Assembly: GCA_040218735.1 (NCBI GenBank)
Contig: JAVJQW010000017.1
Span: 192,001 to 256,000 of the forward strand
Length of the DNA stretch: 64,000 nucleotides
Reading direction: 5' to 3'
Source of the DNA: Deltaproteobacteria bacterium
GTDB taxonomy: Bacteria > Myxococcota > Kuafuiibacteriia > Kuafuiibacteriales > Kuafuiibacteriaceae
Shown: piece after piece, positions 1 to 64,000 of the stretch
Position numbering within the stretch: the first letter of the stretch is position 1
How the letters are laid out: each line of letters opens with the position of its first letter
Translations under genes and position numbers: made by a program
The notes under the pieces: generated by a model
What the model saw: only the letters and a program-made list of their open reading frames with translations
Told to the model about the DNA's origin: nothing
Databases searched by the model: none

Positions 1-507
1 GTTCGACCGTCGCTCACGCACCATCCGCGGCGCGAGGCAGAAGTGGTAGTCCTGGATCCACACCAGGTCGCCCTCGCGCGCCTCCGCGGCGACCGCGTCC
101 GCGAAACGCGCGTTGACGCGCTGGTAGACGTCCCAGTCCTGCTCCTGGAAGTCACACCGGTCGAGCAGGTAGTGACACAGCGGCCAGAGCGCGCGGTTCG
201 CGAAGCCCTGGTAGTACCGCCGCACTTCGCTCTGCGTCAGCGGGACACTTCGGAAGAGGAACGACGGCGCGTCGCCGCCCGGGACGCGCGTGCGCGTGGG
301 CTCCTTCGACTCCGGCTCCCACGCGACCCAGACCCCGTCCTCCTGGGTCATCACCGGCGTCAGCGCGCTGACGAGGCCGCCGGGTTTCTGCACCCAACGC
401 TCGGAGCCGTCCTTCGCCTTCTTGCGCGTGAACGGCTCGCGGTTGCTGACGAGGACGATCCGCGGCCGCGCTTCGGTCACGCGGCGGGGTTCGGACGAAC
501 GCTGCAT
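1..507 (-). CDS. otsA: Trehalose-6-phosphate synthase (GT20), 5' part; runs off the window edge
   Basis: Not in ORF track. Minus-strand translation from ATG 507: MQRSS...IVLVSNREP...PGGLVSAL...YYQGFANRALWPLCHY...YQRVNARFADAV...VWIQDYHF, the typical OtsA N-terminal motifs. Confidence 0.92.
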   Translation of the reverse strand, partial: MQRSSEPRRVTEARPRIVLVSNREPFTRKKAKDGSERWVQKPGGLVSALTPVMTQEDGVWVAWEPESKEPTRTRVPGGDAPSFLFRSVPLTQSEVRRYYQGFANRALWPLCHYLLDRCDFQEQDWDVYQRVNARFADAVAAEAREGDLVWIQDYHFCLAPRMVRERRSN

Positions 508-578
508 CTCGAAGTCGATGGCGTGAGGTACCAGTCTCGTTTGGCGCCACGCAACGGCGTGTGTTTCGATGCCGTGAC

Positions 579-2444
579 ATGGACATCGTCACTGCGATGC
601 GTCTGCTCACCAAGACGTTCGATATCGGCCCCGAGGGCTCGACGCCGCCCCCGGGACTCGACGCGCACGGTCTGATCGGCGACGGCCTCACGTGCGCCCT
701 CGTCCGCGTGGACGGCGCGATCGACTGGCTGTGTTTCCCGCGCTTCGACTCACCGAGTGTCTTCGGCGCCGCGCTCGACGAGGAAGACGGCGGACGCCTC
801 CAGGTCGCACCGAAGCAGCGCCCGTTCACCTCGCGCCAGAAGTACGAACCCGAGACCAACGTGCTCGAGACCCTCTTCGAGGTCCCCGGGCAAGGCGCGG
901 TGCGCATCACCGACTTCATGCCGTGGATGGACGACGACCGCGCGTCCTACCACGAGGTCCACCGACGCATCGAAGGGGTGTCGGGGACCGTGCCGTTGGA
1001 GATCATCTTCGACCCGCGCTTCGACTACGCGCGCACCCGCCCGAACATCGAGCGCAGCCCGCACGGCGCCGTCGCGCGCCACGGCCGCGACACGCTGTGC
1101 CTCGCGCTGCGCGAGGACGTCGCGTCGACGATCGAGGAGCGCAAACAGGGCGGCGTGAAGTTCGAGACGAGCGTGCGCCCCGGCGAGCACCACTGGGTGA
1201 TCGCGTCGTGGGGCGGCCCGACCGTCGCACCGCTCCCGCAGTACCGCGCGTGGGAGCTACTCCGCGCGACGCGTAAGTCGTGGCGCCACTGGATCGCCAA
1301 CGGCTTCTCGTACGAGGGGCCGTGGCGTCACCACGTGATGCGATCGGCGCTCGTGCTGAAGCTCCTCCAGTACGCACCCACGGGCGCGATGGTCGCGGCG
1401 CCGACCACGTCGCTCCCGGAGTGGCTGGGCGGCGAACGCAACTGGGACTACCGCTACGCGTGGACGCGCGACTCCGCGATGAGCGTGCGCTCGATGAACC
1501 GCATCGGCTACGGCCCGGAGGCGCAGCAGTTCTTCCACTTCGTGCGCGACGTGCTCGACACGACGCCACACGTCCCGGTGATGACGACGATCGACGGCGC
1601 GCCGGTGCCCGAAGAAGAGATCCTCGAACACCTCGCGGGCCACCTCGGCTCACGCCCGGTGCGCATCGGCAACGGCGCCAAGTCGCAGACGCAGCTCGAC
1701 TGCAGCGGTTACCTCCTCGACGCCGCGCACGTGTACGAACACACCGGCGGCTCGCTGACGCTGCGCGTGTGGCGGCACCTCGTCGAAGCCGTCGACGAGA
1801 CGTGCCGGCGTTGGTCGGATCCGGACCACGGCATCTGGGAGCCGCGCCGCCCGCCGCGCCACAACGTCCACACGAAGCTCATGGCGTGGGTCACGCTGGA
1901 CCGCGCGCTCGACATCGCGCCGCTGTTCGGCGGCATCGCGCAGGAGGCCACCTGGCGCACCACGCGCGACGCCATCCGGGACGCCATCCGCTCGGAGGGC
2001 ACCACGGCGGACGGGAAGTACTACCGACCGATCCTCGGCGACGGTCACGACGAAGACGTCGACGCCGCGCTCCTCGTGATGAACCGCTACGGCTTCACCG
2101 AGCGCGGCGACCCACGAAACCTCGCCACCATCCGTCACATCCGCGACGTGCTCACGGAGAACGGGTTCATGCGCCGCTACATGAGCAACGACGGCGTGCC
2201 GGGTCACGAGGGTGCGTTTGTACTGTGCGGGTTCTGGCTCGCGGAGGCGCTCGCGCTGGAGGGCGCGATCGACGAAGCGCTCGACGTCTTCAACCGCCAC
2301 ATCGACGCGACGAACCACCTAGGGCTGCTCGCGGAGGAGGTCGACGCCAATACGCTGCAGGGGCTGGGCAACTTCCCGCAGGCCTTCAGCCACCTGGGGC
2401 TGATCGACGCGGCGTACATCCTCAACCGCTCCCTCGAACACTAG
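579..2444 (+). CDS. Glycoside hydrolase family 15 (trehalase/glucoamylase-like)
   Basis: Motifs LIGDG..ALV..DG.IDWLC.PRFDS, AAPTTSLPE..GG.RNWDYRY.W.RD, GIWE.R, LLAEE, GNFPQAFSH. Divergent from otsA. Start ATG 579 or 597. Confidence 0.93.
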   Translation: MDIVTAMRLLTKTFDIGPEGSTPPPGLDAHGLIGDGLTCALVRVDGAIDWLCFPRFDSPSVFGAALDEEDGGRLQVAPKQRPFTSRQKYEPETNVLETLFEVPGQGAVRITDFMPWMDDDRASYHEVHRRIEGVSGTVPLEIIFDPRFDYARTRPNIERSPHGAVARHGRDTLCLALREDVASTIEERKQGGVKFETSVRPGEHHWVIASWGGPTVAPLPQYRAWELLRATRKSWRHWIANGFSYEGPWRHHVMRSALVLKLLQYAPTGAMVAAPTTSLPEWLGGERNWDYRYAWTRDSAMSVRSMNRIGYGPEAQQFFHFVRDVLDTTPHVPVMTTIDGAPVPEEEILEHLAGHLGSRPVRIGNGAKSQTQLDCSGYLLDAAHVYEHTGGSLTLRVWRHLVEAVDETCRRWSDPDHGIWEPRRPPRHNVHTKLMAWVTLDRALDIAPLFGGIAQEATWRTTRDAIRDAIRSEGTTADGKYYRPILGDGHDEDVDAALLVMNRYGFTERGDPRNLATIRHIRDVLTENGFMRRYMSNDGVPGHEGAFVLCGFWLAEALALEGAIDEALDVFNRHIDATNHLGLLAEEVDANTLQGLGNFPQAFSHLGLIDAAYILNRSLEH

Positions 2445-2530
2445 AAGACGGCGAGGAGGGCGCCGAGCGCGAGCGCGAGTCCGACGTCGAAGGCCATCCA
2501 GCCGAGCGAGCGGTTGCGGAGGTCGATCAT
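2441..2530 (-). CDS. Putative 29-aa small membrane peptide (MIDLRNRSLGWMAFDVGLALALGALLAVF)
   Basis: Nearly all codons end in G/C, one hydrophobic helix, sigma54-like element 14 nt upstream of the ATG, stop overlaps the GH15 stop (CTAG). Confidence 0.55.
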   Translation of the reverse strand: MIDLRNRSLGWMAFDVGLALALGALLAVF

Positions 2531-2542
2531 GCCCGTGACCAA

Positions 2543-2558
2543 CGCACGGCGTGTGCCA
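2543..2558 (-). promoter_or_regulatory. sigma54-type -24/-12 element
   Basis: Minus strand TGGCACACGCCGTGCG = GG-N10-GC. A perfect palindrome CGTGTCATGACACG lies upstream at 2591-2604. Confidence 0.55.
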
Positions 2559-2648
2559 GCCTGAATCACGCGTCCGCGGCGATTCGACGCCGTGTCATGA
2601 CACGACGGTCGTGACACAGCGACACAAAGCCCGGACACGCTTCGACGC

Positions 2649-4157
2649 TCAGCGCACCTGTTGCAGCAACCAGCCGTAGATGTCGTGGCCCGCGGACAGA
2701 TCGTAGGTCTGTGTCCACGAGTCGTGCGGGACGCCCGGGTAGGTGGTGAGGATGGCGTCGTCGCGCACCGGGCACGCGATGAGGTTGTTCATCGCCTGGA
2801 TGGTGCCCTGCGGGCTGACGACGGTGTCGCCCGTCCCGTGGAAGCCCCAGATCGCGACCGCGCCCAATGCGCAACCTGCGTTGCTGAACGCGTTGCGTCC
2901 GTCGCCCGCGATGAGCACCGCGCCCGCGACCTGACTGTCGAGGTGCACGCCGAGGTAGTTCCACGAGCCGATCGCGCCACAGCTCAGGCCGGTCAGGTGC
3001 ACGCGGTTGGGGTCGACGTTGTAGTTACTGACCGCCCACGCGATGAACGACTGGATCTCCGAAACGCCGGGGCAGCCACCGCCGGGGTGCTGCGGGGACA
3101 GCACGACCCACGGCCGGCTGTTCGGCCACTGGTCGTCGTCGATCAAACGCGGCGGGCCGTTCACGAGGACGCGGAAGAGGTCCGTCGATCCGTTCCCGTT
3201 CTCACCGACGCCGTGCCAGAAGACCATCAGCGGGTACGGCGCGCCCGACGCGTTGTAGTTCGGCGGGAGGTACTCGTAGAAGCCGTTGCCCGCGCCGGTG
3301 GTACCGAGGGGGCGCGCCGTGTGTCGCGTCGATGAGTTGCCGCCGCCGACCATGCCGCCGTCCCGCGGGCCACCGACGCCGCCGTCGAAGGACGAGCTGC
3401 CGATCGCGGGGATTGCAGTCTCCGCTTGGGAGGGGCTCGACCACAACAGGCGAATCACCGCGTCGAAGCCGGAGTCGTAGTACTCGAGCCGGATGTCGTA
3501 GGTCTGACCGGCCGTGAGCATCATCGTGCCGGTGTCGCGGGTGACACCGTGGTCGGTCCAGTTGTCGATGACCGCGTTGCCGTTGACGAAGAGGCGCACG
3601 CCGTCGTCCGACTCGGTGATGAACGTGTAGGTCTCCGAGTAGTCGGCCTGCACCGTCGCGGTCCAACGGATGGAGAAGTTGTCGACCGGGACGCCGGGCT
3701 GCGGCGAGCCCGCGCCCCAGTTGAAGTCGATGAACGCATCCTGGCGCGTCTCGATCGGCGAGCCGCCGAGCGCGGTGCCGAGGTAGACCTGCCCGTTGAA
3801 GAGCGCCTGGACCCCGCCGTCTCGCATGTTCTGCGGACCACCGTCGCGCGGGGGTTGCACACCACCGTCGCGCGGACCGGCGTCACGCACCGGGCCGGCG
3901 TCACGCGGCGGACCACCGTCGCGCGGCGGGCCGGCGTCGCGGTTGGGATCGAAGCCACCGTCGCGCGGCACGCCGCCGTCGGTGAAGCCCGCGTCGACGT
4001 TCGGGCCCCCGTCGCGCGGCACGGCCGGGCCGCCGTCGCGGTCGCCGGGCAGGATGATGATCTTGCCGCCGCCTCCGTCCCGAGCGTCGCCGTCTACGTC
4101 ACCCGCGCACCCCACGAACAGGAGACACGCCACCGCGATCGAGAACCGAACGGACAT
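2649..4157 (-). CDS. Lipoprotein: RDGG-repeat linker + PA14 domain + C-terminal alpha/beta hydrolase
   Basis: Lipobox LLFVGC; PA14 motifs IDFNWG, NFSIRW, SDDGVRLFVNG, IDNWTDH; hydrolase GLSCGA, HG..D, H.SW. Start reassigned to ATG 4157. Confidence 0.85.
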   Translation of the reverse strand: MSVRFSIAVACLLFVGCAGDVDGDARDGGGGKIIILPGDRDGGPAVPRDGGPNVDAGFTDGGVPRDGGFDPNRDAGPPRDGGPPRDAGPVRDAGPRDGGVQPPRDGGPQNMRDGGVQALFNGQVYLGTALGGSPIETRQDAFIDFNWGAGSPQPGVPVDNFSIRWTATVQADYSETYTFITESDDGVRLFVNGNAVIDNWTDHGVTRDTGTMMLTAGQTYDIRLEYYDSGFDAVIRLLWSSPSQAETAIPAIGSSSFDGGVGGPRDGGMVGGGNSSTRHTARPLGTTGAGNGFYEYLPPNYNASGAPYPLMVFWHGVGENGNGSTDLFRVLVNGPPRLIDDDQWPNSRPWVVLSPQHPGGGCPGVSEIQSFIAWAVSNYNVDPNRVHLTGLSCGAIGSWNYLGVHLDSQVAGAVLIAGDGRNAFSNAGCALGAVAIWGFHGTGDTVVSPQGTIQAMNNLIACPVRDDAILTTYPGVPHDSWTQTYDLSAGHDIYGWLLQQVR

Positions 4158-4204
4158 CGCTCGGCATTGTCCACACATTCGCCTCTGCGACCAAGCTCGG
4201 GAGG

Positions 4205-4408
4205 TTACTCGAACGCCTTCTTCGCCTTGTCGAGCGCATCCCCCGCGGCATCCATGGTCTTCCCGACGGCGTTCCGCTCCCAGTAGAAACACAGCGGCCC
4301 CGCCTCGGCCTTGCAGTCGGTGCCGACATCGTCCGCCTGCGAACGACCGACCACGCCCCACGACAGGACCGCGAGCAACACGAACAACACCAACGCGACC
4401 TTCTTCAT
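4205..4408 (-). CDS. Small secreted hypothetical protein (67 aa)
   Basis: Signal peptide MKKVALVLFVLLAVLSW, AGGAG RBS, two Cys. Confidence 0.7.
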   Translation of the reverse strand: MKKVALVLFVLLAVLSWGVVGRSQADDVGTDCKAEAGPLCFYWERNAVGKTMDAAGDALDKAKKAFE

Positions 4409-4415
4409 GACGCTC

Positions 4416-6065
4416 CTACTTGGCGCGCTCCGTCAGCCAACCGACGAGGTCCTTCAGCACCTCCGGCGACCACCGACGCCCACGATCCGCGTACGCCTCG
4501 AGCGTGGACGGCCCGGGCGTCGACTTCATCAGGTGATCGACGTCCGCGAACACGAACAGCTTCGCCTGACGACGCTTCCGCTTGTTGATCGCCTTCTCCA
4601 TCGCCTGCGCGTCGTCCTTCCACGAAGTCTCGAAGTCCTTCAGCCCCTGGAACACCGCGATCGGCTCTTCGACCTTCACCAGCTCACCGTCGACGTTCAA
4701 CTTCGACGCGCTCATCACGCGCCCCTGCGCCTCGCGGTACAACGCCACGATGCGCTGCGGGACCTGCGTCTCCGCAGCCGCGCTCCCGGAGAACAACGAC
4801 AACAGCACGTTCATTCTCCGCACCGCTTCGTCCGGCTTCGTGTCGTGTAGCTTCACCTCGCGCTCGGCGAGCACCTCGGGCACCGCGCGATAGGGCGTCG
4901 ACACGAGCACCAACCCCGCGAGCTCGACACGCTGCGCGACGAGGATCGCCTCGATCGCACCGAAGCCGTGCCCGATGACGAACAGCTTCTCCGGGTCCAC
5001 GCCCTTCTGCCGCTTCAGGAAGTCGAGCATCGCCTCCGCGTCGGACGCGCGCTGCTGCACGGTGACCTTCGACGGCTCGATGTCCGTCCGCGACGTCCCG
5101 ACGCCGCGATCGTCGAGGCGCAACACCGCGAAGCCCTCCTCCGCGAGGTGGTCGAACAGCTCCCACCGACCGTAGTCGACGGTGTGTCCGAAGCCGTGGC
5201 GGTTCGTCGCCGGCAGATCACCGAGCACCACCACGCCGGGCGCCAGCCCGTTCGACCAGCGCGCGCGGAGCGTCGGCACCGACAACACGCCGGCGTAACG
5301 ACCCTGCTCCACGTCGACGAGCACCTCGCGGTCCTCCCACGTCGCGGAGCGCGGGCGCTCGTAGCTCGCGGGTTGCGGCACGGGGAGCAGGCGCGGCGGA
5401 TCACTCGGCTTCGCCTCCAGCACGTACTTGCTCCCGTCGGCGCGCTCGAACGTCTTCACGTAACCGCGCGCGTCGAACGTCGCCTTGCCGCCCGGGAGCT
5501 GCACGACGGTGTTGCGGCTCGCGTCCGCGAAGACCTGCACGGGGACCGCCTCGGGTTCACCGGTCGACGGGATCCAGGTCGCGATCTTCCCGCTCTGGCC
5601 GGGCTCGAGCCCCGACTGACGCACCGCCGCGGCGATCGCGAGGAGGTCGTCACGACCGAGCATCAACGCACGCGACGCCACGTCGTACGGGACCTTCCGC
5701 TGCGCGATGTCGGTGATGATGCTGAGGAAACCGTCACGCGCCGCGACCTGCAGACGCCCCTCCACCGAGGACAGCCGCTTGTACGCGAGGAGTGATCCGT
5801 CCTCGCGCGTCGTCGTCGCGTACTCGACCGTCGCCGCGGCCGGGTCGCCGTAGGCCACGCGCGTCACGAGCTCGAGGCGCCCGTCACCGCGGGACACGCG
5901 GCCGTGCGCGCGACCGAGCGTACGCCCGGCGCCGTCCTGCAGGACGTACGTGACGACGTCCCCGTCCGCGAACGCCTCCCCGCCCGACGCGGGCTTCACG
6001 TCGACGTCCGGCGTGCTGCCTCCGCACGCGAAGAGAACAGAACAGGCGATCGGCAAGTAGCGCAT
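4416..6065 (-). CDS. Lipoprotein with alpha/beta hydrolase fold; nucleophile elbow reads GHGFG (no Ser)
   Basis: Lipobox VLFACG; motifs LRLDDRGVGTS, GHGFGA, FQGLKD, VDHL. TGATG overlap with the upstream gene. Confidence 0.8.
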   Translation of the reverse strand: MRYLPIACSVLFACGGSTPDVDVKPASGGEAFADGDVVTYVLQDGAGRTLGRAHGRVSRGDGRLELVTRVAYGDPAAATVEYATTTREDGSLLAYKRLSSVEGRLQVAARDGFLSIITDIAQRKVPYDVASRALMLGRDDLLAIAAAVRQSGLEPGQSGKIATWIPSTGEPEAVPVQVFADASRNTVVQLPGGKATFDARGYVKTFERADGSKYVLEAKPSDPPRLLPVPQPASYERPRSATWEDREVLVDVEQGRYAGVLSVPTLRARWSNGLAPGVVVLGDLPATNRHGFGHTVDYGRWELFDHLAEEGFAVLRLDDRGVGTSRTDIEPSKVTVQQRASDAEAMLDFLKRQKGVDPEKLFVIGHGFGAIEAILVAQRVELAGLVLVSTPYRAVPEVLAEREVKLHDTKPDEAVRRMNVLLSLFSGSAAAETQVPQRIVALYREAQGRVMSASKLNVDGELVKVEEPIAVFQGLKDFETSWKDDAQAMEKAINKRKRRQAKLFVFADVDHLMKSTPGPSTLEAYADRGRRWSPEVLKDLVGWLTERAK

Positions 6066-6916
6066 CAGTACTGATAGAAACCGCGTCCGGACTTCTTGCC
6101 CAGCCACCCGGCGTCGACGTACCGCCTCAGCAGCGGCGCCGGCCTATACTTGCTGTCCCCGAGCCCCGCGTGCAGCACCTCCATGATGGAGAGGCACGTG
6201 TCGAGGCCGATGAAGTCGGCGAGCTGAAGCGGCCCCATCGGCTGGTTCGTCCCGAGCTTCATGCCGGTGTCGATGTCCTCCGGCGTGCCGAGCCCTTCCT
6301 GCAGCGCGACGACCGCTTCGTTGATCATCGGCATCAGGATCCGGTTCACGATGAACCCCGGCTGATCGTCGGCCTTCACCGTCGTCTTGCCGAGCTTCTC
6401 CGCGAGCGTGCGCGTCTCCTGCAGCGTGATCTCGCTGGTCTGAAGCCCCGGGATGATCTCCACGAGCTTCATCACCGGCACCGGGTTCATGAAGTGCATC
6501 CCGATGAAGCGGTCCGGCGACTTCGTCGACGCCGCGAGCCGAGTGATCGAGATCGACGACGTGTTCGAAGCGAGGATCGCGGAGTCCTTCACGACCCCGT
6601 CCACCGCCTGGAACACCTTCTTCTTCACGGCCTCCTTCTCGGTGACCGCCTCGACCACGAAGTCGACCTCCGCGAGCCCCTCGATCGACGCCGCGCCGCT
6701 CACGCGCGCGAGGATGTCCGACTGATCGTTCGCCGTGAGCCGACCCTTCGACACCAGCCGATCCAACCCGGACCGAATCTTCTCGATGCCCGACTCGACC
6801 GCGGCCTCGTCCACGTCACACAGCACCACGCGCAAGCCAGCTTGCGCGCTCACCTGCGCGATCCCCGCACCCATCTGGCCGGCGCCGATGACGCCGATCC
6901 GCTCGATCCCCGCCAC
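6065..6916 (-). CDS. hbd: 3-hydroxybutyryl-CoA dehydrogenase
   Basis: GVIGAGQMGAGIAQ, ASNTSSISIT, GMHFMNPVPVMKLVE, PMGPLQLADFIGLD. Confidence 0.93.
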   Translation of the reverse strand: MAGIERIGVIGAGQMGAGIAQVSAQAGLRVVLCDVDEAAVESGIEKIRSGLDRLVSKGRLTANDQSDILARVSGAASIEGLAEVDFVVEAVTEKEAVKKKVFQAVDGVVKDSAILASNTSSISITRLAASTKSPDRFIGMHFMNPVPVMKLVEIIPGLQTSEITLQETRTLAEKLGKTTVKADDQPGFIVNRILMPMINEAVVALQEGLGTPEDIDTGMKLGTNQPMGPLQLADFIGLDTCLSIMEVLHAGLGDSKYRPAPLLRRYVDAGWLGKKSGRGFYQY

Positions 6917-6919
6917 GAA

Positions 6920-8095
<1,176 letters not shown>

Positions 8096-8105
8096 TGTGC
8101 GCCGC

Positions 8106-8134
8106 AATATCCGAGCGCTCCGAGGCCTTGTCAA
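8106..8134 (-). promoter_or_regulatory. sigma70-type promoter for the thiolase operon
   Basis: TTGACA-N17-GATATT on the minus strand, 10 nt before the ATG. Confidence 0.5.
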
Positions 8135-8511
8135 CGTCGATCGGAACGTCGGTCGAGCGCGGCGAGCTCCGCTTCCGAGAAGACGCGCGAACGCGTGAGG
8201 AACCGCATCCCGGTGGGTGACTCCAGCGAAAAGCCCGCGCCGCGGCCCGGGACGGCGTCCAACACGAGCTGCGTGTGGCGCCACCGTTCGAACTGCGCGC
8301 CGCCGATGTAGACGGGGGTGTCCTCGATCGCACCGAGGAGCACGTCGCGCTCGCCGATCTTGAACTCACCCTCGGGGAAACACATCGGCGCGCTGCCGTC
8401 GCAGCACCCGCCCGACTGGTGAAAGATCAGCGCACCGTGCCGCGCGCGGAGCCGAGCGATCAGCTCGCGCGCGGCGTCGGTCGCGACCACCCTACGGAGG
8501 TCTGTCGCCAC
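8131..8511 (-). CDS. DUF779 family protein
   Basis: FHQSGGCCDGSAPMC and GRGAGFSLE..G.RF motifs; TAGTG overlap with the aldehyde dehydrogenase gene. Confidence 0.88.
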   Translation of the reverse strand: MATDLRRVVATDAARELIARLRARHGALIFHQSGGCCDGSAPMCFPEGEFKIGERDVLLGAIEDTPVYIGGAQFERWRHTQLVLDAVPGRGAGFSLESPTGMRFLTRSRVFSEAELAALDRRSDRR

Positions 8512-10031
8512 TAGAAGAAGCCCATCGGCTTGGCCGCGTAGCTCACCAGGAGGTTCTTGGTGCGCTGGTAGTGACCGAGCATCATCTTGTGGTTCTCGCG
8601 ACCGATCCCCGACTGCTTGTAACCACCGAAGGCCGCGTGCGCGGGGTACAGGTGGTAACAGTTGGTCCACACACGACCCGCTTCGACGGCGCGTCCGACG
8701 CGGTACGCGGTGTTCGTGTCGCGGGTCCACACGCCGGCGCCGAGGCCGTACAACGTGTCGTTGGCGATGCGGATGGCGTCGTCGGTGTCGTCGAACGAAG
8801 TGACCGAGACGACCGGGCCGAAGATCTCCTCCTGGAAGATGCGCATGTCGTTCGTGCCTTCGAACACCGTCGGCTGCACGTAGTAGCCGCCGGCGAGGTC
8901 ACCCGACAGCTCGGCGCGCGCGCCGCCCATCAGGACCTTGGCCCCCTCCTGCTTCCCGAGCTCGAGGTACGAGAGGATCTTCATGAGCTGATCGTTCGAC
9001 GCCTGCGCGCCGACCGTAGTGTTCGGATCCAGCGGGTTGCCCGGCACGTGTTTCTTCGCGCGCTCCACCGCCTTGGCGACGAACTCGGCGTAGAAGCTCT
9101 TCTGGACGAGCGCGCGCGACGGACACGTGCAGACCTCCCCCTGGTTGAGCGCAAACATGCCGAAGCCCTCGAGGCTCTTCTCGGCGAAGTCGTCGTCCTT
9201 CGCGAAGACGTCGTCGAAGAAGATGTTGGGTGACTTGCCCCCGAGCTCCAGCGTCACGGGGATCAGATTCTCCGACGCGTACTGCATGATCAGTCGCCCC
9301 GTCGTGGTCTCGCCCGTGAACGCGATCTTCGCGATCCGGTTCGAGGTCGCGAGCGGCTTTCCGGCTTCCACGCCAAAGCCGTTGACCACGTTCAGCACCC
9401 CCGGCGGGAGCAGGTCCCCCACCAGCTGCATCAACTTCAGGATGGTCGCCGGCGTCTGCTCCGCCGGCTTCAGCACGACCGCGTTCCCCGCGGCGAGCGC
9501 GGGCGCGAGCTTCCACGCCGCCATCAGGAGCGGGAAGTTCCACGGGATGATCTGGCCGACCACGCCGAGCGGCTCGTGGAAGTGGTACGCCACCGTGTCG
9601 TCGTCGAGCTCGGAGAGCGAACCCTCCTGCCCGCGGATGCAGCCCGCGAAGTAGCGGAAGTGATCGACGGTCAGCGGGAGGTCCGCCGCGAGCGTCTCGC
9701 GGACCGGCTTGCCGTTGTCCCAGGTCTCGGCGATCGCGAGCGCCTCGAGGTTGTCCTCGATGCGTTGCGCGATCTTCTCGAGGATGTTCGCGCGCTCGGT
9801 GACGGACGTCTTGCCCCACGAAGTCTTCGCGCGGTGCGCCGCTTCGATCGCGCTCTCGATGTCCCGATGATCGGAACGCGGGATCTCACAGAACGCCTGC
9901 CCGGTGACCGGCGTGATGTTCTCGAAGTACTGACCGCCCGCGGGCGCGACCCACTCCCCGCCGATGTAGTTGGCGTAGCGCGCGTCGAAGTCGACCTTGG
10001 ATCCGTTCTGATTGGGTGGTGTGTAGCTCAT
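8511..10031 (-). CDS. NAD-dependent aldehyde dehydrogenase (AldB/ExaC-like)
   Basis: [42 protein letters not shown]; GGAGG RBS. Confidence 0.95.
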
Positions 10032-10055
10032 GGTGCCTCCTGAGCGCAGCCCTAG

Positions 10056-10071
10056 AGCAACCGGCGTTCCA
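10056..10071 (-). promoter_or_regulatory. sigma54 promoter of the aldehyde dehydrogenase operon
   Basis: TGGAACGCCGGTTGCT (GG-N10-GC with TTGC). Candidate activator site TGTAGCG-TTT-CGCTGCA at 10103-10119. A divergent bEBP gene is adjacent. Confidence 0.8.
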
Positions 10072-10205
10072 CTCGATGGAACGGTCGGCTCTCCCGATGA
10101 CCTGTAGCGTTTCGCTGCAACTGCTTCGACGCGATACGTAGCGGCGCTTCAGCCGCGTCAGCGCCGGTTGCGGAGGGCTCCGCGTGCGTGGTTTCTTGAA
10201 GCGAC

Positions 10206-12032
10206 GTGCTGACCCTCTCGATCGAACGCGACGTCGCCGAGCGCTTCCCCATCCCCGATGAGCGCGCCGAGCCGGTGTTCGAACGTTGGCGCCGCGCCGT
10301 CGATTTGGTCGTCCGCTCCGACGGCCCCGCGCACCCCGAAGGCGTCGATGGGAGCGCGCTCGCCGTGCGGCGCGAACGACTCGAGACGACGTTTCGCCGC
10401 GACGATCTGCTGACGCCCGTACCGCGCGAGCTCATCGAGGCCGGCTACTCCGCGATCATCGCGGACGCCGACGGCTACATCATCGACGAGGCCACCAGCG
10501 ATCTCTTCGCCGGGACCGCGACACACGTTCGCCTGGTCCGCGGCGCGCGGTGGAGTGAAGCGACGCGCGGCACCAACGCGATCGGCACCGCGATCACCGA
10601 GGCCCAACCGATCGCCGTCGTCGGCGACGCGCACTACGAACGTCAAAACCGATCGCTCGTCTGTTACGCCGCACCGATCCGCGATCCGCGCGGGCGCGTG
10701 GTCGCCGTCTTCGATGTCACGTCACGCGTCGAGAACGCGAGCCCGTTGGTCGGTCCGCTCGTCACCGCGATCGCCGGCGCGCTGGAGCGCTCGCTCCACG
10801 AGGCGGCGTTCGCGCGGGCGGCGCCGGGCGGCCTCGCGACGTTGGAGCGCCTCGTGGAGATGGCGCCGGGGCGGGCGTGGCTCGTCGGCGCGGACGGACG
10901 TGTGCGGGCCGCGAACAGCGGGCGGTTCGGTGGGACCTTCGAGCTCGGTTGGTCGGAGCTGGAGCGCGCGATGTCGACGGACGGCGCTGCGATCCTCCCG
11001 AGCACCGACGAACGACTCGAGCTGCAGCCGGTGCCCGGCACGGACGGTGAGCCGATCGCGGTCGTCTGCTTCTCGCGTGGCGCGGCGCGACCGCGGGCTC
11101 GTTCGGTGCACCCGGCGTTCGACACGATCGCGGGGACCGACCCGGCGCTCGTCGACGCGCGCGCGCTCGCTTCACGGTTCGCGAGCTCGAACCTCCCGGT
11201 GATGCTCTTGGCCGAGACCGGCTCTGGCAAAGAGCTGTTCGCGCGTGCGCTCCACGCCGCGAGCTCACGCGCCGACGGGCCGTTCGTCGCGGTGAACTGC
11301 GGCGCGCTCGCGTCCTCGCTCTTGGAGTCGGAGCTGTTCGGTCACGCGCCGGGGGCATTCACGGGCGCGTCCGCGAAGGGCCGCGACGGAATGATCGGCG
11401 CCGCCTCGGGCGGGACGCTGTTCCTCGACGAGGTCGCGGAGATGTCGCCCGAGCTGCAAGCCTCCCTGCTCCGCGTCCTCGAGGACGGGTCGTACCGTCG
11501 CCTCGGCGAGACGTCGGTGCGCCACACGGACGTCCGGATCGTCACCGCGACGTGCCGAGATCTCCCTGCGATGGTGGAGTCCGGCGCGTTTCGCAACGAC
11601 CTGTACTACCGGCTGCGCGGGACGACGATTCGGCTCCCCTCCGTGCGCGCGCGGACGGATCGCATCGAGCTCGCGCGACACCTCCTCGAACGCCTCGCGC
11701 TCGAAGCGGGCCGTCCGGTGCCGCGGCTCGGTGAGAGCGCGCGCGAGAAGATCGAGGCCCACGATTGGCCGGGGAACGTGCGCGAGCTGAAGATGGCCTT
11801 GGCGCACGCGCTGGTCCTCGCGGACGACGTCATGGAAGCGGAGCACCTCCCGGACGACGCCCCCGTCACGCAGGCCCCCGTGTCTCACGCACCGCCGTCC
11901 CGGAGCGACGCGGAGCGCGAAGCGTTGGCTCGCGCGCTGGCTCAGGCGGACGGCAACCTGAGCGAAGCCGCTCGGATCCTCGGCGTGGCGCGAACGACGC
12001 TGTACCGCATGAAGCGGCGGCACCGACTCTGA
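10206..12032 (+). CDS. AcoR-like sigma54-dependent activator (GAF + AAA+ + Fis HTH)
   Basis: [57 protein letters not shown]. Confidence 0.93.
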
Positions 12033-12035
12033 CGT

Positions 12036-13181
12036 TCAACCCGCGCGTCGGGTCGCGGGACGATTCGGCGTCAGCTCGACGACCTGCGTGGTCTGGAAGA
12101 CGTAGCGCTCGATGTACTGGAGGATGTCCGCCTGCACGGCCTCCGGGAGCAACAGGATCACGACCGGCGCGTGGCTCGCGATGATCTCCCAGAAGATGAT
12201 CGCCTCCAGGTAGCCGTCCTCGATCGCGTCGAGCAGGAGCCCCTCGCTCACGCCGAGCTCTTCCTCGTGCGCGCGGCGAACCGCGATCGACGCGGCCTGG
12301 TTGATCAGGCACTCGCGGTGCATCTGAAGGCGCAGCGGATCCTCGTCGACCGGAGAGCGTCCGCGGCACTCGTCTTCGTACGCCCAACACGCCATACACG
12401 CCGCGAGCGCGAGCCAGCGGAGCCCTTCGTCCTTGTCGAAGCGCATCTCCACGCGTCGGTGCGCGACGCGCTGGATCTTCACGGGCGGCGCGAGCCTCCC
12501 GTCGCGAACCCGGAGGCTCAGCTTCGCAAGCGCGGCCTGGAGGCGTTCGAGCACCGCGGGGTTGTCGCGGTTGATCATGAACGCTCGCGTGAGCACCGAC
12601 TTCGAACGACCGTAGTCGCCGAGCTGGTAGTACGTGTCGCCGAGGAACAGGAGCGCCTGGTAGTCGATCGGGTTGATCGACAGCGCCTTCTCGAACGCCA
12701 CCTCCGCGCGCCGGTAGTCACCGAGCTGGTACAGCGAGTTGCCGAGGTACGTGTACGCCTTGAAGTACTCCGGCGCGAGCTCCACTGCGCGCGCGTAGAT
12801 CGTTCGCGCCGCTTCGAAGTCACGCGCCTCGCACGCGCTCGTGCCCGCGTCGAAGAGCGCTTCCACCTCCGGCCCCGGGCGACTCGACTCGAGGTGCGGC
12901 CGTCCGTCGGGGCGACGCTTCACTTCGACGAACGGATCCATCGGCCCCGTGTTCTTCGACGGGCGCGACATCAACGCTGGGACCTCCTGCCGGGCGACAG
13001 GCATGTCCGAGATGGGCACGTACTCGATGCCGCTCGCGGCGAGGATCGCAGCGATCTGGTCCGGCCTGAACAGCCCCGACGTCTCGTCCGTGTTGGTGTC
13101 GAGCGGCGGCGGCGCAGGGGTGCTGCTCGCGCAGGCCGTCAGTCCGACCGCGAGCACCACCGCTGGAATGCACCGAATCAC
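12036..13181 (-). CDS. TPR-repeat lipoprotein
   Basis: Lipobox GLTAC; TPR-like repeats AYTYLGNSLYQLGDY and ALLFLGDTYYQLGDY. Start GTG 13181 (or TTG 13184). Confidence 0.8.
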   Translation of the reverse strand: MIRCIPAVVLAVGLTACASSTPAPPPLDTNTDETSGLFRPDQIAAILAASGIEYVPISDMPVARQEVPALMSRPSKNTGPMDPFVEVKRRPDGRPHLESSRPGPEVEALFDAGTSACEARDFEAARTIYARAVELAPEYFKAYTYLGNSLYQLGDYRRAEVAFEKALSINPIDYQALLFLGDTYYQLGDYGRSKSVLTRAFMINRDNPAVLERLQAALAKLSLRVRDGRLAPPVKIQRVAHRRVEMRFDKDEGLRWLALAACMACWAYEDECRGRSPVDEDPLRLQMHRECLINQAASIAVRRAHEEELGVSEGLLLDAIEDGYLEAIIFWEIIASHAPVVILLLPEAVQADILQYIERYVFQTTQVVELTPNRPATRRAG

Positions 13182-13258
13182 CAAAAATAGCGTAGCACGC
13201 GCCTGAAAATACCCGTCGGCCGCGCAACAAGATCGGCGCGCGTGCCGAAAACCTCGAT

Positions 13259-14383
13259 GTGATCAAGCTCTCCCCTTCGGCGATGACGTGGTGGCCGGAC
13301 CTCGTCGACCACGTGCTCCCGGACTCCGTGCGCGCCGGAGACGCGTTCGATGTGCTGTCGGGACGCTTCGCGATCCAGACGTGGGCGCAGCTGAATCCGC
13401 TCGTGGAGGTCGGCGACGCGATCGGCGTGCGCCGCGCGCGCGATCAGGACCTCACGTCGTCCGGCCTCGGATTCGAGATGATGATCTCCCACCAAGGTGA
13501 CTTCTCGAACGCGCTCGTTCACCTCCCCGCCGCCGACGACCCGGTGTGGCAGACGGGCAAGCTCCCGGTGGTCATCGACGCACACGGGTTCTCCGACGCC
13601 CCCCGCGCGCACTCGAAGCGCTCCAAGATCTCGCAGGCCGCCGTCGAGGGTGGTGCCGTCGCCGTCGCGCTCGGCGGGAGCCGCCACCTGGAGGGCGCGC
13701 CGATCCTCCTCGTCCGCTCGCACGACGGCATGGACAGCCAGCCCGGCAAACCGATGAAGCCGACGGACGGTCCGGAGCAGATCCGGTTCGTGCTGTCCGA
13801 GCTCGAAGCCAAGGTGAACGACTTCGCCGCGCGGAACGGGTTGCCGTCCGTGAAGCTCGACGTCGACGAAGCGGTCATCGACGGCTTCTCCAACGGCGGC
13901 GCGCTCACGGCGATCGCCGTCGCGAGCGGCGCCGCGAAACACGGCGTCTCGTTCTCGGGCCCCACCAGCCCGCAGATCCGCGACCTCGTCCCGCCCGGCC
14001 CGGTGAACATGATCTTCGTCGCGGGTGAAAACGATCCGCTCGTCCCGCCGCAGGGACGCACCGGCCCGATGCAGGCCGACTTCCTGGCGCCGGCCGAGGC
14101 CGCGCAGATCTTCGCCGACCACAACGGCACGGGCCCGCTGAGCGGCGACGACCTCCCGCCGTTCCTGGCGAAGCTCGTCCAGCCGGGCGTCACGGTGACG
14201 GCGACCGGCGATCGCGAGAAGGGCCTCGTCGCGTACGTTCACGTCGAAGGCATGGGCCACGCGGTCCCAGGCTCCGACCCGATGATCTCGAAGGACGTCG
14301 ACCCGCGGATGCGACTGCACTCGTCGGACAAGTTCTCCGGTGCCGAGCTCGTTCAGGACTTCGCGAGCTGGGTGCGAAGCTAA
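13259..14383 (+). CDS. Esterase of PHB-depolymerase/LpqC-like alpha/beta hydrolase type, no signal peptide
   Basis: DAHG, GFSNGG nucleophile motif, GENDPLVP, GMGHAVPG. Confidence 0.7.
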   Translation: MIKLSPSAMTWWPDLVDHVLPDSVRAGDAFDVLSGRFAIQTWAQLNPLVEVGDAIGVRRARDQDLTSSGLGFEMMISHQGDFSNALVHLPAADDPVWQTGKLPVVIDAHGFSDAPRAHSKRSKISQAAVEGGAVAVALGGSRHLEGAPILLVRSHDGMDSQPGKPMKPTDGPEQIRFVLSELEAKVNDFAARNGLPSVKLDVDEAVIDGFSNGGALTAIAVASGAAKHGVSFSGPTSPQIRDLVPPGPVNMIFVAGENDPLVPPQGRTGPMQADFLAPAEAAQIFADHNGTGPLSGDDLPPFLAKLVQPGVTVTATGDREKGLVAYVHVEGMGHAVPGSDPMISKDVDPRMRLHSSDKFSGAELVQDFASWVRS

Positions 14384-15258
14384 GCCGCCGACACGAGCTT
14401 CGGCGTCGCTGCGCCGAGGAACTGGTCCGGATCCTCGATCAACTTCTGCAGCCCCTCCAACGCGATCGCGCAGGTGAGCCCGTCCTCGACGCGCTCGTCG
14501 AACGCGTACTTCACTTCGACGATCTTGCGGACCTCGGTGCCCTCGTCGGTCGGCACGACGCGATCCTGCACGCGCCCGATGGTCGCGAAGAACGGACAGT
14601 TCCCCCACTCGTAGAGGTGATGGTACGCGGCGTCGAGGCCGACGCTCCCGAGGTTCGCGACGAACAGCGAGCAGAACATCCCGTCCGGATCCACGAGCGC
14701 ACCCGGCAACCAGCGACGACGCTGAAGCCACATCGCGAAGCGCGCGAAGAGGTTCACCAAGAACCCCGGCACCATCAGGAACAGGTCGTACTCCTTCTCG
14801 GCCGTCGTCTTCTCGCTGCGCCCCTTGTCGACCATCGCGACCACGCGGTCGTGCACGCGGATCGGATCGTCGTCCGGCTCCATCGGCACCTTGAGGAGCA
14901 CCACCTTCGCGTCGGCGGTCATCGCCTTCTTCACCGAGATCGTCAGGTGCACGCCGTCGCGCTGGTACATCCGGTACCCCGCGACGTAGCGATTCAGGTT
15001 CGGATTCGCGTGCAGGAGGCGCCCGGCCGCCGCGAGGTACACGTGCAAGAGCGTGAGGTGCTTGCCGGTCTGTTCGCGCTGACGTTCGAGCCACGCGCGC
15101 GTCTTCGTGAGATCCAGGGTCTGCGTGAAGTACACCGCCGCGCCGTTCCGGTCGGGCGAGATGTGCAGGTACATCCGGCGGTAGGGGGCGACGAGCTTCG
15201 TGACGTCTTGGTCTTTCGCGTACATCGGTTCTTCGTCCTTCTCTTCAGTGGATTTCAC
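14380..15258 (-). CDS. 2-oxoacid dehydrogenase E2 catalytic-domain-like acyltransferase
   Basis: NLGSVG, YHHLYEWG, FDERVEDG. Alternative start ATG 15225. Confidence 0.8.
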   Translation of the reverse strand: MKSTEEKDEEPMYAKDQDVTKLVAPYRRMYLHISPDRNGAAVYFTQTLDLTKTRAWLERQREQTGKHLTLLHVYLAAAGRLLHANPNLNRYVAGYRMYQRDGVHLTISVKKAMTADAKVVLLKVPMEPDDDPIRVHDRVVAMVDKGRSEKTTAEKEYDLFLMVPGFLVNLFARFAMWLQRRRWLPGALVDPDGMFCSLFVANLGSVGLDAAYHHLYEWGNCPFFATIGRVQDRVVPTDEGTEVRKIVEVKYAFDERVEDGLTCAIALEGLQKLIEDPDQFLGAATPKLVSAA

Positions 15259-16381
15259 TCTTGCGCCAACGACGCAGCGATCGCCGAAAGCTCTCCGCGC
15301 TCGCGAAGCCGAGCATCTCGGCGGCGCGTTCGGCCGGGACCCCTTCCCGGAGCAGCCGCTCGGCGCTCTGCTGGCGGAGGCCGTCGACGACCTTCGAGAA
15401 CGTGGTGCCCTCGTCGCTCAGTCGCCGCTGCAGAGTGCGCGGCGTGATCGCGAGGTGCTCCGCGACGCGCTCGAGCACCCGGCCGGCGACGCGGCTGCGC
15501 CGCGCCCCCTGGGCACCTCGCTCGCTTCCTCCCTCACGCGAGGGCGCGAGCTCGAGCACCCGGCCGGCGACGCGGCTGCGCCGCGCCCCCTGGGCACCTC
15601 GCTCGCTTCCTCCCTCACGCGAGGGCGCGAGCTCGAGCTCCAGGTCGTCGTATCCGAGCTGCTGCTCCACGACGTGACAGACCGTCGCCACGAACGACGA
15701 CGACTCGGGGCTGCGCTCCGCCGCCTGCTGCGCGAGGAACTCGTGCACGACCGGGTCCGACGACGTCAGCGCGAGCGCGGAACCCTCCGCACCGAGCGCG
15801 AAGCCGCAGCTGTCGGCGCCGTAGGTGATCGGACACAAAAAGTAGTCGTCGAGGCGCGCCGCGTCGCTCGGCGCTTCGTGTGCGAACCACACGCGCTCCA
15901 ACTCGATGGGGGCCGCGGCGACCAATCGAATCGCGCGCACCACGAACGCGATCGAAAACTCGTTCTGCAGCGCGCCCAGCCCCGAGCTCGATCCGAGGAC
16001 GAGGTACCGGAGCTCGACGCCCGCATCGACGTCCGACACCTCGAAGCGCCCGACGGGGTTGATCTGCCCGCCGTACCGCGCGAGCGCACGCAGCGCCTCC
16101 GCGACGGTCGGCGCGGTGCGCGCGAGGAGCTCGACGAGGCCGTACGTCCCCTCCGGGATCGCCTCCGCGAGCGTGAGGCCGAACGACGGATCCTTCCGGC
16201 GAACCGCCACGTCCTGGATCAACCCGCGCACCGACGACAGCGGCACCGTGCAGGAGCCCATCGCCGCGCTCTCGGGGAGGTGGTGCTTCGCGAGCAGCGC
16301 GGCGCGCTCGTCCGCGTTGGCGTTCGACAGCGACAGCAGCACCGGCGTGAGTCGGAACGTGAAGAGCGGGTCGCTTTTCAT
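15245..16381 (-). CDS. AraC-family regulator with 54-aa in-frame insertion in the HTH region
   Basis: RTAPTVAEAL..LARY, V.FAH; HTH LAITPRTLQRRL..EGTTF...LGFASAESFRR. Start ATG 16381. Confidence 0.88.
   Translation of the reverse strand: MKSDPLFTFRLTPVLLSLSNANADERAALLAKHHLPESAAMGSCTVPLSSVRGLIQDVAVRRKDPSFGLTLAEAIPEGTYGLVELLARTAPTVAEALRALARYGGQINPVGRFEVSDVDAGVELRYLVLGSSSGLGALQNEFSIAFVVRAIRLVAAAPIELERVWFAHEAPSDAARLDDYFLCPITYGADSCGFALGAEGSALALTSSDPVVHEFLAQQAAERSPESSSFVATVCHVVEQQLGYDDLELELAPSREGGSERGAQGARRSRVAGRVLELAPSREGGSERGAQGARRSRVAGRVLERVAEHLAITPRTLQRRLSDEGTTFSKVVDGLRQQSAERLLREGVPAERAAEMLGFASAESFRRSLRRWRKSEIH
15469..15638. repeat. Two exact tandem 81-bp palindromic units bounded by GCTCGAGC
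   Basis: Unit 1 15469-15549, unit 2 15550-15630, closing GCTCGAGC 15631-15638; encodes ELAPSREGGSERGAQGARRSRVAGRVL twice. Confidence 0.95.
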
Positions 16382-16412
16382 CGCGCCCGGACCGTGCCAC
16401 GCGAAGGCCAGG

Positions 16413-17633
16413 TCATCCAGCGCGCAGCGCGGGGGCATCGGCCTCCTCCTTCAGACCCGCGAGCTCGGCGAGCAGGTGCTGGGCGACGTCGGTCGAGCGA
16501 ACGAGCTGCTCGGGGTCGACGTTTTCGACGGTGTCGCTCGGGTGGTGGTAGCCGCGCGGCGCGTGCTGCTCGGGGTCGATGCAGGTCAACGCGATCGCGC
16601 GATAGCCGTACGCGAGGAACGGGAGCGCGTCCGTGCCCCCCGCGGGGACGACGTACTTCGGCACGGCCGGCTGTCCGGCGTTGGCGGCCGCGGCGTCGAC
16701 GGCGGCGACCAGCGAGGCGGGCCGCTCGATGCGGTACAGCTCGCCCTCCTCCAGCGCGAACAGGTCACCGTTGCTGAGGGTGTCGAGGATGATGATCTCG
16801 GTGTCGTCGCGCGACCACTCGCCCTGCATCGCCTTCACCAGCGCGTAGGCGCCACCGGTGCCGGCCTCCTCCGCGCCCGTGAATCCGAAGACAACCTCCA
16901 CGTCGTCCGCGGCGCGCTGCGCCCACGCCTCCGCGAGCACGACCTGGGCCGCGCAGCCGGTGAGGTTGTCCGCCGCCCCCGGGACGACTTCGTTCTGCAA
17001 GACGACTTGCGCATTGACTAGGAACACGAGCACCGCGGGGATCAACAGCACGTAGCCCGGCCAGCGCGGGAGCTCGAAGAGCACGGACGCGACTTCGAAC
17101 GCCGCCGCCAGGACGACGCCGACCAGCGGCAACGCGAGCTGCTTCTGCAGGAACGGGAGGAACGACGGGGGCGGCGCGGCCATCACCTTCAAGACCTCGG
17201 GACGGAAGAGGAAGCCGGTGTACGCGGAGTCGACGTGGGCGAGGAACACGAGGCGACGGCGCATGGGGCCCTTCGCCGGGCGCGTCGCGAGGAGGTTCTG
17301 GCTGGAGACCTTGGGCCAGAGGTGCCTGAGGATCAGGCCGCGGCGTGTCGCCTCCGAGAAGAAGCTCACCGCGACCAGCACGTGGCCCGCGGCGGCGAGG
17401 TAGGCCCATGGGAGGGCGGCGAAGGCGAGCGCCAACCCGAAGTGCAGCGCGAGGCTCCCGTAGATGTGGCGGGGGTAGCGGAACGCGTGCCACGAGACGT
17501 CGTAGCCGGCCTTCTCGAGGCGCGCTGCGATGGCGTCCTGCGCGGCGCGCTCGTCCGGAGTGCCCGTGAGGCGCGTGCGGGCGATCCCGCCCAGCCAGCG
17601 GAGGGTGGAGACGACGTCGTCGGAGGCGCGCAT
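16413..17633 (-). CDS. M28-family membrane peptidase
   Basis: LAHVDS, GAADNLTG, GAEEAG..GA, GGTDA, YHHPSDT; several TM helices. Start ATG 17633. Confidence 0.85.
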   Translation of the reverse strand: MRASDDVVSTLRWLGGIARTRLTGTPDERAAQDAIAARLEKAGYDVSWHAFRYPRHIYGSLALHFGLALAFAALPWAYLAAAGHVLVAVSFFSEATRRGLILRHLWPKVSSQNLLATRPAKGPMRRRLVFLAHVDSAYTGFLFRPEVLKVMAAPPPSFLPFLQKQLALPLVGVVLAAAFEVASVLFELPRWPGYVLLIPAVLVFLVNAQVVLQNEVVPGAADNLTGCAAQVVLAEAWAQRAADDVEVVFGFTGAEEAGTGGAYALVKAMQGEWSRDDTEIIILDTLSNGDLFALEEGELYRIERPASLVAAVDAAAANAGQPAVPKYVVPAGGTDALPFLAYGYRAIALTCIDPEQHAPRGYHHPSDTVENVDPEQLVRSTDVAQHLLAELAGLKEEADAPALRAG

Positions 17634-17706
17634 GTACCGAGGGTGGGATAGCCGCCCACGCCCCGCCCAGAACCGCAGGCGACAAATCGGGGAGCCGACG
17701 CGCCAC

Positions 17707-17788
17707 TTGCGACTCCTGCAACTCGGGGCGCCGCGCGGGTTCACTTGCGGGTGGGTGCAAGAGATCCGGTGTCGGCATGGCCTTTGCT
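17707..17788 (+). promoter_or_regulatory. Double TTGC-N7/8-GCAA sites + sigma54 -24/-12 element
   Basis: TTGCGACTCCTGCAA (17707-17721), TTGCGGGTGGGTGCAA (17745-17760), CGGCATGGCCTTTGCT (17773-17788). Near-identical cassette at 23928-24009. Confidence 0.75.
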
Positions 17789-17800
17789 CAGCAGCCACCG

Positions 17801-20746
17801 GTGAGCCGGATCAATCGACGCGAGTTCAGGACCCTCTCCGACCACAACGGTCGGCTGAACATCAACCGGATGCCTCCGCGGTTGATGCGGTCGCTCGAGT
17901 CGCACGGCGTCAGCCGCGCCGAGCTCTCCCGAATCGCCGGCGACGACCACGTCATCTCTGGGCCGGAGTTCAACGCGCTCTTCGACGCGCTGACGGCGCG
18001 CGCAGAACGCGGGGGCAGCGGCAACGACCGCGGCGTGAGCGAAGACCTCTTCAGCTCCCTCGCGTCCCGCATCGAACGGGACGGCGCGACCGAGCGAACG
18101 TCGGACTCGACCCGCTCCACCGTCGGCATCGGCGGGCGCGTGTCGGCGCGTCCCGGGACGGTCGAGACCGACGACGGCACGGCCAACCTGGACGAAGCCG
18201 CCGACCTCGAAGGCCGCACCGACGGCCAGCAGGCGTGTTGGTTCGTCGCGATGCTCCAGTGCATCGCCGAGTTCTTCGTCGAGACGATCGGCGGCGGCGA
18301 CTACATCCGCACCGCCGAGCGCGACGAGGCGCTGGGACGCGAGCTCGGTCGAAACCACGGTGAGTCGCTCCGCGCGATCCTCGACGAGCCGGGCGGCGAA
18401 GACGCCATCCGCGCCCAACTCCAGTCGCAGCGCCCGGAGGGCACCAGCGAGAACGACTGGAACCAGACCGTGAACCAGGTGATGCGCGGCATCCGCGCCG
18501 AGATCGCGAGCGGGCCCGATCTCCCCGACGACGTGGCGCCGTCCGCCGACCTCCTCGTCCGCGACCGCGCCGCCGTGCTCTACGCCGCGAACGACGACGC
18601 CGCCGCGCGCGCGGAGCTCGGCGCGACCGTCGAAGCGCTCGCGCAGAGCGGGCTGTCGACCGAGACGCAGCTCGCCTTGCTGAACCAGTGGGAGTCCGCC
18701 GGGCGTCCCGCCGAGTTCCGCCAGCAGCTCGAAGGTGTGACGCAGGCGCTGGCCGGGCGGAGCGAAGCCGTGCAGACCGCCGCGCGCGAGCAGCTCGACG
18801 CCCACCCCGAGCGCTTCGGTCGGCTCAGCGGTTTGATCCGATCGACCGGGTTCGGGAGCGACCGCATCTCGGACGACGCGCGCATCGCCGCGCTCCGCAC
18901 CACGGGCACGGACACCGCGGAAGCGGTCGCGAACCTCGACCGCCTCGTCGCCGCGGACGGCTTCGAGCGCGTCTCCCCCGAGGTCCAGACCCGCTACGTG
19001 AACATGATGCTCGACGAGTCGGTCGACGCCCGCGAGAAGACGCGCTCGCTTCAGCTCCTCGACGGCGCGCAGACCGGCGACATGGCCGGCATCAACAACG
19101 TGCTCTTCGGCGACGCGACGCTCCAGGCGGGATCGCAGGGCGACGAGGTTCGCCTCGTGCAACGCTACTTGCGCGGCCTCGGCTACGACGGCGTGCTCGG
19201 CATGACCGAGGGCAACACGTTCGACGCGGGGACGACGCGAGCCGTGGAGGCGTTCCAACGCCGCGCCGGCCTCCTCGACGGCAACCCGCCGGCCGCCACC
19301 GCTGGCGTCGTGAACCAGGCGACGATGCGCGCGATGGTGCACGCGCTCCACGCACGCGGGATGGACGCGAACGCCTTCCGCTTCACGACGGACCTGAGCC
19401 TCAACCGCCCCACGCGCGCGACCGACGGTCCGTGGCGCGCGACGCAGCGGTGGACGCCCGCGCTCCAGCAGGAGTTCGAGCAGTTCGCGGACGCGTACGT
19501 GAAGGCGCGCATCCCGCGGCACCCGAACGGACAGGCGCGGCTCCCCGAGTGGGGTGAGCGCGTCGACTGCGCGGACCTCTCGTACGAGGCGTTGATCCAG
19601 TTCGCGCGTCAGCGCGGCCTCCCGATCTCCCTGAGCAACGGCCAGACGACGTTCACGCACCGCAGCCGCGGACCGATCGTCGGACGCGTGCAGAGCGCGA
19701 TGGGCGCGATGCACCTTCGCCAGAACACACGCCCGCTCGGCGAGGGTGAGCTCCCGCGCCCCGGCGACCTCGGCAACATGGACTGGGACCAGAGCGTCGG
19801 CGACGGGCACGACAGCCGCTACTGGCACTCCCACAACATCGTCGACTTCGACCCGCTCTTCCACGAGGCGACGGTCGTCTACGGCAGCCTCGACGACCTC
19901 GTGAAGGAGAGCGCGCTCCAGCGCTTCAACGGGACCGACTACAACCTGACGATCCACGACATCCGCGAACGCGAGATCATCGACGCGATCAACGACGACA
20001 GCGGGCAGAACCGCCAGCAGCCGCGCGCGGAGCAGGAGCGCCGCGTGCGCGAGCTGTTGGAAGGGCACCGCACGGACGCGAGCCGACCCGTCTCGGACGC
20101 CGACGTGAACCGGTTCATCACGATGGTCTCGAACGACGCGAACCTGCACCGCAACGCGCCGACCGCCGTCTCCACGCGCGACGACGCGTTCACGAGCCTG
20201 GTGGAGGGCGGGCGGACCTGGGCCGACCCCACCGCGCGGGCCGCCGCGGTCGCGGACCTGAACCAGCGCTTCGGTGCGCGCTTCACGGAGGCCGACATCG
20301 ATCGCCTCGTCACGGTCTCGAACAGCCGACCGCCGCGCGGCATGACGCGACGGCAAGCGGTGACGCAGGAAGCGGCGCGCCTCGTCGCAGCGCGTGTCCC
20401 CGAGGGCCGTCGCGAGGGCGCGGCCGACGCGCTCCTCGCATCGACGCGGGGCGCGGTGCGCTACCACGCGGTGCGCGACGCCGTGTCGGACCCGGGGCTC
20501 AGGAACACGGCACGCGCCGACTTCAACCGCACCTTCGGCGCGCGCGTGACGGACCGCGACATGGTATCGATCCTTCGGGCCGGTGACGGGAGTGCACGAC
20601 GAGTGGCGGAGGGCATCGTGGCGCGACGTGGCGTCCCGGCCGAGCGCCAGGCCGAGGCCGCGCAGGCGCTCCTCGACGCCGTCGATGGCTCGCGCCGGTT
20701 CCGGAGGTGGGATTTCGATGCGTTCAACGCCGCTCGCGGCCATTAG
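17801..20746 (+). CDS. Large protein with peptidoglycan-binding domain and putative Cys/His (NlpC/P60-like) catalytic domain
   Basis: PG-binding-like LQAGSQGDEVRLVQRYL..LGY...FDAGTTRAVEAFQR..GL...GVV..ATMRAM; VDCADL, PGDL, WHSH. The ORF-track ATG 17777 lies inside the sigma54 element, so GTG 17801 is preferred. Confidence 0.75.
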   Translation: MSRINRREFRTLSDHNGRLNINRMPPRLMRSLESHGVSRAELSRIAGDDHVISGPEFNALFDALTARAERGGSGNDRGVSEDLFSSLASRIERDGATERTSDSTRSTVGIGGRVSARPGTVETDDGTANLDEAADLEGRTDGQQACWFVAMLQCIAEFFVETIGGGDYIRTAERDEALGRELGRNHGESLRAILDEPGGEDAIRAQLQSQRPEGTSENDWNQTVNQVMRGIRAEIASGPDLPDDVAPSADLLVRDRAAVLYAANDDAAARAELGATVEALAQSGLSTETQLALLNQWESAGRPAEFRQQLEGVTQALAGRSEAVQTAAREQLDAHPERFGRLSGLIRSTGFGSDRISDDARIAALRTTGTDTAEAVANLDRLVAADGFERVSPEVQTRYVNMMLDESVDAREKTRSLQLLDGAQTGDMAGINNVLFGDATLQAGSQGDEVRLVQRYLRGLGYDGVLGMTEGNTFDAGTTRAVEAFQRRAGLLDGNPPAATAGVVNQATMRAMVHALHARGMDANAFRFTTDLSLNRPTRATDGPWRATQRWTPALQQEFEQFADAYVKARIPRHPNGQARLPEWGERVDCADLSYEALIQFARQRGLPISLSNGQTTFTHRSRGPIVGRVQSAMGAMHLRQNTRPLGEGELPRPGDLGNMDWDQSVGDGHDSRYWHSHNIVDFDPLFHEATVVYGSLDDLVKESALQRFNGTDYNLTIHDIREREIIDAINDDSGQNRQQPRAEQERRVRELLEGHRTDASRPVSDADVNRFITMVSNDANLHRNAPTAVSTRDDAFTSLVEGGRTWADPTARAAAVADLNQRFGARFTEADIDRLVTVSNSRPPRGMTRRQAVTQEAARLVAARVPEGRREGAADALLASTRGAVRYHAVRDAVSDPGLRNTARADFNRTFGARVTDRDMVSILRAGDGSARRVAEGIVARRGVPAERQAEAAQALLDAVDGSRRFRRWDFDAFNAARGH

Positions 20747-21338
20747 CTTCTGCCTCGTGGCGAGCGTCGCGCTCGCCAAGGACGACACCCCCGACGCGCG
20801 AGGTTTCTCGAAGTCGTCGCCGTGGCACCCCTTCACGAAGTCGAGGACCAACCTGTCGCAGAAGTGCGGCGCCGAGATCTCCACGTTCCACCTCCTCCGC
20901 GACGACCGCGACTGGATGGAGCTCAGCGGCCAAGACCGCTACCTGTGGACCCCCGTCGGTCGCTTCGTGAACCGCGGCGACGGGTGGAAGACGATCGACG
21001 ACGACGCGTGGGACGCCGTTCGCCTCTCGGGGCGATCGCTGCGCGAGCTCTTCGGCGCGCCGCTGGTGCCCGACACCTGGACCATCGCGAAGCACACACA
21101 CGAGGGCACCGCCGTGCACTTCACGCTGGAGGACGGCAAAACCGAGCTGGTCTACGACACCCTGGCCCAAACGTGGCGCGCGCAACGCCCGGGCTGGCGC
21201 GTCACCGAGCTCACGCAATTCGACGGGCGCAAGCTCCCGACGAAGGTCGTCTTCGACGACGGCTGCACGCTGCGACGCGGCTACGAGGTACCGCGGGGGG
21301 AGACGAAGCTCCCGACGCGCGACGAGCTCCCTCTGTGA
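20718..21338 (+). CDS. Secreted hypothetical protein overlapping the upstream gene (candidate periplasmic immunity/partner)
   Basis: GGAGGT RBS, ATG 20718, signal peptide MRSTPLAAISFCLVASVALA. Confidence 0.7.
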   Translation: MRSTPLAAISFCLVASVALAKDDTPDARGFSKSSPWHPFTKSRTNLSQKCGAEISTFHLLRDDRDWMELSGQDRYLWTPVGRFVNRGDGWKTIDDDAWDAVRLSGRSLRELFGAPLVPDTWTIAKHTHEGTAVHFTLEDGKTELVYDTLAQTWRAQRPGWRVTELTQFDGRKLPTKVVFDDGCTLRRGYEVPRGETKLPTRDELPL

Positions 21339-21934
21339 AGAAGAACGACCGCTCGGATCGCGCGCTCGGCATCCGCGCGAGCCGGTGTGTCGCCGCGAAG
21401 ACGTTGGACCTCGACGGGCCCCACGCGCGCTTCGCGCAGGACTACCAACCGACGCCCCCCGAGATCCTCGACGACCTGCTCGTGGATCTCGACGTCGCGT
21501 TCGACGCGTACACCTTCGTCGATCTCGGCGCGGGCAAGGGGCGGGTGTTGTGCCTCGCGACGCAGTGGCCGTTCTCGCGGGTCGTCGGGGTGGAGCTGTC
21601 ACGAACGCTCGTGGCGCAGGCGGAAGAGAACCTCGGGGGCTACGCCGCCGAGATCCGACACGGCGACGCCGCCGCGTTTGTCTTCCCGGCGTCGCCGCTC
21701 GTCGTCTTCATGTACAACCCGTTCGACGCACCGGTCGTTCGCGCCGTGCTCGACAACCTCGAGCGCTCGCTCGAGGAGCACCCGCGCGACGTGCGCATCC
21801 TCTACTTCGAGCCGGTGCACGACGCCGTCGTACGCGAGCGCTGGTGGATCGAACCCGAGCGCGCCGCGCCGCGGTGGGCGCGTTACACCGCGAGCTTCGG
21901 TCGTGCGAACGGGCGTGCAGCCTCCAGCGCGTAG
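21335..21934 (+). CDS. Class I SAM-dependent methyltransferase
   Basis: YQPTP, FVDLGAGKGRVL, GVELS, GDA, FMYNPF; GTGA overlap with the upstream gene. Confidence 0.88.
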   Translation: MKKNDRSDRALGIRASRCVAAKTLDLDGPHARFAQDYQPTPPEILDDLLVDLDVAFDAYTFVDLGAGKGRVLCLATQWPFSRVVGVELSRTLVAQAEENLGGYAAEIRHGDAAAFVFPASPLVVFMYNPFDAPVVRAVLDNLERSLEEHPRDVRILYFEPVHDAVVRERWWIEPERAAPRWARYTASFGRANGRAASSA

Positions 21935-23268
21935 GCCAGACCGAACAACACGTCCTCGCGTCCGACGTGCGCTGCGAAGTGCATCCCGATCGGGAGGCCA
22001 TCGTCCGTCAGGCCCGACGGCACGGACATCGCGGGCACCCCGGCGATGCTGTGGATCGGCGTGTACCCGGCGAGGCGTTGCGTCTGGTGCACGAGCTCCT
22101 CGCGGGACTTGGTCGGCGCGAGGGTCCCGAGCGGCGGAGCCGGATCGGGGGTCGTCGGGCACAAGAGCACGTCGAAGGCCTCGATATACTCGAGATACTT
22201 CGCTGCCGCGGTCGCCGTGGCGGCGCGTGCCTTGTCGAGCGCGTCGGGAGGCTGCTGCCCGAACCACGCGAGGAGCTCCAGCGTGAACGGTTCGAGATCG
22301 TCAGCACCGAGCGTGCGGCCCACGAGGCCTTCGACCATCGCCTTGAAACCCGCGACGCTGGCCCCCGCCGCGACGAAGAAGGCGTCCCGGATGTCGGCGC
22401 CCTCGACGCGCGGAGCGTCGGCCTCCACGACCTCGTGGCCCAGCTCCGAGAGCAACGCGACCGTCGAGTGCAGCGACCGCGTCACGGCTTCGGACGCGGC
22501 TCCGCCGAGGAGCGTCGTCCCGTAGAAGCCGATGCGGAGCCGGCGGTCGGAGGGTTCGAGCACGAGCGGCATCCGTTCGATCGCGTCGCCTTGTGTCGCG
22601 TGGAGGAGCCGCGCGCTGTCGCGCACCGTTCGACTGACGCAGTGCTCGGTGAGCATCCCCAGCAGATCAGCCGCCTCCATCCCCGTGGGGAGCGTTCGAC
22701 CGCGCGTGGGTTTCATCCCGAACAGCCCACACGCTGCGGACGGGATGCGGATCGATCCACCCCCGTCGCTCGCGTGCGCGAACGGCACGTACCCGGCGGC
22801 GACCGCCGCCGCGGATCCTCCCGAGGAGCCCGTCGCGGAGCGCGCGAGGTTCCACGGGTTCTTGGTGGGCCCGTGCAGCAGCGTCTCCGTGCTGCCGAGC
22901 AACCCCAGCTCTGAGGTCGTCGTCTTGCCCAGTGTGACGAGGCCGGCCGCGTCGAACGCGGCGCTGTACGGCGACCCCTGGGGCGGCACGAAGCGCGCGA
23001 GCGCGCGGGAGCCGCAGGTGTTGGGCAGGCCGGGGTACGCGAGGAGGTCCTTCAGGAGGAACGGCACCCCCGCGAACGGGCCTTCGCTGACGTTCGCCGC
23101 GGCAGCGCGCGCGCGCTCGAAGTCGTGCGCCGCGAGCGCGCCGATCGTGGGTTCGAGCGCCTCGATGCGTTCGATCGCGGCGTCGACGAGCTCGACGGCG
23201 CTGACCTCGCGCTTGCGAACGAGGTCGGCCATGGCGGTGGCGTCCAGTGTTTGAAAGTCAGCTTGCAT
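21883..23268 (-). CDS. Amidase (amidase signature family)
   Basis: GVPFLLKDL, GSSGGSAAAVAAG, SDGGGSIRIP. Confidence 0.93.
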   Translation of the reverse strand: MQADFQTLDATAMADLVRKREVSAVELVDAAIERIEALEPTIGALAAHDFERARAAAANVSEGPFAGVPFLLKDLLAYPGLPNTCGSRALARFVPPQGSPYSAAFDAAGLVTLGKTTTSELGLLGSTETLLHGPTKNPWNLARSATGSSGGSAAAVAAGYVPFAHASDGGGSIRIPSAACGLFGMKPTRGRTLPTGMEAADLLGMLTEHCVSRTVRDSARLLHATQGDAIERMPLVLEPSDRRLRIGFYGTTLLGGAASEAVTRSLHSTVALLSELGHEVVEADAPRVEGADIRDAFFVAAGASVAGFKAMVEGLVGRTLGADDLEPFTLELLAWFGQQPPDALDKARAATATAAAKYLEYIEAFDVLLCPTTPDPAPPLGTLAPTKSREELVHQTQRLAGYTPIHSIAGVPAMSVPSGLTDDGLPIGMHFAAHVGREDVLFGLAYALEAARPFARPKLAV

Positions 23269-23884
23269 TTCTCACCCACTCCTTGAAGCCCGCGATCCCC
23301 GCGAGCTGGTAGCTCCAGAACGCCGCAAAAGCGCGGCGGATGTCGGCCTCGTCCTCGTGGTTCTCGAGGATCGAGACGATCGCGCGCAGCGACGTCGTGA
23401 AGATGTTGTCGAGCGTGAACCGGATGGTCTTGCTCACCACGATCCCGGGGACCTCGTGCCGCAGCTTCGCGACGGTGAGGGCGACGAGGCGCTCCACGAA
23501 CCGCGCGCCGAAGTCGGCGTAGGCCGAGCCCTCGGCGCGATCGAGCAGGACCACCACGCGGAGGCGGTGCTCGATCCAGAACGCGAGCATCGACTCGGCG
23601 TCGCCTTCGGCGCGTGCGTCGAGCTGGCCGAGATCCTCGAGCTCGACGAGCGAAGCGACACGACGATCCACGAGTCGCATCAGCTCGTCGGCGAAGGCCT
23701 CCGTGAAGACGCCGTAGAACAGCGCCTCCTTGTTCTCGAAGTACCGGTAGACGTTGCCGGTCGAGATCTGGGCTGCCTTGGCGATCGCCCCCATCGTCGC
23801 GCCCGCGTAGCCGCGCTCCGCGAAGACACGCTCCGCCGCCTCGACGATGCGCTGCTCGACCTCGGCTTTACGTCGCTGCACCAC
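23258..23884 (-). CDS. TetR/AcrR family regulator
   Basis: IVEAAERVFAERGYAGATMGAIAKAAQISTGNVYRYFENKEALF. Confidence 0.93.
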   Translation of the reverse strand: MVQRRKAEVEQRIVEAAERVFAERGYAGATMGAIAKAAQISTGNVYRYFENKEALFYGVFTEAFADELMRLVDRRVASLVELEDLGQLDARAEGDAESMLAFWIEHRLRVVVLLDRAEGSAYADFGARFVERLVALTVAKLRHEVPGIVVSKTIRFTLDNIFTTSLRAIVSILENHEDEADIRRAFAAFWSYQLAGIAGFKEWVRNAS

Positions 23885-23922
23885 CCAAAAATGAACATGT
23901 CATTCATTTTTGGATTCGTCAA
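23885..23922 (-). promoter_or_regulatory. TetR operator palindrome overlapping a sigma70-like promoter
   Basis: Perfect 11-bp inverted repeat CCAAAAATGAA-N7-TTCATTTTTGG (23885-23913); TTGACG-N17-CATGTT on the minus strand. Confidence 0.8.
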
Positions 23923-23927
23923 CGGGG

Positions 23928-24009
23928 TTGCGACTCCTGCAACTCGAGCGCCCCGCGCCCGGTCACTTGCAGCGGGCTGCAAGGAGCGCGGCCTGGCCCG
24001 CATCTTGGA
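23928..24009 (+). promoter_or_regulatory. Double TTGC-N7/8-GCAA sites + sigma54-like element (-12 variant TTGG)
   Basis: TTGCGACTCCTGCAA (23928-23942), TTGCAGCGGGCTGCAA (23967-23982), TGGCCCGCATCTTGGA (23994-24009). Confidence 0.7.
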
Positions 24010-24021
24010 ACGTTGGCCCCC

Positions 24022-25176
24022 ATGGGCACTCCAGACGTGCGCCGGGGCCGATCGACGCTCCCGATCCATCAGCCGACGGTCGCGCGACCGAACGTCACGC
24101 GCACCGGGCCTTCGGCGCCCGACGCGCCGGCGGTCGAGGGGCCCCGCGGACCGCGCTGGTCCCAGACCCCCGCGTGGGCGGAGCGAGCCGGCGCCGCGAA
24201 CGAGGGCGGCGGCGCAGAGCCGACCTACCAAGGCCCGCCCGCGGCGCGCCTCGGTGCGGGGAGCGAACGCCCCATCGCCGACGACCCGCAGCGTGCACGT
24301 CCCGCCGATCGCCCCGCCGACACCCCCGGCATCGGCGCGCGCACCACGCGCACGAAGGACACGAAGGACCCGCCCACGGCGCAACGTAACTTGCCGCCGA
24401 TCCGCTACGACTCCGCGGACGCCGGAGACTTCTACTGCGAGCACGTCTTCCACGTCGCGCAGCGCGAGGCGCTCGCGTCGTCGAGTTCCGTGATGCGCAA
24501 CGGCCAGGGTGAGCGGCTCGTCGGCTTCATCCACATCCCGCAGGACAGCCAGGCGACGCAGGCTCCGGACCCGACGCCCACGGACGCGGAGCAGGCGGCC
24601 CGACACGCCCAGACCCGGCAGGTGGTCGGCGCGGGCATCGCCGGCTACTTCGACGAAGCGCGCACGCAGACGGACGGCCCGGTGCGCATCATGCTGAGTG
24701 GGTTCGGGACGTTCGGCTCGTTCACCAACAACCCGTCGGGGGACTTCGTCTCGCACCGCGCGAACATCGACGCGGCGATGGAGGAGGCCTTCGGCGCGAA
24801 CCTCGTCGGACGACCGCCGGCGAACGCGGACATGAACCAACCGCTGACGTACCGCGTGCGCCAGCAGGACGGAACGGAGCGCGAGGTGCAGATCCGCGCG
24901 GTGAGGCTATCGGTGGACGATGCGGCGCTCGACCCAGCGCGCGCCGGATCGATCCCCCACACCATGCGGGACTTCGCACCGCACGCGGTGATCTCGATGG
25001 GTCTGCGGCCCGGGAGCCAGACGCACTACGACGTCGAGAACCACGCCGACGACGGCGGCCTCGCGACCGGGTCGAACGGCACGTCCACGCACCAACGCGG
25101 ACGTGCCTCTTCGACCGACTACGCCAACCGCAGCCTCGAGCGCGCGATCGAGAGCGCCCGGCAGACCGCGCCCTAA
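24022..25176 (+). CDS. Circularly permuted pyroglutamyl-peptidase I (C15)-like protein with disordered N-terminus
   Basis: SADAGDFYCEHVF (Cys) and GFIHIP (His) precede IMLSGFGTFG..NNPS, VISMG and VENHA (Glu), the reverse of the canonical order. Confidence 0.82.
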   Translation: MGTPDVRRGRSTLPIHQPTVARPNVTRTGPSAPDAPAVEGPRGPRWSQTPAWAERAGAANEGGGAEPTYQGPPAARLGAGSERPIADDPQRARPADRPADTPGIGARTTRTKDTKDPPTAQRNLPPIRYDSADAGDFYCEHVFHVAQREALASSSSVMRNGQGERLVGFIHIPQDSQATQAPDPTPTDAEQAARHAQTRQVVGAGIAGYFDEARTQTDGPVRIMLSGFGTFGSFTNNPSGDFVSHRANIDAAMEEAFGANLVGRPPANADMNQPLTYRVRQQDGTEREVQIRAVRLSVDDAALDPARAGSIPHTMRDFAPHAVISMGLRPGSQTHYDVENHADDGGLATGSNGTSTHQRGRASSTDYANRSLERAIESARQTAP

Positions 25177-28100
25177 GGCAGGTACGAGACGCGGCTGTAC
25201 GCGCCCTGCGACCACATCCGGTAGACGTCGCGGTTCACGTCGGTGTTCGGCGCGCCCACGCGCGTCGTCACCGGGAACGAGCCCGACACGTCCGAGACCC
25301 AGACCTCGTCCGCGCCGGCGGTCGTGAACGCACCTTCGAAGATCAGGCGCTGGCCATCCGCGGTCCAGAACCAGTCCCAGTTCCCCGCCCAGCTCGTGCT
25401 CATCGAAGCGTCGCTGGTCGTCGACACCGCGTTCGGGTGCACCTTGCGCTGCGGGCCCGGCGCCGAGCCGCTCACGTTCACGACGTACAGCTCGTACGTG
25501 CTCGACAGATCGAGCGTGCCGACGTAGGCGATGCGGTTCCCGTCCGGCGACCACTGGAACGACGTCACGTCGTTCGACGTGGTGAGCGCCGGCGTGTTGA
25601 CGCGGATCGATGCGTAGGGCGGGCCCTCTTCGAGGTCGACGAGGTACAGCTCCTCCGCACCGTCGAGGCTCAAGTCACCGATGTACGCGATGCGGGAGCC
25701 GTCGGGTGAGAACTCGTAGTCGAGCTTCGCGTCGGCGCCCATCTCGAGCGTGGACAACCCGTTCGTCGCGGACAGCTTGTACCGCGGCTGCGGGAGCGAG
25801 CCCGAGACGTCGACGATGTACAGCTCCTCGGCGAGGTTCACGTCGAGGTCACCGCGCATCGCGATGCGCTGGCTGTCGGGCGACCACTTCGCGCTCGTCA
25901 GCACGAGGTCACGCACGGGCGTCTCGATCGTCGCGCGCTGCCACGCGCCGGGGACGCTGCCGCTGATGTCGACGATGTAGAGCGCGTACGCGAAGTCGAC
26001 CTCCTGGTCTGCGATGTAGAAGAGCTTCGTGCCGTCGGGCGAGACACTCCAGTACTGCCAGTGGTCCGTCGTCGTGCTGATCTGCACGCCGCCGAGCGCC
26101 ACCATCGGACCGCTCACGACGATCGGCGTACCGAGCACACCACCGGTGGTGTCGACCCAGAACAGCTCGTTCTCGCTCGCGATGTTGAAGTCCGCGTTGA
26201 AGATCAGCGCGCGTGAGTCCGGCGTCCACTGGAAGTTCCCGTTGATGTCCGTCAGCGACGCCGGGTTCGAGAAGACCGGCGTGAGCGGGCCTGGCGCACC
26301 CCCGGCGGGGAGCGCGGAGAGGTCGACGAAGAAGAGCATGTCGTCCGACGACACCTCGTCGGCGATGAACGCGATCTTCGTGCCGTCCGGCGAGAAGTGG
26401 TAGTCGGGCAGGTACACCTCGGTCGCCGAGGAGACGTACGCCGAGCTCACGCGCACCGCCTGTCCAGGCGCCGCGGGGTTCGTGACGTCCACGACGAACA
26501 GCTCCTCCGCGAGGCTCGTGGTGACGTCGGCGCGGAACGCGAGCTTGGTGCCGTCGGGCGACCAGCGAAGGTCGACCGCGGACTGCGCGCCCGAGAAGCC
26601 GAGCCCGCCACTCACGACGATCGGCTCGCTGGGCGTGCCGCTGCGGAGGTCGACGACGTACACGTCGTCTTGGGCGTCGACGGTGAGGTCGCCGATGAAC
26701 GCGAGCGCGTTGCCGTTCGGCGAGAACGCGACCGAGAACGTGGCGTAGTCGACGTTGCCGCCGCTGACGGGGGCCGCCGGCATCGCGGGGATCGGCGTGG
26801 GCACGCCGGGCGTGCAGACCTCGCCGAGGACGATCATGTCGGACGCGCTGACGACGAAGTCACCGACCGCCGCGACCCAGCGTTGACCGCCAGGAAGATC
26901 GGCGACGTCGATCGTGAAGGTGCGCTCGTCGGTCAGGCCGAACGTGTCGGTGAGACGAATCGTGAAGTTGTACGAGGAGGCCGTCGCGCCCGTGGGCCCG
27001 CCCAGCGTCGCCGAACGCGACCCCGACCCCAGCACGATGCCGGGCGGCAAAGCGCCGTTCACGACCGACCACTGGTAGCCGCCGTTGCTGCCGCCGGTGC
27101 CCTGGATGATCGTGCGGTACGTGCTGCAGAACGGCGCGTCGGGCACCGTCATCGTGGTGATCGTCGGGAGCGTCGACGGGGGATCGACGGTGATCTGCAC
27201 GGGCACCGACGCCGTCGCGTTGTTCCAGTCGTAGACCGTGACCGTCGCGGTAAACGTGCCGAGCTGCAGCGCCGCACCGCTGATGACCGTCGACGGCGAA
27301 CCAGGCACCTGCAGCGTGAGGCCGTTCGGCAACGCCCCGCTGCTGACGACCCAGTTGTACTGACCGAACCCATCCTGAGCGGTGAGCATCGCCGAGTACG
27401 CTTCACCGCCCACGGCGTTCGGGAGGACGATCGTCTGACCGCCGCCCACGATCGTGATCGGGAAGACCTGCTCGGCCACGTTCAGGATCAGGGTCTGATC
27501 GTCGGAGCCACCGCGCGCGTCCGTTACCTCGATCTGAATCTCGAAGGTCCCGAACTCCGTCGGTGTGCCGACGATGCGCGTCGACGGACGGCCCCCGGGC
27601 TCGAGCGTGAGGCCCGCCGGGAGGCGGCCGTTGACGATCGCCCACGTGTAGTCACCCGCGCCGTTCAGCGCGGCGATCGTCGCCTCGTACGCCGCGCCGA
27701 CCATCGCCGGCGGCAACGAGATCGTCGTGATGCGCACGGCGGGCGGCGGCTCGGAGATCTCGAGGAAGAACGTCTTGCGAGCGCGCTGGCCCTCGGCGTC
27801 CTCCGCCTCCACCTGAACCGTGAACGTGCCGGACTCCGTCGGTGTGCCGGACAGACGCGCGGTCGTGTCGTCGACGCGCGTGAGCGCGAGGCCGGGCGGG
27901 ATCTGCCCGGCACCGCGACGGAAGACGGTCCCGCCGACGCCGCCCATCACTTCGATCGTCGCGTCGTAGGGCTGGCGCTGTTCGGCCGTGGGGAGCGAGG
28001 TCGTCACGAACACGAGCGGCAACGTGTCGTCGACGATCTCGATCGTGTAGCTCTGCCGCGCGCTGCCGCTGTCGTCGTCACGCACTTCGATCGTAAAGGT

Positions 28101-28670
28101 GTACGACCCCTCCGAGCCCGCCGGGAGATCGCCATACAGACGTGTGCTCGGCGTACCCGTCGCCTCGAGCATCAGGCCGGCCGGGAGCGTCCCCGACGCC
28201 ACGCGCCAACGGTAGCCGTCGTTCGATCCGCCCGTCGCTTCGATCGTCGCGTCGTAGGTCGTGCGCGTCGCGGCGTTCTGCAAATCCAGCGTACGGATCG
28301 CGAGCACCGGCGGCAGGTCGCCCACCACGATCGTGAAGGGCCGCGCGTCCTTGGTGCCGACGCTGTCCTCGACCTCCACCGTGAAGGTGAATGAGCCCAG
28401 CTCGGTGGGCGTACCGCTCAGTCGCGTCGCCGGGGTGCCGGACGTGCGGAGCGAGAGACCGTTGGGGAGCGCGCCGGACGTCACCGACCACTTGTAGTCG
28501 GTCTCCGTCCCGCCGCTCGCTTCGATGGAGGCCGCGTACGGGGTCCCGATCTCTGCATCGGGTACCGTCTCGGTCTCCAAGACGATCGCCACCGGCGGGG
28601 CCACGGGCTCGGTGCCCGAGCAAGCCGTCAGGAGGACGATAGGAACAGCCAGAAGGGGGAGTTGCTTCAT
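25173..28670 (-). CDS. Large surface lipoprotein: about six putative Ig (He_PIG-like) repeats + TolB/PD40-like beta-propeller
   Basis: Lipobox LLTACS; repeats Y.W....G.LP.GL.L...ISGTPT..G.F.F.V.V.D; C-terminal WSPDG/FSPDG repeats. Confidence 0.85.
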   Translation of the reverse strand: MKQLPLLAVPIVLLTACSGTEPVAPPVAIVLETETVPDAEIGTPYAASIEASGGTETDYKWSVTSGALPNGLSLRTSGTPATRLSGTPTELGSFTFTVEVEDSVGTKDARPFTIVVGDLPPVLAIRTLDLQNAATRTTYDATIEATGGSNDGYRWRVASGTLPAGLMLEATGTPSTRLYGDLPAGSEGSYTFTIEVRDDDSGSARQSYTIEIVDDTLPLVFVTTSLPTAEQRQPYDATIEVMGGVGGTVFRRGAGQIPPGLALTRVDDTTARLSGTPTESGTFTVQVEAEDAEGQRARKTFFLEISEPPPAVRITTISLPPAMVGAAYEATIAALNGAGDYTWAIVNGRLPAGLTLEPGGRPSTRIVGTPTEFGTFEIQIEVTDARGGSDDQTLILNVAEQVFPITIVGGGQTIVLPNAVGGEAYSAMLTAQDGFGQYNWVVSSGALPNGLTLQVPGSPSTVISGAALQLGTFTATVTVYDWNNATASVPVQITVDPPSTLPTITTMTVPDAPFCSTYRTIIQGTGGSNGGYQWSVVNGALPPGIVLGSGSRSATLGGPTGATASSYNFTIRLTDTFGLTDERTFTIDVADLPGGQRWVAAVGDFVVSASDMIVLGEVCTPGVPTPIPAMPAAPVSGGNVDYATFSVAFSPNGNALAFIGDLTVDAQDDVYVVDLRSGTPSEPIVVSGGLGFSGAQSAVDLRWSPDGTKLAFRADVTTSLAEELFVVDVTNPAAPGQAVRVSSAYVSSATEVYLPDYHFSPDGTKIAFIADEVSSDDMLFFVDLSALPAGGAPGPLTPVFSNPASLTDINGNFQWTPDSRALIFNADFNIASENELFWVDTTGGVLGTPIVVSGPMVALGGVQISTTTDHWQYWSVSPDGTKLFYIADQEVDFAYALYIVDISGSVPGAWQRATIETPVRDLVLTSAKWSPDSQRIAMRGDLDVNLAEELYIVDVSGSLPQPRYKLSATNGLSTLEMGADAKLDYEFSPDGSRIAYIGDLSLDGAEELYLVDLEEGPPYASIRVNTPALTTSNDVTSFQWSPDGNRIAYVGTLDLSSTYELYVVNVSGSAPGPQRKVHPNAVSTTSDASMSTSWAGNWDWFWTADGQRLIFEGAFTTAGADEVWVSDVSGSFPVTTRVGAPNTDVNRDVYRMWSQGAYSRVSYLP

Positions 28671-28780
28671 CGCGATCCGCGATAGGCGGCTAAATCGATC
28701 CAGAAGAAAAGATGTAGGTGTTCACTTTTCAACTTTTTCGTTGATGACTCGTCGAAGCGCGAGCCAGCGCGCACGCCCTT

Positions 28781-29467
28781 TCACCGTAGGCTGGCGAAGC
28801 ACTCTGACCGAATCCGCTCGGTCTGCGGCGACTTGGGAAACGCGCGCTCGAACGCGGTCATCCGGGATTCGGCGTCCGCCGTCTTACCCAACCGGCACAG
28901 CGCGATGATGGTCAGCGCCTCGCGCTCCTCCCGGAGCACCCCCCTCGTGAAGATTTTGCGGTGTTCGGCCAGCGGCGCGAGCGCGTCGGCCGGACGGTCG
29001 TCGGCCATCGCCCGCTGCGCCCGTCGCATCAGGACGAGCTCCTCCGCGAGGCCCCCCGTGGTCGCCTTCTCCTCGACCGACGGTTTGCGCCGACGCCGCT
29101 TCTTCTTCGGCGCCGGGCGCGCGCGCGGAACGTCGGGCGCCGCGACCGCGATCGTCGCGCCGGTGGTCGGGCGTGGGTCCGCCCTCTCGATCGGCGGAGC
29201 CTCGGCGATCGGCGTCGGTGCTTGGCGCGTCAACCCGATCACCGCGACGGTCCCGATCAACACCAGCGCGCCCAACCACCACACGACCTTGCTGCCCGCG
29301 AGCACCGCGGACGTGGCGGAGGGCGGTAGATCGATCGGCGGCGCGACGCCCGCTTCGATGCTCGCTTCGAGGCGCGCGCGCGTCAGGGACTTCGACGCCT
29401 CGGATGCGGCGACGTCCTCGCGCTCGGCTTCGATCAAGGCGCGGAGGGGATCGTGTTCGTGCGTCAT
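28781..29467 (-). CDS. Putative anti-sigma/ECF partner (single TM, C-terminal TPR-like helical domain)
   Basis: ATGA overlap with the ECF gene; TM helix; EEL.L...A..A and EEREAL.I.ALC.LG pattern typical of myxobacterial ECF partners. Confidence 0.72.
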   Translation of the reverse strand: MTHEHDPLRALIEAEREDVAASEASKSLTRARLEASIEAGVAPPIDLPPSATSAVLAGSKVVWWLGALVLIGTVAVIGLTRQAPTPIAEAPPIERADPRPTTGATIAVAAPDVPRARPAPKKKRRRRKPSVEEKATTGGLAEELVLMRRAQRAMADDRPADALAPLAEHRKIFTRGVLREEREALTIIALCRLGKTADAESRMTAFERAFPKSPQTERIRSECFASLR

Positions 29468-29982
29468 GCCGACCTCCTCGCTTCCGCCTTGCGCTCACGC
29501 TCGACCGCGCGTTCGAGCTCGAGTCGCGCCGCGCGCAAGCGCGAGTACACCGTCGGCAACGCGAGATCGAACGCCTCCGCGATCTCGGGCGCCGTCATGC
29601 CCTCGAGCTCGGACAGGATGAACACCGTCCGCTTCTTGTCGTCGAGCGCACCGAGGAGCCGGTGCAGCGTTTGGGCGGCCTCGCTCCGCGCGTAAGCGTC
29701 AGTCGTCGCATCCGGCGTCGCCGCCGCGTATGCGTCCTCGCGCCGCTCCTTCCGCATCCGTGTCCGGCGATACCGCTGCGCGATCCGCAGCGTGATCGCA
29801 AACAGCCAGGTACGGATCGACGATCGCCCCTCGAACTCCTCCAGCCTGCGGTGCGCGACGAGGAAGACGTCGTGCACGGCGTCGTCGACCGAAGCGTCGT
29901 CCACGCCGAGGCGCAGCGCGCTTCGGAACACAAACCCGTGGTGCGCCTCGTACACCTCTTCGAATGTGGGCCGCCCCTCCAC
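29464..29982 (-). CDS. ECF RNA polymerase sigma-70 factor
   Basis: DDAVHDVFLV, FEGRSSIRTWLFAI, EIAE....TVYSRL..AR; GTG 29982 preceded by AAGGAG. Confidence 0.92.
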   Translation of the reverse strand: MEGRPTFEEVYEAHHGFVFRSALRLGVDDASVDDAVHDVFLVAHRRLEEFEGRSSIRTWLFAITLRIAQRYRRTRMRKERREDAYAAATPDATTDAYARSEAAQTLHRLLGALDDKKRTVFILSELEGMTAPEIAEAFDLALPTVYSRLRAARLELERAVERERKAEARRSA

Positions 29983-30086
29983 TCGCTCCTTCGTCCCCGC
30001 CCGCGCGCCAATCCATCGACGAATCTGCGCCGCGCCCACATTTTGCGACGGTTTGGGGGGCGCGCGGCAACTCACCCAACCCGTCG

Positions 30087-30872
30087 ATGACTCGCTGGAT
30101 CACCTTGCTGCTCGTCCTGGCGGGCTGCGCGGCGCCTACGGAGGCGCTCGAGTGCACGTCCGACCTGGACTGCCCCGCCGAAGAGCGTTGTTCGACCGGG
30201 GTCTGCGGTCCACCGACCGACGGCCCGGTCGACGCCGGCCCCCAAGTCGCCTCGGACGCCGGTAGCCACGCCGTAGCGGACGCGGGCGTCGTCCCGGACG
30301 CAGGGCCCCAGGCACGCCCCGACGCTGGAGTCCGGGTCCCGTCGGGGCCTCCACCCTTCCGGCCTCCGCCCGCGTCCCCTCTGTGTATGGGGACCACGAC
30401 CTCGACCTGCGCCTGCGCGGACGGCCGCGACGGCGAGCGGCGCTGCCGCAGCGACGACTCCCTCGGCGCGTGTGTCTGCGGCGACACGGAGGAGGACCGC
30501 ATCGCCCGGGTCCGCGGCGGCATCGTCGGCTTGTGGGCGGGGACGCGCTTCACCGTGTGGGACGGCGAACAGCTCGTCTGGGTCGCGTTCCGCGCCGACG
30601 GGACGCAGGGATCCGAGTGCGTCGGCGCGTGCCTCACGTTCTTCTGGCCCGAAGACGGCACCCCGACCCCGAACCGCACCTACCGCATCTACGACGTCAC
30701 CGCGGACGACACGGGACGCGGCGACCTGAGCTTCGCCTACGCGTCGTTCACCCGCGCCCTCGCGCTGGAACGCATCACGATCAGCGCGGACGAAGACCGC
30801 ATGACCTTCGAAGCGCGGCACGACGAGATCGCCCACCCGCTCCTGTTCGACCTCGTCCGCTACGCACCGTGA
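30087..30872 (+). CDS. Cys-rich lipoprotein with DAG repeats
   Basis: Lipobox VLAGC; CTSDLDC...C..GVC; repeated DAG; C.C..G..G...C. Confidence 0.75.
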   Translation: MTRWITLLLVLAGCAAPTEALECTSDLDCPAEERCSTGVCGPPTDGPVDAGPQVASDAGSHAVADAGVVPDAGPQARPDAGVRVPSGPPPFRPPPASPLCMGTTTSTCACADGRDGERRCRSDDSLGACVCGDTEEDRIARVRGGIVGLWAGTRFTVWDGEQLVWVAFRADGTQGSECVGACLTFFWPEDGTPTPNRTYRIYDVTADDTGRGDLSFAYASFTRALALERITISADEDRMTFEARHDEIAHPLLFDLVRYAP

Positions 30873-30955
30873 CTAGGCTGAGGCCGGTCGCGCGAGCGAC
30901 GGGTCCGAAGACTGTGCCAAGCCGTCCCGCGCAGCGGGCCGGCGTTATGGCCTAG
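30873..30955. repeat. 83-bp imperfect hairpin bounded by CTAG at both ends
   Basis: CTAGGC...GCCGG...GACGG / CCGTC...CCGGC...GCCTAG; CTAG at 30873-30876 and 30952-30955. Confidence 0.6.
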
Positions 30956-31744
30956 AAGGCCGTATCGGCTAGCCGGCGGGGGAGTGCCCAGGCTCGACTT
31001 CGCTTTCGGCGACGGCCGGGGACCTCTCCTCCGGTCAGAAGCCGTTCGTCTCGCCGGGTGTGGCCCCTCGGCTTCGCTGATGGCCGCGGTGGGCGAGCCG
31101 AACTCATTCCCTACGGAGAGGTCCCCGCCCGCCGCCATCGCTCCGCGTGTCGAGTTGCCGCTCACCAGCGATCCGATGGGTGGTGAATCGCCGCGCCCGA
31201 TGTCTGCGCTCCGCTACGCGCGTTGCCCAAACCCAGCGCGTGCATCGGCGTGCTCTCGTGCTGATCTGCAGTCCTACTGCGTTGGGATCAGGCAACGCGA
31301 ATAGCGGAGCGCAAGGGGCGGGCGCTCCGATTCCGAAAGCCGAGCCGCTCCGCCGAGCGCAACGTGCCTTGCCCATCGCGAACGCGGGGTCCCCGTGTCG
31401 ATCGATGGCCCAGCAAGCCGAACCGAGGTCGGCGTGCCCGCCGCCGGAGCGGAGCGAGCGCCTGGGCAGCATGTCGCATCACCTCCGCAATGGCGCGAAG
31501 CTCCTTGGGTCACCCACCCCCATCGGATCGCCGAGTGAAGGCAACTCGACGCGCGGAGCGCTGGGGGCGGACGGGGACGCTCTGGAGGGAATCAGTTCGG
31601 CTCGCCCGCCGCGGCAAACAGCGAAGCCGAGGGGCCACACCAGGCGAGACGAACGGCTTCTGACCGGAAGAGCGTCCCCGGCCGACGCCAAAAGCGAAGC
31701 CGGACCTGGGCACTCCCCTACCGGCAATCCGATACGGCCTCCTA
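30953..31744. mobile_element. Non-coding element with ~235-bp terminal inverted repeats (MITE-like or large structured RNA)
   Basis: Arms 30953-31186 and 31510-31744 are imperfect reverse complements; ends TA|GAAGGCCGTATCGG ... CCGATACGGCCTCC|TA; internal hairpins; no credible ORF. Confidence 0.8.
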
Positions 31745-32716
31745 TGGGAAGCGCAGCTCGATCCACAGGCCGCTGCGGGCGCCGAAGCGGCCCATGCGAA
31801 CGTTCACGCCCTCGATCTCGTAGCGCGGGCGCACCCACGACACGACGCCCTCGAGATCGAGCATGAACGCGAGGTTGTTCGTCACCACGAACGACAACCC
31901 CGTCGACAAGGTCGAGCCGCCCCAGAAGCTGCGCACCGGCGCGACCTCTTGGCTGACGGAGTCGGCCGCGAACCGCCCGAGCTGGAGCCCGATGCAGATG
32001 GGCACCTCCAGCCACTTCGTCGGCGTCGCGACGTAACAAGACGAGCCGTCCATCGTCCAAAGGCCCACCGTCGCCTCGGGCACCGGCGTCGTCCGGTCGA
32101 GCCACACCGTCGCCGCACCGTAGAACCGCAGCGGATCCCACAGCACCGCGCCGCCGAACGACAGACCGAAGCCCGTCCCCGGCAGCACCTGCGTGCCGAC
32201 GCGCGCCCCCGCGCGGAAGTCGAGGCGCGGCAGCGGGATGCCGAACACGATCCCGGGCGCGCGCAGCCCGTCTTGGTCGAGCGGAGGTCGACCAGGCGCG
32301 CGCGCCGGCTTCGGTGGCGCCGTCGAAGTCTCGGTCTCTTCGACCGGCTCTTCCTCGGTCGGCTGCGCCCACGAGATCGCCGCCGGGTCGATCGCCATCG
32401 CGACGACGAGCGCCGTGACGTCGACGATCGAGGCGCACGAGGTCTCGCCCTCCTCGGACTGAACCGTTCGCTCGTGATGGCGCCCGTCGTCGTCGACGGT
32501 GTCGATGCGCACCGTGTAGCGCCCGCCGGCCGCGGTTGCGGTCGCCGTGACCTCGAGCGCGCGGTCGAAGGTCTCGTCGAGCGAGCGACCGAGCAGCAGC
32601 TCGATTCGATCGACGACGACCTGGCGCTCGGGACAAACCTCGGGGGCGCGCCAGTCGAACGTGACGGGCCCGCTCGCTCCCACCACGAGCAGCGTAATCA
32701 GCTCAGGCGTCATCAC
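31742..32716 (-). CDS. Hypothetical exported protein, C-terminal beta-barrel-like region
   Basis: N-terminal W.AP..CP motif, Pro-rich linker, amphipathic strands ending IELRFP; its TAG stop supplies the TA flank of the adjacent element. Confidence 0.75.
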   Translation of the reverse strand: MMTPELITLLVVGASGPVTFDWRAPEVCPERQVVVDRIELLLGRSLDETFDRALEVTATATAAGGRYTVRIDTVDDDGRHHERTVQSEEGETSCASIVDVTALVVAMAIDPAAISWAQPTEEEPVEETETSTAPPKPARAPGRPPLDQDGLRAPGIVFGIPLPRLDFRAGARVGTQVLPGTGFGLSFGGAVLWDPLRFYGAATVWLDRTTPVPEATVGLWTMDGSSCYVATPTKWLEVPICIGLQLGRFAADSVSQEVAPVRSFWGGSTLSTGLSFVVTNNLAFMLDLEGVVSWVRPRYEIEGVNVRMGRFGARSGLWIELRFP

Positions 32717-33101
32717 AGGTGCAGGCCGACTGAATCCTCAGGTAGAGCGTGCCCTCGCCGTCGACCACGACGGCCTGAGGCTCGCGGTCCGTGACGTCCC
32801 CCGACGCACATTGCAAGCGAAGTTGCGCGAGGTACTTTCCTTCGGCGAGGTGCAGGACGTGCCCGTCGAAGATCCCGTCGCGGTTGGCGAGGAGCTTGAA
32901 GCTCCGCAGCAGATCCCCGTCCTGCTCGAGCGCGACCGTCGCGTAGCGCACGCACTTGGGGTCGGTGGGCTGCGGAACGAAGCGAACCTCGTGACGCATC
33001 ATCTGGGGGAGGAACAACGCAGCGCCGCCGATCAGCCCGAGGAGGGCGACGGGGCGTGCGAGGCGTCGTCGCCAACCCGCGACCTGTCCGTCTTCGGTCA
33101 A
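32703..33101 (-). CDS. Hypothetical membrane-anchored protein
   Basis: N-terminal hydrophobic helix; overlaps both neighbours in an apparent operon. Confidence 0.65.
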   Translation of the reverse strand: MTEDGQVAGWRRRLARPVALLGLIGGAALFLPQMMRHEVRFVPQPTDPKCVRYATVALEQDGDLLRSFKLLANRDGIFDGHVLHLAEGKYLAQLRLQCASGDVTDREPQAVVVDGEGTLYLRIQSACTCDDA

Positions 33102-33604
33102 TGCCCCTCGCCGTCGTGCGGACGTCCGCTCGCCGACAGATCCGTCGTGGCGTCGCCGTCCGGTTCGAGGTCTTCGGGTTGCTCCTCGAGGACGTCTCGC
33201 CCCGACGGGTCGCGCACCGACACCTTCGAGCCAGCGTCGACCTCCGGCTTCACGGCGCGACCGTCGCCGGTGGGTTTGAACGACACACTCGCGTTCACCT
33301 CGACGCGGAGCTGCGTCAGGATCTTCACCGCCTCGGAGGAGATGTCCGTCGCGCGCAGGAAGTCGCCGACCTCCTTCGCGATGACACGAACCGCCTGCTC
33401 CTTGCCGCGCTCCCCCTGCTGCAGCAGGTAGCTGATCGCATCACGCCCGGCGGTCTGGGTGTTCTGGACCTGCCCGACGGTGTTCTCGATGGCCTTCTTC
33501 ACGATGTCCGCGATGACGGGGCGATAACGCTCCCGCCGGCGGAACATCTCGTCGTCATCTTCGGCGAAGACGTCTTCGAGTCTCTCTTCGGTCTCTTCAC
33601 TCAT
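33098..33604 (-). CDS. Hypothetical cytoplasmic protein
   Basis: GAGGTG RBS, GC3-biased codons, acidic termini. Confidence 0.75.
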   Translation of the reverse strand: MSEETEERLEDVFAEDDDEMFRRRERYRPVIADIVKKAIENTVGQVQNTQTAGRDAISYLLQQGERGKEQAVRVIAKEVGDFLRATDISSEAVKILTQLRVEVNASVSFKPTGDGRAVKPEVDAGSKVSVRDPSGRDVLEEQPEDLEPDGDATTDLSASGRPHDGEGH

Positions 33605-33612
33605 CTCGCACC

Positions 33613-34026
33613 TCAGAACGCTTCGATTTCGAAGTAGGGCTCGTTGGAGCGGCGCCCTGCCCCGTCCTCGAGCACCACGCCGATCTTCACGCGGTCTCCT
33701 ACCGCCACCTCGTCGATCAACCTTACGATGATGTCGATCTGCCCTTCCGTGGCGTCGGGGGCAAGCGGCGGGGACTGCTGCTCGAACACATCGGCCATCG
33801 GCAACGTCGCGTTTTTGTCCCCGTTGATCCTCAGCTCCAGCACACCCTGCGCGAGGTCGCCGTCCGTGTCCTCGAAGGCCACCTGGACCTCCAGCGCCAG
33901 CGGATCCTGCGGGCTCTGCTGCAAGAGCCGCAGACGCGCCACACGCGGGCGCCCCGGCTCCCAGTCGTTGGGGTCGTCACCGCACCCCAACAGGGCCAGC
34001 AGCCCCCACAGCATCAGCCTCCGCAC
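33613..34026 (-). CDS. Hypothetical lipoprotein
   Basis: Lipobox ALLGC; F.D.DGDL motif. Confidence 0.75.
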   Translation of the reverse strand: MRRLMLWGLLALLGCGDDPNDWEPGRPRVARLRLLQQSPQDPLALEVQVAFEDTDGDLAQGVLELRINGDKNATLPMADVFEQQSPPLAPDATEGQIDIIVRLIDEVAVGDRVKIGVVLEDGAGRRSNEPYFEIEAF

Positions 34027-34038
34027 GACCGTTTCATT

Positions 34039-34644
34039 CTACTCGACGTCCACGATCCGCCAACGACCATCCTCACGGACGAAGCGCACCGCTCGGTGCT
34101 CCGCGTAGGCCAGAACCGCCGTCTCCCCCTCGACCCGCGCCGCCGGGACGGCCTCCCCGAGCGCCTCCCGGGCCGCCGAAAGGCGCGGCTTCACGGCCTC
34201 GACGTGCGCCGCCAGCGCCGCGTCCGTCGCGAGGCGCTGCGCCGCCGCCTTGGGCAGCACCCGGCGCACCACGTCCCATCGCGCGTGGTCCAGCGCCCAC
34301 CACAGCGTCTTCAGCGCCGCCGCGGGGGTGTCCGAGCGCAGGGCCTCGACACCTCCGCTCGCGACGCGCCAACCGCCGTCCTCCTCGACGAGCACGACCT
34401 CGCGGCCGTCTTCGAGCACCACCACGTGCCGACGCTGGACGGGGACCCCGAGCTCGGGGGCGTCCGCGCCGCGCTCCGCGAGCGCCTCCGCGGACGCCGC
34501 CTCCCGCGTGGCCCGGTCCGAGAGTCGGTGCACCGTCGCCCAATCCTCGGCGGCGACCGCGCGACGGTAGGCGTCCAGCGTGTCCTCGGGACCCGGCGTG
34601 CTGCACGCGGCGACGAACAACAGCGCGAGCGCGCCGCGTTTCAC
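34039..34644 (-). CDS. Hypothetical lipoprotein (two NTF2-like halves)
   Basis: GTG 34644 overlapping the pyrC stop; lipobox FVAAC; repeated LVEEDGGWRV / FVREDGRWRI. Confidence 0.75.
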   Translation of the reverse strand: MKRGALALLFVAACSTPGPEDTLDAYRRAVAAEDWATVHRLSDRATREAASAEALAERGADAPELGVPVQRRHVVVLEDGREVVLVEEDGGWRVASGGVEALRSDTPAAALKTLWWALDHARWDVVRRVLPKAAAQRLATDAALAAHVEAVKPRLSAAREALGEAVPAARVEGETAVLAYAEHRAVRFVREDGRWRIVDVE

Positions 34645-35921
34645 CGAGGCGCCTCGTAGGTCACCACACCCTGCGCGATCGTGAGCGCGGCGCGCCCGAC
34701 GAACCGGCGCCCGAGCAACGGCGTGTTGCGCGACTTGGAGTACGTTTGCTCGAAGCGCCATTCGACCTCGCGATCGATCAACGTCAGATCGGCCGGCCCG
34801 CCTTCCCGCAGCCGCCCCAGGTCCAACCGCTGCAGCACGTTCGCCGGCGCCCGCGTCATCGTGGTGATCGCGCGCTCGAGCGTGAGGCGCTTGTCGCTCA
34901 CGAGCGCGAGCATCACCGGGAGCATCGTCTCCAGCCCCGTCGCGCCCGGCGCCGCCCAGTCGAGCTCCACGTTCTTCTCGATCTCGATCTGTGGGTTGTG
35001 GTCACTCGCGACGCAGTCGATCGTGCCGTCGGCGAGCCCCGTGATCACTGCGTCGACGTCCGACCGCGGGCGCAGCGGCGGGAACACCTTCGCCGCGGTG
35101 TCGTAGCCGAGCACCGCCTCGTCCGTGAGGAGCAAGTGCAGCGGCGACACGTCCGCGGTCACGCGAATCCCGCGCTTCTTGGCCTGACGGATCAGCTCGA
35201 CACCCGCCGCCGTCGAGACGTGCCCGATGTGCAGCCGCGACCCGGTGAGCTCCGCGATCGCGAGGTCCCGCGAGATCCCGACGACCTCCGCCGCGCCCGG
35301 CGCGCCCGACAACCCGAGCCGCGCCGAGACCAGGCCCTCGTGCATGACCCCGCCGAGCGACAGCGACTCGTCCTCCGCGTGCGTCATGATCGGCGTACCG
35401 ACGTCCCCTGCGGTCTCCATCGCGTACCGCAACAGCTGGCTGTCCTTCACCGAGCGGTCGCCGTCGGTGAACAAGACACACCCCGCCGCGGACAGCTTCG
35501 CCATCTCCGCGAGGCGCTCGCCCTCGCGCCCGACGGAGAGCGCACCGGCCGGAAGGACACGCGTCGTCCCCGCCGCGCGCCCGCGCGCGAGGATCAGCTC
35601 GACGACCTCGACACGATCCACCGTGGGCTTCGTGGTCGGGAGCGCGACGAAGGTCGTGACCCCGCCCGCGGCAGCGGCGGCGGCGGCGGTCGCGATGCTC
35701 TCGCGGCTGGTGAAGCCTGGCTCACACGCGTGCACGCGCAGGTCGACGAGGCCGGGGACGAGCAGCTTGCCGCCGCCGTCGATCACCCGGTCGGCCATCA
35801 CCTCCGCGGAGGCGTCGAGCGAGCCGATCGCGGCCCCGTCGAGCACGACGTTGCGCGCGTCGGCGTCTACGCCGGCGCCCGGGTCGAAGAGGCGGACGTT
35901 CTTGAGCAGCGTCGTGCTCAT
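34641..35921 (-). CDS. pyrC: Dihydroorotase-like protein (possibly inactive PyrC')
   Basis: PGLVDLRVH..EPG (H-x-H changed to R-x-H), H.ED..L, K..PPLR, SDHNP, SKSRNTP; coupled to pyrB. Start ATG 35921. Confidence 0.9.
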   Translation of the reverse strand: MSTTLLKNVRLFDPGAGVDADARNVVLDGAAIGSLDASAEVMADRVIDGGGKLLVPGLVDLRVHACEPGFTSRESIATAAAAAAAGGVTTFVALPTTKPTVDRVEVVELILARGRAAGTTRVLPAGALSVGREGERLAEMAKLSAAGCVLFTDGDRSVKDSQLLRYAMETAGDVGTPIMTHAEDESLSLGGVMHEGLVSARLGLSGAPGAAEVVGISRDLAIAELTGSRLHIGHVSTAAGVELIRQAKKRGIRVTADVSPLHLLLTDEAVLGYDTAAKVFPPLRPRSDVDAVITGLADGTIDCVASDHNPQIEIEKNVELDWAAPGATGLETMLPVMLALVSDKRLTLERAITTMTRAPANVLQRLDLGRLREGGPADLTLIDREVEWRFEQTYSKSRNTPLLGRRFVGRAALTIAQGVVTYEAPR

Positions 35922-36928
35922 GCGCCCTCCGCCCACGGCCCCCGCCCCACCGCACGCTCGAGGACCGCCATGCGCACCGCGATCCCGTTGCGAACCTGGT
36001 GCGCGACGACCGAGGTCGGCCCGTCCGCGACCTCCGGATCGATCTCGATGCCGCGGTTCATCGGGCCGGGGTGCATCACGAAGGCCTCCGGTTTCATGCG
36101 CTCGGCGCGCGCGACCGTGAGTCCGTAGGTCCGGTTGTAGTCGCCGAGGCTCGGGAACGGCGGCGGGCCGACCATCCGCTCGAACTGCACGCGCAGCATC
36201 ATCACCGCGTCGGCGACGGGGATGATGTCGTCGACGTCGCGTACGATCGTGCCGCCGAGGGACTCCAAGGTTCGCGGCACCAGCGACCGCGGTCCGCACA
36301 ACAGCACCCGCGCGCCGAGCTTGGTCAGGAGGAACAGGTCGGAGCGCGCCACGCGCGAGTGCGCGATGTCGCCGACGATCGCGATCGTCCGCCCCTGCAG
36401 GCTCTCCAACCGATCGAGCAGCGTCATCGCGTCGAGGAGCGCTTGCGTGGGGTGTTCGTGCGCGCCGTCGCCCGCGTTCACCACCGCGGTTCGACCGACG
36501 CTCTCCGCCGCGGCCGCGAGCAGGTGCGGCGCCCCCGGGCTGGAGTGACGGCAGACGAGCGCGCCGGGCTCCATCGCGGCGAGCGTGCGGCCAGTGTCCC
36601 AGACCGTCTCGCCCTTCTTCACCGACGACGACGACGACGCGATGCTGACGATCGTCGCGCCGAGGTTCTGGGCGGCGATCTCGAACGACGCGCGCGTCCG
36701 GGTGCTCGCCTCGTAGAAGAGCGTGACGACGGACTCACCGGCGAGCGGGCGCTCATCGGCGCGACCGAGCTTCGCGTGCCGAAGCACCCGTGCGCGGTCG
36801 AGGATCTTCGTGCACTCTTCCGCGCTGAGCGGCTCGATCCCGAGGAGGTGGCGGTCTTCGCGCCGCGGAACGCGACGCGCGCGCGGGTCATCCAGCGAGG
36901 ACTTCGACGCGGCGTCGGTGTTCGCCAT
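35918..36928 (-). CDS. pyrB: Aspartate carbamoyltransferase catalytic subunit
   Basis: FYEASTRTRASFE, NAGDGAHEHPTQALLD, GDIAHSRVARS, MHPGPMNRG. Confidence 0.96.
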   Translation of the reverse strand: MANTDAASKSSLDDPRARRVPRREDRHLLGIEPLSAEECTKILDRARVLRHAKLGRADERPLAGESVVTLFYEASTRTRASFEIAAQNLGATIVSIASSSSSVKKGETVWDTGRTLAAMEPGALVCRHSSPGAPHLLAAAAESVGRTAVVNAGDGAHEHPTQALLDAMTLLDRLESLQGRTIAIVGDIAHSRVARSDLFLLTKLGARVLLCGPRSLVPRTLESLGGTIVRDVDDIIPVADAVMMLRVQFERMVGPPPFPSLGDYNRTYGLTVARAERMKPEAFVMHPGPMNRGIEIDPEVADGPTSVVAHQVRNGIAVRMAVLERAVGRGPWAEGA

Positions 36929-36937
36929 GCTCGGCGA

Positions 36938-37387
36938 CTACCACTCGACCTGAGTCAAGTCGCCCTCGATCTTCTTCTCGAAGACAATGTGGGTCGTCTT
37001 CCCGATCAGGGGCCACTCGTAGTCGTCCTCGTAGAAGAACTCGATGACACACAGCTTGCCGCGCTTGGCCTGGAAGCTGTCCGTCTTCTGATTCCGCGCC
37101 GTCAGCTCCTCGGGCGTGAACTTGACGCGCGAGAAGCGAAAGTTGTCCTTGGTGATCCGCAACCCCGTGCGCCGCGCGTTCTGGACGAGCTTCTCGACCA
37201 GCTCTTCGTCGTCGAGGATTCGGTAGGCCTCGTTGCAGCCCGTCTGCATGATCCCCCCCATCTGGAAGCTGGGCCACCAGACAGGGATCGCAAACCACAA
37301 CAGGTACGCGATGATCAGAACGATGATGGTCACCGTCACCGAAACGGCGTTGATCCGTTTCGGTTTCTTCATCGCGTAGATGTTCAT
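36938..37387 (-). CDS. Hypothetical single-TM protein
   Basis: GAGGT RBS, N-terminal TM helix, GC3 bias. Confidence 0.7.
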   Translation of the reverse strand: MNIYAMKKPKRINAVSVTVTIIVLIIAYLLWFAIPVWWPSFQMGGIMQTGCNEAYRILDDEELVEKLVQNARRTGLRITKDNFRFSRVKFTPEELTARNQKTDSFQAKRGKLCVIEFFYEDDYEWPLIGKTTHIVFEKKIEGDLTQVEW

Positions 37388-37402
37388 CGCTGACCTCGGA
37401 CT

Positions 37403-38275
37403 CTAACCCATCGCCGCCTGCATCGTGACCCCCAGGTCCGCAGGCGTCGGCGCCACCTTCACCCCGGCCGCCTCGAGCGCCGCGATCTTTTCGGCCGCGG
37501 TGCCCTTGCCGCCGGAGATGATCGCACCAGCGTGCCCCATCCGCTTGCCGGGCGGGGCCGTCGTGCCGGCGACGAAGCCGGTGACCGGCTTCTTCATCTC
37601 GGACTTGATGAAGTCCGCCGCGGTCTCCTCGGCCGTGCCACCGATCTCACCGATCATGATGACGCCGTCCGTATCCGGGTCCGCGTTGAACGCCTCCAGG
37701 CAGTCCACGAAGTTGGTGCCGTTGACCGGGTCGCCGCCGATGCCGACGCACGTCGACTGACCGATCCCCAGCGCCGTCAGCTGCCCGACCGCCTCGTACG
37801 TCAACGTGCCGGAGCGCGAGACGACGCCGATGCGACCGGCCTTGTGGATGTGGCCGGGCATGATCCCGATCTTGCACGCGTCCGGCGTGATGATGCCGGG
37901 GCAGTTCGGGCCGATCATCCGCGACTTCGACGTCTCCATCACCCGCGCGACCTTCACCATGTCGAGGATCGGGATGCCCTCCGTGATGACGACGATCAGC
38001 TCGATCTCCGCCTCGACCGCCTCGAGGATCGCGTCCGCCGCGAACTTCGGCGGGACGAAGATCGCCGTCGCGTTCGCGCCGGTCTCTTCCTTCGCCTTCA
38101 CGACCGTGTCGAACACCGGGACCTTGTCCTCGAACCGCTGGCCGCCCTTACCGGGCGTGACACCACCGACGATGTTCGTGCCGTACTCGAGCATCTGCTG
38201 CGCGTGGAACGAGCCCGCACCGCCCGTGATGCCCTGAACCAGGAGCTTCGTGTCGTTGTTTACCCAGATGGCCAC
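37403..38275 (-). CDS. sucD: Succinyl-CoA synthetase alpha subunit
   Basis: [25 protein letters not shown]. Confidence 0.97.
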
Positions 38276-38279
38276 GTCT

Positions 38280-39464
38280 TCAGGATCCCTTCTTCGCCCG
38301 CGCTTCGGCGGCCAGCTTCACGACCTTCTCGGCCGCGTCGAGCATGTTGTCGGCCGAGACGAGCGCGAGGCCCGACTCCGCCAGCATCTTCTTGCCGAGC
38401 TCCACGTTCGTGCCCTCGAGCCGCACCACGACCGGCACCTCGATCGACGACTCACGCGCCGCTCGGATGACGCCGTCCGCGATGACGTCGCACTTCATGA
38501 TCCCGCCGAAGATGTTCACGAGCACCGCCTCGACCTTCGGGTCGCGCAGGATGATCGTGAACGCCGCCTTCACCTTCTCCGCCGTGGCGCCGCCGCCGAC
38601 GTCCAGGAAGTTCGCCGGCTCGCCGCCGCAGTGTTTGATGATGTCCATCGTGGCCATCGCCAGGCCGGCGCCGTTCACCATGCAACCCACGTTGCCGTCG
38701 AGCGCGATGTACGAGAGGTCGTAGCGCTTCGCCTCCGTCTCCTTGGGGTCCTCTTCGTCGAGGTCCCGCAGCTCGGTGATGTCCGAGTGCCTGAAGAGCG
38801 CGTTGTCGTCGAAGTTCATCTTCGCGTCGAGCGCGAGGAGGTCGCCGTCCTTCGTGATGATCAACGGGTTGATCTCCACGATCGACGCGTCGAGCTCCAC
38901 GTACGCGCGGTACAGCGCCATGCACAGCTTCGTCGCCTTGCCGACGAGCTTGGCGTCGAGCCCCATCCCGAACACGAGGCGACGCACCTGGTTCGGCATC
39001 AGGCCAGTCACCGGATCGACCGCGACCTTGTGGATCTTCTCCGGGGTCTTTGCCGCGACCTCCTCGATGTCCATGCCGCCCTCGCTGGACGCCATCAGCA
39101 CCACGCGCTTCGTCGCGCGGTCGAGGACGAGGCCCATGTAGAGCTCCTTCTCGATCGCGACGCCCTCCTCGACGAGGAGACGCTTGACCTCCTGCCCCTC
39201 GGGGTCGGTCTGGTGCGTCACGAGCGTCATGCCGAGCATCTCGGCGGCCTTCGCCTTGGCCTCGTCGACCGACGGCACCACCTTGACGCCTCCGCCCTTG
39301 CCGCGGCCGCCCGCGTGGATCTGAGCCTTCACGACGACGGGCGTCGTCCCGAGGCTCTTGGCGACCTCGTAGGCCTGCTCCGGTGACGTCGCCAGACGCC
39401 CGGCGGGCGTGGGGACACCGAACTTCTGGAGGAGCTCTTTGGCTTGGTATTCGTGGATCTTCAT
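38280..39464 (-). CDS. sucC: Succinyl-CoA synthetase beta subunit
   Basis: [41 protein letters not shown]. Confidence 0.97.
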
Positions 39465-39524
39465 GAGCGCTTTTGGGCCTTCGGGAGGCCTTCTACGCCG
39501 TCACGGCGCGTCGAGCAACCGCGC

Positions 39525-40835
39525 TCAGAAGAAGACGTGGGACAGCGCCACCGCCGCGGTGATCCCCGTGAGATCCGCCGCCAGACACGACAAGACGGTG
39601 TAGCGCGAGGCGCGTACGCCGATCGCCCCGAAGTACACCGCGAGCACGTAGAACGTGGTCTCGGTGCTCCCGCTCATCGTGCTGACCACGAACGACGCGA
39701 AGCTGTTCGGCCCCGTCGTCTTCATGGTCTCCGTGACGACCCCGAGGGCGCCGCTGCCGGAGAGCGGGCGGATGATCGCCATCGGTAGCGCCTCGGGCGG
39801 GAAGCCCAGCGGCCCGAGGATGGGCGTGAGCCCGGAGACGATCCACTCCATCGCGCCGCTCCCGCGGAACATCCCGATCGCCACGAGGATCGCGACCAGG
39901 AACGGGATCACCATGACGCCCACCTCGAAACCCTGCTTCGCGCCGCGCACGACCGACTCGTAGACGCGGATCTTCTTCACGAAGCCCACCAGGAGGATCG
40001 CCACGAGGAGGATCGGCAGGATCCAGTCGGCGGAGAGGACCTTGATGACGTCGAGGACCGACTCCGTCGCGACCTGGCGGTTCACTTCGCTGCCGAGCCC
40101 GAACGCGAGCACCCCCACCACGAGCATCGCGAGGATCAGGCGAACAGGGTGGCTGTGGGTGGTCTCGGACGCGAGCTTTTCGGCGTCGCCGAGGCCCTTG
40201 ATGTCGGCGGCGTCCTTCACCTCGCCCGCCTCCACGTCGCCGTACTTGTCGGCGGCGAAGAAGCCGAGGTTTTGGAGCGTCTTCGCGACGATGATCCCCA
40301 CGACCGTCGAGCACATCGTCGCGAGGATCGTCGGGAAGAAGATGCCCGTCGCGTTGTCGGCGCCCATCGCGGCGCGCACCGCGATCGCGCCGGTGGGGAG
40401 CACCGCGACGCCCGAGGTGTTGATCGTGAGGAACAGGCACATCGCGTTCGTCGCGACGCCCGGGCGATCGTTGAGCTTGTTCAGCTCGATCATCGCCTTG
40501 ATGCCGAACGGCGTCGCGGCGTTGGTCAGGCCCATCATGTTGGCCGCGATGTTCATGATCATCGCGCCGAGCGCGGGGTGGTCCTCCGGGATGTCGGGGA
40601 ACAGACGCGACATCACCGGCTTCAGCGCGCGCGCGATCGCGCCCATCATCCCGGCGTCCTGCAGGATCTGAAAGACGCCGAGCCACAGCGCCATCTGGCC
40701 GATCAGGCTGATCGAGATGTCGACGGCGGTCTTCGCCATCGCGATGGACTGCGCCGAGACCTCGCCCATGGTGCCGGCGAGGGCGCCCGTCACGGTGGCG
40801 ACGAGGATCAGTCCGAGGAAGAGCCAGTTGAGCAA
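39525..40835 (-). CDS. SpmA/SpmB fusion (nucleoside-recognition/Gate domain membrane protein)
   Basis: LFPDIP..HPA, ANMMGL.NAATPFGIKAM, RPLSGSGA, GSTETTFYVLAVYFG. Confidence 0.9.
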   Translation of the reverse strand: MLNWLFLGLILVATVTGALAGTMGEVSAQSIAMAKTAVDISISLIGQMALWLGVFQILQDAGMMGAIARALKPVMSRLFPDIPEDHPALGAMIMNIAANMMGLTNAATPFGIKAMIELNKLNDRPGVATNAMCLFLTINTSGVAVLPTGAIAVRAAMGADNATGIFFPTILATMCSTVVGIIVAKTLQNLGFFAADKYGDVEAGEVKDAADIKGLGDAEKLASETTHSHPVRLILAMLVVGVLAFGLGSEVNRQVATESVLDVIKVLSADWILPILLVAILLVGFVKKIRVYESVVRGAKQGFEVGVMVIPFLVAILVAIGMFRGSGAMEWIVSGLTPILGPLGFPPEALPMAIIRPLSGSGALGVVTETMKTTGPNSFASFVVSTMSGSTETTFYVLAVYFGAIGVRASRYTVLSCLAADLTGITAAVALSHVFF

Positions 40836-40850
40836 GGTGGCCTACATAGC

Positions 40851-40889
40851 AAAAAAGCCCCCCTGGTGTTTCGACCAGGAGGGCTTCTT
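40851..40889 (-). terminator. Rho-independent terminator after the TRL-like gene
   Basis: Minus strand GCCCTCCTGGT-loop-ACCAGGGGGGC followed by T6; a second hairpin at 40897-40920. Confidence 0.8.
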
Positions 40890-40938
40890 CGCGGTCAGCA
40901 CCCCCTGGGCAGGAGGTGCTCACTCGACTCTGCGGTGA

Positions 40939-41280
40939 TTACTGCGCGACCTGCGCGGCAACCGTCGTGCAGTACTTGCCGTACAGCCCGAGGATGTTGA
41001 GCGTCGGGTGGTCGACCGCGACGTTCTTCAGGGTCTTGCCCTCAGCGCCAGCCGCCTTGAGCGCCGCGTCGATCGACCAGTCGCCCAGCGCGATCGCGCC
41101 GAGGATGCTCATCGAGCACGACTCACCGCTGATGGCCGAGCCGCCGGGGTTCGTCGTCAGGCCAGTCTGGAAGCTGCCCGGGTGCTTCACGCTGGTGAAC
41201 AGCACGCCCGAGGGGCCAGCCGCACAGCCAACGACAACGAGAAACGCAGCAACGGCAACAAAAGCGAGTACCTTCTTCAT
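40939..41280 (-). CDS. TRL-like family lipoprotein
   Basis: Lipobox VVVGC; GESC..SILG.IA.GD.SI.AA...ILG.Y.K.CT.V; AGGAG RBS. Confidence 0.82.
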   Translation of the reverse strand: MKKVLAFVAVAAFLVVVGCAAGPSGVLFTSVKHPGSFQTGLTTNPGGSAISGESCSMSILGAIALGDWSIDAALKAAGAEGKTLKNVAVDHPTLNILGLYGKYCTTVAAQVAQ

Positions 41281-41573
41281 CCCAATCTCCTAGTTTGATT
41301 CAGTTCGACGTCGAACGATTGAAGGATCCGCCCTTTCGCGTGACGGAGCCCCGTATGGCTGAGAAGTACGTCGTACGTATCGAAAACCTTCCTTCGCTCC
41401 GATACGACGATGCGACCCCCCCTCCGAATTGGGGGCGTCAATAACGTGCTTAAGCGTCGGCGTCTACCGCCCCACCCGAAAAAAGTTCGCGACGTGGGCC
41501 TCACGTCCCTGTCCTTCAGGAAAGGCCACAGAGCGCTCCAAACAGCCCAAAGGCGGCAAAATGCGGGGAGAGG

Positions 41574-42428
41574 ATGAACGAACGACGCGCCCTCGCCTCC
41601 GTGCACCTCGGCGTCTTGATGTTCGGACTGGCCGCGCTGGTCGGCAAGATCGTCGACACGGATCCGATCCGGATCGTGTGGTGGCGGAGCCTGTTCGCCG
41701 CGATCGCGATCGCGGCGGCGATCCTCTTCGCGGATCGTCGCATCGTTCGTCCGAAGCGGATCGGATCGCTGTTCGTGCTCGGCGCGATCCTCGCGGCGCA
41801 CTGGATCACTTTCTTCGCCGCGATGCGGATCGCGTCGGTGACGATCGGGCTCCTCGGCTTCGCGACCTTCCCCGTGTTCGTCGCGTGGATCGAACCGTGG
41901 CTCGTACCGGGTGAGCGCTTTCGCCTCTCGTCGGTCGCGCTCGCCGTCGTCGCCGCAAGCGGAGTTGCGCTGCTGGTGCCGTCCTTCGATCTCACCGACA
42001 CGTTCACACTCGGCGCCGCAACCGGCGTGCTGTCCGGTTTGCTCTACGCGATCGTCGTGACCACGAACCGACGCCTCGTCGCCGACACCTCCGCGCTCGA
42101 GCTCGGCCTCTGGCAGAACGCGGCCGCAGTCGTGTGGCTCACGCCGTTCAACCTCGGCGTGATCGTCGGCCTACCAACCGTTCGGGATCTCGGTCTCCTG
42201 CTCCTGCTCGGCGTCGTGCTCACCGGCTTCGCGCACGTGCTGTTCGTGCACGGAATGCAAAAGGTGTCGGCGCGCAACGCGAGCATCATCGGGTTGCTCG
42301 AACCGGTGTACGGCGTCGCGGCCGCGAGCCTGCTCTTGGGCGAGCGCGCCGCGCTCCATACTTATGTCGGTGGCGTGGTGATCCTCGCGGCGGTCACGGT
42401 CGCGTCGCGCACGAAGGTCAACGCTTGA
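41574..42428 (+). CDS. EamA/DMT family transporter
   Basis: About ten TM helices; GAILAAHW.TFF.A, LEPVYG...A. Confidence 0.92.
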   Translation: MNERRALASVHLGVLMFGLAALVGKIVDTDPIRIVWWRSLFAAIAIAAAILFADRRIVRPKRIGSLFVLGAILAAHWITFFAAMRIASVTIGLLGFATFPVFVAWIEPWLVPGERFRLSSVALAVVAASGVALLVPSFDLTDTFTLGAATGVLSGLLYAIVVTTNRRLVADTSALELGLWQNAAAVVWLTPFNLGVIVGLPTVRDLGLLLLLGVVLTGFAHVLFVHGMQKVSARNASIIGLLEPVYGVAAASLLLGERAALHTYVGGVVILAAVTVASRTKVNA

Positions 42429-42648
42429 GCTGCTCGGTGCGCCGCAGCGCCTCGCCGTCCGGTCCGTACTCCACGATCGAGCGATGGTCGCCCGTCGTCG
42501 TGGCAACGACGCGCACGATCGGGACGAGGCCCGCCTTCGTCTTCACGTAGTGCATGTCGCGCGGCACGTCCGCGATCGGTCGTTCCATCACGACCTTCTG
42601 TGTGTTGCCGTCGACGTAGACGATCTTGCCCGGGTGTTTGGTGGCCAT
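42418..42648 (-). CDS. 76-aa hypothetical protein, candidate immunity protein
   Basis: Hidden at the end of a shadow ORF: MATKHPGKIVYVDG...RTEQLKR; TGATG overlap with the upstream large gene, GGAG RBS. Confidence 0.75.
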   Translation of the reverse strand: MATKHPGKIVYVDGNTQKVVMERPIADVPRDMHYVKTKAGLVPIVRVVATTTGDHRSIVEYGPDGEALRRTEQLKR

Positions 42649-45600
42649 CAGGGTGCTCCGTGGATCGTGTCGAGGATAGCAAACCTCTCGGGCATCAACG
42701 CACGCAGCTCCGCTTCGCGCGGCGTCCCCAGGACGTCGAGGTACACGGCGTAGGTCTCCGCGAAGTCCTCCTGCGGGTTCTGGCTCGCGTACCGTGAGAC
42801 ACCCGTCGTGTCGGCGTCGATCGCATCGCGCCACGGCTCCCAGTTCGTATCGTTCGAGTTGTAGCCCCAACGACCTTGGGACTCGAAGTGTCCGATCTCG
42901 TGCGCGAACGACGACGCCAGCGTGTTCTGGTAGTGCGACGGGCTCGGGTACACGTTGATGGTTCGGTTCGGCGTATCGGCGGTCATGTAACTCGTGAAGC
43001 CCGGCTCCCCGTAGACGTTCTGCCAGTAGGCGTCGGACGGGTTCGGCGCCGACTCGATCACCACACGATCCACCTGCTGCAGCGCCTCCGGCGGGAGGCG
43101 CGCGAGGCCGTCCGCGATCTCGTCGATCGTGGGCTGGCGCTGGCCGTTCGGCGCCGTCCGGTTGTTGATGACGACCTCGACCTGCTGACCGTGCACGTCG
43201 ACGGTGTAGCTCGTCGCGGTGTCGGAGCCGCCGCGGAACGGGTAGCGCCCGATCGTGGTCGGCATCGACACGTTGGGGCTGACGCCCGGCGGCCGCGCGT
43301 GGTTGTTCATGCCCTCGTTGACCTGCGGGAGACCACGCGGGTCGGCGAGGAAGGCTTCGAGCTCGACGCGCTGCTGGTTCGCGTCGTACCCGCGCCATTC
43401 GCGAGACGTGACCATGTCGTGCAGCGCCTGGCGAACCGGCCGCGAGATCTGCGGATTCTCGCCGCCGATGAGGTCGAGCAGTCGCGTCTGCTCGGCCGCG
43501 TCGAGCCGCGCGAACCCGTCCGTGCCCACGACGTCCGCGACTTGCGCGCGGAAGGCGCCGTGCCCCGGATCGAGATCGAGGTAGCGCTGCCGCACGTCGA
43601 CATCGAGGTCGCCCCAGCGCTCGACGAGGCGCTGCTTCGCCCGCGGGGACAGCGCATCGAACTCCGGAGTCCGGGCCAACGCGTCGAAGGACTCGAGGTT
43701 GTCGTCGAGGAACGTGCGGCGCTGCGCAGGCGTGAGATCCTGGAACGCCTCCGAGCGCGCGAGGTAACCAGCGACATCGTCCGGCAAGTCTTGTTGCAGA
43801 CGCCGCGCGGACGTGGCGTCGACCTGGTCGAAGAGCGCCGCGGTGCGACGCCCCTCGAGATCGAAGGGTCGTGCGTTCGTCGCCGCGCCCACGCCCCAGA
43901 AGCCGACGGACAACGCGAGGTTCGCGCGCTCCGCGCCCGACAGGTCGTCCCACTCGGTGAGGAGCGTGTAGCCGGCGTTGCCGGCGGCCGCCGCGTCGAG
44001 CGCGCCCGCCCCGACGCGTAGGAAACTCGCCGCCGTCGCGCCGCTCGCCGCGTAGCGACTGCCGGTGTTCACGAGGCGCCCTGCAACCCCGGTTGCACCG
44101 AGCGATGCGATGGAGAGCGCGCCGGCCCCGACGTCGAGCCACGCGGCGCGCGCGGCGGGGTCTTCCAGCGGGTTCACCGACTGACCGTGCTGGTAGCGAT
44201 CGTAGAGCTGATCCGCGCTGCGGTAGACCTGCCACGACGCCGCCGCACCCACGACGACGGGCGCGAGCGTCCCGCCCGAACCGAGGATGATCGCACCGCC
44301 CGCGATCGTGCCGCCGACGAGCGACGCCGTATCGAGGAACGCCGAGATGCGCTCACCGGGGGTGTCGATCGTGTTCGGCGTGTTGCGCGTCGCGAGCGTG
44401 ACCTTCTCGTCGAGGTGCCCGTCCTGCGGGTACGTGACGTTGCCCGGCGGGAGGACGTTGTTCTTCTTCCAGTCGTCGAAGTCGTCGTAGACGCGACCGA
44501 CGTTGTCGACGAAGCGCTCCGCCCCGGTGTCCTCGTCGACGACGCGGAACAGCGGGAGCTCGACCGTCCCGACGCCGTCCGCGGCGAACTGGATCGGGAG
44601 CACCGTGACCTCGGGGTCGTCGCCGCCGACGCTCCGGATCGCGTCGGCGACGGGCTCGACGACCTCTTGGGCCGGCTCGCCTTCGAACAGCGAGTGATCA
44701 CCGCGCGCCATCGCCTCTTCACGTGCGTCGCGCTCCGCGTCGGTCTCGTCGGGATCGATCCCCTGGGGCGGGAAGCCCATCGCGAACCCGACCGTGTTCT
44801 CGAGGTCGGTGCCGGACAGCTCGACGGGCTCGTCCCCGCGGAGGTCTTCGTACTGGCGCGCGGTGTCGGCGAACTCGTCGAAGACGATCGTCGGTACGTC
44901 GTAGACCGAGCTCTCGCTGGTGAAGAGGTCGCGGTCCCACTCCGGGTTGGCCTGCACGCGCGCGAGGTTCTCGAGGCGGCCCTCGTAGGTGAGGTCCTCG
45001 GAGAAGAGGTACTCACGGCCTTGCCCGCTGTCGAAGATCCCCTGGAGCCGCTCCGTCTCGGACGCGGCGAGCTCGGCGTCGTCCGGGTGCCAGTGCGTCG
45101 CGATCGCTTCGGCGAGCTCGTCGGCGACGAAGCCATCCTGCTCGCGGAGATCCTCGCGCGTGGCGGTGGCGAACGCCGCGTCGACCACGGCGGCGGTGGC
45201 CTCGGTCGGCTCGCCGTCGTTGATGGCGTGCAGGAGGAGCCCCTGCGACTGCGCGACGTCGTAGTTGCTCGCGGCACTACCGAAGGACGTCGTGACGCTG
45301 CTCGTCTCGCGCCCGAGCGATCCCATCAGCGACGCGGCGTCCTCGGGCCCGAGGTTCTCGATGAGCTCACGACGCCCCTCGTCCGTGCCGGCCGCGATGA
45401 CCGCGTGGCTGGCGAAGGTGGCGGCGAGGCCCCGCTCCGAGACCGAGTTGCCGATCGATCCGTCGAAGAGCCCCTCCTCCAACTCGATCGACTGGCGCGC
45501 GAGCGCCTCGCTGACCGGGGCCTGAAGCTCCGGATCGTCGAGCGAACCGTAGGCGAGCTCGTCGATCGCCCAGTAGTTCGTCTGGCGGTCGTAGTAGTCC

Positions 45601-46055
45601 GCGTCGAGATCCGACCAGCGGTCGATCGCGAGATCGAGGAGGTAGGCCTGCTCGTCCTCGGTGAGCTCGCCGAGCTCGGAGTCACCGCGGACGGCGTCCT
45701 GGATCAGCTCGACCTCTTCGTGGTGATTGCGGTCGGCCAGGTAGTCTTCGTCTTCGAGCGCCTGGTCGAACGCTTCGATCTCGTCACGGCGCTCGTCCGA
45801 GATGCTGTCGTCGTCGGACTCGGCGGCCGGCGGGATCTCCGGCTGGCGTGGGATCGGCGCGGGGATCTCGGGCGCGGACGGCGCGGGTCCGCTCGTGACC
45901 TCGAAGCGATCCCCCTCGTCGACGGCCGTCGGCGCTGCGGAGGTCGGTGCTGCGGAGGTCGGCGACGCGCTCGGCGCCGTCGTGGTCTCTTCGCGCTCGA
46001 CGGTGTTCTCGCGGACGCGTTCGGCGACGCGGCCGGCGATCTTCGAAAGGCCCAC
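42648..46055 (-). CDS. DUF4781-like domain protein with C-terminal zincin metalloprotease (candidate polymorphic toxin)
   Basis: LPLFRV...FVDNVGRVY..F.DW...N.LP.G...YP.DG, then hydrophobic helices; C-terminal FAHEIGH ... SRYA..NP.EDFAET. Start GTG 46055 inferred. Confidence 0.8.
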   Translation of the reverse strand: MGLSKIAGRVAERVRENTVEREETTTAPSASPTSAAPTSAAPTAVDEGDRFEVTSGPAPSAPEIPAPIPRQPEIPPAAESDDDSISDERRDEIEAFDQALEDEDYLADRNHHEEVELIQDAVRGDSELGELTEDEQAYLLDLAIDRWSDLDADYYDRQTNYWAIDELAYGSLDDPELQAPVSEALARQSIELEEGLFDGSIGNSVSERGLAATFASHAVIAAGTDEGRRELIENLGPEDAASLMGSLGRETSSVTTSFGSAASNYDVAQSQGLLLHAINDGEPTEATAAVVDAAFATATREDLREQDGFVADELAEAIATHWHPDDAELAASETERLQGIFDSGQGREYLFSEDLTYEGRLENLARVQANPEWDRDLFTSESSVYDVPTIVFDEFADTARQYEDLRGDEPVELSGTDLENTVGFAMGFPPQGIDPDETDAERDAREEAMARGDHSLFEGEPAQEVVEPVADAIRSVGGDDPEVTVLPIQFAADGVGTVELPLFRVVDEDTGAERFVDNVGRVYDDFDDWKKNNVLPPGNVTYPQDGHLDEKVTLATRNTPNTIDTPGERISAFLDTASLVGGTIAGGAIILGSGGTLAPVVVGAAASWQVYRSADQLYDRYQHGQSVNPLEDPAARAAWLDVGAGALSIASLGATGVAGRLVNTGSRYAASGATAASFLRVGAGALDAAAAGNAGYTLLTEWDDLSGAERANLALSVGFWGVGAATNARPFDLEGRRTAALFDQVDATSARRLQQDLPDDVAGYLARSEAFQDLTPAQRRTFLDDNLESFDALARTPEFDALSPRAKQRLVERWGDLDVDVRQRYLDLDPGHGAFRAQVADVVGTDGFARLDAAEQTRLLDLIGGENPQISRPVRQALHDMVTSREWRGYDANQQRVELEAFLADPRGLPQVNEGMNNHARPPGVSPNVSMPTTIGRYPFRGGSDTATSYTVDVHGQQVEVVINNRTAPNGQRQPTIDEIADGLARLPPEALQQVDRVVIESAPNPSDAYWQNVYGEPGFTSYMTADTPNRTINVYPSPSHYQNTLASSFAHEIGHFESQGRWGYNSNDTNWEPWRDAIDADTTGVSRYASQNPQEDFAETYAVYLDVLGTPREAELRALMPERFAILDTIHGAP

Positions 46056-46067
46056 GCGATCACTGTG

Positions 46068-46083
46068 CGCGCGGGGCAGGCCA
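46068..46083 (-). promoter_or_regulatory. Weak sigma54-like element
   Basis: TGGCCTGCCCCGCGCG (GG-N10-GC), 14 nt before GTG 46055. Confidence 0.35.
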
Positions 46084-46101
46084 CGAGCGATTGCGCGGCG
46101 A

Positions 46102-47211
46102 TTACAGCTGGGTCGCGGTCCCCGCGAGGAGGTGTTCGTGCGGCAGGACCCGGCGGACGATCGCCTCGATGTGCTGCCCGAGCACCTCGGCGGGCTGCGC
46201 CGCCTCCTCACGCGACAGGAGCGCCTGGAACCCGACGGCGCGGCGCGGCTCCGTCGCGAGGAAGCCGCTCCAGTACGCGGACGTGTGGCCTTCCGGCGAA
46301 CGTGTGATCTGCAGGCGACCGGCCGCGGTCGGGATCACGTCGGGCCCCGCAGCCCACGGCACCGGCTCCGGCATGCTCTGCCGCTGCTTCCAGAGGCGAC
46401 GAGGTTGATTTGTCTTCGGGACCTCGGTGAGCGTCATCGTGTGGCTCGGCGACAGCTCGACACGGAGCCCGGCGAACGTCCCGGCGACCTGCGTCGCGAC
46501 CTCGCCCGTCGCCGGCACGCGGAGCTCCGGCGTGAGGTTCTCGAGCTTGCCACTGCCGTTGGGGGCGTTGCCTCCGAACGAGCGCGTGTGGAGGAGGTCG
46601 ATCCCGTGGAGCCCGAGCTGCATCGGATCCATCAGGGCGCCCTCCGGGAAGACACCCGCGACCTGTTCGCGCAGACGTCGCGTCGCGGCCTCCGCGCCCT
46701 CGCCCGGCTGCGCGAACGTGAGCGCGTGGATCTGGAGGAACTTCGACGGCGACTCCGGCGCACGCACCCAGCCGTGCAGCACGATGCGATCGCGGCCGTC
46801 GACCTCGGCGTGCTGCGTGATGCCTTCGGGGTGATCGCGCACGGAGAAGTCGCCCGGGTCCTGAGCCATGAGCTGGTCCACCGTCCACGTGTTCGGCACG
46901 CCGAAGGACGGGTGGATCTGGACGCCGCCCTCGACCACCGATCCGCCGACCTCGATCCTGCCGTTGGTCGGGACGACGTCCGCCCCCGTGCGTACCGGCA
47001 CGCCCGCGATCCGACCGTCGACGACGTAGCGCGCCTCGTTGTTGAGCGGGTGCGACGCCGGGTAGCGAGCGCGATGTTCGGCGAGCGAAGGGTCCGTCCG
47101 ATCCGCGTGCCACGTGCTCGCGTCGGCGGGCGCCGACTCGTGGGGCACCACGGTGAACGCGGGTCGCGATGGGGTGGCCACGGACGAACGTCCGGCGCGG
47201 TCGACGGTCAT
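46102..47211 (-). CDS. Hypothetical protein (369 aa), no signal peptide
   Basis: GC3-biased frame from ATG 47211; low-complexity N-terminus; no family recognised. Confidence 0.65.
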   Translation of the reverse strand: MTVDRAGRSSVATPSRPAFTVVPHESAPADASTWHADRTDPSLAEHRARYPASHPLNNEARYVVDGRIAGVPVRTGADVVPTNGRIEVGGSVVEGGVQIHPSFGVPNTWTVDQLMAQDPGDFSVRDHPEGITQHAEVDGRDRIVLHGWVRAPESPSKFLQIHALTFAQPGEGAEAATRRLREQVAGVFPEGALMDPMQLGLHGIDLLHTRSFGGNAPNGSGKLENLTPELRVPATGEVATQVAGTFAGLRVELSPSHTMTLTEVPKTNQPRRLWKQRQSMPEPVPWAAGPDVIPTAAGRLQITRSPEGHTSAYWSGFLATEPRRAVGFQALLSREEAAQPAEVLGQHIEAIVRRVLPHEHLLAGTATQL

Positions 47212-47276
47212 ATAGGTTTTGTCGGCTGACGGGCGCGCAGCGTCGTTTACGCCGCGCTTACGCGAGGTCGGAGGGC

Positions 47277-49589
47277 TCAGTAGCGCATGCGGGCTTCGAG
47301 GCCCCAGATGCGCGGATCCATCACGAATCCCGTGAGGTTGTTGAAGTCGATGCCGCCGGTGCGGGAGTTGTCGTCGAGGATGTTGCTCACGTACGCGGAC
47401 ATCTCGAGCTGGCCGTTGTCGCGTGTCCAGCCGACACGCAGGTCGCCGAGGATCATCGACGCGTCGGTGAACTCCTCCGACTCGTAGAGGAAGAAGTTCA
47501 CGCGGCTGCGGTACGACCAGTTCGTGAAGAAGAAGAGCGCGTTGCGCCCGTCGAGCGTCAGGTCGTAGCGCGCCGACGCGTTGAGGATGATCTTCGGCGC
47601 GTGCGGCAGCGGGTTCCCGTTGATCAACACCGTACCCATCGTCGGGCCGGGGTCGTCGAGGACGGTGCAGGGCGCACCGCAAGGCGCGAGCGCGAGGTCC
47701 GGATCTTTGATCTCGGTGTGGTTGTAGCTGAACCCGAAGTTCAGGAAGAGGCCCTTGATCGGCGCCGCCTCGCCGTCGAGCTCGAAGCCGTACCCGAGGG
47801 TGTTGTCGGCGTTGATGAGCTCGTTGAAGTTGTTCACACCACCGACCGCCGTGAGCTGCTGGTCACGCAGCGCGTAGTAGTAACCGGCGGCGTTCACACG
47901 CACGCGGTTGTCGAGGAACTCACTCTTCACGCCGGCCTCGACCGAGAGGATCTTCTCGGAGTCGGCGATCGAGATCGTGTCGCCGAACAACACGCGCCCC
48001 TGGATACTCGGTGCGCGGAAGCCGCTCGCGACGCGCCCGTAGACGTTCACGTCCTTCATGGCGCGATAACGAACGCTGCCGTCCCAGCTCACGAAGTCCG
48101 CCTTCGGATTCGCCGCGAGGCGGCCCGGGCCTGGCGCGCCGAACGGGGAGAGCGTACGCGTCGCGAGGAAGTCCTTCTCGTCGTTCGAGTAGCGCACGCC
48201 GCCGCCGATGCGGAGATCGTCGATCACGTCGTAGGTCGCGGACGCGAAGAGCGCCCACGCGTCGGTGGTCTGCCGCTGCGACGCGAAGCCGTCCTGCACG
48301 CCGCCGCCGAGGGTGTTGAAGCTGAGGGACTCGATGAACAGGCGCTCGTGGAAGTAGAAGAAGCCGGCCTGGAAGTTCACGTAGTCCCAGTCGTTCGTCG
48401 CGATGCGGATCTCCTCGCTGACCTGGAAGTGATCCGGGATGGCGTCGGCGGACTCGGAGGGGAACGGGATGTCGCCGGGGCTGCTGCCGGTGGGGAGGAA
48501 GACCGCGCCGCTTCCGCCGTCGATGTCACCGCGGCTGAAGATGTCGATCGTCTCGTAGCCGGTGATCGAAATCAGCGTGACGGGACCGAAGTCGTACTGC
48601 ACGTCACCGACGAGCCCGTACTGGGTGAGGTTCTGTTGGTTCTGACCGTCCTGCTGAACCGCGAAGCGATCGAAGTTGTCGTTCAGGTTGTCCGTGCCCG
48701 GCTCGATGATGTTCGCGCGGAAGACACGCGCCGTGCCGTCGAGCGTGTGCGCGTGGAAATTGAAGAGCGCGCGAAGCTGCGAGGTCGGGGTGAAGAGGAG
48801 CTGGAAACGCGCGGCGACATCCGAGAAATCCTCGAGCGCGTTCTGCTCCGTCGTGAACGTGTTGTCGACGTACCCATCGCGTCGTTCGTACATCACCGAG
48901 AAACGCGCCATGAGCACGTCGTCGATCATCGGGCCGCTCACTGCGCCCTCGAAGCCGGCGTACTGGAACGCGCCGTACGTGAAACGACCGTACCCTTCGA
49001 AGTCGTTCGTCGGTTTGCGCGTCTCGAACTTCACGATGCCCGCCGGCGTGTTGCGCCCGAACAGCGTGCCCTGCGGTCCACGGAGGACCTCGATGCGATC
49101 CATGTCGAAGACCGGGAAGCCTTTGATCGTCGGGTTCTCGAACACGACGCCATCGACGATCGTCGACACCGGCTGCGACGCGTTGAGGTCGAAGTCCGGA
49201 TTGCCGAGGCCGCGGATGTACAGACGCGGGAACGTCCGGCCGAACGACGACTCGATCGTGAGACTCGGCACGCGAATCGACAGGAAGCGCATGTCCGCAC
49301 CGCCGGTCCTCAGGTAATCGATCCGTTCATCACGCACTGCGGCGACGGACGTCGGAATCTCCTGGAGGTTCTCGAGTCGCTTCGTCGCCGTGACGTTGAT
49401 GACCTTCAGACCGATCAGCTCGACGAGGTCGAGATCCCCGATTCCGAGCTGTTCTTCTGTCGGTGTCGAGCTCCCGTCGCTCTCGGGCGCTTGCGCCGCT
49501 GCACGGTTCGGCAGGGCGAAGGATCCGATGAGGAGCAGGGGAGCGAGCTTCTGCAAGGCGCCTTGCGCGCGCGTTCGTGCAGCCTGCAT
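47277..49589 (-). CDS. TonB-dependent receptor
   Basis: VTATKR, IRGLG, RIEVLRGPQGTLFGRNTPAG plug motifs; C-terminal PRIWGLEARMRY. Start ATG 49589. Confidence 0.95.
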   Translation of the reverse strand: MQAARTRAQGALQKLAPLLLIGSFALPNRAAAQAPESDGSSTPTEEQLGIGDLDLVELIGLKVINVTATKRLENLQEIPTSVAAVRDERIDYLRTGGADMRFLSIRVPSLTIESSFGRTFPRLYIRGLGNPDFDLNASQPVSTIVDGVVFENPTIKGFPVFDMDRIEVLRGPQGTLFGRNTPAGIVKFETRKPTNDFEGYGRFTYGAFQYAGFEGAVSGPMIDDVLMARFSVMYERRDGYVDNTFTTEQNALEDFSDVAARFQLLFTPTSQLRALFNFHAHTLDGTARVFRANIIEPGTDNLNDNFDRFAVQQDGQNQQNLTQYGLVGDVQYDFGPVTLISITGYETIDIFSRGDIDGGSGAVFLPTGSSPGDIPFPSESADAIPDHFQVSEEIRIATNDWDYVNFQAGFFYFHERLFIESLSFNTLGGGVQDGFASQRQTTDAWALFASATYDVIDDLRIGGGVRYSNDEKDFLATRTLSPFGAPGPGRLAANPKADFVSWDGSVRYRAMKDVNVYGRVASGFRAPSIQGRVLFGDTISIADSEKILSVEAGVKSEFLDNRVRVNAAGYYYALRDQQLTAVGGVNNFNELINADNTLGYGFELDGEAAPIKGLFLNFGFSYNHTEIKDPDLALAPCGAPCTVLDDPGPTMGTVLINGNPLPHAPKIILNASARYDLTLDGRNALFFFTNWSYRSRVNFFLYESEEFTDASMILGDLRVGWTRDNGQLEMSAYVSNILDDNSRTGGIDFNNLTGFVMDPRIWGLEARMRY

Positions 49590-49828
49590 GGTGCGCGCGG
49601 AACGTAGCCCAATCCTGAACCGCGAGATAGCTCGGGGCGATGCCCCGAGCGGGTTGTGCATAGGAGTCCCGATGCGCGTCATTTACGGGAGTGGGAGCGC
49701 GCAGACGTGTACGGTGACGATGTGGGACTCCTGTCTCATGTGACAGCAAGGCGAATTGCGATCAGGGATCGTCAGGTAGATTCCCTCCAATACCTTGCCC
49801 GTGTCCGCGGCAGGGCGTAGAGCTTGGC

Positions 49829-51034
49829 GTGTTCGGCGTGGCACGACCGGGAAAAGACATCGAGCTCGCAGCCGTCGAAGACGGCGACAGCGCGTTCGGC
49901 AAGTATCGTCTCGTACGAAAGATCGCCGACGGCGGGATGGCGACGATCTATCTCGCGACGAGTGTCGGGCCCGGCGGCTTCGAGAAGCCGTGCGCCGTGA
50001 AGCGCATCCGCTCCGAGTACTCCGCCACACCTTCCTTCCGCGACATGTTGGTTCGCGAAGCCAAGGTCGCCGCGCTCTTGAACCACCCCAACATCGTGCA
50101 GGTGTTCGACTTCGGCCAGGTCGAAGACGAGTACTACCTGACCATGGAGTGGGTCGAAGGGGCGGCGCTGAGTCAGATCCTCAAACGCGCCGCGCGCAAA
50201 CGCATCCCGATCGGCCTCGGCCCCGTACTTCAGGTCACGAGCGCGCTCGCACGCGCGGTCGAGTACCTCGCCTCGGGACTCACCGTGGACGGCGTGCGAA
50301 CTCAGCTCGTTCACCGGGACATCTCACCGAGCAACGTCCTGGTCTCGAACACCGGCGTCATCAAACTCACCGACTTCGGCATCGTGAAGGTGCTCGACGC
50401 TCCGCAGGGCACGGCGGCCGGAGTCATCAAAGGCAAGTACGCGTACATGTCACCCGAGCAGCTCCGCGGCGAGCCGCTCGATTCACGGTCCGATGTCTTC
50501 TCACTCGGCGTGGTCATGTACGAAGCGCTGACGAAGAAGCGGCTCTTCCGTCGTGACGACGTCGCGTCGACGATCGCCGCGGTGCTCGGTGGATCCGTTC
50601 CGCGGCCGTCCACGATCGCGGGCGACATCCCGGCCGAAGTCGACGAGCTCGTCTTGGCGATGTTGTCGAAGCGCGCGGCCGAGCGCCCGAGCGCGAGTGA
50701 AGTCCGCGCACGCGTCGACGCGCTCGCCAGCGAACACGGCGCGCGAGGCACGGATCGCCTCGCGACGCTCGCACGCGGCGACAACGAAGCGGACAACGAC
50801 GACCCGAGCTTCGCCCAGGCGTCGACCGCGCTGCTCGGCGACGTCCCGCTGATCCCCACGGCCTCCGACGCACCCGCCGTGATGCCGGACCTCGCGAGCG
50901 CCTATCCTTCCCAGACCTCGATCCACATGCACGGCGCGCCCGCGAGCCCGAACACCGCGGCGTGGTGGGCGCTGGCCATCGTGCTGTTGGCGATCACCAG
51001 CACCCTCGCCTTCTGGGCGTTCGTGCTGAGCTGA
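49829..51034 (+). CDS. Hanks-type Ser/Thr protein kinase with C-terminal TM helix
   Basis: GGMA.IY.A, AVK, HPNIVQVFDFG, HRDISPSN, DFG, GKYAYMSPEQ. Confidence 0.95.
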   Translation: MFGVARPGKDIELAAVEDGDSAFGKYRLVRKIADGGMATIYLATSVGPGGFEKPCAVKRIRSEYSATPSFRDMLVREAKVAALLNHPNIVQVFDFGQVEDEYYLTMEWVEGAALSQILKRAARKRIPIGLGPVLQVTSALARAVEYLASGLTVDGVRTQLVHRDISPSNVLVSNTGVIKLTDFGIVKVLDAPQGTAAGVIKGKYAYMSPEQLRGEPLDSRSDVFSLGVVMYEALTKKRLFRRDDVASTIAAVLGGSVPRPSTIAGDIPAEVDELVLAMLSKRAAERPSASEVRARVDALASEHGARGTDRLATLARGDNEADNDDPSFAQASTALLGDVPLIPTASDAPAVMPDLASAYPSQTSIHMHGAPASPNTAAWWALAIVLLAITSTLAFWAFVLS

Positions 51035-51051
51035 GGAGAGACCCCGTCGTC

Positions 51052-52593
51052 ATGACCGGAGTGATCCACCCGCAACCCCCACCACCCCAGCGCCCCTGGC
51101 TCCCGATCGCGGTCGTCATGGCGCTGCTGATCGTGGCCGGCAACATCGTCGGGTACATCCTCTACGCCAAGCCCGACCCCACGCAGCCCACGCCCGCCGC
51201 GTCGGTGACCGCGCCGCCCGAGCGCGACACCCCCGACGAGCCGAAGACCACACCCACCACCTCGCTCGCCGAAGAGCAACGCGAGGCCGGCGTCCGCGCG
51301 CTGCGTGAAGGCAAGTACGCCAAGGCGATCGCGAGCTTCGAAGCCGCGATCAAGCTCGACCCGAAGGTCGCCGACGCCGCGGTCCTCCTCGACGTCGCGA
51401 AGAACCTCCAGGAGGCGGAGGCTCAGGACGAAATCGCCGACGAGACCGAGACCGTCGCCGAGGTGACGCCCCAACCGCGCACCGAGCCGACCCGCCGCCG
51501 TCGTGTCCGGCGAACGCCGCGACGCCGCCGACGTGTGCAGCGCGAGGTCTCGGTCGAGCCCGAGACCGGGATGCTCGCGGTGACGACGGTGCCCGCTGCG
51601 CTGACCGTCGAGGTCGACGACTTCGATCCGCAGACCTCGCCGGTGGAGCTCGACCTCGAACCCGGCCCGCACGACGTCCGCATCCTGAAGGACGGCGAGG
51701 TCCTCGAGACACAGCGCGTGGTGATCAACGCCGACCAGCGCACGAAGATCGAACGCGACTTCTCCGGTCGACTCGCGCGCGCCGCCGCGCCGCCGCCGCC
51801 TCCGCCCGCCGCGCCGCCGCCGCCGACCGACGGCGTGAGCAAGGACGAGGAGCTGGATCTCGTGGCGCTCCTCGATCGCGACCAGCCCAAGGAGACACCC
51901 GCGGCGCGCACGACCACCACGGAGACCCCGACGCGGGACGGGAGCGCGCTGACGCCCACACCCGCCGCGGCGTCCCCGCGGCTCGTGGTGTTCTGGCCGG
52001 GCCGTTCGAGCTCGACGCTGGAGCAGTCGATGCGCTCCGAGATGGGGGGCGTCGACGTCCGCGTCGTGACGCGCACCGGCGATCTGCGGCGTGCGCTGTC
52101 GTCGCCGACCGACGCGGTGATGGCGTCGCCGTACGTGCTGCGGAGCAACGGGCTCGCGCCGTCGATGTCGGCGAAGGCCAACGGGTCGGGCCGCTACTTC
52201 GCGGTGTCGCTCGAACAGACGCCGGTGAAGGCGCAGATCGCCAACCAGACGATCGGCGTCGTCGACGAGCTCGGACGCAATGCGATGCCCGCCTTCGTGC
52301 AGAAGCTGCTCGGGAGCTCACGCCAGCCGCGGCTGCGACGCGTGACGAAGGTGGAGGATCTCCTCCCGCTGTTGCAGTTCTCGATTGCGAAGACCGTCCT
52401 GGTCAAGGAACGTGACTTCTCCGTGCTCGAGAAGCGCACGCAGCGAAAGCTCCACACGTTGCCGCTCAGCGCGAGCGCGACGCCGCTCGCGGTCGCGTTC
52501 GCGGACGGCGGGCGACGCGCGGTCGTGGAGCGCGCGGTGCGCGGCATGGGTAATCAGTCGAAGCAGTCATTGGGGGTGGATTCGTGGCGCTGA
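51052..52593 (+). CDS. Membrane-anchored protein: TPR-like + PEGA + C-terminal periplasmic-binding-like domain
   Basis: N-terminal TM; A.A.FEAA.KLDP; G.L.V.T.PA...V.VD....SP..L.L.PG.H.V.I (PEGA); RVTKVEDLLPLL. Confidence 0.75.
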   Translation: MTGVIHPQPPPPQRPWLPIAVVMALLIVAGNIVGYILYAKPDPTQPTPAASVTAPPERDTPDEPKTTPTTSLAEEQREAGVRALREGKYAKAIASFEAAIKLDPKVADAAVLLDVAKNLQEAEAQDEIADETETVAEVTPQPRTEPTRRRRVRRTPRRRRRVQREVSVEPETGMLAVTTVPAALTVEVDDFDPQTSPVELDLEPGPHDVRILKDGEVLETQRVVINADQRTKIERDFSGRLARAAAPPPPPPAAPPPPTDGVSKDEELDLVALLDRDQPKETPAARTTTTETPTRDGSALTPTPAAASPRLVVFWPGRSSSTLEQSMRSEMGGVDVRVVTRTGDLRRALSSPTDAVMASPYVLRSNGLAPSMSAKANGSGRYFAVSLEQTPVKAQIANQTIGVVDELGRNAMPAFVQKLLGSSRQPRLRRVTKVEDLLPLLQFSIAKTVLVKERDFSVLEKRTQRKLHTLPLSASATPLAVAFADGGRRAVVERAVRGMGNQSKQSLGVDSWR

Positions 52594-53588
52594 AGCGCAT
52601 CGTCATCGTAGCGGCGCTCGCAGCCTTGGCTGCCTGCGCGCCCAAGCGAACGGAGCGCGAGAGCTCCTTCGCGGACCTCCAGTTCGCACGGCGTGCAGAG
52701 GTCCCCGCCATCCTGACCTTGATGCCGGACTCCCCGTCGGCGCGCGCGACGTACGACGGCATGGTCGACGAGCTCGGCGCCGACTTCGACCTCGTCCCGC
52801 GCATCGTGACGCGCAAGACGTCCGTCGAGGAGCTCGCGCAGATCATCGGCGACGTGAAGCCGAAGGCGATCGTCGTGATGAACAACCCGACGCTGCGTCT
52901 GTACCGGCAGTATCAAATCGCCCGGCCCGCGGCGAAGCGCACGCCGGTGATCGCGGTGCTGACCTCGTTCCTGCGTGAGTCCTCCGAGGGCGTGCAGAAC
53001 CTGACCGGCGTCATCTACGAAGTCCCGCTCGTCACGAGCCTCGTCAACCTGCGCACGATCCTGAAGCAGCCGCTGAAGCGCGTCGGCGTCCTCCACCGGC
53101 CGATCTTCGGGAAGTTCATCGAAGAGCAGCGCAAGCTCGCGCAGACGGAGGGCTTCGAGCTGGTTGGCATCGAGGTCTCCGGCAAGAAGCGCTCCGAGAT
53201 CCGCGAAGGCCTGCGCGACCTCCGCAACGAGAAGGGCGTCGACGCCATCTGGGTGCTGAACGACAACGTCCTCCTCGACCGCGAGATGCTCCGCAAGGGC
53301 TGGCTGCCCGCGCTGCGCCGCAACCGCACGCCGGTCGTCGTGAACGTCCGCTCGCTCCTCTCGCGCGACGTGGACTTCGGGACCTTCGCCGTCCTCCCGG
53401 ACCACAACGCCCTCGGCACGCAGGCCGGGCAGCTGATCGGCAACATCGCCGCCACCAACTGGCAGGTCGACGGCGCCGGGTTCGAGTATCCGCTCTCCGT
53501 CGAGAAGGTCCTCGACGTCACGTTCGCGCGCCGCTACCTCGAGATCGAGGAGCAGCAGCTCGCCACCATCGACCAGCTCGTCGAGTAG
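52584..53588 (+). CDS. ABC-type substrate-binding-like lipoprotein
   Basis: Lipobox ALAAC; NLTGV.YEVP, RVGVL, VDAIWVLND, G.QAG. Confidence 0.75.
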   Translation: MALKRIVIVAALAALAACAPKRTERESSFADLQFARRAEVPAILTLMPDSPSARATYDGMVDELGADFDLVPRIVTRKTSVEELAQIIGDVKPKAIVVMNNPTLRLYRQYQIARPAAKRTPVIAVLTSFLRESSEGVQNLTGVIYEVPLVTSLVNLRTILKQPLKRVGVLHRPIFGKFIEEQRKLAQTEGFELVGIEVSGKKRSEIREGLRDLRNEKGVDAIWVLNDNVLLDREMLRKGWLPALRRNRTPVVVNVRSLLSRDVDFGTFAVLPDHNALGTQAGQLIGNIAATNWQVDGAGFEYPLSVEKVLDVTFARRYLEIEEQQLATIDQLVE

Positions 53589-55127
53589 TCAACGCTTCGA
53601 GGCCGACGTCTCGCGGCCGATCTTGCGTTCGTCCAGCCGACGAATCGCGTCGAACAGCGCCGCCTGCGTCGCCACGCCCACACCCGACGGGAGCTCCGCG
53701 TCGGCGGCGGCGCGGGAGAAACGTGCGCGGCCCTCCGTCAGCGGGACGAGCGCGACGAGACCGCGCACCACGGAGCGACTCACGGCCATCGCGACGGCGC
53801 CGACGTCGACCTCCTCGGCCTCGCAGATCGCACGAAGCCCTTCGAGGTCCGGCTCGTCGTCGTCGGCGCGCTCCGCGAGCGCCTTGTCGACGCCGAGACC
53901 GCCGAGCCGCTCCGCGAGCGAGAGGCCCCCGGGCAGCGACACCGCGAGCAGGAGGCCGGCGTTCATCGTGACGCGCGCGACGCCCTCCTCCATCGTCAGC
54001 TCCAACACTCCAGACGATCCGTTCTGCGCGAGGAACTCGAGCAGCTCGGGGAGGGAGAAGATCTTCAGGTCGACGTCGAGCTCGTTGGACTCGGGCACCG
54101 ACGACTGTTTGCCGCTCACCGCGCCGAGCACGTCGGAGAGCACGGCGCGAACCTCGGGGTCGTTCGGTTCGTCGGCCGCCGCGCGGAGCAGGTGGGTCGC
54201 GGCTTCCTCGTTGCGACCGACACGCGCGAGCGCGCGACCGAAGTGGAACGCGCTCCGCGGCGGCGGCGGCGAAGAAGAGATCGCGCGGCTGAAGGCGTCG
54301 AGGGCGTCCGTGTTCCGGCCGAGCGCCTCCATCGCGATCCCACGCTGCAGCGCCACCAACCCCGACGTCGAATGTTCACCCTCGAGGTTCGCCAACGCCG
54401 CGAGCGCGGCGTCCGGGCGACCACACGCGTTGAACCCGACCGCGAGCCGCACGGCGTTCGGCGGGTTCACGACGCCCACGCGTTGCGCGGCGTCGAGCGC
54501 CGCGGTCGCGCGAGCCACGTCGCCCTCCGCGAGCGCGGTCTCCGCGAGCGCGAGGGCGGTCTCCGCGTCCTCGGGCTCCATCGCGAAGAGCTGTTCGAGC
54601 AACGTCCGTGCGCGGGCGATGTCCCCGGTGCGACGGTGCAGGTCGGCGGCGAGGCGCAGCTCCTCCTCCGTCGCGGTCCCCTCCGCGGCGCGCTCGGCGT
54701 GCGGGAGCGCCTCGTCGAAACGCTCTTGTGCATAGAGCGCGCGAGCGAGTGATGCGTGCAGTGCACGATCGTTCGGCAGATGAATGAGCCCGCGTCGCGC
54801 TTCCATCTCGGCGGCTTCCGGCTCGCGATCGCGCAGCCACACGCGGCTCAACGACAGCTCACCCCCACCGAAGCCGGGCGCGAGCCGGCAGACCTGGCGA
54901 TACGCGTCCACCGCGCCGTCGATCGCCTCCGCGCGCTCCAGGGTTCGGCCGATCTCCAGCCACACCGAAGCGTCACCCTTCGCGACGCCGGCCGCGCGCT
55001 GCAGCACGTGACGTCCGGGGTGCAACGCACCACCGTCGATCAACGCACGCGCGAGATCGAGCCACGGCCACGGATCGTCGGGGGACGTCTCCGCGGTCCG
55101 CGCGAGGTCTTCGAGCTGATCGGACAC
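53589..55127 (-). CDS. TPR protein with C-terminal DUF4388-like domain
   Basis: Multiple TPR-like repeats; DL..FSLPELLEFLA....SGVLEL ... L.DA.RRLDE. Confidence 0.8.
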   Translation of the reverse strand: MSDQLEDLARTAETSPDDPWPWLDLARALIDGGALHPGRHVLQRAAGVAKGDASVWLEIGRTLERAEAIDGAVDAYRQVCRLAPGFGGGELSLSRVWLRDREPEAAEMEARRGLIHLPNDRALHASLARALYAQERFDEALPHAERAAEGTATEEELRLAADLHRRTGDIARARTLLEQLFAMEPEDAETALALAETALAEGDVARATAALDAAQRVGVVNPPNAVRLAVGFNACGRPDAALAALANLEGEHSTSGLVALQRGIAMEALGRNTDALDAFSRAISSSPPPPRSAFHFGRALARVGRNEEAATHLLRAAADEPNDPEVRAVLSDVLGAVSGKQSSVPESNELDVDLKIFSLPELLEFLAQNGSSGVLELTMEEGVARVTMNAGLLLAVSLPGGLSLAERLGGLGVDKALAERADDDEPDLEGLRAICEAEEVDVGAVAMAVSRSVVRGLVALVPLTEGRARFSRAAADAELPSGVGVATQAALFDAIRRLDERKIGRETSASKR

Positions 55128-55254
55128 CGGCGGCGCACCTTAACAACGGGAGCGCACCCGGCGGAAGCGCGGGATCGCACGCGCCAGGTGGGTGTTCGGT
55201 TTTGTCGCTAGTCCGTGGTTTTCCGCAAGTGATCTTGCGGCCGGCCCCCCGGCC

Positions 55255-57270
<2,016 letters not shown>

Positions 57271-57340
57271 GGTTCGCCTCCTAGTACGGGGGCGATTTCG
57301 CTGGCAAGAACGCCGCGCCTTGGTGATGCTGGACGCCCGG

Positions 57341-58936
57341 ATGCGCCTCGCTATCGCCGTCATGGTGGGGCTGGCCGTCGTAGCCACCGTGCTCGTGCCC
57401 CAGCCCGTCCAGGCCCAGGACTGGACCTCGATCCGCGGGATCCGCGTGGTCGCCAACGTGCGAGGCAAGGATCGGCGCTACAGGAACGCCGTGGGGCGCC
57501 CGATCCGGCGCCGGCTCGTGGAGGCGATCGGGCCGCTGGTCCCCTCCCGAGAGTTCGAACGCGCGAAGAAGAAGCTGCGCCTGCGCGGCGTCCGCGCAAA
57601 CAGCCCGAAGAACCTCGCCCGCGTCGGCCTCGAGCTCGGCGCCGAGCACATCATCGACGTGTACGTGAAGCGCCGCCGCCGGGGCGCCGAGGTCCGCACG
57701 CGGATCGTCGACGTCGCGACGTCCGAGATCGCGTTCGAGCAGCGGACCAGCCTGAAGAGCGTGAAACGCGAAGCCAAGAAGGCCGGCCGCGACATCGGCA
57801 CCGAGGTCATCGCGAAGCTCCAGGAGATCACGAACGCCTACGGCGGCTCCGTGACCGCGTCCGCGCCACCGCCTTCCCCGCCTCCTCCCCCGCCGGCCGA
57901 GGACGAGCCCGCGCCGTTCGCGGGTGACCCGGCCGTCCTGCCCGAGACCCGCATCACCGCGAGCCCAGAGCCACCGCCTCCGCCGCCCGCCGGCGGGGAC
58001 CCGTACGCGGGGATCGACGACCCGATCGCGCCGTCCGTGTCGACCGAGAAGAAGGACGAAGGCGGCGTGAAGTGGTTCTCGCCGAAGGGTGAGGAGCAGG
58101 CCCCGCCCCCGACCAACACCGCGTCGCTCGACGATCCGCCACCGCCGACCGAAGGCGGCGCGAAGCGGGTGTGGTTCGAGCCGCCGCCGCCCGAAGAGAC
58201 GGAGCCCTCCGAGTTCGTGCGCGTCGGGGTGCAGGGAGGCGCAGGGGTCCTGCGCAGTTACACCCTCGCGACGAACGAGGGTTCATCGGCGCTGTCGTAC
58301 ACACTCGATCCGCTGAGCATGCTCGCGTTCGACTTCGAGCTGATCGTCCCGAAGGCCAACGTCGGTCTGCGCATCGACGCGGCGTTCCGTCCGGTCGCCT
58401 ACTCGATCGATCGCGGGGAGGACGGCACCACGTTCCCGTCGGGCCTGCTGATCGACTTCATGGGCGCCGTGAACTACCACGCGGAGGTCCTCGGCTCCGG
58501 ACGCAACGCGCTGAAGGTCATCCCGAACGCGGGCGTGCGCGTGGCGGCCGCCAACGTCGAGCAACACGCGGGCAACATCATCCCGTCGGCGACGGGCGTC
58601 GGTGTGTTCATCGGCACGGACGTGCGCTACCCGATCAACGACCTCTTCGAGGTCGAGGGCGGCGCGTTCTTCGGCTTGGTGGTGGCGTACGACGAGACGC
58701 CCCTCGCGTCGGGGAACGCCAACGGTGGCTTCACGGCCGGCGGGCGCGTCGGGATGCGCGTCTGGGTCACGCCGTACTTGGGCATCACGTTCGACAACGT
58801 GCTGAGCTACGACGCGATCTCGTTCTCGGACTCACCCGAGCGGCCCCTCCCCCCAGACGAGGAGGGTCGGATATCGGACGCCTCGATCACGATCTTCGAT
58901 GTACGATCTTCCGCGGGCATCGCGTTCCGCTTCTGA
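57341..58936 (+). CDS. Exported protein: basic N-domain, Pro-rich linker, C-terminal outer-membrane beta-barrel-like domain
   Basis: Signal peptide ending VQA-QD, PPPPP tracts, terminal GIAFRF. Start 57326 or 57341. Confidence 0.72.
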   Translation: MRLAIAVMVGLAVVATVLVPQPVQAQDWTSIRGIRVVANVRGKDRRYRNAVGRPIRRRLVEAIGPLVPSREFERAKKKLRLRGVRANSPKNLARVGLELGAEHIIDVYVKRRRRGAEVRTRIVDVATSEIAFEQRTSLKSVKREAKKAGRDIGTEVIAKLQEITNAYGGSVTASAPPPSPPPPPPAEDEPAPFAGDPAVLPETRITASPEPPPPPPAGGDPYAGIDDPIAPSVSTEKKDEGGVKWFSPKGEEQAPPPTNTASLDDPPPPTEGGAKRVWFEPPPPEETEPSEFVRVGVQGGAGVLRSYTLATNEGSSALSYTLDPLSMLAFDFELIVPKANVGLRIDAAFRPVAYSIDRGEDGTTFPSGLLIDFMGAVNYHAEVLGSGRNALKVIPNAGVRVAAANVEQHAGNIIPSATGVGVFIGTDVRYPINDLFEVEGGAFFGLVVAYDETPLASGNANGGFTAGGRVGMRVWVTPYLGITFDNVLSYDAISFSDSPERPLPPDEEGRISDASITIFDVRSSAGIAFRF

Positions 58937-58946
58937 GCTCTTCGTC

Positions 58947-60350
58947 ATGCGTTCTCTTCGTCTCGTCCTCGCGCCCCTGCTCTGCGCCTTCGCCGTCCCG
59001 GCGCAGGCGGCGCCAGTGATCGCGTTCGGCGATAGCTGGGGCAATCAGAGCTGGCCCGACCTGCAGGCGGCGCTCTCGGCCGCGGGGTACCCGACGCTCT
59101 CCGTCGCGAACCACTCGATCGACGGCACGACGGCGCTCGAGTACGCGACGACGCAGTCCGGGATGATCACGAGCGCGCTGCAGCTCAACCCGGACGCGGA
59201 GTGGATCTATCTGTCGATCGGCGGCAACGACCTCTTCAACCACTACATGGCCGGCAACCCCGGGACGTCGGTCGCGGCGAACGACGCCAACATTCGGACG
59301 ATGCTCGACCAGATCTTCGCCGAGCGCCCGGACATCCGCGTGGTGCAGTTCGGCTACGACCGAACGAACTTCGTGCAGAGCGCGGCGTGCATGACGCAGG
59401 CGGAGCAGTTCTTCGGCGCCGGGATCACGCAGGCGCAGATCAACCAGATCAACGAGACCGAGCTCGGCACCGTGTTCAGCGCGATGGAGGCGAGCTACCC
59501 GAACTACACGTACATCCCGCTGTGGGGGACGCTCCAGGCCGCGGCCGGGGCGCCGGTCACGCAGAACGACCCGAGCCCCGTGCAGTACATGGTCGACTGC
59601 TTCCACCTCAACTCGAACGGGTACCGCATCGTGCACGACGAGCTCGTCGCGAACTACTGGGACTCGTTCACGCCGCCCACCGCGGTGTTCGGCGACGACG
59701 GCACGGACCGGTGCGTGGGCAACACGATCACGTTCACGAGCCAGAGCACCGGCAACACCCGCGTGCGGTGGTTCGTCGACGGCGTCGACAGCGGCACGAA
59801 CAACACCCTCGCGGTGAACATGACGACGGCGGGCAACGTCGACGTCTCGCTGAGCGCGTTCAACGAGGTGTGGTCCGACACCGTGTCGCAGACGATCGTC
59901 GTCGACCCGTGCCGTGACGCCGGCTTCCCGCGCGACGCCGGAACGCCGGACGCCGGCTTCCGCGACGGCGGCGTCCCGGACGGCGGCTTCGTCGACGCGG
60001 GCTTCCGCGACGGCGGCGACCGCGACGGCGGTGACGTCATGCGCGACGGCGGCGACCGCGACGGCGGCGACCGCGACGGCGGCGGGGCCCCGCGTGACGG
60101 CGGCGCGGTGGTGCGCGACGGCGGCACCGTGTCCCCCGGCCGCGACGCCGGTTTCACCGGGCCGGGTCGCGACGGCGGATCGACCACGACGCCGAGCATC
60201 GGCGGCGACTCCTGGGAGCTCGGCGGCGGCTGTTCGTCGTCGGGGGGCGACGCGACGCTCTGGAGCCTGTTGGTCTTGCTCGGTCTCGGGCTCAGCCGCG
60301 CATCCGCGCTTCGATCTGCTCGGGCGTCAGCACCTCGACGATCGAAGTGA
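58947..60350 (+). CDS. SGNH/GDSL hydrolase + PKD-like domain + RDGG repeats + MYXO-CTERM-like tail
   Basis: FGDSW, SIGGND, DCFHLN; GGGCSSS...hydrophobic...Arg-rich C-terminus. Confidence 0.85.
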   Translation: MRSLRLVLAPLLCAFAVPAQAAPVIAFGDSWGNQSWPDLQAALSAAGYPTLSVANHSIDGTTALEYATTQSGMITSALQLNPDAEWIYLSIGGNDLFNHYMAGNPGTSVAANDANIRTMLDQIFAERPDIRVVQFGYDRTNFVQSAACMTQAEQFFGAGITQAQINQINETELGTVFSAMEASYPNYTYIPLWGTLQAAAGAPVTQNDPSPVQYMVDCFHLNSNGYRIVHDELVANYWDSFTPPTAVFGDDGTDRCVGNTITFTSQSTGNTRVRWFVDGVDSGTNNTLAVNMTTAGNVDVSLSAFNEVWSDTVSQTIVVDPCRDAGFPRDAGTPDAGFRDGGVPDGGFVDAGFRDGGDRDGGDVMRDGGDRDGGDRDGGGAPRDGGAVVRDGGTVSPGRDAGFTGPGRDGGSTTTPSIGGDSWELGGGCSSSGGDATLWSLLVLLGLGLSRASALRSARASAPRRSK

Positions 60351-60717
60351 GGATCCACAGGTGCCCGAAGGGGTCGCGGAAGCGGCCTTCGCGGTGCCCG
60401 TAGAACTGATCCGCGAGCGCGATGACCACCTCGCCACCCGCGGCGAGGAACCGTTCGACGAGCGCGTCGACATCATCCACGACGACGTTCAAAAGCACGG
60501 GCGAGCCACCGAGCGTCGGGGGCGCGGCGTTGCCCCAGACCTCGCGTTCCTGAGTGAGCGAGACGACCGCGTCGCCGATCCGAAACGCGGCGTGGACGAC
60601 GTGGCCGTCGGGCTCCGCGTAGCGCTCGAGGACTTCGGCGCCGAAGGCCTTTCCGTAGAAGGCGAGCGCGGCGTCCGCGTCCTGGACGACGAGGCGTGGG
60701 GTGAGTGCGACGTTCAT
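60292..60717 (-). CDS. VOC/glyoxalase (PhnB-like) protein
   Basis: LTPRLVV.DA.AA..FY..AFGA, DQFYG.REG...DPFGH.W. Start ATG 60717. Confidence 0.92.
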   Translation of the reverse strand: MNVALTPRLVVQDADAALAFYGKAFGAEVLERYAEPDGHVVHAAFRIGDAVVSLTQEREVWGNAAPPTLGGSPVLLNVVVDDVDALVERFLAAGGEVVIALADQFYGHREGRFRDPFGHLWILTSIVEVLTPEQIEARMRG

Positions 60718-60764
60718 GTGCTCAGCCTGCCCGCACCCGGCCGCGCGCGTCTTGTAGAAAACGT

Positions 60765-61511
60765 TCAGCGCACGTGGTTCGGCGCGTGTTCGTCGCGCGG
60801 TCGGTAGGCGGTCGGCGATCGCTCCGCGAAGCGGCGGAACTCGTGGCACAGGTGCGCCTGGTCGGCGAAGCCACACGCCAACGCGACCTCGGCGAGGTCT
60901 TCGTTCGCCGCCACACGCTCCACCGCGCGTGAGAAGCGGCCGAGGCGCGCGTAGCGCTTGGGGGTGAGGCCGACGTGGCGATCGAAGGCCCGCACGACGG
61001 ACGAGCGACTGCGTCCGGTCGCATCGATCGTCGCCCTGACGGTCGCGCCGGCGTCGAGCTGCGCGGTCGCAAACCGAACGAGACGCGAGGGCGGAGTTTC
61101 GGCGTGCTTCGCGAGGGCGGCGTCGAAGGTCTCCAGCGCGGACGTCGGCGAATCGGACCCGACGAGCGCGGCCCACAGCGCTTCGGCGTCGTCCCACAGC
61201 TCGGCCAGCGGGACGTCGTGCTCCGTCAGCGCGCGCGCCGACACGCCGAGCAGCTCCGCGGCGGCGCCCGGCAGCAGGACGGCGCCGGCGATGCGACGCA
61301 TCGGCGCGGTCGCGATCGTCGCCGGCCGAGTGCGTGGTCCGGCCACCACGGGCGCGAGCAGCGCGTCGGTCTCCGCGCTGAGCCCCACGAGGATCTGCAC
61401 CCGCGAAGACGGGAGCACGGTCTCCGTCGTGTGCGCCACGTGCGTCGCGTCGAACCACAGGAAGTCGACGAACGGCGCGAGCCGCGGTGAAGGCTTCACC
61501 GTGAGGAACAC
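60765..61511 (-). CDS. AraC-family regulator (DUF6597-type)
   Basis: PS..LAPFV..LW, VGLTPK.YAR..RF, GFADQAHL..EFRRF. Confidence 0.9.
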   Translation of the reverse strand: MFLTVKPSPRLAPFVDFLWFDATHVAHTTETVLPSSRVQILVGLSAETDALLAPVVAGPRTRPATIATAPMRRIAGAVLLPGAAAELLGVSARALTEHDVPLAELWDDAEALWAALVGSDSPTSALETFDAALAKHAETPPSRLVRFATAQLDAGATVRATIDATGRSRSSVVRAFDRHVGLTPKRYARLGRFSRAVERVAANEDLAEVALACGFADQAHLCHEFRRFAERSPTAYRPRDEHAPNHVR

Positions 61512-61550
61512 GGTTTCATCTTAGCGGAATCAGCGCGCGCATGAGGCCCG

Positions 61551-62324
61551 TTGTTGCGCGTCGTGCGTTCCGTCCTGCCCGTCGCGCTCCTCGCGTGTGC
61601 CTCCGTGCCTCCGCCCGAGACACCGGACGCGCTCCGCATCATGGGTTACAACGTGCTCTACGACGCGCCTTCGCCCGAGGCCTCGGTCGCGCTGATCGCG
61701 CGAGAAAATCCGGACATCGTCTGCCTTCGAGAGCTCCGTCCGCCGATGCTGAAGGTGTTCCGCGCCGAGCTCGGCGACCGTTACCCGCACGCGTTCGTTC
61801 GCGCGCGACGCTCCGGCACCTGGGGCGCGGCGATCTTTTCGAAACATCCACTGCGCGCGCGGCGCGTCTTCCCCGCGAAGCCGCATCGGCTCCCGGTGCT
61901 CGAGGCGACCGTGCGCGCGCCGAACGTCGGCGACGTGGTCGTCGCGTGTGTTCACCTCGTGCCGCCGTTCATGGCGCATGGTGCGTCGTCCGGTCCGATC
62001 GAAACACTCCAGCGCAACGACGCGCTGCGCACCCGGCAGGCGAAGCAGTTCGTGAAGCGCTACCGCGGTCGGTCACCGTTGGTCCTCGTCGGTGACTTCA
62101 ACGAGGAGGACGACGACGCGATGGAGACGCTCTACGCCGCCGGCTTCACCAACGCGTGTGACGACGCCGACTGCGCCGCGACCTGGCCCGGCGCCACTTC
62201 GTCGTGGCCCGCGGTCGTGCGCATCGATCACGTGCTCACGCGCGGGCTTCGTGTCGTCGCGGCGCACGTGCCCTCCGGTGGTGGCTCGGACCACCAACCG
62301 ATCGTGGCGGCCGTCGCACGTTAG
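61551..62324 (+). CDS. Endonuclease/exonuclease/phosphatase family lipoprotein
   Basis: YNV, PDIVCLRE, HL, GDFN, RIDHV, SDH.P. Confidence 0.88.
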   Translation: MLRVVRSVLPVALLACASVPPPETPDALRIMGYNVLYDAPSPEASVALIARENPDIVCLRELRPPMLKVFRAELGDRYPHAFVRARRSGTWGAAIFSKHPLRARRVFPAKPHRLPVLEATVRAPNVGDVVVACVHLVPPFMAHGASSGPIETLQRNDALRTRQAKQFVKRYRGRSPLVLVGDFNEEDDDAMETLYAAGFTNACDDADCAATWPGATSSWPAVVRIDHVLTRGLRVVAAHVPSGGGSDHQPIVAAVAR

Positions 62325-62943
62325 AACCGCCCCATGACCGCCAAGCCCGAGCCGGCTTCGTCGGAAGAGAACGGCGCGACGGTGATGTCGCTGCGTGACA
62401 GATACGTCTCGTCGTTGTTCAGTCCGTAGATCGCGCTCACGAGACCGGCCGCTTGAACGAGGCCGTCGATGACGAGGATGAACGTGAAGCTGTCCGGTTC
62501 GCCTTGCTCGGGGCTGAGGGCCGCCTGACGAACGGTCCGAGCACGGGGAGATAGAGCCAACGGTGGGTGGTCTCGCGCGTGCCGCCGGCGTCGATCAACG
62601 ACGCGACGATGCCGCCCGCGAGGTAGAGCGCCGCGCTCGTGCCGAGGCCGGCTTCGATCAGCGTAGAACGTGACCGCGTCGCAACGTGGTAGCCGGCGGG
62701 GACCGAAACACCCTCTTCGTACGGGAGCTCGCGTGGGCCCTGCACCGGGGCCGCCGCCACCGGCGCGGGCGGCTCCTTCGGGCACTCACACTTCGAGAAC
62801 CGACGACCGTCGTCCTCACAGATCTGGATTCCGCGCTTGCCTCCGAGGCAAGCACACTCGGTTTGGGCCCCCGGAACGCAGAGGTTCGCGGGCAGCGTTG
62901 GGTTCTGGGTCGCAAGGAGGAGCAGCAGGTTCGTCAGTGCCAT
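62321..62943 (-). pseudogene. Frameshifted exported/membrane protein gene (or sequencing error)
   Basis: Frame 1 MALTNLL...WLYLPVLGPFV continues naturally as QAALSPE...IDGLVQAAG...AVMGRF in another frame; restoring one C in GTC(C)AG near 62527 gives a single ORF. Confidence 0.75.
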
Positions 62944-63038
62944 GCGAGACAAACCGACCCCGACGTCTTTTTAGTCTCGGCATTCCGGTGTGGCCGCCGA
63001 CACGTCATCGACCTCGACCGAGGTTCACTGATCTCCGG

Positions 63039-63968
63039 CTACAGCCCGATCCAGCTCGAGCCCGCCAGCACCCACAGCGACACCCGCGAGACGCCCGGCG
63101 CGCGTTCGATGAACGGCGCGTAGCCGCCGATCGCGGTGACGAAGAAGTCTTCGAAGGTGGCGTGGGTCTGCAGACCGAAGCCAACCGCGTTCGTCCCGTC
63201 GAACCGCGCGGCGTCGACGAAGGGCGTGAGCTCGACGGGGCCCAGGTTCGCCGCGATCCCCGCGCGCCCCGCGACGTAGTCCTCGACCCACCACTCCGCC
63301 CACGCGGCGCCCGCGAGCGGTATGACGTACGGGTTGAGGCCGCCGAGCCGCGTCGTGGTGAGGAAGTCGAGGTTCTCGCCGACGCCGAACCACGCCGACA
63401 CGCGGGGCGCGACCCCCCACCGCGGCGCCCAGGTGAAGGTGCCCTCGACGTTCACGCCGACGCGTTCACCGCCGAGGTACGCGCGCGTCCCGAGCTCGGC
63501 GCGCAAGGGCTCGGACCAGTACCCGGCGAACGCGCCGGGTTCGAGGCGCGCGGTGGGATCGGGCGTCGCGATCCGTGTTTCGTCGGAGCGCGCGAAGAAT
63601 AGGTAGCCACGCGCGCGAGCGCGCAGGCCGGAGTAGAAGCCGTGGCCGAGGTTTTCGACCCAGCCGCCGTTCACCTCCCCCATCATCGCGACGAGCGCGC
63701 GGCTCGGATCCTTGGCGCCGTTCGACCACGGCGAGATCAACATCTGCGCGGCGAAACCTTGGAGCCGCAGCGTCACCCACGCGCGGCCGGTCGCGTGCGT
63801 CGGCGCGTACGACAGCTCGACCGTGTCGGTTCGGAGCTGAAGGCTGTAGGGCCCCGAGCGGAGCCCCGCGTCGAGGACGCCGTGGGGATCCGCGTCGATC
63901 TGCCCGCCCAGCGCCGCGAACGCCTCGGGCGTGCCCGCGAGGCACAGGAGCAGGAGCGCGCCCGTCAT
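63039..63968 (-). CDS. Hypothetical exported protein (beta-strand rich, possibly outer membrane)
   Basis: Signal-like N-terminus, alternating aromatic strands, GC3 bias. Confidence 0.7.
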   Translation of the reverse strand: MTGALLLLCLAGTPEAFAALGGQIDADPHGVLDAGLRSGPYSLQLRTDTVELSYAPTHATGRAWVTLRLQGFAAQMLISPWSNGAKDPSRALVAMMGEVNGGWVENLGHGFYSGLRARARGYLFFARSDETRIATPDPTARLEPGAFAGYWSEPLRAELGTRAYLGGERVGVNVEGTFTWAPRWGVAPRVSAWFGVGENLDFLTTTRLGGLNPYVIPLAGAAWAEWWVEDYVAGRAGIAANLGPVELTPFVDAARFDGTNAVGFGLQTHATFEDFFVTAIGGYAPFIERAPGVSRVSLWVLAGSSWIGL

Positions 63969-64000
63969 CGCCGTCCGTCGATGATGCGCTCCGGGCGCCA
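63965..64000 (-). CDS. 3' end of an upstream gene (partial)
   Basis: ...WRPERIIDGRR* with ATGA overlap onto the next gene. Confidence 0.5.
   Translation of the reverse strand, partial: WRPERIIDGRR

Follow-up and report, generated by a model that had tools for sequence, protein, structure and literature searches.

The locus carries an AraC-family regulator gene with a tandem repeat inside its coding sequence. The window, by which we mean the whole 64-kb stretch of DNA analysed here, has a G+C content of 69.1%. Among the 79 rows that Tandem Repeats Finder returned for the window, the repeat at 15469–15638 has clearly the top score (340), with a period of 81 bp, 2.1 copies and 100% matches. The host gene is coding-like (GC3 = 0.90), and its protein matches the Pfam families Arabinose_bd (2.4e-28) and HTH_18 (4e-12), both above the cut-offs. 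The host is an AraC/XylS family regulator, with an N-terminal sensor and a C-terminal double helix-turn-helix. The features of the locus are listed in Table 1.

Table 1. Host gene and insert at the repeat locus, in window coordinates, with the parts of the insert given in the gene's reading direction.
Feature	Position	Strand	Remarks
AraC-family regulator gene, host of the insert	15245..16438	-	397 aa from the first start; the 378-aa form (later Met) is P0001
N-terminal ligand-binding domain (Arabinose_bd), residues 46-218	15785..16303	-	Pfam; pLDDT mostly 84-94
Junction octamer GCTCGAGC, copy 3, first of the three as the gene reads	15631..15638	.	Inner CTCGAG reads Leu-Glu; one Leu-Glu kept in empty-site orthologues
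73-bp core, unit copy 2	15558..15630	.	Identical to 15477-15549
Junction octamer GCTCGAGC, common to both units	15550..15557	.	Sequence
73-bp core, unit copy 1	15477..15549	.	81% G+C; Arg/Gly-rich in the gene's frame, pLDDT <50
Junction octamer GCTCGAGC, copy 1, last of the three as the gene reads	15469..15476	.	Sequence
Helix-turn-helix region after the insert (HTH_18 at residues 326-391)	15266..15463	-	Pfam, AlphaFold2 model

The 81-bp unit consists of a 73-bp core and the octamer GCTCGAGC, making 27 codons; it is small and contains no transposase gene. Exact matches to the 81-mer locate at 15469–15549 and 15550–15630 and nowhere else in the window, with up to three mismatches allowed, and two matches were seen in 0/100 shuffles. 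A preliminary description of this DNA had reported two identical units with the octamer at all three junctions, and this is exactly what the sequence holds. The octamer is the sole true palindrome of the unit. It occurs nine times in the window (6.9 expected), and its inner hexamer CTCGAG occurs 66 times (53.6 expected). Outside the three junctions, 6 octamer sites and 63 CTCGAG sites stand in the window without a unit.

Both strands of the unit are open in the phase that reads the border as Leu-Glu, and five of the six frames are open altogether, so the open frame of the host gene is weak evidence of selection. We notice that a unit length divisible by three has a prior of one in three. The translations of the two strands are dissimilar, and third-position G+C reaches 24/27 on the strand opposite the gene versus 22/27 on the gene strand.

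In the host protein, the two units form residues 268–321, each of them Leu-Glu followed by 25 residues; the 27-codon length keeps the frame, as had been proposed. Sequence matches of the host protein among solved structures are closest for VirS (8rcx) and 5chh. We modeled the protein with AlphaFold2 on alignment A1, described below, and obtained a mean pLDDT of 72; the fold of this model matches CdpR (5chh, E 1.1e-11) and the N-terminal fragment of VirS (8rcw). Residues 267–317 fall below a pLDDT of 50, and both domains are otherwise folded. One helix (249–270) precedes the insert, and four helices (333–342, 347–364, 369–375, 381–394) follow it. Superimposing the part after the insert on the AraC DNA-binding domains 3mkl, 3oio and 3w6v gave 71–74 aligned columns at 1.4–2.1 Å. 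Based on the helices and pLDDT of the model together with this superposition, the insert site is predicted to be the loop between helices one and two of the DNA-binding domain, and the insert itself to be disordered. It is predicted to be translated as an Arg/Gly-rich, positively charged loop of 54 residues, which adjoins the recognition helices. Judging by the folded domains of the model, the host protein probably tolerates this loop; any influence on DNA binding would be modest at most.

In order to compare the insert site among relatives, we aligned the best 9 of 29 proteins (P0001–P0029) returned by a homologue search (alignment A1). In P0003, 324/343 positions outside the insert are identical (94.5%), and no unit is present. 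The same is true of P0004–P0009, with 75.7% to 33.2% identity outside the insert and no unit. At the empty site P0003 reads, free of gaps, ...DDLE|LERVAEHL..., and P0004–P0009 are likewise uninterrupted there. A single Leu-Glu is retained at the empty site of the orthologue proteins, at the place where the junction octamer stands. Excising the two units from the window protein gives ...DDLELERVAEHL..., the exact reading of P0003, which bears out the earlier claim that removal of 162 bp restores an AraC sequence. The window protein and P0003 differ at 19 positions, all of them within residues 5–221, and the DNA-binding part has 0 differences. The same description had taken the DNA to be foreign to the gene and had named empty-site orthologues as one check. 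Judging by the protein sequences, the 162 bp are foreign to this AraC-family gene, because seven orthologues, from 94.5% down to 33% identical, have an empty site.

P0002, whose source name reads 'MAG: AraC family ... [Deltaproteobacteria ...]', carries exactly one unit and, outside the insert, is identical to the window protein at 324/324 positions. One and the same gene is therefore found with 0 units (P0003–P0009), 1 unit (P0002) and 2 units (the window protein, P0001). This series agrees with the tandem expansion suggested in the preliminary description.

We further searched for the unit in other proteins with two peptides: P0030, read from the gene strand, and P0031, read from the opposite strand in the same phase. 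These are the two frames that read CTCGAG as Leu-Glu, so the Leu-Glu phase of the copies found is a property of the queries. The searches covered protein libraries of 5.8 billion and 1.84 billion sequences, the latter made of representatives. With P0030, the longer proteins returned were P0001, P0002 and P0032. P0032 is a protein of 1081 aa with NACHT and FGE-sulfatase domains, and it has a full 27-residue unit on the same strand at 790–818, just before the FGE-sulfatase domain (822–1073). This unit is identical at 24/29 residues and has Leu-Glu on both sides; the HMMER match to P0030 is weak (E 0.73), and BLASTP finds an exact stretch of 11 residues.

The opposite-strand peptide P0031 retrieved P0033 and P0034, in which the units stand as reverse complements. 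P0033, a DUF1801 protein of 152 aa, has its unit at 110–138 (E 1.6e-7, 26/29 identical), and its Pfam DUF1801 match stops at the unit, at profile position 77 of 85; solved structures gave no match that would show its empty site. P0034 has 189 aa, no Pfam family and a weak match to the window unit (E 2.8e-2, 22/29 identical). Its unit has 24–25 of 29 residues in common with those of P0035, which the same query found in the library of 1.84 billion representatives (E 1.1e-27). P0035 has three tandem units at its N-terminus, also as reverse complements, and these have diverged from one another at 1–3 of 29 positions. Another match of P0031, P0036, has the same repeat period and a different sequence (36% identity), and we consider it unrelated.

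Every unit found is 27 residues long. Leu-Glu stands at 9 of the 10 unit boundaries in P0032–P0035, and the exception is a Leu-Asp in P0033. The P0032 unit is compatible with the reverse complement of the other-strand units at 24–26 of 29 codon positions, where the maximum in 2000 shuffles was 22–23. Since units are found as reverse complements, what these proteins have in common is DNA and not a protein motif. The known hosts are thus the AraC regulator, the NACHT/FGE-sulfatase protein, the DUF1801 protein and two proteins without a Pfam family. So far the units have been seen only in proteins of a few uncultivated bacteria, and the named ones are all 'MAG: Deltaproteobacteria bacterium'.

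The preliminary description had named many dispersed copies as support for its reading and a unit unique in the genome as its refutation. Beyond this gene the unit occurs in the four unrelated proteins, which hold it on both strands. Many copies were not seen: four other hosts were found among 5.8 + 1.84 billion proteins, two of them individually weak (P0032 with E 0.73, P0034 with E 0.028), and the window has no second locus. Searching the masked window with the unit by blastn-short returned chance matches of 11–17 nt only. When the units of P0032–P0035 were searched against the window by tblastn, 8/8 rows at E <= 0.01 were the locus itself, and a looser tblastn search added only low-complexity noise. 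The inner 20-mer of the unit gave two matches, both unrelated, in 185,579 representative genomes, a collection that does not include the source genome. These matches, in a Kofleriaceae MAG (L001) and a Chthoniobacterales MAG (L002), have alignment scores of 47 and 41, where the null gives 43.4 +/- 3, and share nothing beyond the 20-mer. Among plasmids, blastn of the locus gave two short chance matches, and neither plasmids nor phages matched P0031 by tblastn. A mobiliser of the RAYT/HuH or IS110 type had also been proposed; no transposase, RAYT, Y1/HUH or IS110 domain was detected among the 44 coding-like ORFs of the window. A word search of an open-access literature subset turned up no account of such an element for myxobacteria or 'Deltaproteobacteria'.

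The unit had been described as palindromic and likened to REPs and RPEs. The small stems named in that description are present, but the overall symmetry is at the level of chance. Single-strand folding of the unit, compared with 200 shuffles, gave z = -0.93 for the + strand and -1.43 for the - strand, neither of which is significant. In the 73-bp core, 22/73 positions are self-complementary, versus a shuffle mean of 24.4. Terminal arms of 16 nt that include the octamers are 81% complementary; beyond the palindromic octamer, inverted repeats match at 5/8 and 6/15 positions (P = 0.39 versus shuffles). The unit is not palindromic beyond chance in fold, dyad symmetry or terminal inverted repeats. 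Rfam gave 0 matches at the gathering score in the window and three sub-threshold matches at the locus (E >= 4.4), all outside the unit.

The reading that we favour, and consider probable, is that the insert represents two tandem copies of a low-copy, coding-tolerant repeat family, which inserted at CTCGAG and was then duplicated. At the beginning, a single unit would enter a pre-existing GCTCGAGC in the helix 1–2 loop, where the inner CTCGAG is a Leu-Glu codon pair. The octamer on both sides of the unit would then be a target-site duplication of 6–8 bp or a regenerated site. Regeneration could proceed by recombination between the CTCGAG of the element and that of the target, or by an IS200/IS605-like insertion next to a motif, and the sequence fits either route. 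The unit would finally double, either by a second entry into the regenerated site or by slippage or unequal exchange at the octamers that flank it. This doubling would be very recent, because the two copies are 100% identical and a one-unit allele exists in an otherwise identical protein. Since the unit has 27 codons and is free of stops in frame, the host gene stays open.

The idea that CTCGAG is targeted was also put forward in the preliminary description; CTCGAG borders are present at this locus, and Leu-Glu recurs at almost all boundaries in the other proteins. At the DNA level it is seen at one site, and the remaining copies are viewed through Leu-Glu in proteins; we infer that CTCGAG is probably the target of the element. 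The family itself may move as a non-autonomous element, with its enzyme supplied in trans. Tandem arrays of the unit persist, as the slightly diverged three-unit array of P0035 shows at the level of protein sequence. Several findings weigh against the favoured reading. Four other host proteins make a very small family for a mobile element; the window holds many octamer and CTCGAG sites without a unit; and neither terminal inverted repeats, dyad symmetry or a hairpin beyond chance nor, among the 44 ORFs of the window, a mobiliser domain was detected.

The small size of the family also fits an explanation without any dedicated mobile element, which we regard as unlikely, if still worth weighing. 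Here breaks at CTCGAG would receive a copied segment of a donor array, such as that of P0035, either through templated insertion mediated by microhomology or through an exchange in which short CTCGAG repeats take part, and the number of units would vary by slippage. The unit has no detected terminal inverted repeats or structure, and the window has no mobiliser. CTCGAG is common in the 64 kb, which makes microhomology frequent, and the higher third-position G+C on the opposite strand fits an origin as a coding repeat. Against this stand the constant length and borders in 8 units of P0002 and P0032–P0035, where ad hoc repair would be expected to leave ragged ends, as well as the occurrence of units in both orientations; a donor was not found in the window.

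Another concern is the number of units. The second copy might be an assembly artefact, so that the one-unit (P0002) and two-unit forms are one allele, which seems to us improbable. In a short-read assembly graph an exact 81-bp tandem forms a loop, through which the path may run once or twice; the sequences come from metagenome assemblies, and a copy number of 2 rests on one assembly. The identity of P0002 outside the insert and the 100% identity of both window copies are in keeping with such an artefact. The cluster of the two-unit protein P0001, however, is listed on 3 contigs, and the diverged array of P0035 argues that real tandem arrays exist. Far less credible is a native, lineage-specific loop of the regulator that was merely duplicated in tandem. 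The insert is indeed in frame and a one-unit form exists (P0002), but seven orthologues have no unit at all, one of them 94.5% identical outside the insert, and the unit also occurs in unrelated proteins, including as the reverse complement. The empty sites and the reverse-complement copies contradict this reading.

Insertion of a repeat family at CTCGAG followed by duplication, the reading favoured above, could be taken further. The unit could be a selfish mini-element adapted to the genes of gene-dense, high-G+C genomes by its 27 codons, its openness on both strands and a border that is the same as its target, CTCGAG, a hexamer frequent in coding DNA of this kind; this is a speculative notion to which we give little weight. 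If border and target are the same and palindromic, each copy has a cut site at either end. A nuclease that cleaves CTCGAG could then release the unit, which could re-insert in either orientation or head-to-tail, always in frame. Such a nuclease might cut and ligate in a restriction-like manner, or it might be an HUH-type enzyme that works on single-stranded DNA.

The best-known examples of in-frame 'selfish DNA in genes' are those of Rickettsia and scattered MITE fusions. The present case would add a free-living, uncultivated lineage of high G+C, and its form is unusually clean: a single gene exists with 0, 1 or 2 units, the codon length is fixed, and the palindromic border doubles as a common codon pair. 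If the targeting of CTCGAG is true, the unit would be a natural example of how disordered loops join folded proteins without breaking them, and it could serve as a VNTR-type strain marker for these organisms. Should no more than a handful of copies ever come to light, the family would be a curiosity of local repeat dynamics.

By comparing the unit with known systems, we find that it is an in-frame intragenic small repeat outside every named family compared, because it lacks a palindrome (RPE, REP, PARCEL) and terminal inverted repeats (MITE) and lies within genes rather than between them (MIRU, REP). In behaviour it appears closest to RPEs and in-frame MITEs, and its variable tandem number resembles that of MIRU-type repeats. 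Rickettsia palindromic elements (RPEs), reportedly the subject of Ogata et al. in 2000 and 2002, are like the unit a short family dispersed in unrelated genes, in frame, translated as an extra peptide and located at positions thought compatible with the fold of the host protein. RPEs are palindromic and measure about 105–150 bp, whereas the unit has 81 bp, and its dyad symmetry and folding stay at chance level. The two are unrelated in sequence, and the unit differs also in its host, a high-G+C free-living lineage. To our knowledge, RPEs neither form tandem arrays within genes nor carry palindromic hexamers at their borders. RPEs are also numerous, with 44 in one genome according to the relevant passages of PMC10969869, in contrast to five host genes known for the unit.

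Several bacterial MITEs are described as fusing in frame with genes, among them ERIC, BOX, RUP, Nezha, Chunjie and QMITE1 in the pertinent parts of PMC10969869 and PMC3184786. MITEs and the unit are alike in being small and without transposase coding capacity, in their direct repeats at the borders, in having filled and empty sites and in occasional in-frame fusion. As at a MITE target site, GCTCGAGC flanks each unit and orthologues have empty sites at the protein level; a duplicated and a regenerated site look alike here. In contrast to MITEs, the unit has no terminal inverted repeats beyond the octamer and no known parent insertion sequence, and it shows a strict 27-codon length and head-to-tail arrays with one border repeat in common.

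PARCEL shares with the unit an intragenic tandem repeat of about 25–27 residues that apparently moves between genes as DNA. PARCEL DNA is dyad-symmetric, and the amphipathic motif of 25 residues that it encodes stands in long arrays within membrane-targeted ORFs. The unit, as far as the motif can be compared by description, differs in its lack of dyad symmetry, its dissimilar strand readings and its 1–3 units in ordinary cytoplasmic proteins. REP/BIME-RAYT systems and the single-strand elements of IS200/IS605 resemble the unit in their lack of terminal inverted repeats, their small sub-terminal stems and their short border sequence, and a mechanism of the IS200/IS605 type, which inserts next to a motif, would reproduce the site-unit-site-unit-site pattern. 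REPs are extragenic, strongly palindromic sequences of 20–40 nt whose head is a conserved GTAG or CGTC, and their genomes carry a RAYT gene. Unlike them, all copies of the unit seen in the window and the protein libraries are intragenic, its two stems are unlike one another and do not exceed chance, and no Y1/HUH gene is present in the window.

MIRUs sit between the genes of operons, outside folded domains, and their sequences are not known to be related to the unit. In contrast to this intergenic location, our units lie inside coding sequence, between helices of a DNA-binding domain. The likeness to MIRU-VNTR loci is one of size and number: a unit of tens of bases, a high-G+C host and head-to-tail arrays that vary between close strains. 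Variation in tandem number is also seen for the unit, with 0, 1 or 2 copies in the AraC gene, as given by the assemblies, and 3 in P0035.

We compared the AraC-family regulator with P0003, an orthologue that has 94.5% identity to it and lacks any 81-bp unit, and all 19 amino-acid differences fall within residues 5–221, which correspond to the sensor domain. The DNA-binding half of the regulator shows no amino-acid difference from P0003. According to the ORF list, the regulator gene (15245–16438, -) overlaps both of its same-strand neighbors, the downstream acyltransferase-domain ORF and the upstream peptidase M28 ORF, and the three may form one transcription unit. A scan of 15000–16800 for promoters and terminators returned no sigma-70-like promoter and no terminator-like site. 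The second AraC-family gene of the window is free of the insert.

We notice that a 9-nt stretch in the flank of the regulator gene itself, GCGAGGTGC (15450–15458), is perfectly complementary to 9 nt within each of the two 81-bp units (15513–15521 and 15594–15602). This complementarity is probably due to chance in DNA so rich in G+C.

Repeats of 27 residues were also found in P0036, a protein of 566 aa from the representatives library with at least six of them, which was matched there by the peptide translated from the opposite strand of the unit (36% identity, E 3.2e-7). We rejected P0036 as a relative of the 81-bp unit because its repeat sequence differs, and the match is taken as compositional. 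Within the window, overlapping tandem repeats with periods of 15, 21 and 51, with 71–86% matches and as many as 8.7 copies, occupy 59912–60125, inside ORF 58899–60350 (+) and C-terminal to its GDSL-lipase domain (residues 43–249). This low-complexity sequence within the gene has no relation to the 81-bp unit. Another tandem repeat, of 18 nt (3872–3938; 3.7 copies, 77% matches), lies within ORF 2649–4361 (-), which also carries a PA14 domain.

No family reached its gathering score in an Rfam search of the full 64 kb (1–64000), and tRNAs, rRNAs and known riboswitches are therefore absent from the window. A long imperfect palindrome (30953–31744) takes up most of the space separating ORFs 29964–30872 (+) and 31742–32716 (-), and for this palindrome Rfam gave only sub-threshold, hairpin-like matches. 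Its three pairs of arms share a common center near 31349.

Coordinates of the palindrome components and of selected genes in the window
Feature	Position	Strand	Detail
Palindrome arms	30953–31023/31674–31744		86%
Palindrome arms	31019–31125/31573–31679		107 nt, 87%
Palindrome arms	31121–31180/31519–31578		82%
Inner hairpin of palindrome	31185–31239/31279–31333		
Acyltransferase-domain ORF	14380–15258	-	2-oxoacid dehydrogenase acyltransferase catalytic-domain match; downstream of regulator gene
Peptidase M28 ORF	16413–17798	-	upstream of regulator gene
Second AraC-family gene	60765–61511	-	DUF6597 + HTH_18

Follow-up and report, generated by a model that had tools for sequence, protein, structure and literature searches.

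The window analysed here, a 64,000-nt stretch of a Deltaproteobacteria bacterium contig, contains two plus-strand genes preceded by the same arrangement of elements (Table 1). The first encodes a 981-aa protein whose N-terminus does not look signal-peptide-like by eye; the second encodes a 384-aa protein in which the C-terminal 260 residues show some likeness to a circularly permuted pyroglutamyl-peptidase-I fold, which we treat as a lead only.

Table 1. Positions of the cassette elements, the genes that they precede and a nearby activator gene (UAS, upstream activator site).
Feature	Position	Strand	Remarks
Sigma-54 activator gene, AAA+ and HTH_8	10206..12032	+	5.7 kb upstream of site 1
UAS site 1, TTGC-N7-GCAACTCG	17707..17725	+	67 nt 5' of -24 GG
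Second palindrome, site 1, CAC-TTGC-N8-GCAA-G	17742..17761	+	arms kept in same-genus (G001) orthologue
Sigma-54 -24/-12 box, site 1, CGGCATGGCCTTTGCT	17773..17788	+	GG 17774-5, GC 17786-7 (GG-N10-GC)
981-aa protein	17801..20746	+	GTG 13 nt past -12 GC; ~100-aa N-domain and PG_binding_1
UAS site 2, same 19-mer as site 1	23928..23946	+	G001 orthologue TTGCGATCTCTGCAACTCG
Second palindrome, site 2, CAC-TTGC-N8-GCAA-G	23964..23983	+	
Sigma-54-like box, site 2, TGGCCCGCATCTTGGA	23994..24009	+	GG-N10-GG, non-canonical -12
384-aa protein	24022..25176	+	ATG 13 nt past box; disordered Arg/Pro-rich N-terminus

As the first-pass annotation had reported, the two upstream regions are near-identical in architecture: the same 19-mer lies at 17707 and 23928, each gene has the second palindrome and the box, 13 nt separate the -12 dinucleotide from the start codon, and the distance from the first base of the 19-mer to the start codon is 94 nt at both sites. 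Within the window the 19-mer has two matches at up to three mismatches against 0.02 expected (0 of 100 shuffles gave two), and the whole 11.6-Mb genome holds two exact copies, still two when one mismatch is allowed. Bare TTGC-N7/8-GCAA is not enriched genome-wide (86 and 76 matches vs 58-82 at other spacings), and the tandem palindrome pair occurs at only three loci in the genome. The double palindrome, once put forward as the signature of a regulon, does not serve as one: the second TTGC-N8-GCAA is found only at sites 1 and 2 and at their orthologues in the same genus, and is absent from the other nine regulon promoters. It is probably an accessory activator site, of a kind that the regulon in general would lack.

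Confinement of the cassette to these two sites had been named as the finding that would speak against a regulon, and this objection falls away because the motif, relaxed to TTGC-N7-GCAACTCG, recurs with nine matches in the genome. In a regular-expression test seven of the nine have a sigma-54 box 25-220 nt downstream, six of them at the identical offset of 66, and four of the seven further matches carry the box at the exact offset, compared with a random rate of 4.45e-4. The association of the 19-mer with a sigma-54 box at a fixed distance is far beyond chance. A weight matrix places a box at 11 of 13 sites scoring at least 21 bits and at 1/27, 14/144 and 24/621 sites in the lower bins (17-21, 13-17 and 10-13 bits; random positions, 4.7%), although the matrix was trained on the sites that it ranks and only the regular-expression test and the site at C70:161117 are independent. 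Six sites align without gaps across the 94 nt from motif to start codon, the start codon falls 13-14 nt past the -12 dinucleotide at eight promoters, and at least 11 promoters of shared design are spread over five contigs of an assembly of 70 contigs with an estimated contamination of 4.65%. This recurrence supports the earlier proposal that the cassette is the upstream activator site and sigma-54 promoter of a dispersed regulon. The 29-aa ORF at 2530 is preceded by a good box, 13 nt before its ATG, but lacks this upstream site; near 46055 the box is weak and has no TTGC, and the upstream site is again lacking. Both therefore belong to other activators. An M28 peptidase gene lies on the opposite strand and upstream of the cassette, and is not driven by it.

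In the same-genus (G001) orthologues of both sites the arms of the UAS and of the second palindrome are retained, as are the box and its 13-nt distance from the start codon, while the spacers have changed. The orthologue of site 1 reads CGGCACGGGCCTTGCT at the box position, the orthologue of site 2 has an identical box 16-mer and 13-nt spacing but differs in those 13 nt, and one G001 site has the full palindrome CGAGTTGC-N7-GCAACTCG. Across six genomes compared, homologues with the N-domain have a sigma-54 box 13-16 nt before the start (22 nt in one), and in L004 and L011 the distance between a UAS-like motif and the -24 GG is 67 and 77 nt, as counted from the printed sequence. A scan of 18 further genomes from the family did not find the strict composite pattern.

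As had been proposed, the start of the 981-aa protein is GTG 17801 rather than ATG 17777, because nine homologues align from residue 1. In addition, a paralogue on contig C21 carries a TAG stop in frame four codons before the start, ATG 17777 is missing in the G001 orthologue (which reads CGGCACGGG), and the N-domain begins at residue 1 in most of the 150 listed of 216 representative clusters. By standard -24/-12 numbering, transcription is expected to begin 2-3 nt before such a start codon, and the predicted mRNA is therefore essentially leaderless. From motif positions and start codons we consider leaderless transcripts likely for the start-abutting members. It counts against this that four of the eight start-abutting promoters have GTG starts, GTG being described as a poor leaderless start in E. 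coli (PMC3616915). The spacing itself is not special to these genes, as had been thought: about 158 of 583 good boxes genome-wide lie 13-15 nt from the start of long high-GC3 ORFs, mostly with Sec- or lipoprotein-type N-termini. The canonical core TGGC-N7-TTGC[AT] has ATG or GTG at 13-15 nt in 25 of 77 genome matches, compared with 0-4 for any other single offset between 6 and 25, and start-abutting sigma-54 promoters are enriched across the family (395 vs 139 matches in 20 genomes; 94 vs 79 and 327 vs 271 in two other families).

The products are effector-like and lack signal-peptide-like N-termini, a claim that inspection by eye and Pfam gene content bear out. Three members share the ~100-aa N-domain fused to PG-binding, Fic or unknown modules, and others are an RTX/NleD-like M91 peptidase, a lipase-like hydrolase, the peptidase-like 384-aa protein of site 2 and small proteins of no recognised function; two members carry RTX repeats. 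The N-domain has no recognised fold. All four N-domain genes in the genome lie behind or beside this upstream site, the fourth and last of them in an operon divergent from the UAS of the SctV locus described below. Among 70 family members scanned, PG_binding_1 occurs in 11, Peptidase_C39_2 in five, and LysM, CHAP, S8, Fic, CdiA_C, GGDEF, transglutaminase-like and Cullin_binding modules in one each.

The genome has a single rpoN gene and 103 matches to PF00158, roughly 90 of them strong, or roughly one activator gene per 130 kb. Five activator genes are situated no more than about 10 kb from a member, and the one upstream of site 1 is one of several candidate cognate activators, all unproven. 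The first-pass annotation had suggested looking for an activator and a secretion apparatus among the motif hits, and both kinds of gene are there: at the C70 locus an FHA-type activator pair and an SctV paralogue carry the upstream site. The two activators are adjacent paralogues with FHA domains, one of them without an HTH, and are flanked by Ser/Thr kinases; we infer that this kinase/FHA-activator pair is the cognate regulator. The member operon at C70 includes a small possible substrate gene and ends in a TPR gene and a non-flagellar SctV paralogue, which shares 46% identity with the non-flagellar copy and 32% with the flagellar one. Unlike the start-abutting members, this operon has 153 nt between its box and the upstream site, and its leader is a normal one with a Shine-Dalgarno sequence. 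The genome has four extra full-length SctV paralogues apart from the core apparatus, and in several family genomes the gene immediately before an SctV paralogue encodes a TPR protein. Flagellar genes are also present, SctU and SctR each have two genes, one set being flagellar, and the two secretin genes lie neither in nor near the C23 type III cluster.

Motif, geometry, conservation, start codons and gene content are established at the level of sequence, and we infer the sigma-54 dependence and the transcription start of the regulon promoters. The cassette very probably serves as both enhancer and promoter for a single sigma-54 regulon. A bacterial enhancer-binding protein would bind the inverted repeat 67 nt upstream of the -24 GG, or 10-11 nt farther in some promoters, and remodel sigma-54 RNA polymerase held at YGGCCCG-N4-TTGCT, such that transcription would begin 2-3 nt before a start codon that is itself 13-14 nt past the -12 GC. 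Taken as a whole, the best explanation is probably a sigma-54 regulon, mostly leaderless, with effector-like products and type III-like export, whereby effector-like enzymes and a spare secretion-gate gene would share one on-switch.

The export route is the more tentative part. The products may perhaps be substrates of type III-like export via the C70 SctV paralogue, but it is also quite possible, if not what we would favour, that the regulon is real and its products either take a different way out (Tad/Kil-like, type VI, vesicles, lysis) or function within the cell, in which case the UAS near SctV would reflect co-regulation of separate functions. RTX repeats are typical of type I secretion substrates. 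Their presence on two members fits such another route, as do the single non-flagellar SctU and SctR set, the C23 cluster without a secretin, the different promoter geometry of the SctV operon, and CdiA_C and PG-binding modules, which accompany several secretion routes. On the other hand, the 13 best upstream-site matches include no apparatus-like gene other than SctV, the N-domain genes all adjoin this UAS, one inside the SctV locus, and TPR-SctV modules are conserved in the family.

Other readings concern the cassette itself. That the genes have leaders after all and are transcribed from a sigma-70-type promoter farther upstream, the start-adjacent GG-N10-GC being a compositional or translational feature, is improbable. 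Site 2 has GG where the -12 GC is near-invariant, which counts against sigma-54, and loose GG-N10-GC is very common in high-GC DNA (230,981 matches), but the concentration of start codons at 13-15 nt, the many good boxes opening ORFs with typical signal peptides and the family-specific enrichment of abutting boxes all point the other way, and several members have the upstream gene's stop codon immediately 5' of the 19-mer, which leaves no room for another promoter. We think it very unlikely that the cassette arose as a duplicated piece of promoter, or as a small dispersed repeat, carried along with paralogues and kept by descent and not for its function. Three members are indeed paralogues with a common N-domain, and the two copies in the window have the same N7 spacer and, as far as the second palindrome, similar GC-rich sequence; yet seven members encode unrelated proteins, motif, box and distances are kept between sites while the intervening sequence is unrelated, the orthologues show a footprint pattern with conserved arms and changed spacers, and terminal repeats and target duplications are absent. 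An Rfam search returned nothing at the gathering threshold. Least credible is that the palindromes are operators through which a divergent TetR-family repressor (23258-23884, minus strand) controls both window genes: its gene lies directly upstream of site 2 and TetR proteins bind palindromes in such intergenic regions, but none was seen beside the other ten sites among the neighbouring ORFs scanned, the TetR start directly adjoins a far better operator candidate (an 11-bp perfect inverted repeat set in AT-rich sequence, 23885-23913), and the orientation and spacing of the cassette follow the plus-strand sigma-54 boxes.

The sigma-54 regulon that we favour has partial counterparts in several known systems. 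In Hrp systems, a pair of adjacent paralogous enhancer-binding proteins works with sigma-54 in a type III-linked programme; these activators turn on a single gene, hrpL, and recognition of the hrp boxes at effector genes falls to an ECF sigma factor. In Yersinia, the order YscX-YscY-YscV (SctV) places a small TPR-like chaperone gene directly 5' of the export-gate gene, with a small possible substrate gene before it. The C70 operon resembles the latter in gene order, although here the module is multiplied and the extra SctV genes stand apart from the core apparatus. Type III secretion is described as being under sigma-54 control through HrpR/HrpS in Pseudomonas syringae and HrpS in Erwinia (PMC8228185), and the C70 locus likewise has two activator paralogues side by side. 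Unlike Hrp, enhancer and sigma-54 box here stand directly at each effector-like gene, the activators have FHA domains (kinase input) and one lacks an HTH, and most targets are predicted to be leaderless. The sigma-54/CtcC regulon of Chlamydia trachomatis includes type III effectors (PMC7482065), likewise tying sigma-54 directly to effector genes; it belongs to another phylum and uses a single activator, and the available text of that study reports neither fixed enhancer geometry nor start-abutting promoters. Myxococcus xanthus uses a needle-less T3SS* in contact-dependent prey lysis (PMC10433427), and that review, as far as its available text goes, states the effectors to be unknown and describes no sigma-54 regulon. 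As in T3SS*, the non-flagellar type III cluster here has no secretin nearby, LcrH-like TPR chaperone genes adjoin SctV, and the N-domain family carries the PG-directed modules expected of prey-lysis effectors; flagellar genes and the extra full-length SctV paralogues set this genome apart.

For leaderless mRNAs, the closest parallels that we found are the sigma-70-type promoters of Deinococcus-Thermus (PMC12340547) and of myxobacterial pexR (PMC12754779), whose -10 element abuts the ORF. We found no description in the literature of a start-abutting sigma-54 -12 element giving leaderless mRNA. Those promoters and ours alike place an element close to the start codon, at a constant distance, and lack a Shine-Dalgarno sequence, but here the abutting element would be the -12 of a sigma-54 promoter, so that translation-ready transcripts would arise only on activator command.

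The 19-mer that stands at window positions 17707 (site 1) and 23928 (site 2) occurs nowhere else in the 11.6-Mb assembly (68.8% GC, 70 contigs; the window is C23:192001-256000), even when a genome search allows one mismatch. Each copy is followed by CAC-TTGC-N8-GCAA-G and then by a -24/-12-like box (site 1, CGGCATGGCCTTTGCT; site 2, TGGCCCGCATCTTGGA). The start codon (GTG 17801 and ATG 24022, respectively) comes after exactly 13 nt at both sites, and the first base of the 19-mer lies 94 nt before the start codon in each case. The duplicated 19-mer, palindrome and sigma-54-like box at a fixed distance from the start, as described in the first-pass annotation, are therefore real at both sites. 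The best reading of the cassette, from sequence, is that enhancer and promoter together serve a sigma-54 regulon whose effector-like genes are dispersed over the genome and which is linked to a paralogue of SctV, the type III export-gate protein. Two paralogues of the first ~120 residues of the 981-aa site 1 product are encoded in the same genome (C21:433147 and C24:73534), each with a four-mismatch relative of the 19-mer 94 nt before it and a sigma-54 box 13 nt before its start. Using an nhmmer profile of six sites and then a weight matrix, we recovered the members listed in the table; the genome-wide scan that the annotation had proposed finds the upstream site with its box well beyond the two window sites, at 11 promoters. 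A sigma-54 promoter is marked by GG and GC doublets with 10 nt between them in a TGGCAC-N5-TTGC-like setting, and ten of these 11 have GG-N10-G[CT] in a TGGC/TTGC context. Site 2 has GG at -12, an exception to GC that is kept in its orthologue in G001, a genome of the same genus. From motif to box the offset is 65-66 at eight sites and 77 at a ninth; the remaining two have 102 and 153. N-termini of ten products show no hydrophobic signal-like stretch by eye, in line with the earlier description of the products as lacking signal peptides.

Cassette-bearing promoters, candidate activators and export-gate genes of the source genome. Offset, upstream site to box; GC to start, gap in nt from the -12 GC to the start codon.
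Feature	Position	Offset (nt)	GC to start (nt), start codon	Product or content
Promoter 1	C23:209707 (window 17707)	66	13, GTG	981 aa, N-domain + PG_binding_1
Promoter 2	C23:215928 (window 23928)	66	13, ATG	384 aa
Promoter 3	C24:73440	66	13, GTG	921 aa, N-domain
Promoter 4	C21:433053	66	13, ATG	2559 aa, N-domain + Fic
Promoter 5	C21:441512	65	14, GTG	391 aa, no Pfam match
Promoter 6	C24:70012	66	13, GTG (-12 = GT)	476 aa, PGAP1/lipase-like hydrolase
Promoter 7	C23:96633, minus strand	66	13, ATG	149 aa, no Pfam match
Promoter 8	C21:311316	66	~30, with AAGGAG	192 aa, RTX-like; FHA activator gene adjoins
Promoter 9	C16:12739	77	13, ATG	587 aa, RTX + Peptidase_M91 (NleD-like)
Promoter 10	C70:149519, minus strand	153	Shine-Dalgarno leader	operon: 148, 177, 334, 142/217 aa, 241-aa TPR protein, 725-aa SctV
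Promoter 11	C70:161117, minus strand	102		395-aa FHA-AAA+ activator without HTH, then 611-aa protein with FHA, weak AAA+, HTH_50
Weaker candidate promoter	C70:147013		13, ATG	inside SctV operon
Weaker candidate promoter	C21:2528			
rpoN	C9:168658			Sigma54_DBD
Candidate activator	window 10206-12032			
Candidate activator	C21:312015-313355			
Candidate activator	C24:65855			
SctV/FlhA match	C23:323241			
SctV/FlhA match	C59:395676			
SctV/FlhA match	C41:146084			
SctV/FlhA match	C70:143580			
SctV/FlhA match	C38:16372			
SctV/FlhA match	C9:330842			
SctV/FlhA match	C16:73260			

The statistics of the motif bear on how much of it carries information. The first-pass annotation had proposed scanning the genome for pairs of the TTGC-N7/8-GCAA palindrome; genome-wide, the bare palindrome shows no enrichment over other spacings, so that by itself it carries little meaning. 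The regular expression TTGC-N7-GCAACTCG, derived from the two window sites alone, has nine matches in the genome, with a box at seven of the nine and a box at offset 66 at six, against a random rate for offsets 65-66 of 4.45e-4 (89 of 200,000 positions). Weight-matrix matches have a box in 11 of 13 cases at scores of at least 21 bits, 1 of 27 at 17-21, 14 of 144 at 13-17 and 24 of 621 at 10-13 (947 of 20,000 at random positions). Because the matrix was trained on its own top sites, the regular-expression test is the unbiased one. Other explanations of the shared motif fare less well. A TetR operator is suggested by the TetR gene that adjoins site 2; it adjoins that site only, and the ORFs scanned around ten other sites include none. 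A dispersed repeat, mobile element or structured RNA would show unbroken similarity from copy to copy, terminal repeats or an Rfam match; these copies have only motif, box and spacing in common, and Rfam gives no match at the gathering threshold across the whole window. The TetR gene has a palindrome of its own, a perfect 11-bp inverted repeat with a 7-nt centre, set in AT-rich DNA (window 23885-23913), that abuts its GTG start (23884, minus strand). This repeat is probably the operator to which TetR binds, and there is no space for a leader on the TetR gene, which is followed by an amidase gene (21883-23268, minus strand).

Conservation in relatives argues for the enhancer-promoter reading. 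The proteins compared between G001 and the source genome are 74-75% identical. The G001 orthologue of site 1 has TTGCCGGTCCTGCAACTCC, CTTGC-N8-GCAAG and CGGCACGGGCCTTGCT, with 13 nt leading to GTG; the total is 94 nt here too. The orthologue of site 2 has TTGCGATCTCTGCAACTCG, the second palindrome and the same 16-nt box, from which 13 nt of unrelated sequence lead to ATG. Arms and distances have been preserved as the spacers drifted, a pattern that marks a site bound by protein. The site at C24:73440 is also kept in G001, with an identical 19-mer, and one G001 site is a full palindrome, CGAGTTGC-N7-GCAACTCG. N-domain homologues (proteins that share the ~100-aa N-terminal domain of the 981-aa protein) were compared in six genomes. 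Each is preceded by a sigma-54 box at a distance of 13-16 nt (in one case 22 nt), and the start codon concerned matches residue 1 in the alignment. By hand count, two of them from other genera, L004 and L011, carry a motif like the upstream site, at distances of 67 and 77 nt to the -24 GG. A strict composite of upstream site and box, too strict even for most of the source genome's own sites, was found among 20 family genomes only in the source genome (two sites) and G001 (one), and a looser upstream-site pattern gave no more matches in five relatives than its reversed control. The enhancer (UAS) of an NtrC-family activator is an inverted repeat some 70-150 bp upstream of its promoter that recurs in helical phase at co-regulated genes and is conserved in orthologues; the upstream site fits this description, and it is predicted to bind a specific activator. 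The fixed 67-nt enhancer-promoter geometry, with no obvious bending site, would make this a clean natural system for studying contact between an activator and sigma-54.

Placement of the promoters depends on the start codons. For the 981-aa protein, the annotation's start at GTG 17801 stands in preference to ATG 17777: nine homologues align from residue 1 (M-x-R-I-x-R-R-E-F), in the C21 paralogue an in-frame TAG lies four codons upstream and no other start intervenes, and ATG 17777 is not conserved in G001. The domain also begins at residue 1 in most of the 150 listed among 216 representative clusters. The gap from the -12 GC to the start is only 13-14 nt, with no room for a Shine-Dalgarno sequence. 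Sigma-54 transcription starts about 12 nt after the -12 C, and in standard -24/-12 numbering a start codon 13-14 nt after the GC falls near +3 or +4. A leaderless mRNA is one with a 5' UTR of 5 nt or less, according to an excerpt of PMC12754779; the start-abutting members lie inside this limit and would probably give leaderless mRNAs.

This geometry extends far beyond the regulon. Sigma-54 promoters are classically followed by ordinary leaders. The core TGGC-N7-TTGC[AT] has 77 matches in the genome, with ATG or GTG 13, 14 and 15 nt downstream in 9, 12 and 4 of them; each of the remaining offsets between 6 and 25 gives 0-4. For the 583 boxes scoring at least 10, the start of a long high-GC3 ORF lies at 13, 14 and 15 nt in 53, 75 and 30 cases; offsets of 5-12 give 1-9 and those of 16-40 give 0-18. 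The N-termini of most start-abutting ORFs are of Sec or lipoprotein type. This is independent support for the called starts, and it means that signal-less effectors are not the only genes with the leaderless design. The first-pass annotation had taken the spacing as a mark of such effectors, and on this point it has to be revised: the spacing is a genome-wide property. Across 121 genomes of the phylum we compared cores followed by RTG at 13-14 nt with those followed by RTG at 19-20 nt, summing by hand. The counts are 395 versus 139 in the window's family (20 genomes), with 21 versus 3 in the source genome and 20 versus 2 in G001, and 94 versus 79 (12 genomes) and 327 versus 271 (18 genomes) in two other families. 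From these patterns, sigma-54 promoters appear commonly to abut start codons in this lineage.

Several observations were made alongside this survey. On the minus strand at window 2530-2620, a 29-aa ORF whose tail is hydrophobic starts 13 nt after a good sigma-54 box, TGGCACACGCCGTGCG. The GTGTCA/TGACAC-type palindromes upstream of it resemble the sequences in front of two tandem 132-aa genes (C17:108262 and C17:109462), and the ORF looks like a member of another activator's regulon. In the genome G031, an identical 32-nt string (sigma-54 box, 13 nt, ATG) occurs at least nine times, often at contig ends. It looks like part of an insertion element present in many copies, with a start-abutting sigma-54 promoter at the first gene. 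The phylum sample itself includes genomes of 0.3-0.6 Mb (87-91% complete) beside genomes of 9-11 Mb, an unexpected range if the phylum is Myxococcota.

Which activator might drive the regulon, and by which route its products might leave the cell, can be approached through the C70 locus. The genome has one rpoN gene and 103 PF00158 matches, ~90 of them strong; candidate activators are the C70 FHA pair and the three other genes in the table. The annotation had conjectured a co-activated set exported by a non-Sec route, and the matches do include both an activator and a secretion gene, namely the FHA-activator pair and the SctV operon, both at C70. This locus unites two copies of the upstream site, the TPR and SctV genes, the FHA-activator pair, two PEGA-domain Ser/Thr kinases and an N-domain gene. 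The last, the genome's fourth and final N-domain gene, encodes a 415-aa PG_binding_1 protein in the divergent operon and is preceded by TGGCACGCAGGTTGAA and a Shine-Dalgarno leader. Because these elements come together at C70, we favour its pair as the activators and an SctV-dependent export route, a preference drawn from proximity and shared cis-elements only. The set may be a type III effector regulon, with effector genes co-regulated with apparatus genes; the shared upstream site reaches one apparatus gene only, SctV. FHIPEP (SctV/FlhA) matches number seven, six full-length and one partial; SctU and SctR have only two each. The C59 set (SctR-SctU-FlhA) sits among flagellar rod genes (C59:375000-408000), which suggests a flagellated organism. 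The set at C23:305853-325271 is of the non-flagellar kind, and the only two secretin genes of the genome are elsewhere. Four full-length orphan SctV proteins belong to the non-flagellar type, sharing 45-47% identity with the non-flagellar copy and 32-36% with its flagellar counterpart, and those examined have a TPR gene upstream. All 20 family genomes have SctV/FlhA matches (1-7 each), and in several a TPR gene directly precedes SctV paralogues. Other SctV loci of the source genome have sigma-54 boxes 13-14 nt before starts and do not carry this upstream site; in G001, contig C113 stops short of where the upstream site of its SctV locus would be expected. Adjoining the C38 TPR-SctV pair is a 125-aa ORF (C38:19471, minus strand; MARIERSAFAN) 13 nt after a sigma-54 box, whose N-terminus resembles the N-domain; it is not among the profile-search matches at E <=0.01.

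The proteins themselves give a partial picture of function. Our census of the N-domain family is an exhaustive profile search, which gave the 216 representative clusters; a search for related loci with a 4-row alignment returned two loci, and a homologue search with residues 1-110 returned two proteins, in the near length class only. Partner domains in 70 scanned family members are PG_binding_1 (11), Peptidase_C39_2 (5) and, once each, LysM, S8, Fic, CdiA_C, GGDEF, transglutaminase-like, Cullin_binding and CHAP, which fits a family of polymorphic effectors aimed largely at cell walls. The domain is modelled as five helices (pLDDT 76), with no Foldseek match in the PDB at E <=0.001 and only weak calmodulin, EF-hand and death-domain rows. 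Residues 28-51 (within window 17801-18130) form a 24-residue L-x-x-H-G-V-S-x-x-x-L-x-x-I-A-G-x-D stretch that matches the BurrH TALE-like repeat; in a PDB search with the N-domain profile this match has a whole-sequence E of 4e-10, yet no single stretch passes, and the search gave nothing beyond it. PDB sequence searches with the 384-aa protein (E <=0.1) and the 981-aa protein gave no match. The best protein-atlas clusters were PopF1/NolX and 'type III secretion effector' at 0.79 each, scores that shuffled proteins often exceed, and they serve as leads only. In the 384-aa protein an Arg/Pro-rich N-terminus precedes a C-terminal domain that is conserved (window 24394-25173); nothing significant came from Pfam for the protein or from Foldseek for the domain. 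In VIA, the top two of 48,161 chains for this domain are pyroglutamyl peptidase I (PGP-I): 2ebj_B (Z 5.7, rmsd 3.4, 109 aligned, 24% identity) and 3rnz_A (Z 5.7, rmsd 3.9, 114 aligned), a match that covers only model residues 96-260, the second half, against chain residues 1-130. Invariant Cys, His and Glu are present, and their order suggests circular permutation; the motifs GDFYCEH, LVGFIHIP and GFGTF..NNPSGDFV resemble those of PGP-I in permuted order. We treat PGP-I (C15; Glu-Cys-His triad) as a lead from the model, not a classification.

One reading would join all of these results, and we consider it rather unlikely. In this bacterial family, sigma-54 promoters would have become a general device for producing leaderless mRNAs on command, represented by the ~150 start-abutting promoters of the genome. 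Ser/Thr kinases acting on the FHA-activator pair would make up one circuit, which would co-fire a spare TPR-SctV export gate together with its own polymorphic effectors, marked by the previously undescribed N-domain. The four full-length extra SctV proteins, each under a sigma-54 regulon of its own, would be interchangeable substrate-selection modules for one type III core that lacks a secretin. In that case the proteins that join the N-domain to PG-binding, C39-like, CHAP, Fic and CdiA_C domains would be the kind of cargo long sought for predatory T3SS*-like machines.

Parts of this reading touch on known systems. Leaderless mRNAs from sigma-70-type promoters exist, also in myxobacteria, according to an excerpt of PMC12754779; for sigma-54-dependent ones, the surveyed titles and opening lines of abstracts on leaderless mRNAs and sigma-54 hold no description. 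About a quarter of good sigma-54 boxes abut a start, which would couple the tightest known transcriptional switch to Shine-Dalgarno-free translation. The T3SS* of M. xanthus, a type III-like system of the sort that predatory myxobacteria use, has no secretin and no needle, and its effectors are called unknown in an excerpt of PMC10433427. Here the N-domain, with its many clusters, offers a search handle for candidate effectors, and the SctV paralogue and TPR chaperone gene tied to signal-less PG-directed and Fic/M91-type proteins give a concrete, testable candidate list. Sigma-54 control of type III systems is itself on record in gamma-proteobacteria and Chlamydia (PMC12316311; for Chlamydia also PMC7482065).

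Follow-up and report, generated by a model that had tools for sequence, protein, structure and literature searches.

The described system closest to the gene reported here is pyroglutamyl-peptidase I, or pyrrolidone-carboxylate peptidase (PCP; MEROPS family C15, clan CF; PF01470; PDB 1AUG, 3RNZ, 5Z48, and 2EBJ). Many bacterial PCPs are dimers or tetramers. Natural circular permutations are known in many folds, and naturally permuted cysteine hydrolases exist in folds other than that of C15, e.g., the permuted NlpC/P60 papain-like enzymes. C15 is given as the sole family of clan CF, and its members release N-terminal pyroglutamate via a triad of Glu, Cys, and His (PMC12445089). Pyroglutamyl-peptidase domains have also been noted in toxin systems, in a single sentence that makes no mention of permutation (PMC3482391). 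We found no permuted form of C15 in the open-access literature, which omits most structural papers on these enzymes.

Protein P0001, encoded in the 64-kb window (the whole stretch of DNA that was analyzed), resembles C15 peptidases in the fold over canonical residues 1–130, in the motifs around Cys and His, in the Glu, Cys, and His residues themselves, and in most positions of the pocket. It differs from them in the order of Cys, His, and Glu, in the termini, which lie at canonical 130/131, in an insertion of ∼35–40 amino acids, in a rebuilt loop after Glu, in the replacement of Asn145 by Glu-His, and in a long disordered N-terminal tail; moreover, it falls below all curated cut-offs. As in the permuted NlpC/P60 enzymes, the catalytic residues have swapped their order in the chain and the active site would be rebuilt in space, although the fold is different. 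The C15-type domains of toxin systems may likewise occur in an exported setting, but, in contrast to those systems, P0001 has no RHS, PVC, or immunity context around it (PMC3482391). Natural permutation as such is known; what stands out here is how large the hidden permuted family is, together with the changes around its active site and the cassette in the promoter region. In our assessment, P0001 is probably an active cysteine peptidase of the C15 fold, circularly permuted once, long ago, for which we propose a pyroglutamate-type reaction.

Circular permutation of the C15 domain

P0001 carries a genuine, circularly permuted pyroglutamyl-peptidase I (C15) domain. This had been proposed in a sequence-only reading of the window, and is confirmed at the levels of sequence, profiles, family, and fold. 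Translation places the Cys block SADAGDFYCEHVF at 24412–24450 and the His block VGFIHIP at 24520–24540, followed by the usual N-terminal block IMLSGFGTFGSFTNNPS at 24688–24738, by HAVISMG at 24982–25002, and by VENHAD carrying Glu339, exactly as that reading had it, with Cys139, His171, and Glu339 all within one ORF of 384 aa (Table 1). The catalytic order along the chain is Cys, His, Glu, compared to Glu, Cys, His in canonical C15, and therefore P0001 is filed as a permuted homolog rather than as a canonical C15 member.

Table 1. Coordinates of the permuted peptidase gene, its parts, and the associated promoter elements in the window.
Feature	Position	Strand	Details
ORF of P0001 (permuted C15-like cysteine peptidase)	24022..25176	+	384 aa; translation and homolog family
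Low-complexity N-terminal extension, residues 1–123	24022..24390	+	composition, pLDDT
Permuted first half, residues 124–216	24391..24669	+	canonical residue 131 onward; HH-suite, alignment, TIGR00504 profile 133–179
Permuted second half, residues 217–384	24670..25173	+	canonical 1–130; HH-suite, VIA-align
Catalytic Cys139 (canonical Cys144)	24436..24438	+	kept in 149/150 cores; column alignment
Catalytic His171 (canonical His167/168)	24532..24534	+	kept in 149/150 cores
Catalytic Glu339 (canonical Glu81)	25036..25038	+	kept in 141/150 cores; column alignment
Two TTGC-N7/8-GCAA palindromes, putative activator sites	23928–23942, 23967–23982		also at the 17707 cassette and in L001
Sigma54-like −24/−12 box	23993..24009	+	12 nt before the ATG of P0001
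Second cassette copy and gene	17707..20746	+	cassette 17707–17788; probable start GTG 17801, 981 aa

Using HH-suite with 29 aligned canonical sequences as the target, for which an annotated pcp gene served as the anchor, we matched residues 124–178 of P0001 to canonical 131–174 with the probability of 97.6, and residues 222–344 to canonical 3–86 with the probability of 99.0. A single colinear C15 alignment was also considered and rejected, the whole P0001 core aligning through its second half only. Pyrrolidone-carboxylate peptidases accounted for 21 of the 22 PDB matches at E≤10 of the 25-member family profile (best E 3e-4), and here, too, the order was swapped, with profile positions 176–297 corresponding to PCP 2–82 and positions 81–129 to PCP 126–166.

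The two partial Peptidase_C15 matches that had been expected from HMMER did not materialize, as PF01470 had no match at all on P0001; on 25 family members it yielded sub-threshold matches in 14 (best E 0.0014). NCBIfam models matched P0001 weakly and partially (TIGR00504, E 6e-4, 19.9 bits vs. the cut-off of 201.75), so that none of the curated cut-offs (PF01470, TIGR00504, PRK13197) was reached. The phmmer search of P0001 against PDB sequences produced one irrelevant match (E 0.55). Since Pfam and the single-sequence PDB search found nothing relevant, family-level tests were needed to recognize P0001. It is best filed in a circularly permuted C15-like subfamily that departs from C15 membership in two features, the residue order and the curated cut-offs.

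Predicted structure

The AlphaFold2 model of the P0001 core is a confident single domain (pLDDT 93.9, pTM 0.93). The first half consists of a strand, the helix with Cys139, the strand with His171, and a long helix equivalent to the canonical C-terminal one; in the model, this old C-terminal helix (188–214) is followed by a short linker and the old first strand (221–228). The second half carries the insertion of ∼35–40 amino acids, within residues 246–290, and the rebuilt loop after Glu.

VIA-align superposed P0001 219–384 on PCP 1–130 with Z of 6.0–6.6, rmsd of 3.4–3.9, and 113–120 aligned residues, PCPs occupying the top seven rows, and in a wide search over 48,161 chains the top two were again PCPs (Z 6.1 and 5.9). 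The values of 6.0–6.6 are below 8, hence modest, and refer to one half of P0001 only, because VIA-align is a sequential aligner. From this superposition, the chain is opened at canonical 130/131. As modeled, P0001 has the alpha/beta fold of PCP, recognized by VIA-align in one half and by the profile match (97.6) in the other. In addition, Peptidase_C15 clusters ranked first in the Atlas feature search. Foldseek of P0001 against PDB gave no match at E≤0.001 and no PCP among the matches listed. That both Pfam and Foldseek miss the family illustrates how a permutation can conceal a fold that is already known.

The rearrangement has joined the old C-terminal helix to the old first strand and opened the chain immediately before the strand leading to the catalytic Cys. 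The two halves would then rebuild the usual Glu-His-Cys triad, and the permutation itself was probably close to neutral for catalysis. This natural permutation shows where the C15 fold can be opened, and provides a ready-made scaffold to study or engineer an enzyme used for unblocking proteins.

The permuted family

About 180 uncharacterized relatives share the rearrangement, and those traced to a genome are mostly from myxobacteria-like bacteria. The core homolog search returned 25 proteins including the cluster of P0001 itself, the others being 37–83% identical to it, and all aligned in the same order. An exhaustive phmmer search over representatives at 50% identity yielded 200 matches at E≤0.001, and the family counts from this search rest on 150 listed of the 200. 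The sequence-only reading had suggested looking for homologs with the same order, and these proved abundant: among the matches listed, half-profiles classified 167 of 175 proteins as permuted, the rest being one canonical protein, six fragments with one half, and one protein without a match. Another 38 proteins came from a later search; by the motif order, 12 of them were permuted, 25 canonical, and one unresolved. Identity of family members to P0001 ranges from 24 to 83%. Having excluded 25 of the 175 proteins as incomplete, canonical, or spurious, we retained a core alignment of 150 complete cores; P0145 (2444 aa), a repeat protein matched spuriously, was removed.

The twelve GTDB loci with homologs are labeled Myxococcota, Myxococcales, Deltaproteobacteria, or unclassified bacterium, whereas most other members carry no taxonomic label; judging from these relatives, the host of the window is probably Myxococcota-like. 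That P0001 arose as an artefact of assembly, or from gene fragments that came to lie side by side by chance, is exceedingly improbable, and nothing was found in favor of it. Misassembly is excluded by the order of the halves, which 167 of 175 independent proteins share, by the twelve GTDB loci, and by synteny with locus L001, the closest relative; furthermore, no second C15 piece was found in any frame of the 64-kb window.

In the FastTree phylogeny of concatenated halves, one branch with the support of 0.987 parts 45 permuted sequences, sampled from the 150 cores, from 29 canonical ones, both sets having been gathered by similarity to a permuted query or profile. This fits a single origin of the permutation, as judged from the sequences sampled. 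Tandem-duplicated C15 intermediates were not seen by half-profiles among the 175 proteins in the matches listed. Adjoining the permuted branch is the clade of P0175, a C15 protein in the canonical order but reduced to 160 aa, which has the DAGDFYC and LPV-x-D motifs in common with the permuted family and offers a lead to the donor lineage.

Some sequence sources already name members of the family “pyrrolidone-carboxylate peptidase,” with no sign that the swapped order was recognized. Pfam had no match in 26 of 30 long family members; the remaining ones included one protein each with patatin, PLAT, and DUF1553, as well as a weak match to C15. The permuted domain stands behind large N-terminal regions in P0126 (1354 aa), in P0035, P0075, and P0107 (949–971 aa), and in P0046. 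P0126 combines a patatin domain with a degenerate triad (Ser, Asn, Glu), while Pfam matched nothing in the N-terminal regions, ∼700 aa long, of P0035, P0075, and P0107. Searches of plasmid sequences with P0182 and of phage sequences with the permuted core gave no matches.

Active site and specificity

By column comparison, Glu339, Cys139, and His171 align with canonical Glu81, Cys144, and His167. The claim that the catalytic set is intact has held up, as all three residues are kept in 140 of 150 cores, a triad residue being missing from the alignment in the other ten. Indirectly, through three residues conserved across a family at 24–83% identity, P0001 is predicted to be functional. It could instead be a homolog that folds yet is catalytically dead or degenerate, which would agree with Asn145 and the canonical post-Glu loop having been lost and with the failure of every curated model to reach its cut-off; we consider this very improbable, given that Cys, His, and Glu are kept in 149, 149, and 141 of 150 cores, respectively, over deep divergence.

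The permuted family retains the G-F/Y-x-x-F/W motif, Asn-Pro, Val at canonical 45, Gly70, and Glu81, as well as the A/P-G-x-F/Y-Y-C and F-x-H-x-P motifs. These presumably include most of the pyrrolidone-ring pocket of the Bacillus amyloliquefaciens structure; we take the pyroglutamate pocket and its loop to comprise Phe10, Phe13, Asn19, residue 45, Arg91/Ile92, Phe142, and Val143. Canonical positions 10, 13, 19, 45, and 142 are kept in P0001, and position 143 is Tyr. In 45 permuted sequences, the pocket columns are kept: F/Y228, N237, and F/Y137 are present in 45 of 45, and F/W231 and V298 in 44 of 45. The canonical Arg91–Asp94 loop is not alignable in the permuted sequences.

If the triad is rebuilt in this manner, Cys139 would attack an amide bond beside a small ring or acyl group, which would be held in a pocket of Phe228, Phe231, Asn237, Val298, Phe137, and Tyr138. 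The likeliest reaction would be removal of N-terminal pyroglutamate or of a similar blocked N-terminus, with a possibly broader specificity, since the loop after Glu is replaced.

Other surroundings of the active site have changed. Asn145, present in 29 of 29 canonical sequences, is replaced by Glu in 32 and by Ala in 10 of the 45 permuted ones, and a new His follows this position in 42 of 45, P0001 having Glu140-His141. Pro-Asp after Glu (Asp in 27 of 29 canonical sequences) is absent from 40 of 45 permuted sequences. In the permuted family, this loop has given way to D-D-G-G-L followed by a hairpin in which a His is conserved. Asp300 stands where canonical enzymes have an aromatic residue. 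The insertion of ∼35–40 residues occurs in many members, including P0001, while the shortest members lack it. As the loop after Glu has been rebuilt and the invariant Asn145 has become Glu-His, a shift in specificity is possible, and the specificity for pyroglutamate may have been lost or shifted in the permuted family. The sequence-only reading had allowed for altered substrate access; judging from the alignment, this is plausible as a consequence of the rebuilt loop and of the Asn-to-Glu-His change adjacent to Cys rather than of the permutation itself.

A different interpretation of the same permuted fold and triad is that they have been repurposed in an exported effector or a lytic enzyme (a deamidase, an isopeptidase, or a cell-wall peptide amidase) with type III-like delivery in a predatory, myxobacterium-like host. 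We regard this as possible, if rather unlikely. The conserved residues specific to the family, Glu140-His141, Asp300, Asp343/344, and His357, would agree with such a change of function, whereas the residues of the pyroglutamate-ring pocket, being largely kept, argue against it.

N-terminal extension

The N-terminal extension of P0001 had been described as Pro/Thr-rich and ∼120 aa long. The length was close (123 residues), but the composition is rather Pro/Ala/Arg/Gly/Thr-rich, with 20 Pro, 19 Ala, 16 Arg, 14 Gly, and 13 Thr. Most of residues 1–108 have pLDDT below 50, indicating predicted disorder, and hence nothing points to a prodomain with a fold of its own. No hydrophobic stretch resembling a signal peptide was found in the extension.

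Extensions of at least 40 aa are present in 96 of 150 cores; they are Ser/Thr/Pro/Ala-rich across the family, and 91 of the 96 have no window resembling a signal peptide, which would be in line with a repurposed effector. On the other hand, the extension is very short or missing in 54 of 150 cores, and in a few members the N-terminus resembles a signal peptide. The catalytic Cys lies within the first 40 residues in 38 of 150 cores. The D-x-F motif, chosen after inspecting the extensions, was found in 20 of 70 of them, compared to 5.3 ± 2.1 in shuffled sequences, with none of 2000 shuffles reaching 20; this too would favor an effector, although the motif is absent from P0001.

Disordered tails without a signal resemble type III export signals. 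The N-terminus of P0001 is likewise disordered and has no Sec signal, as in substrates of the type III kind, but this feature is weak, and low-complexity tails are not specific to secretion. Possibly, the tail directs the export of P0001 by a route independent of Sec, this being the weakest step of the proposed mechanism. Pfam found no secretion genes among 12 proteins of the window or 46 neighbor ORFs, which speaks against export of an effector. At the same time, sigma54 control of type III secretion genes has been reported in Desulfovibrio (PMC4641369), and the effectors of the myxobacterial T3SS* are described as unknown (PMC10433427). Taken together with the pyroglutamyl-peptidase domains of toxin systems (PMC3482391), these reports make export of the permuted family plausible.

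Promoter cassette and a putatively co-regulated gene

The P0001 gene is preceded by a cassette consisting of two palindromes 38–39 bp apart, a sigma54-like box, and, 12 nt further on, the start codon. The same layout is found at 17707–17801 and 23928–24022 of the window and at 5543–5635 of L001. The palindromes of the second copy lie at 17707–17721 and 17745–17760, and the copies at 23928 and 17707 share 19 identical bases. Taken alone, the box at 23993–24009 is at the chance level (one match vs. 1.04 expected); it fits 11 of 14 consensus positions, with GG instead of GC at −12, while the copy at 17772 has GC at −12 and fits 12 of 14. However, all 17 bases of the box before P0001 are the same in L001, while the flanks diverge. 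The 12-nt spacing between the box and the start would imply nearly leaderless transcripts.

In 11 of the 12 related loci, the cassette was not found; apart from its two copies in the window, it occurs in L001 only. The sequence-only reading had placed the gene in a sigma54 cassette regulon: the shared cassette is real in this lineage, but it is not a trait of the family, and the sigma54 label comes from resemblance. In this lineage, an activator acting at a promoter of the sigma54 type would probably switch on the gene along with that of a putative cell-wall hydrolase.

The latter is encoded downstream of the second cassette copy. Because the cassette has the start codon 12 nt after the box, the true start of the ORF at 17777 is suggested to be the GTG at 17801. 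The resulting 981-aa protein (17801–20746, + strand) has a PG_binding_1 domain (PF01471, E 5.8e-10) and no obvious signal peptide, and its gene is syntenic in L001. Its Cys/His domain has the Atlas TM of 0.44–0.48 to CHAP/NlpC-P60 clusters, a lead only. This protein is a candidate secreted peptidoglycan hydrolase. The promoter cassette offers a testable handle on co-regulated hydrolases lacking signal peptides in an uncultured lineage.

Sharing the cassette with a gene for a peptidoglycan-binding, CHAP-like protein is a further point for a repurposed effector. In its boldest form, this would make the permuted C15 proteins a hidden family exported by predatory myxobacteria-like bacteria under a dedicated sigma54 activator cassette with a cell-wall hydrolase, lysing or digesting prey with a new substrate specificity, a scenario that we consider decidedly unlikely. 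If true, the permuted family would be a candidate substrate of a myxobacterial type III-like system, and the promoter cassette would become a search key for the rest of the effector set.

Gene neighborhood

Beyond L001, no conserved operon context was found among the 12 loci, and as the neighborhood is not conserved, the gene context does not point to a substrate. Pfam annotation of 46 of 88 ORFs neighboring the homologs was heterogeneous. In L007 (6281–11358) and L008 (1499–5997), from Myxococcales/Deltaproteobacteria, the peptidase homolog is followed by cyanophycin-synthetase-like and Mur-ligase-like genes that are not found in the other ten loci. In L003, a divergent gene at 520–4629 (− strand) encodes a protein of 1370 aa that combines a PPDK_N domain with an N-terminus rich in Thr and Pro, and is thus another tailed gene adjoining a member of the permuted family.

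Several other features were observed in the window. A perfect inverted repeat (23885–23913), with arms of 11 bp separated by 7 nt, lies directly before the divergent TetR gene (23258–23884, − strand), and is likely the operator of the tetR–amidase pair (21883–23884). The AraC-family gene at 15245–16438 (− strand) contains a tandem 81-nt duplication (15466–15627, 99% identical), which yields an in-frame repeat of 27 aa. Finally, the gene at 25173–28670 (− strand), whose stop overlaps that of P0001 by 4 nt, encodes a lipoprotein-like protein of 1165 aa, in which six putative Ig repeats and a beta-propeller were recognized.
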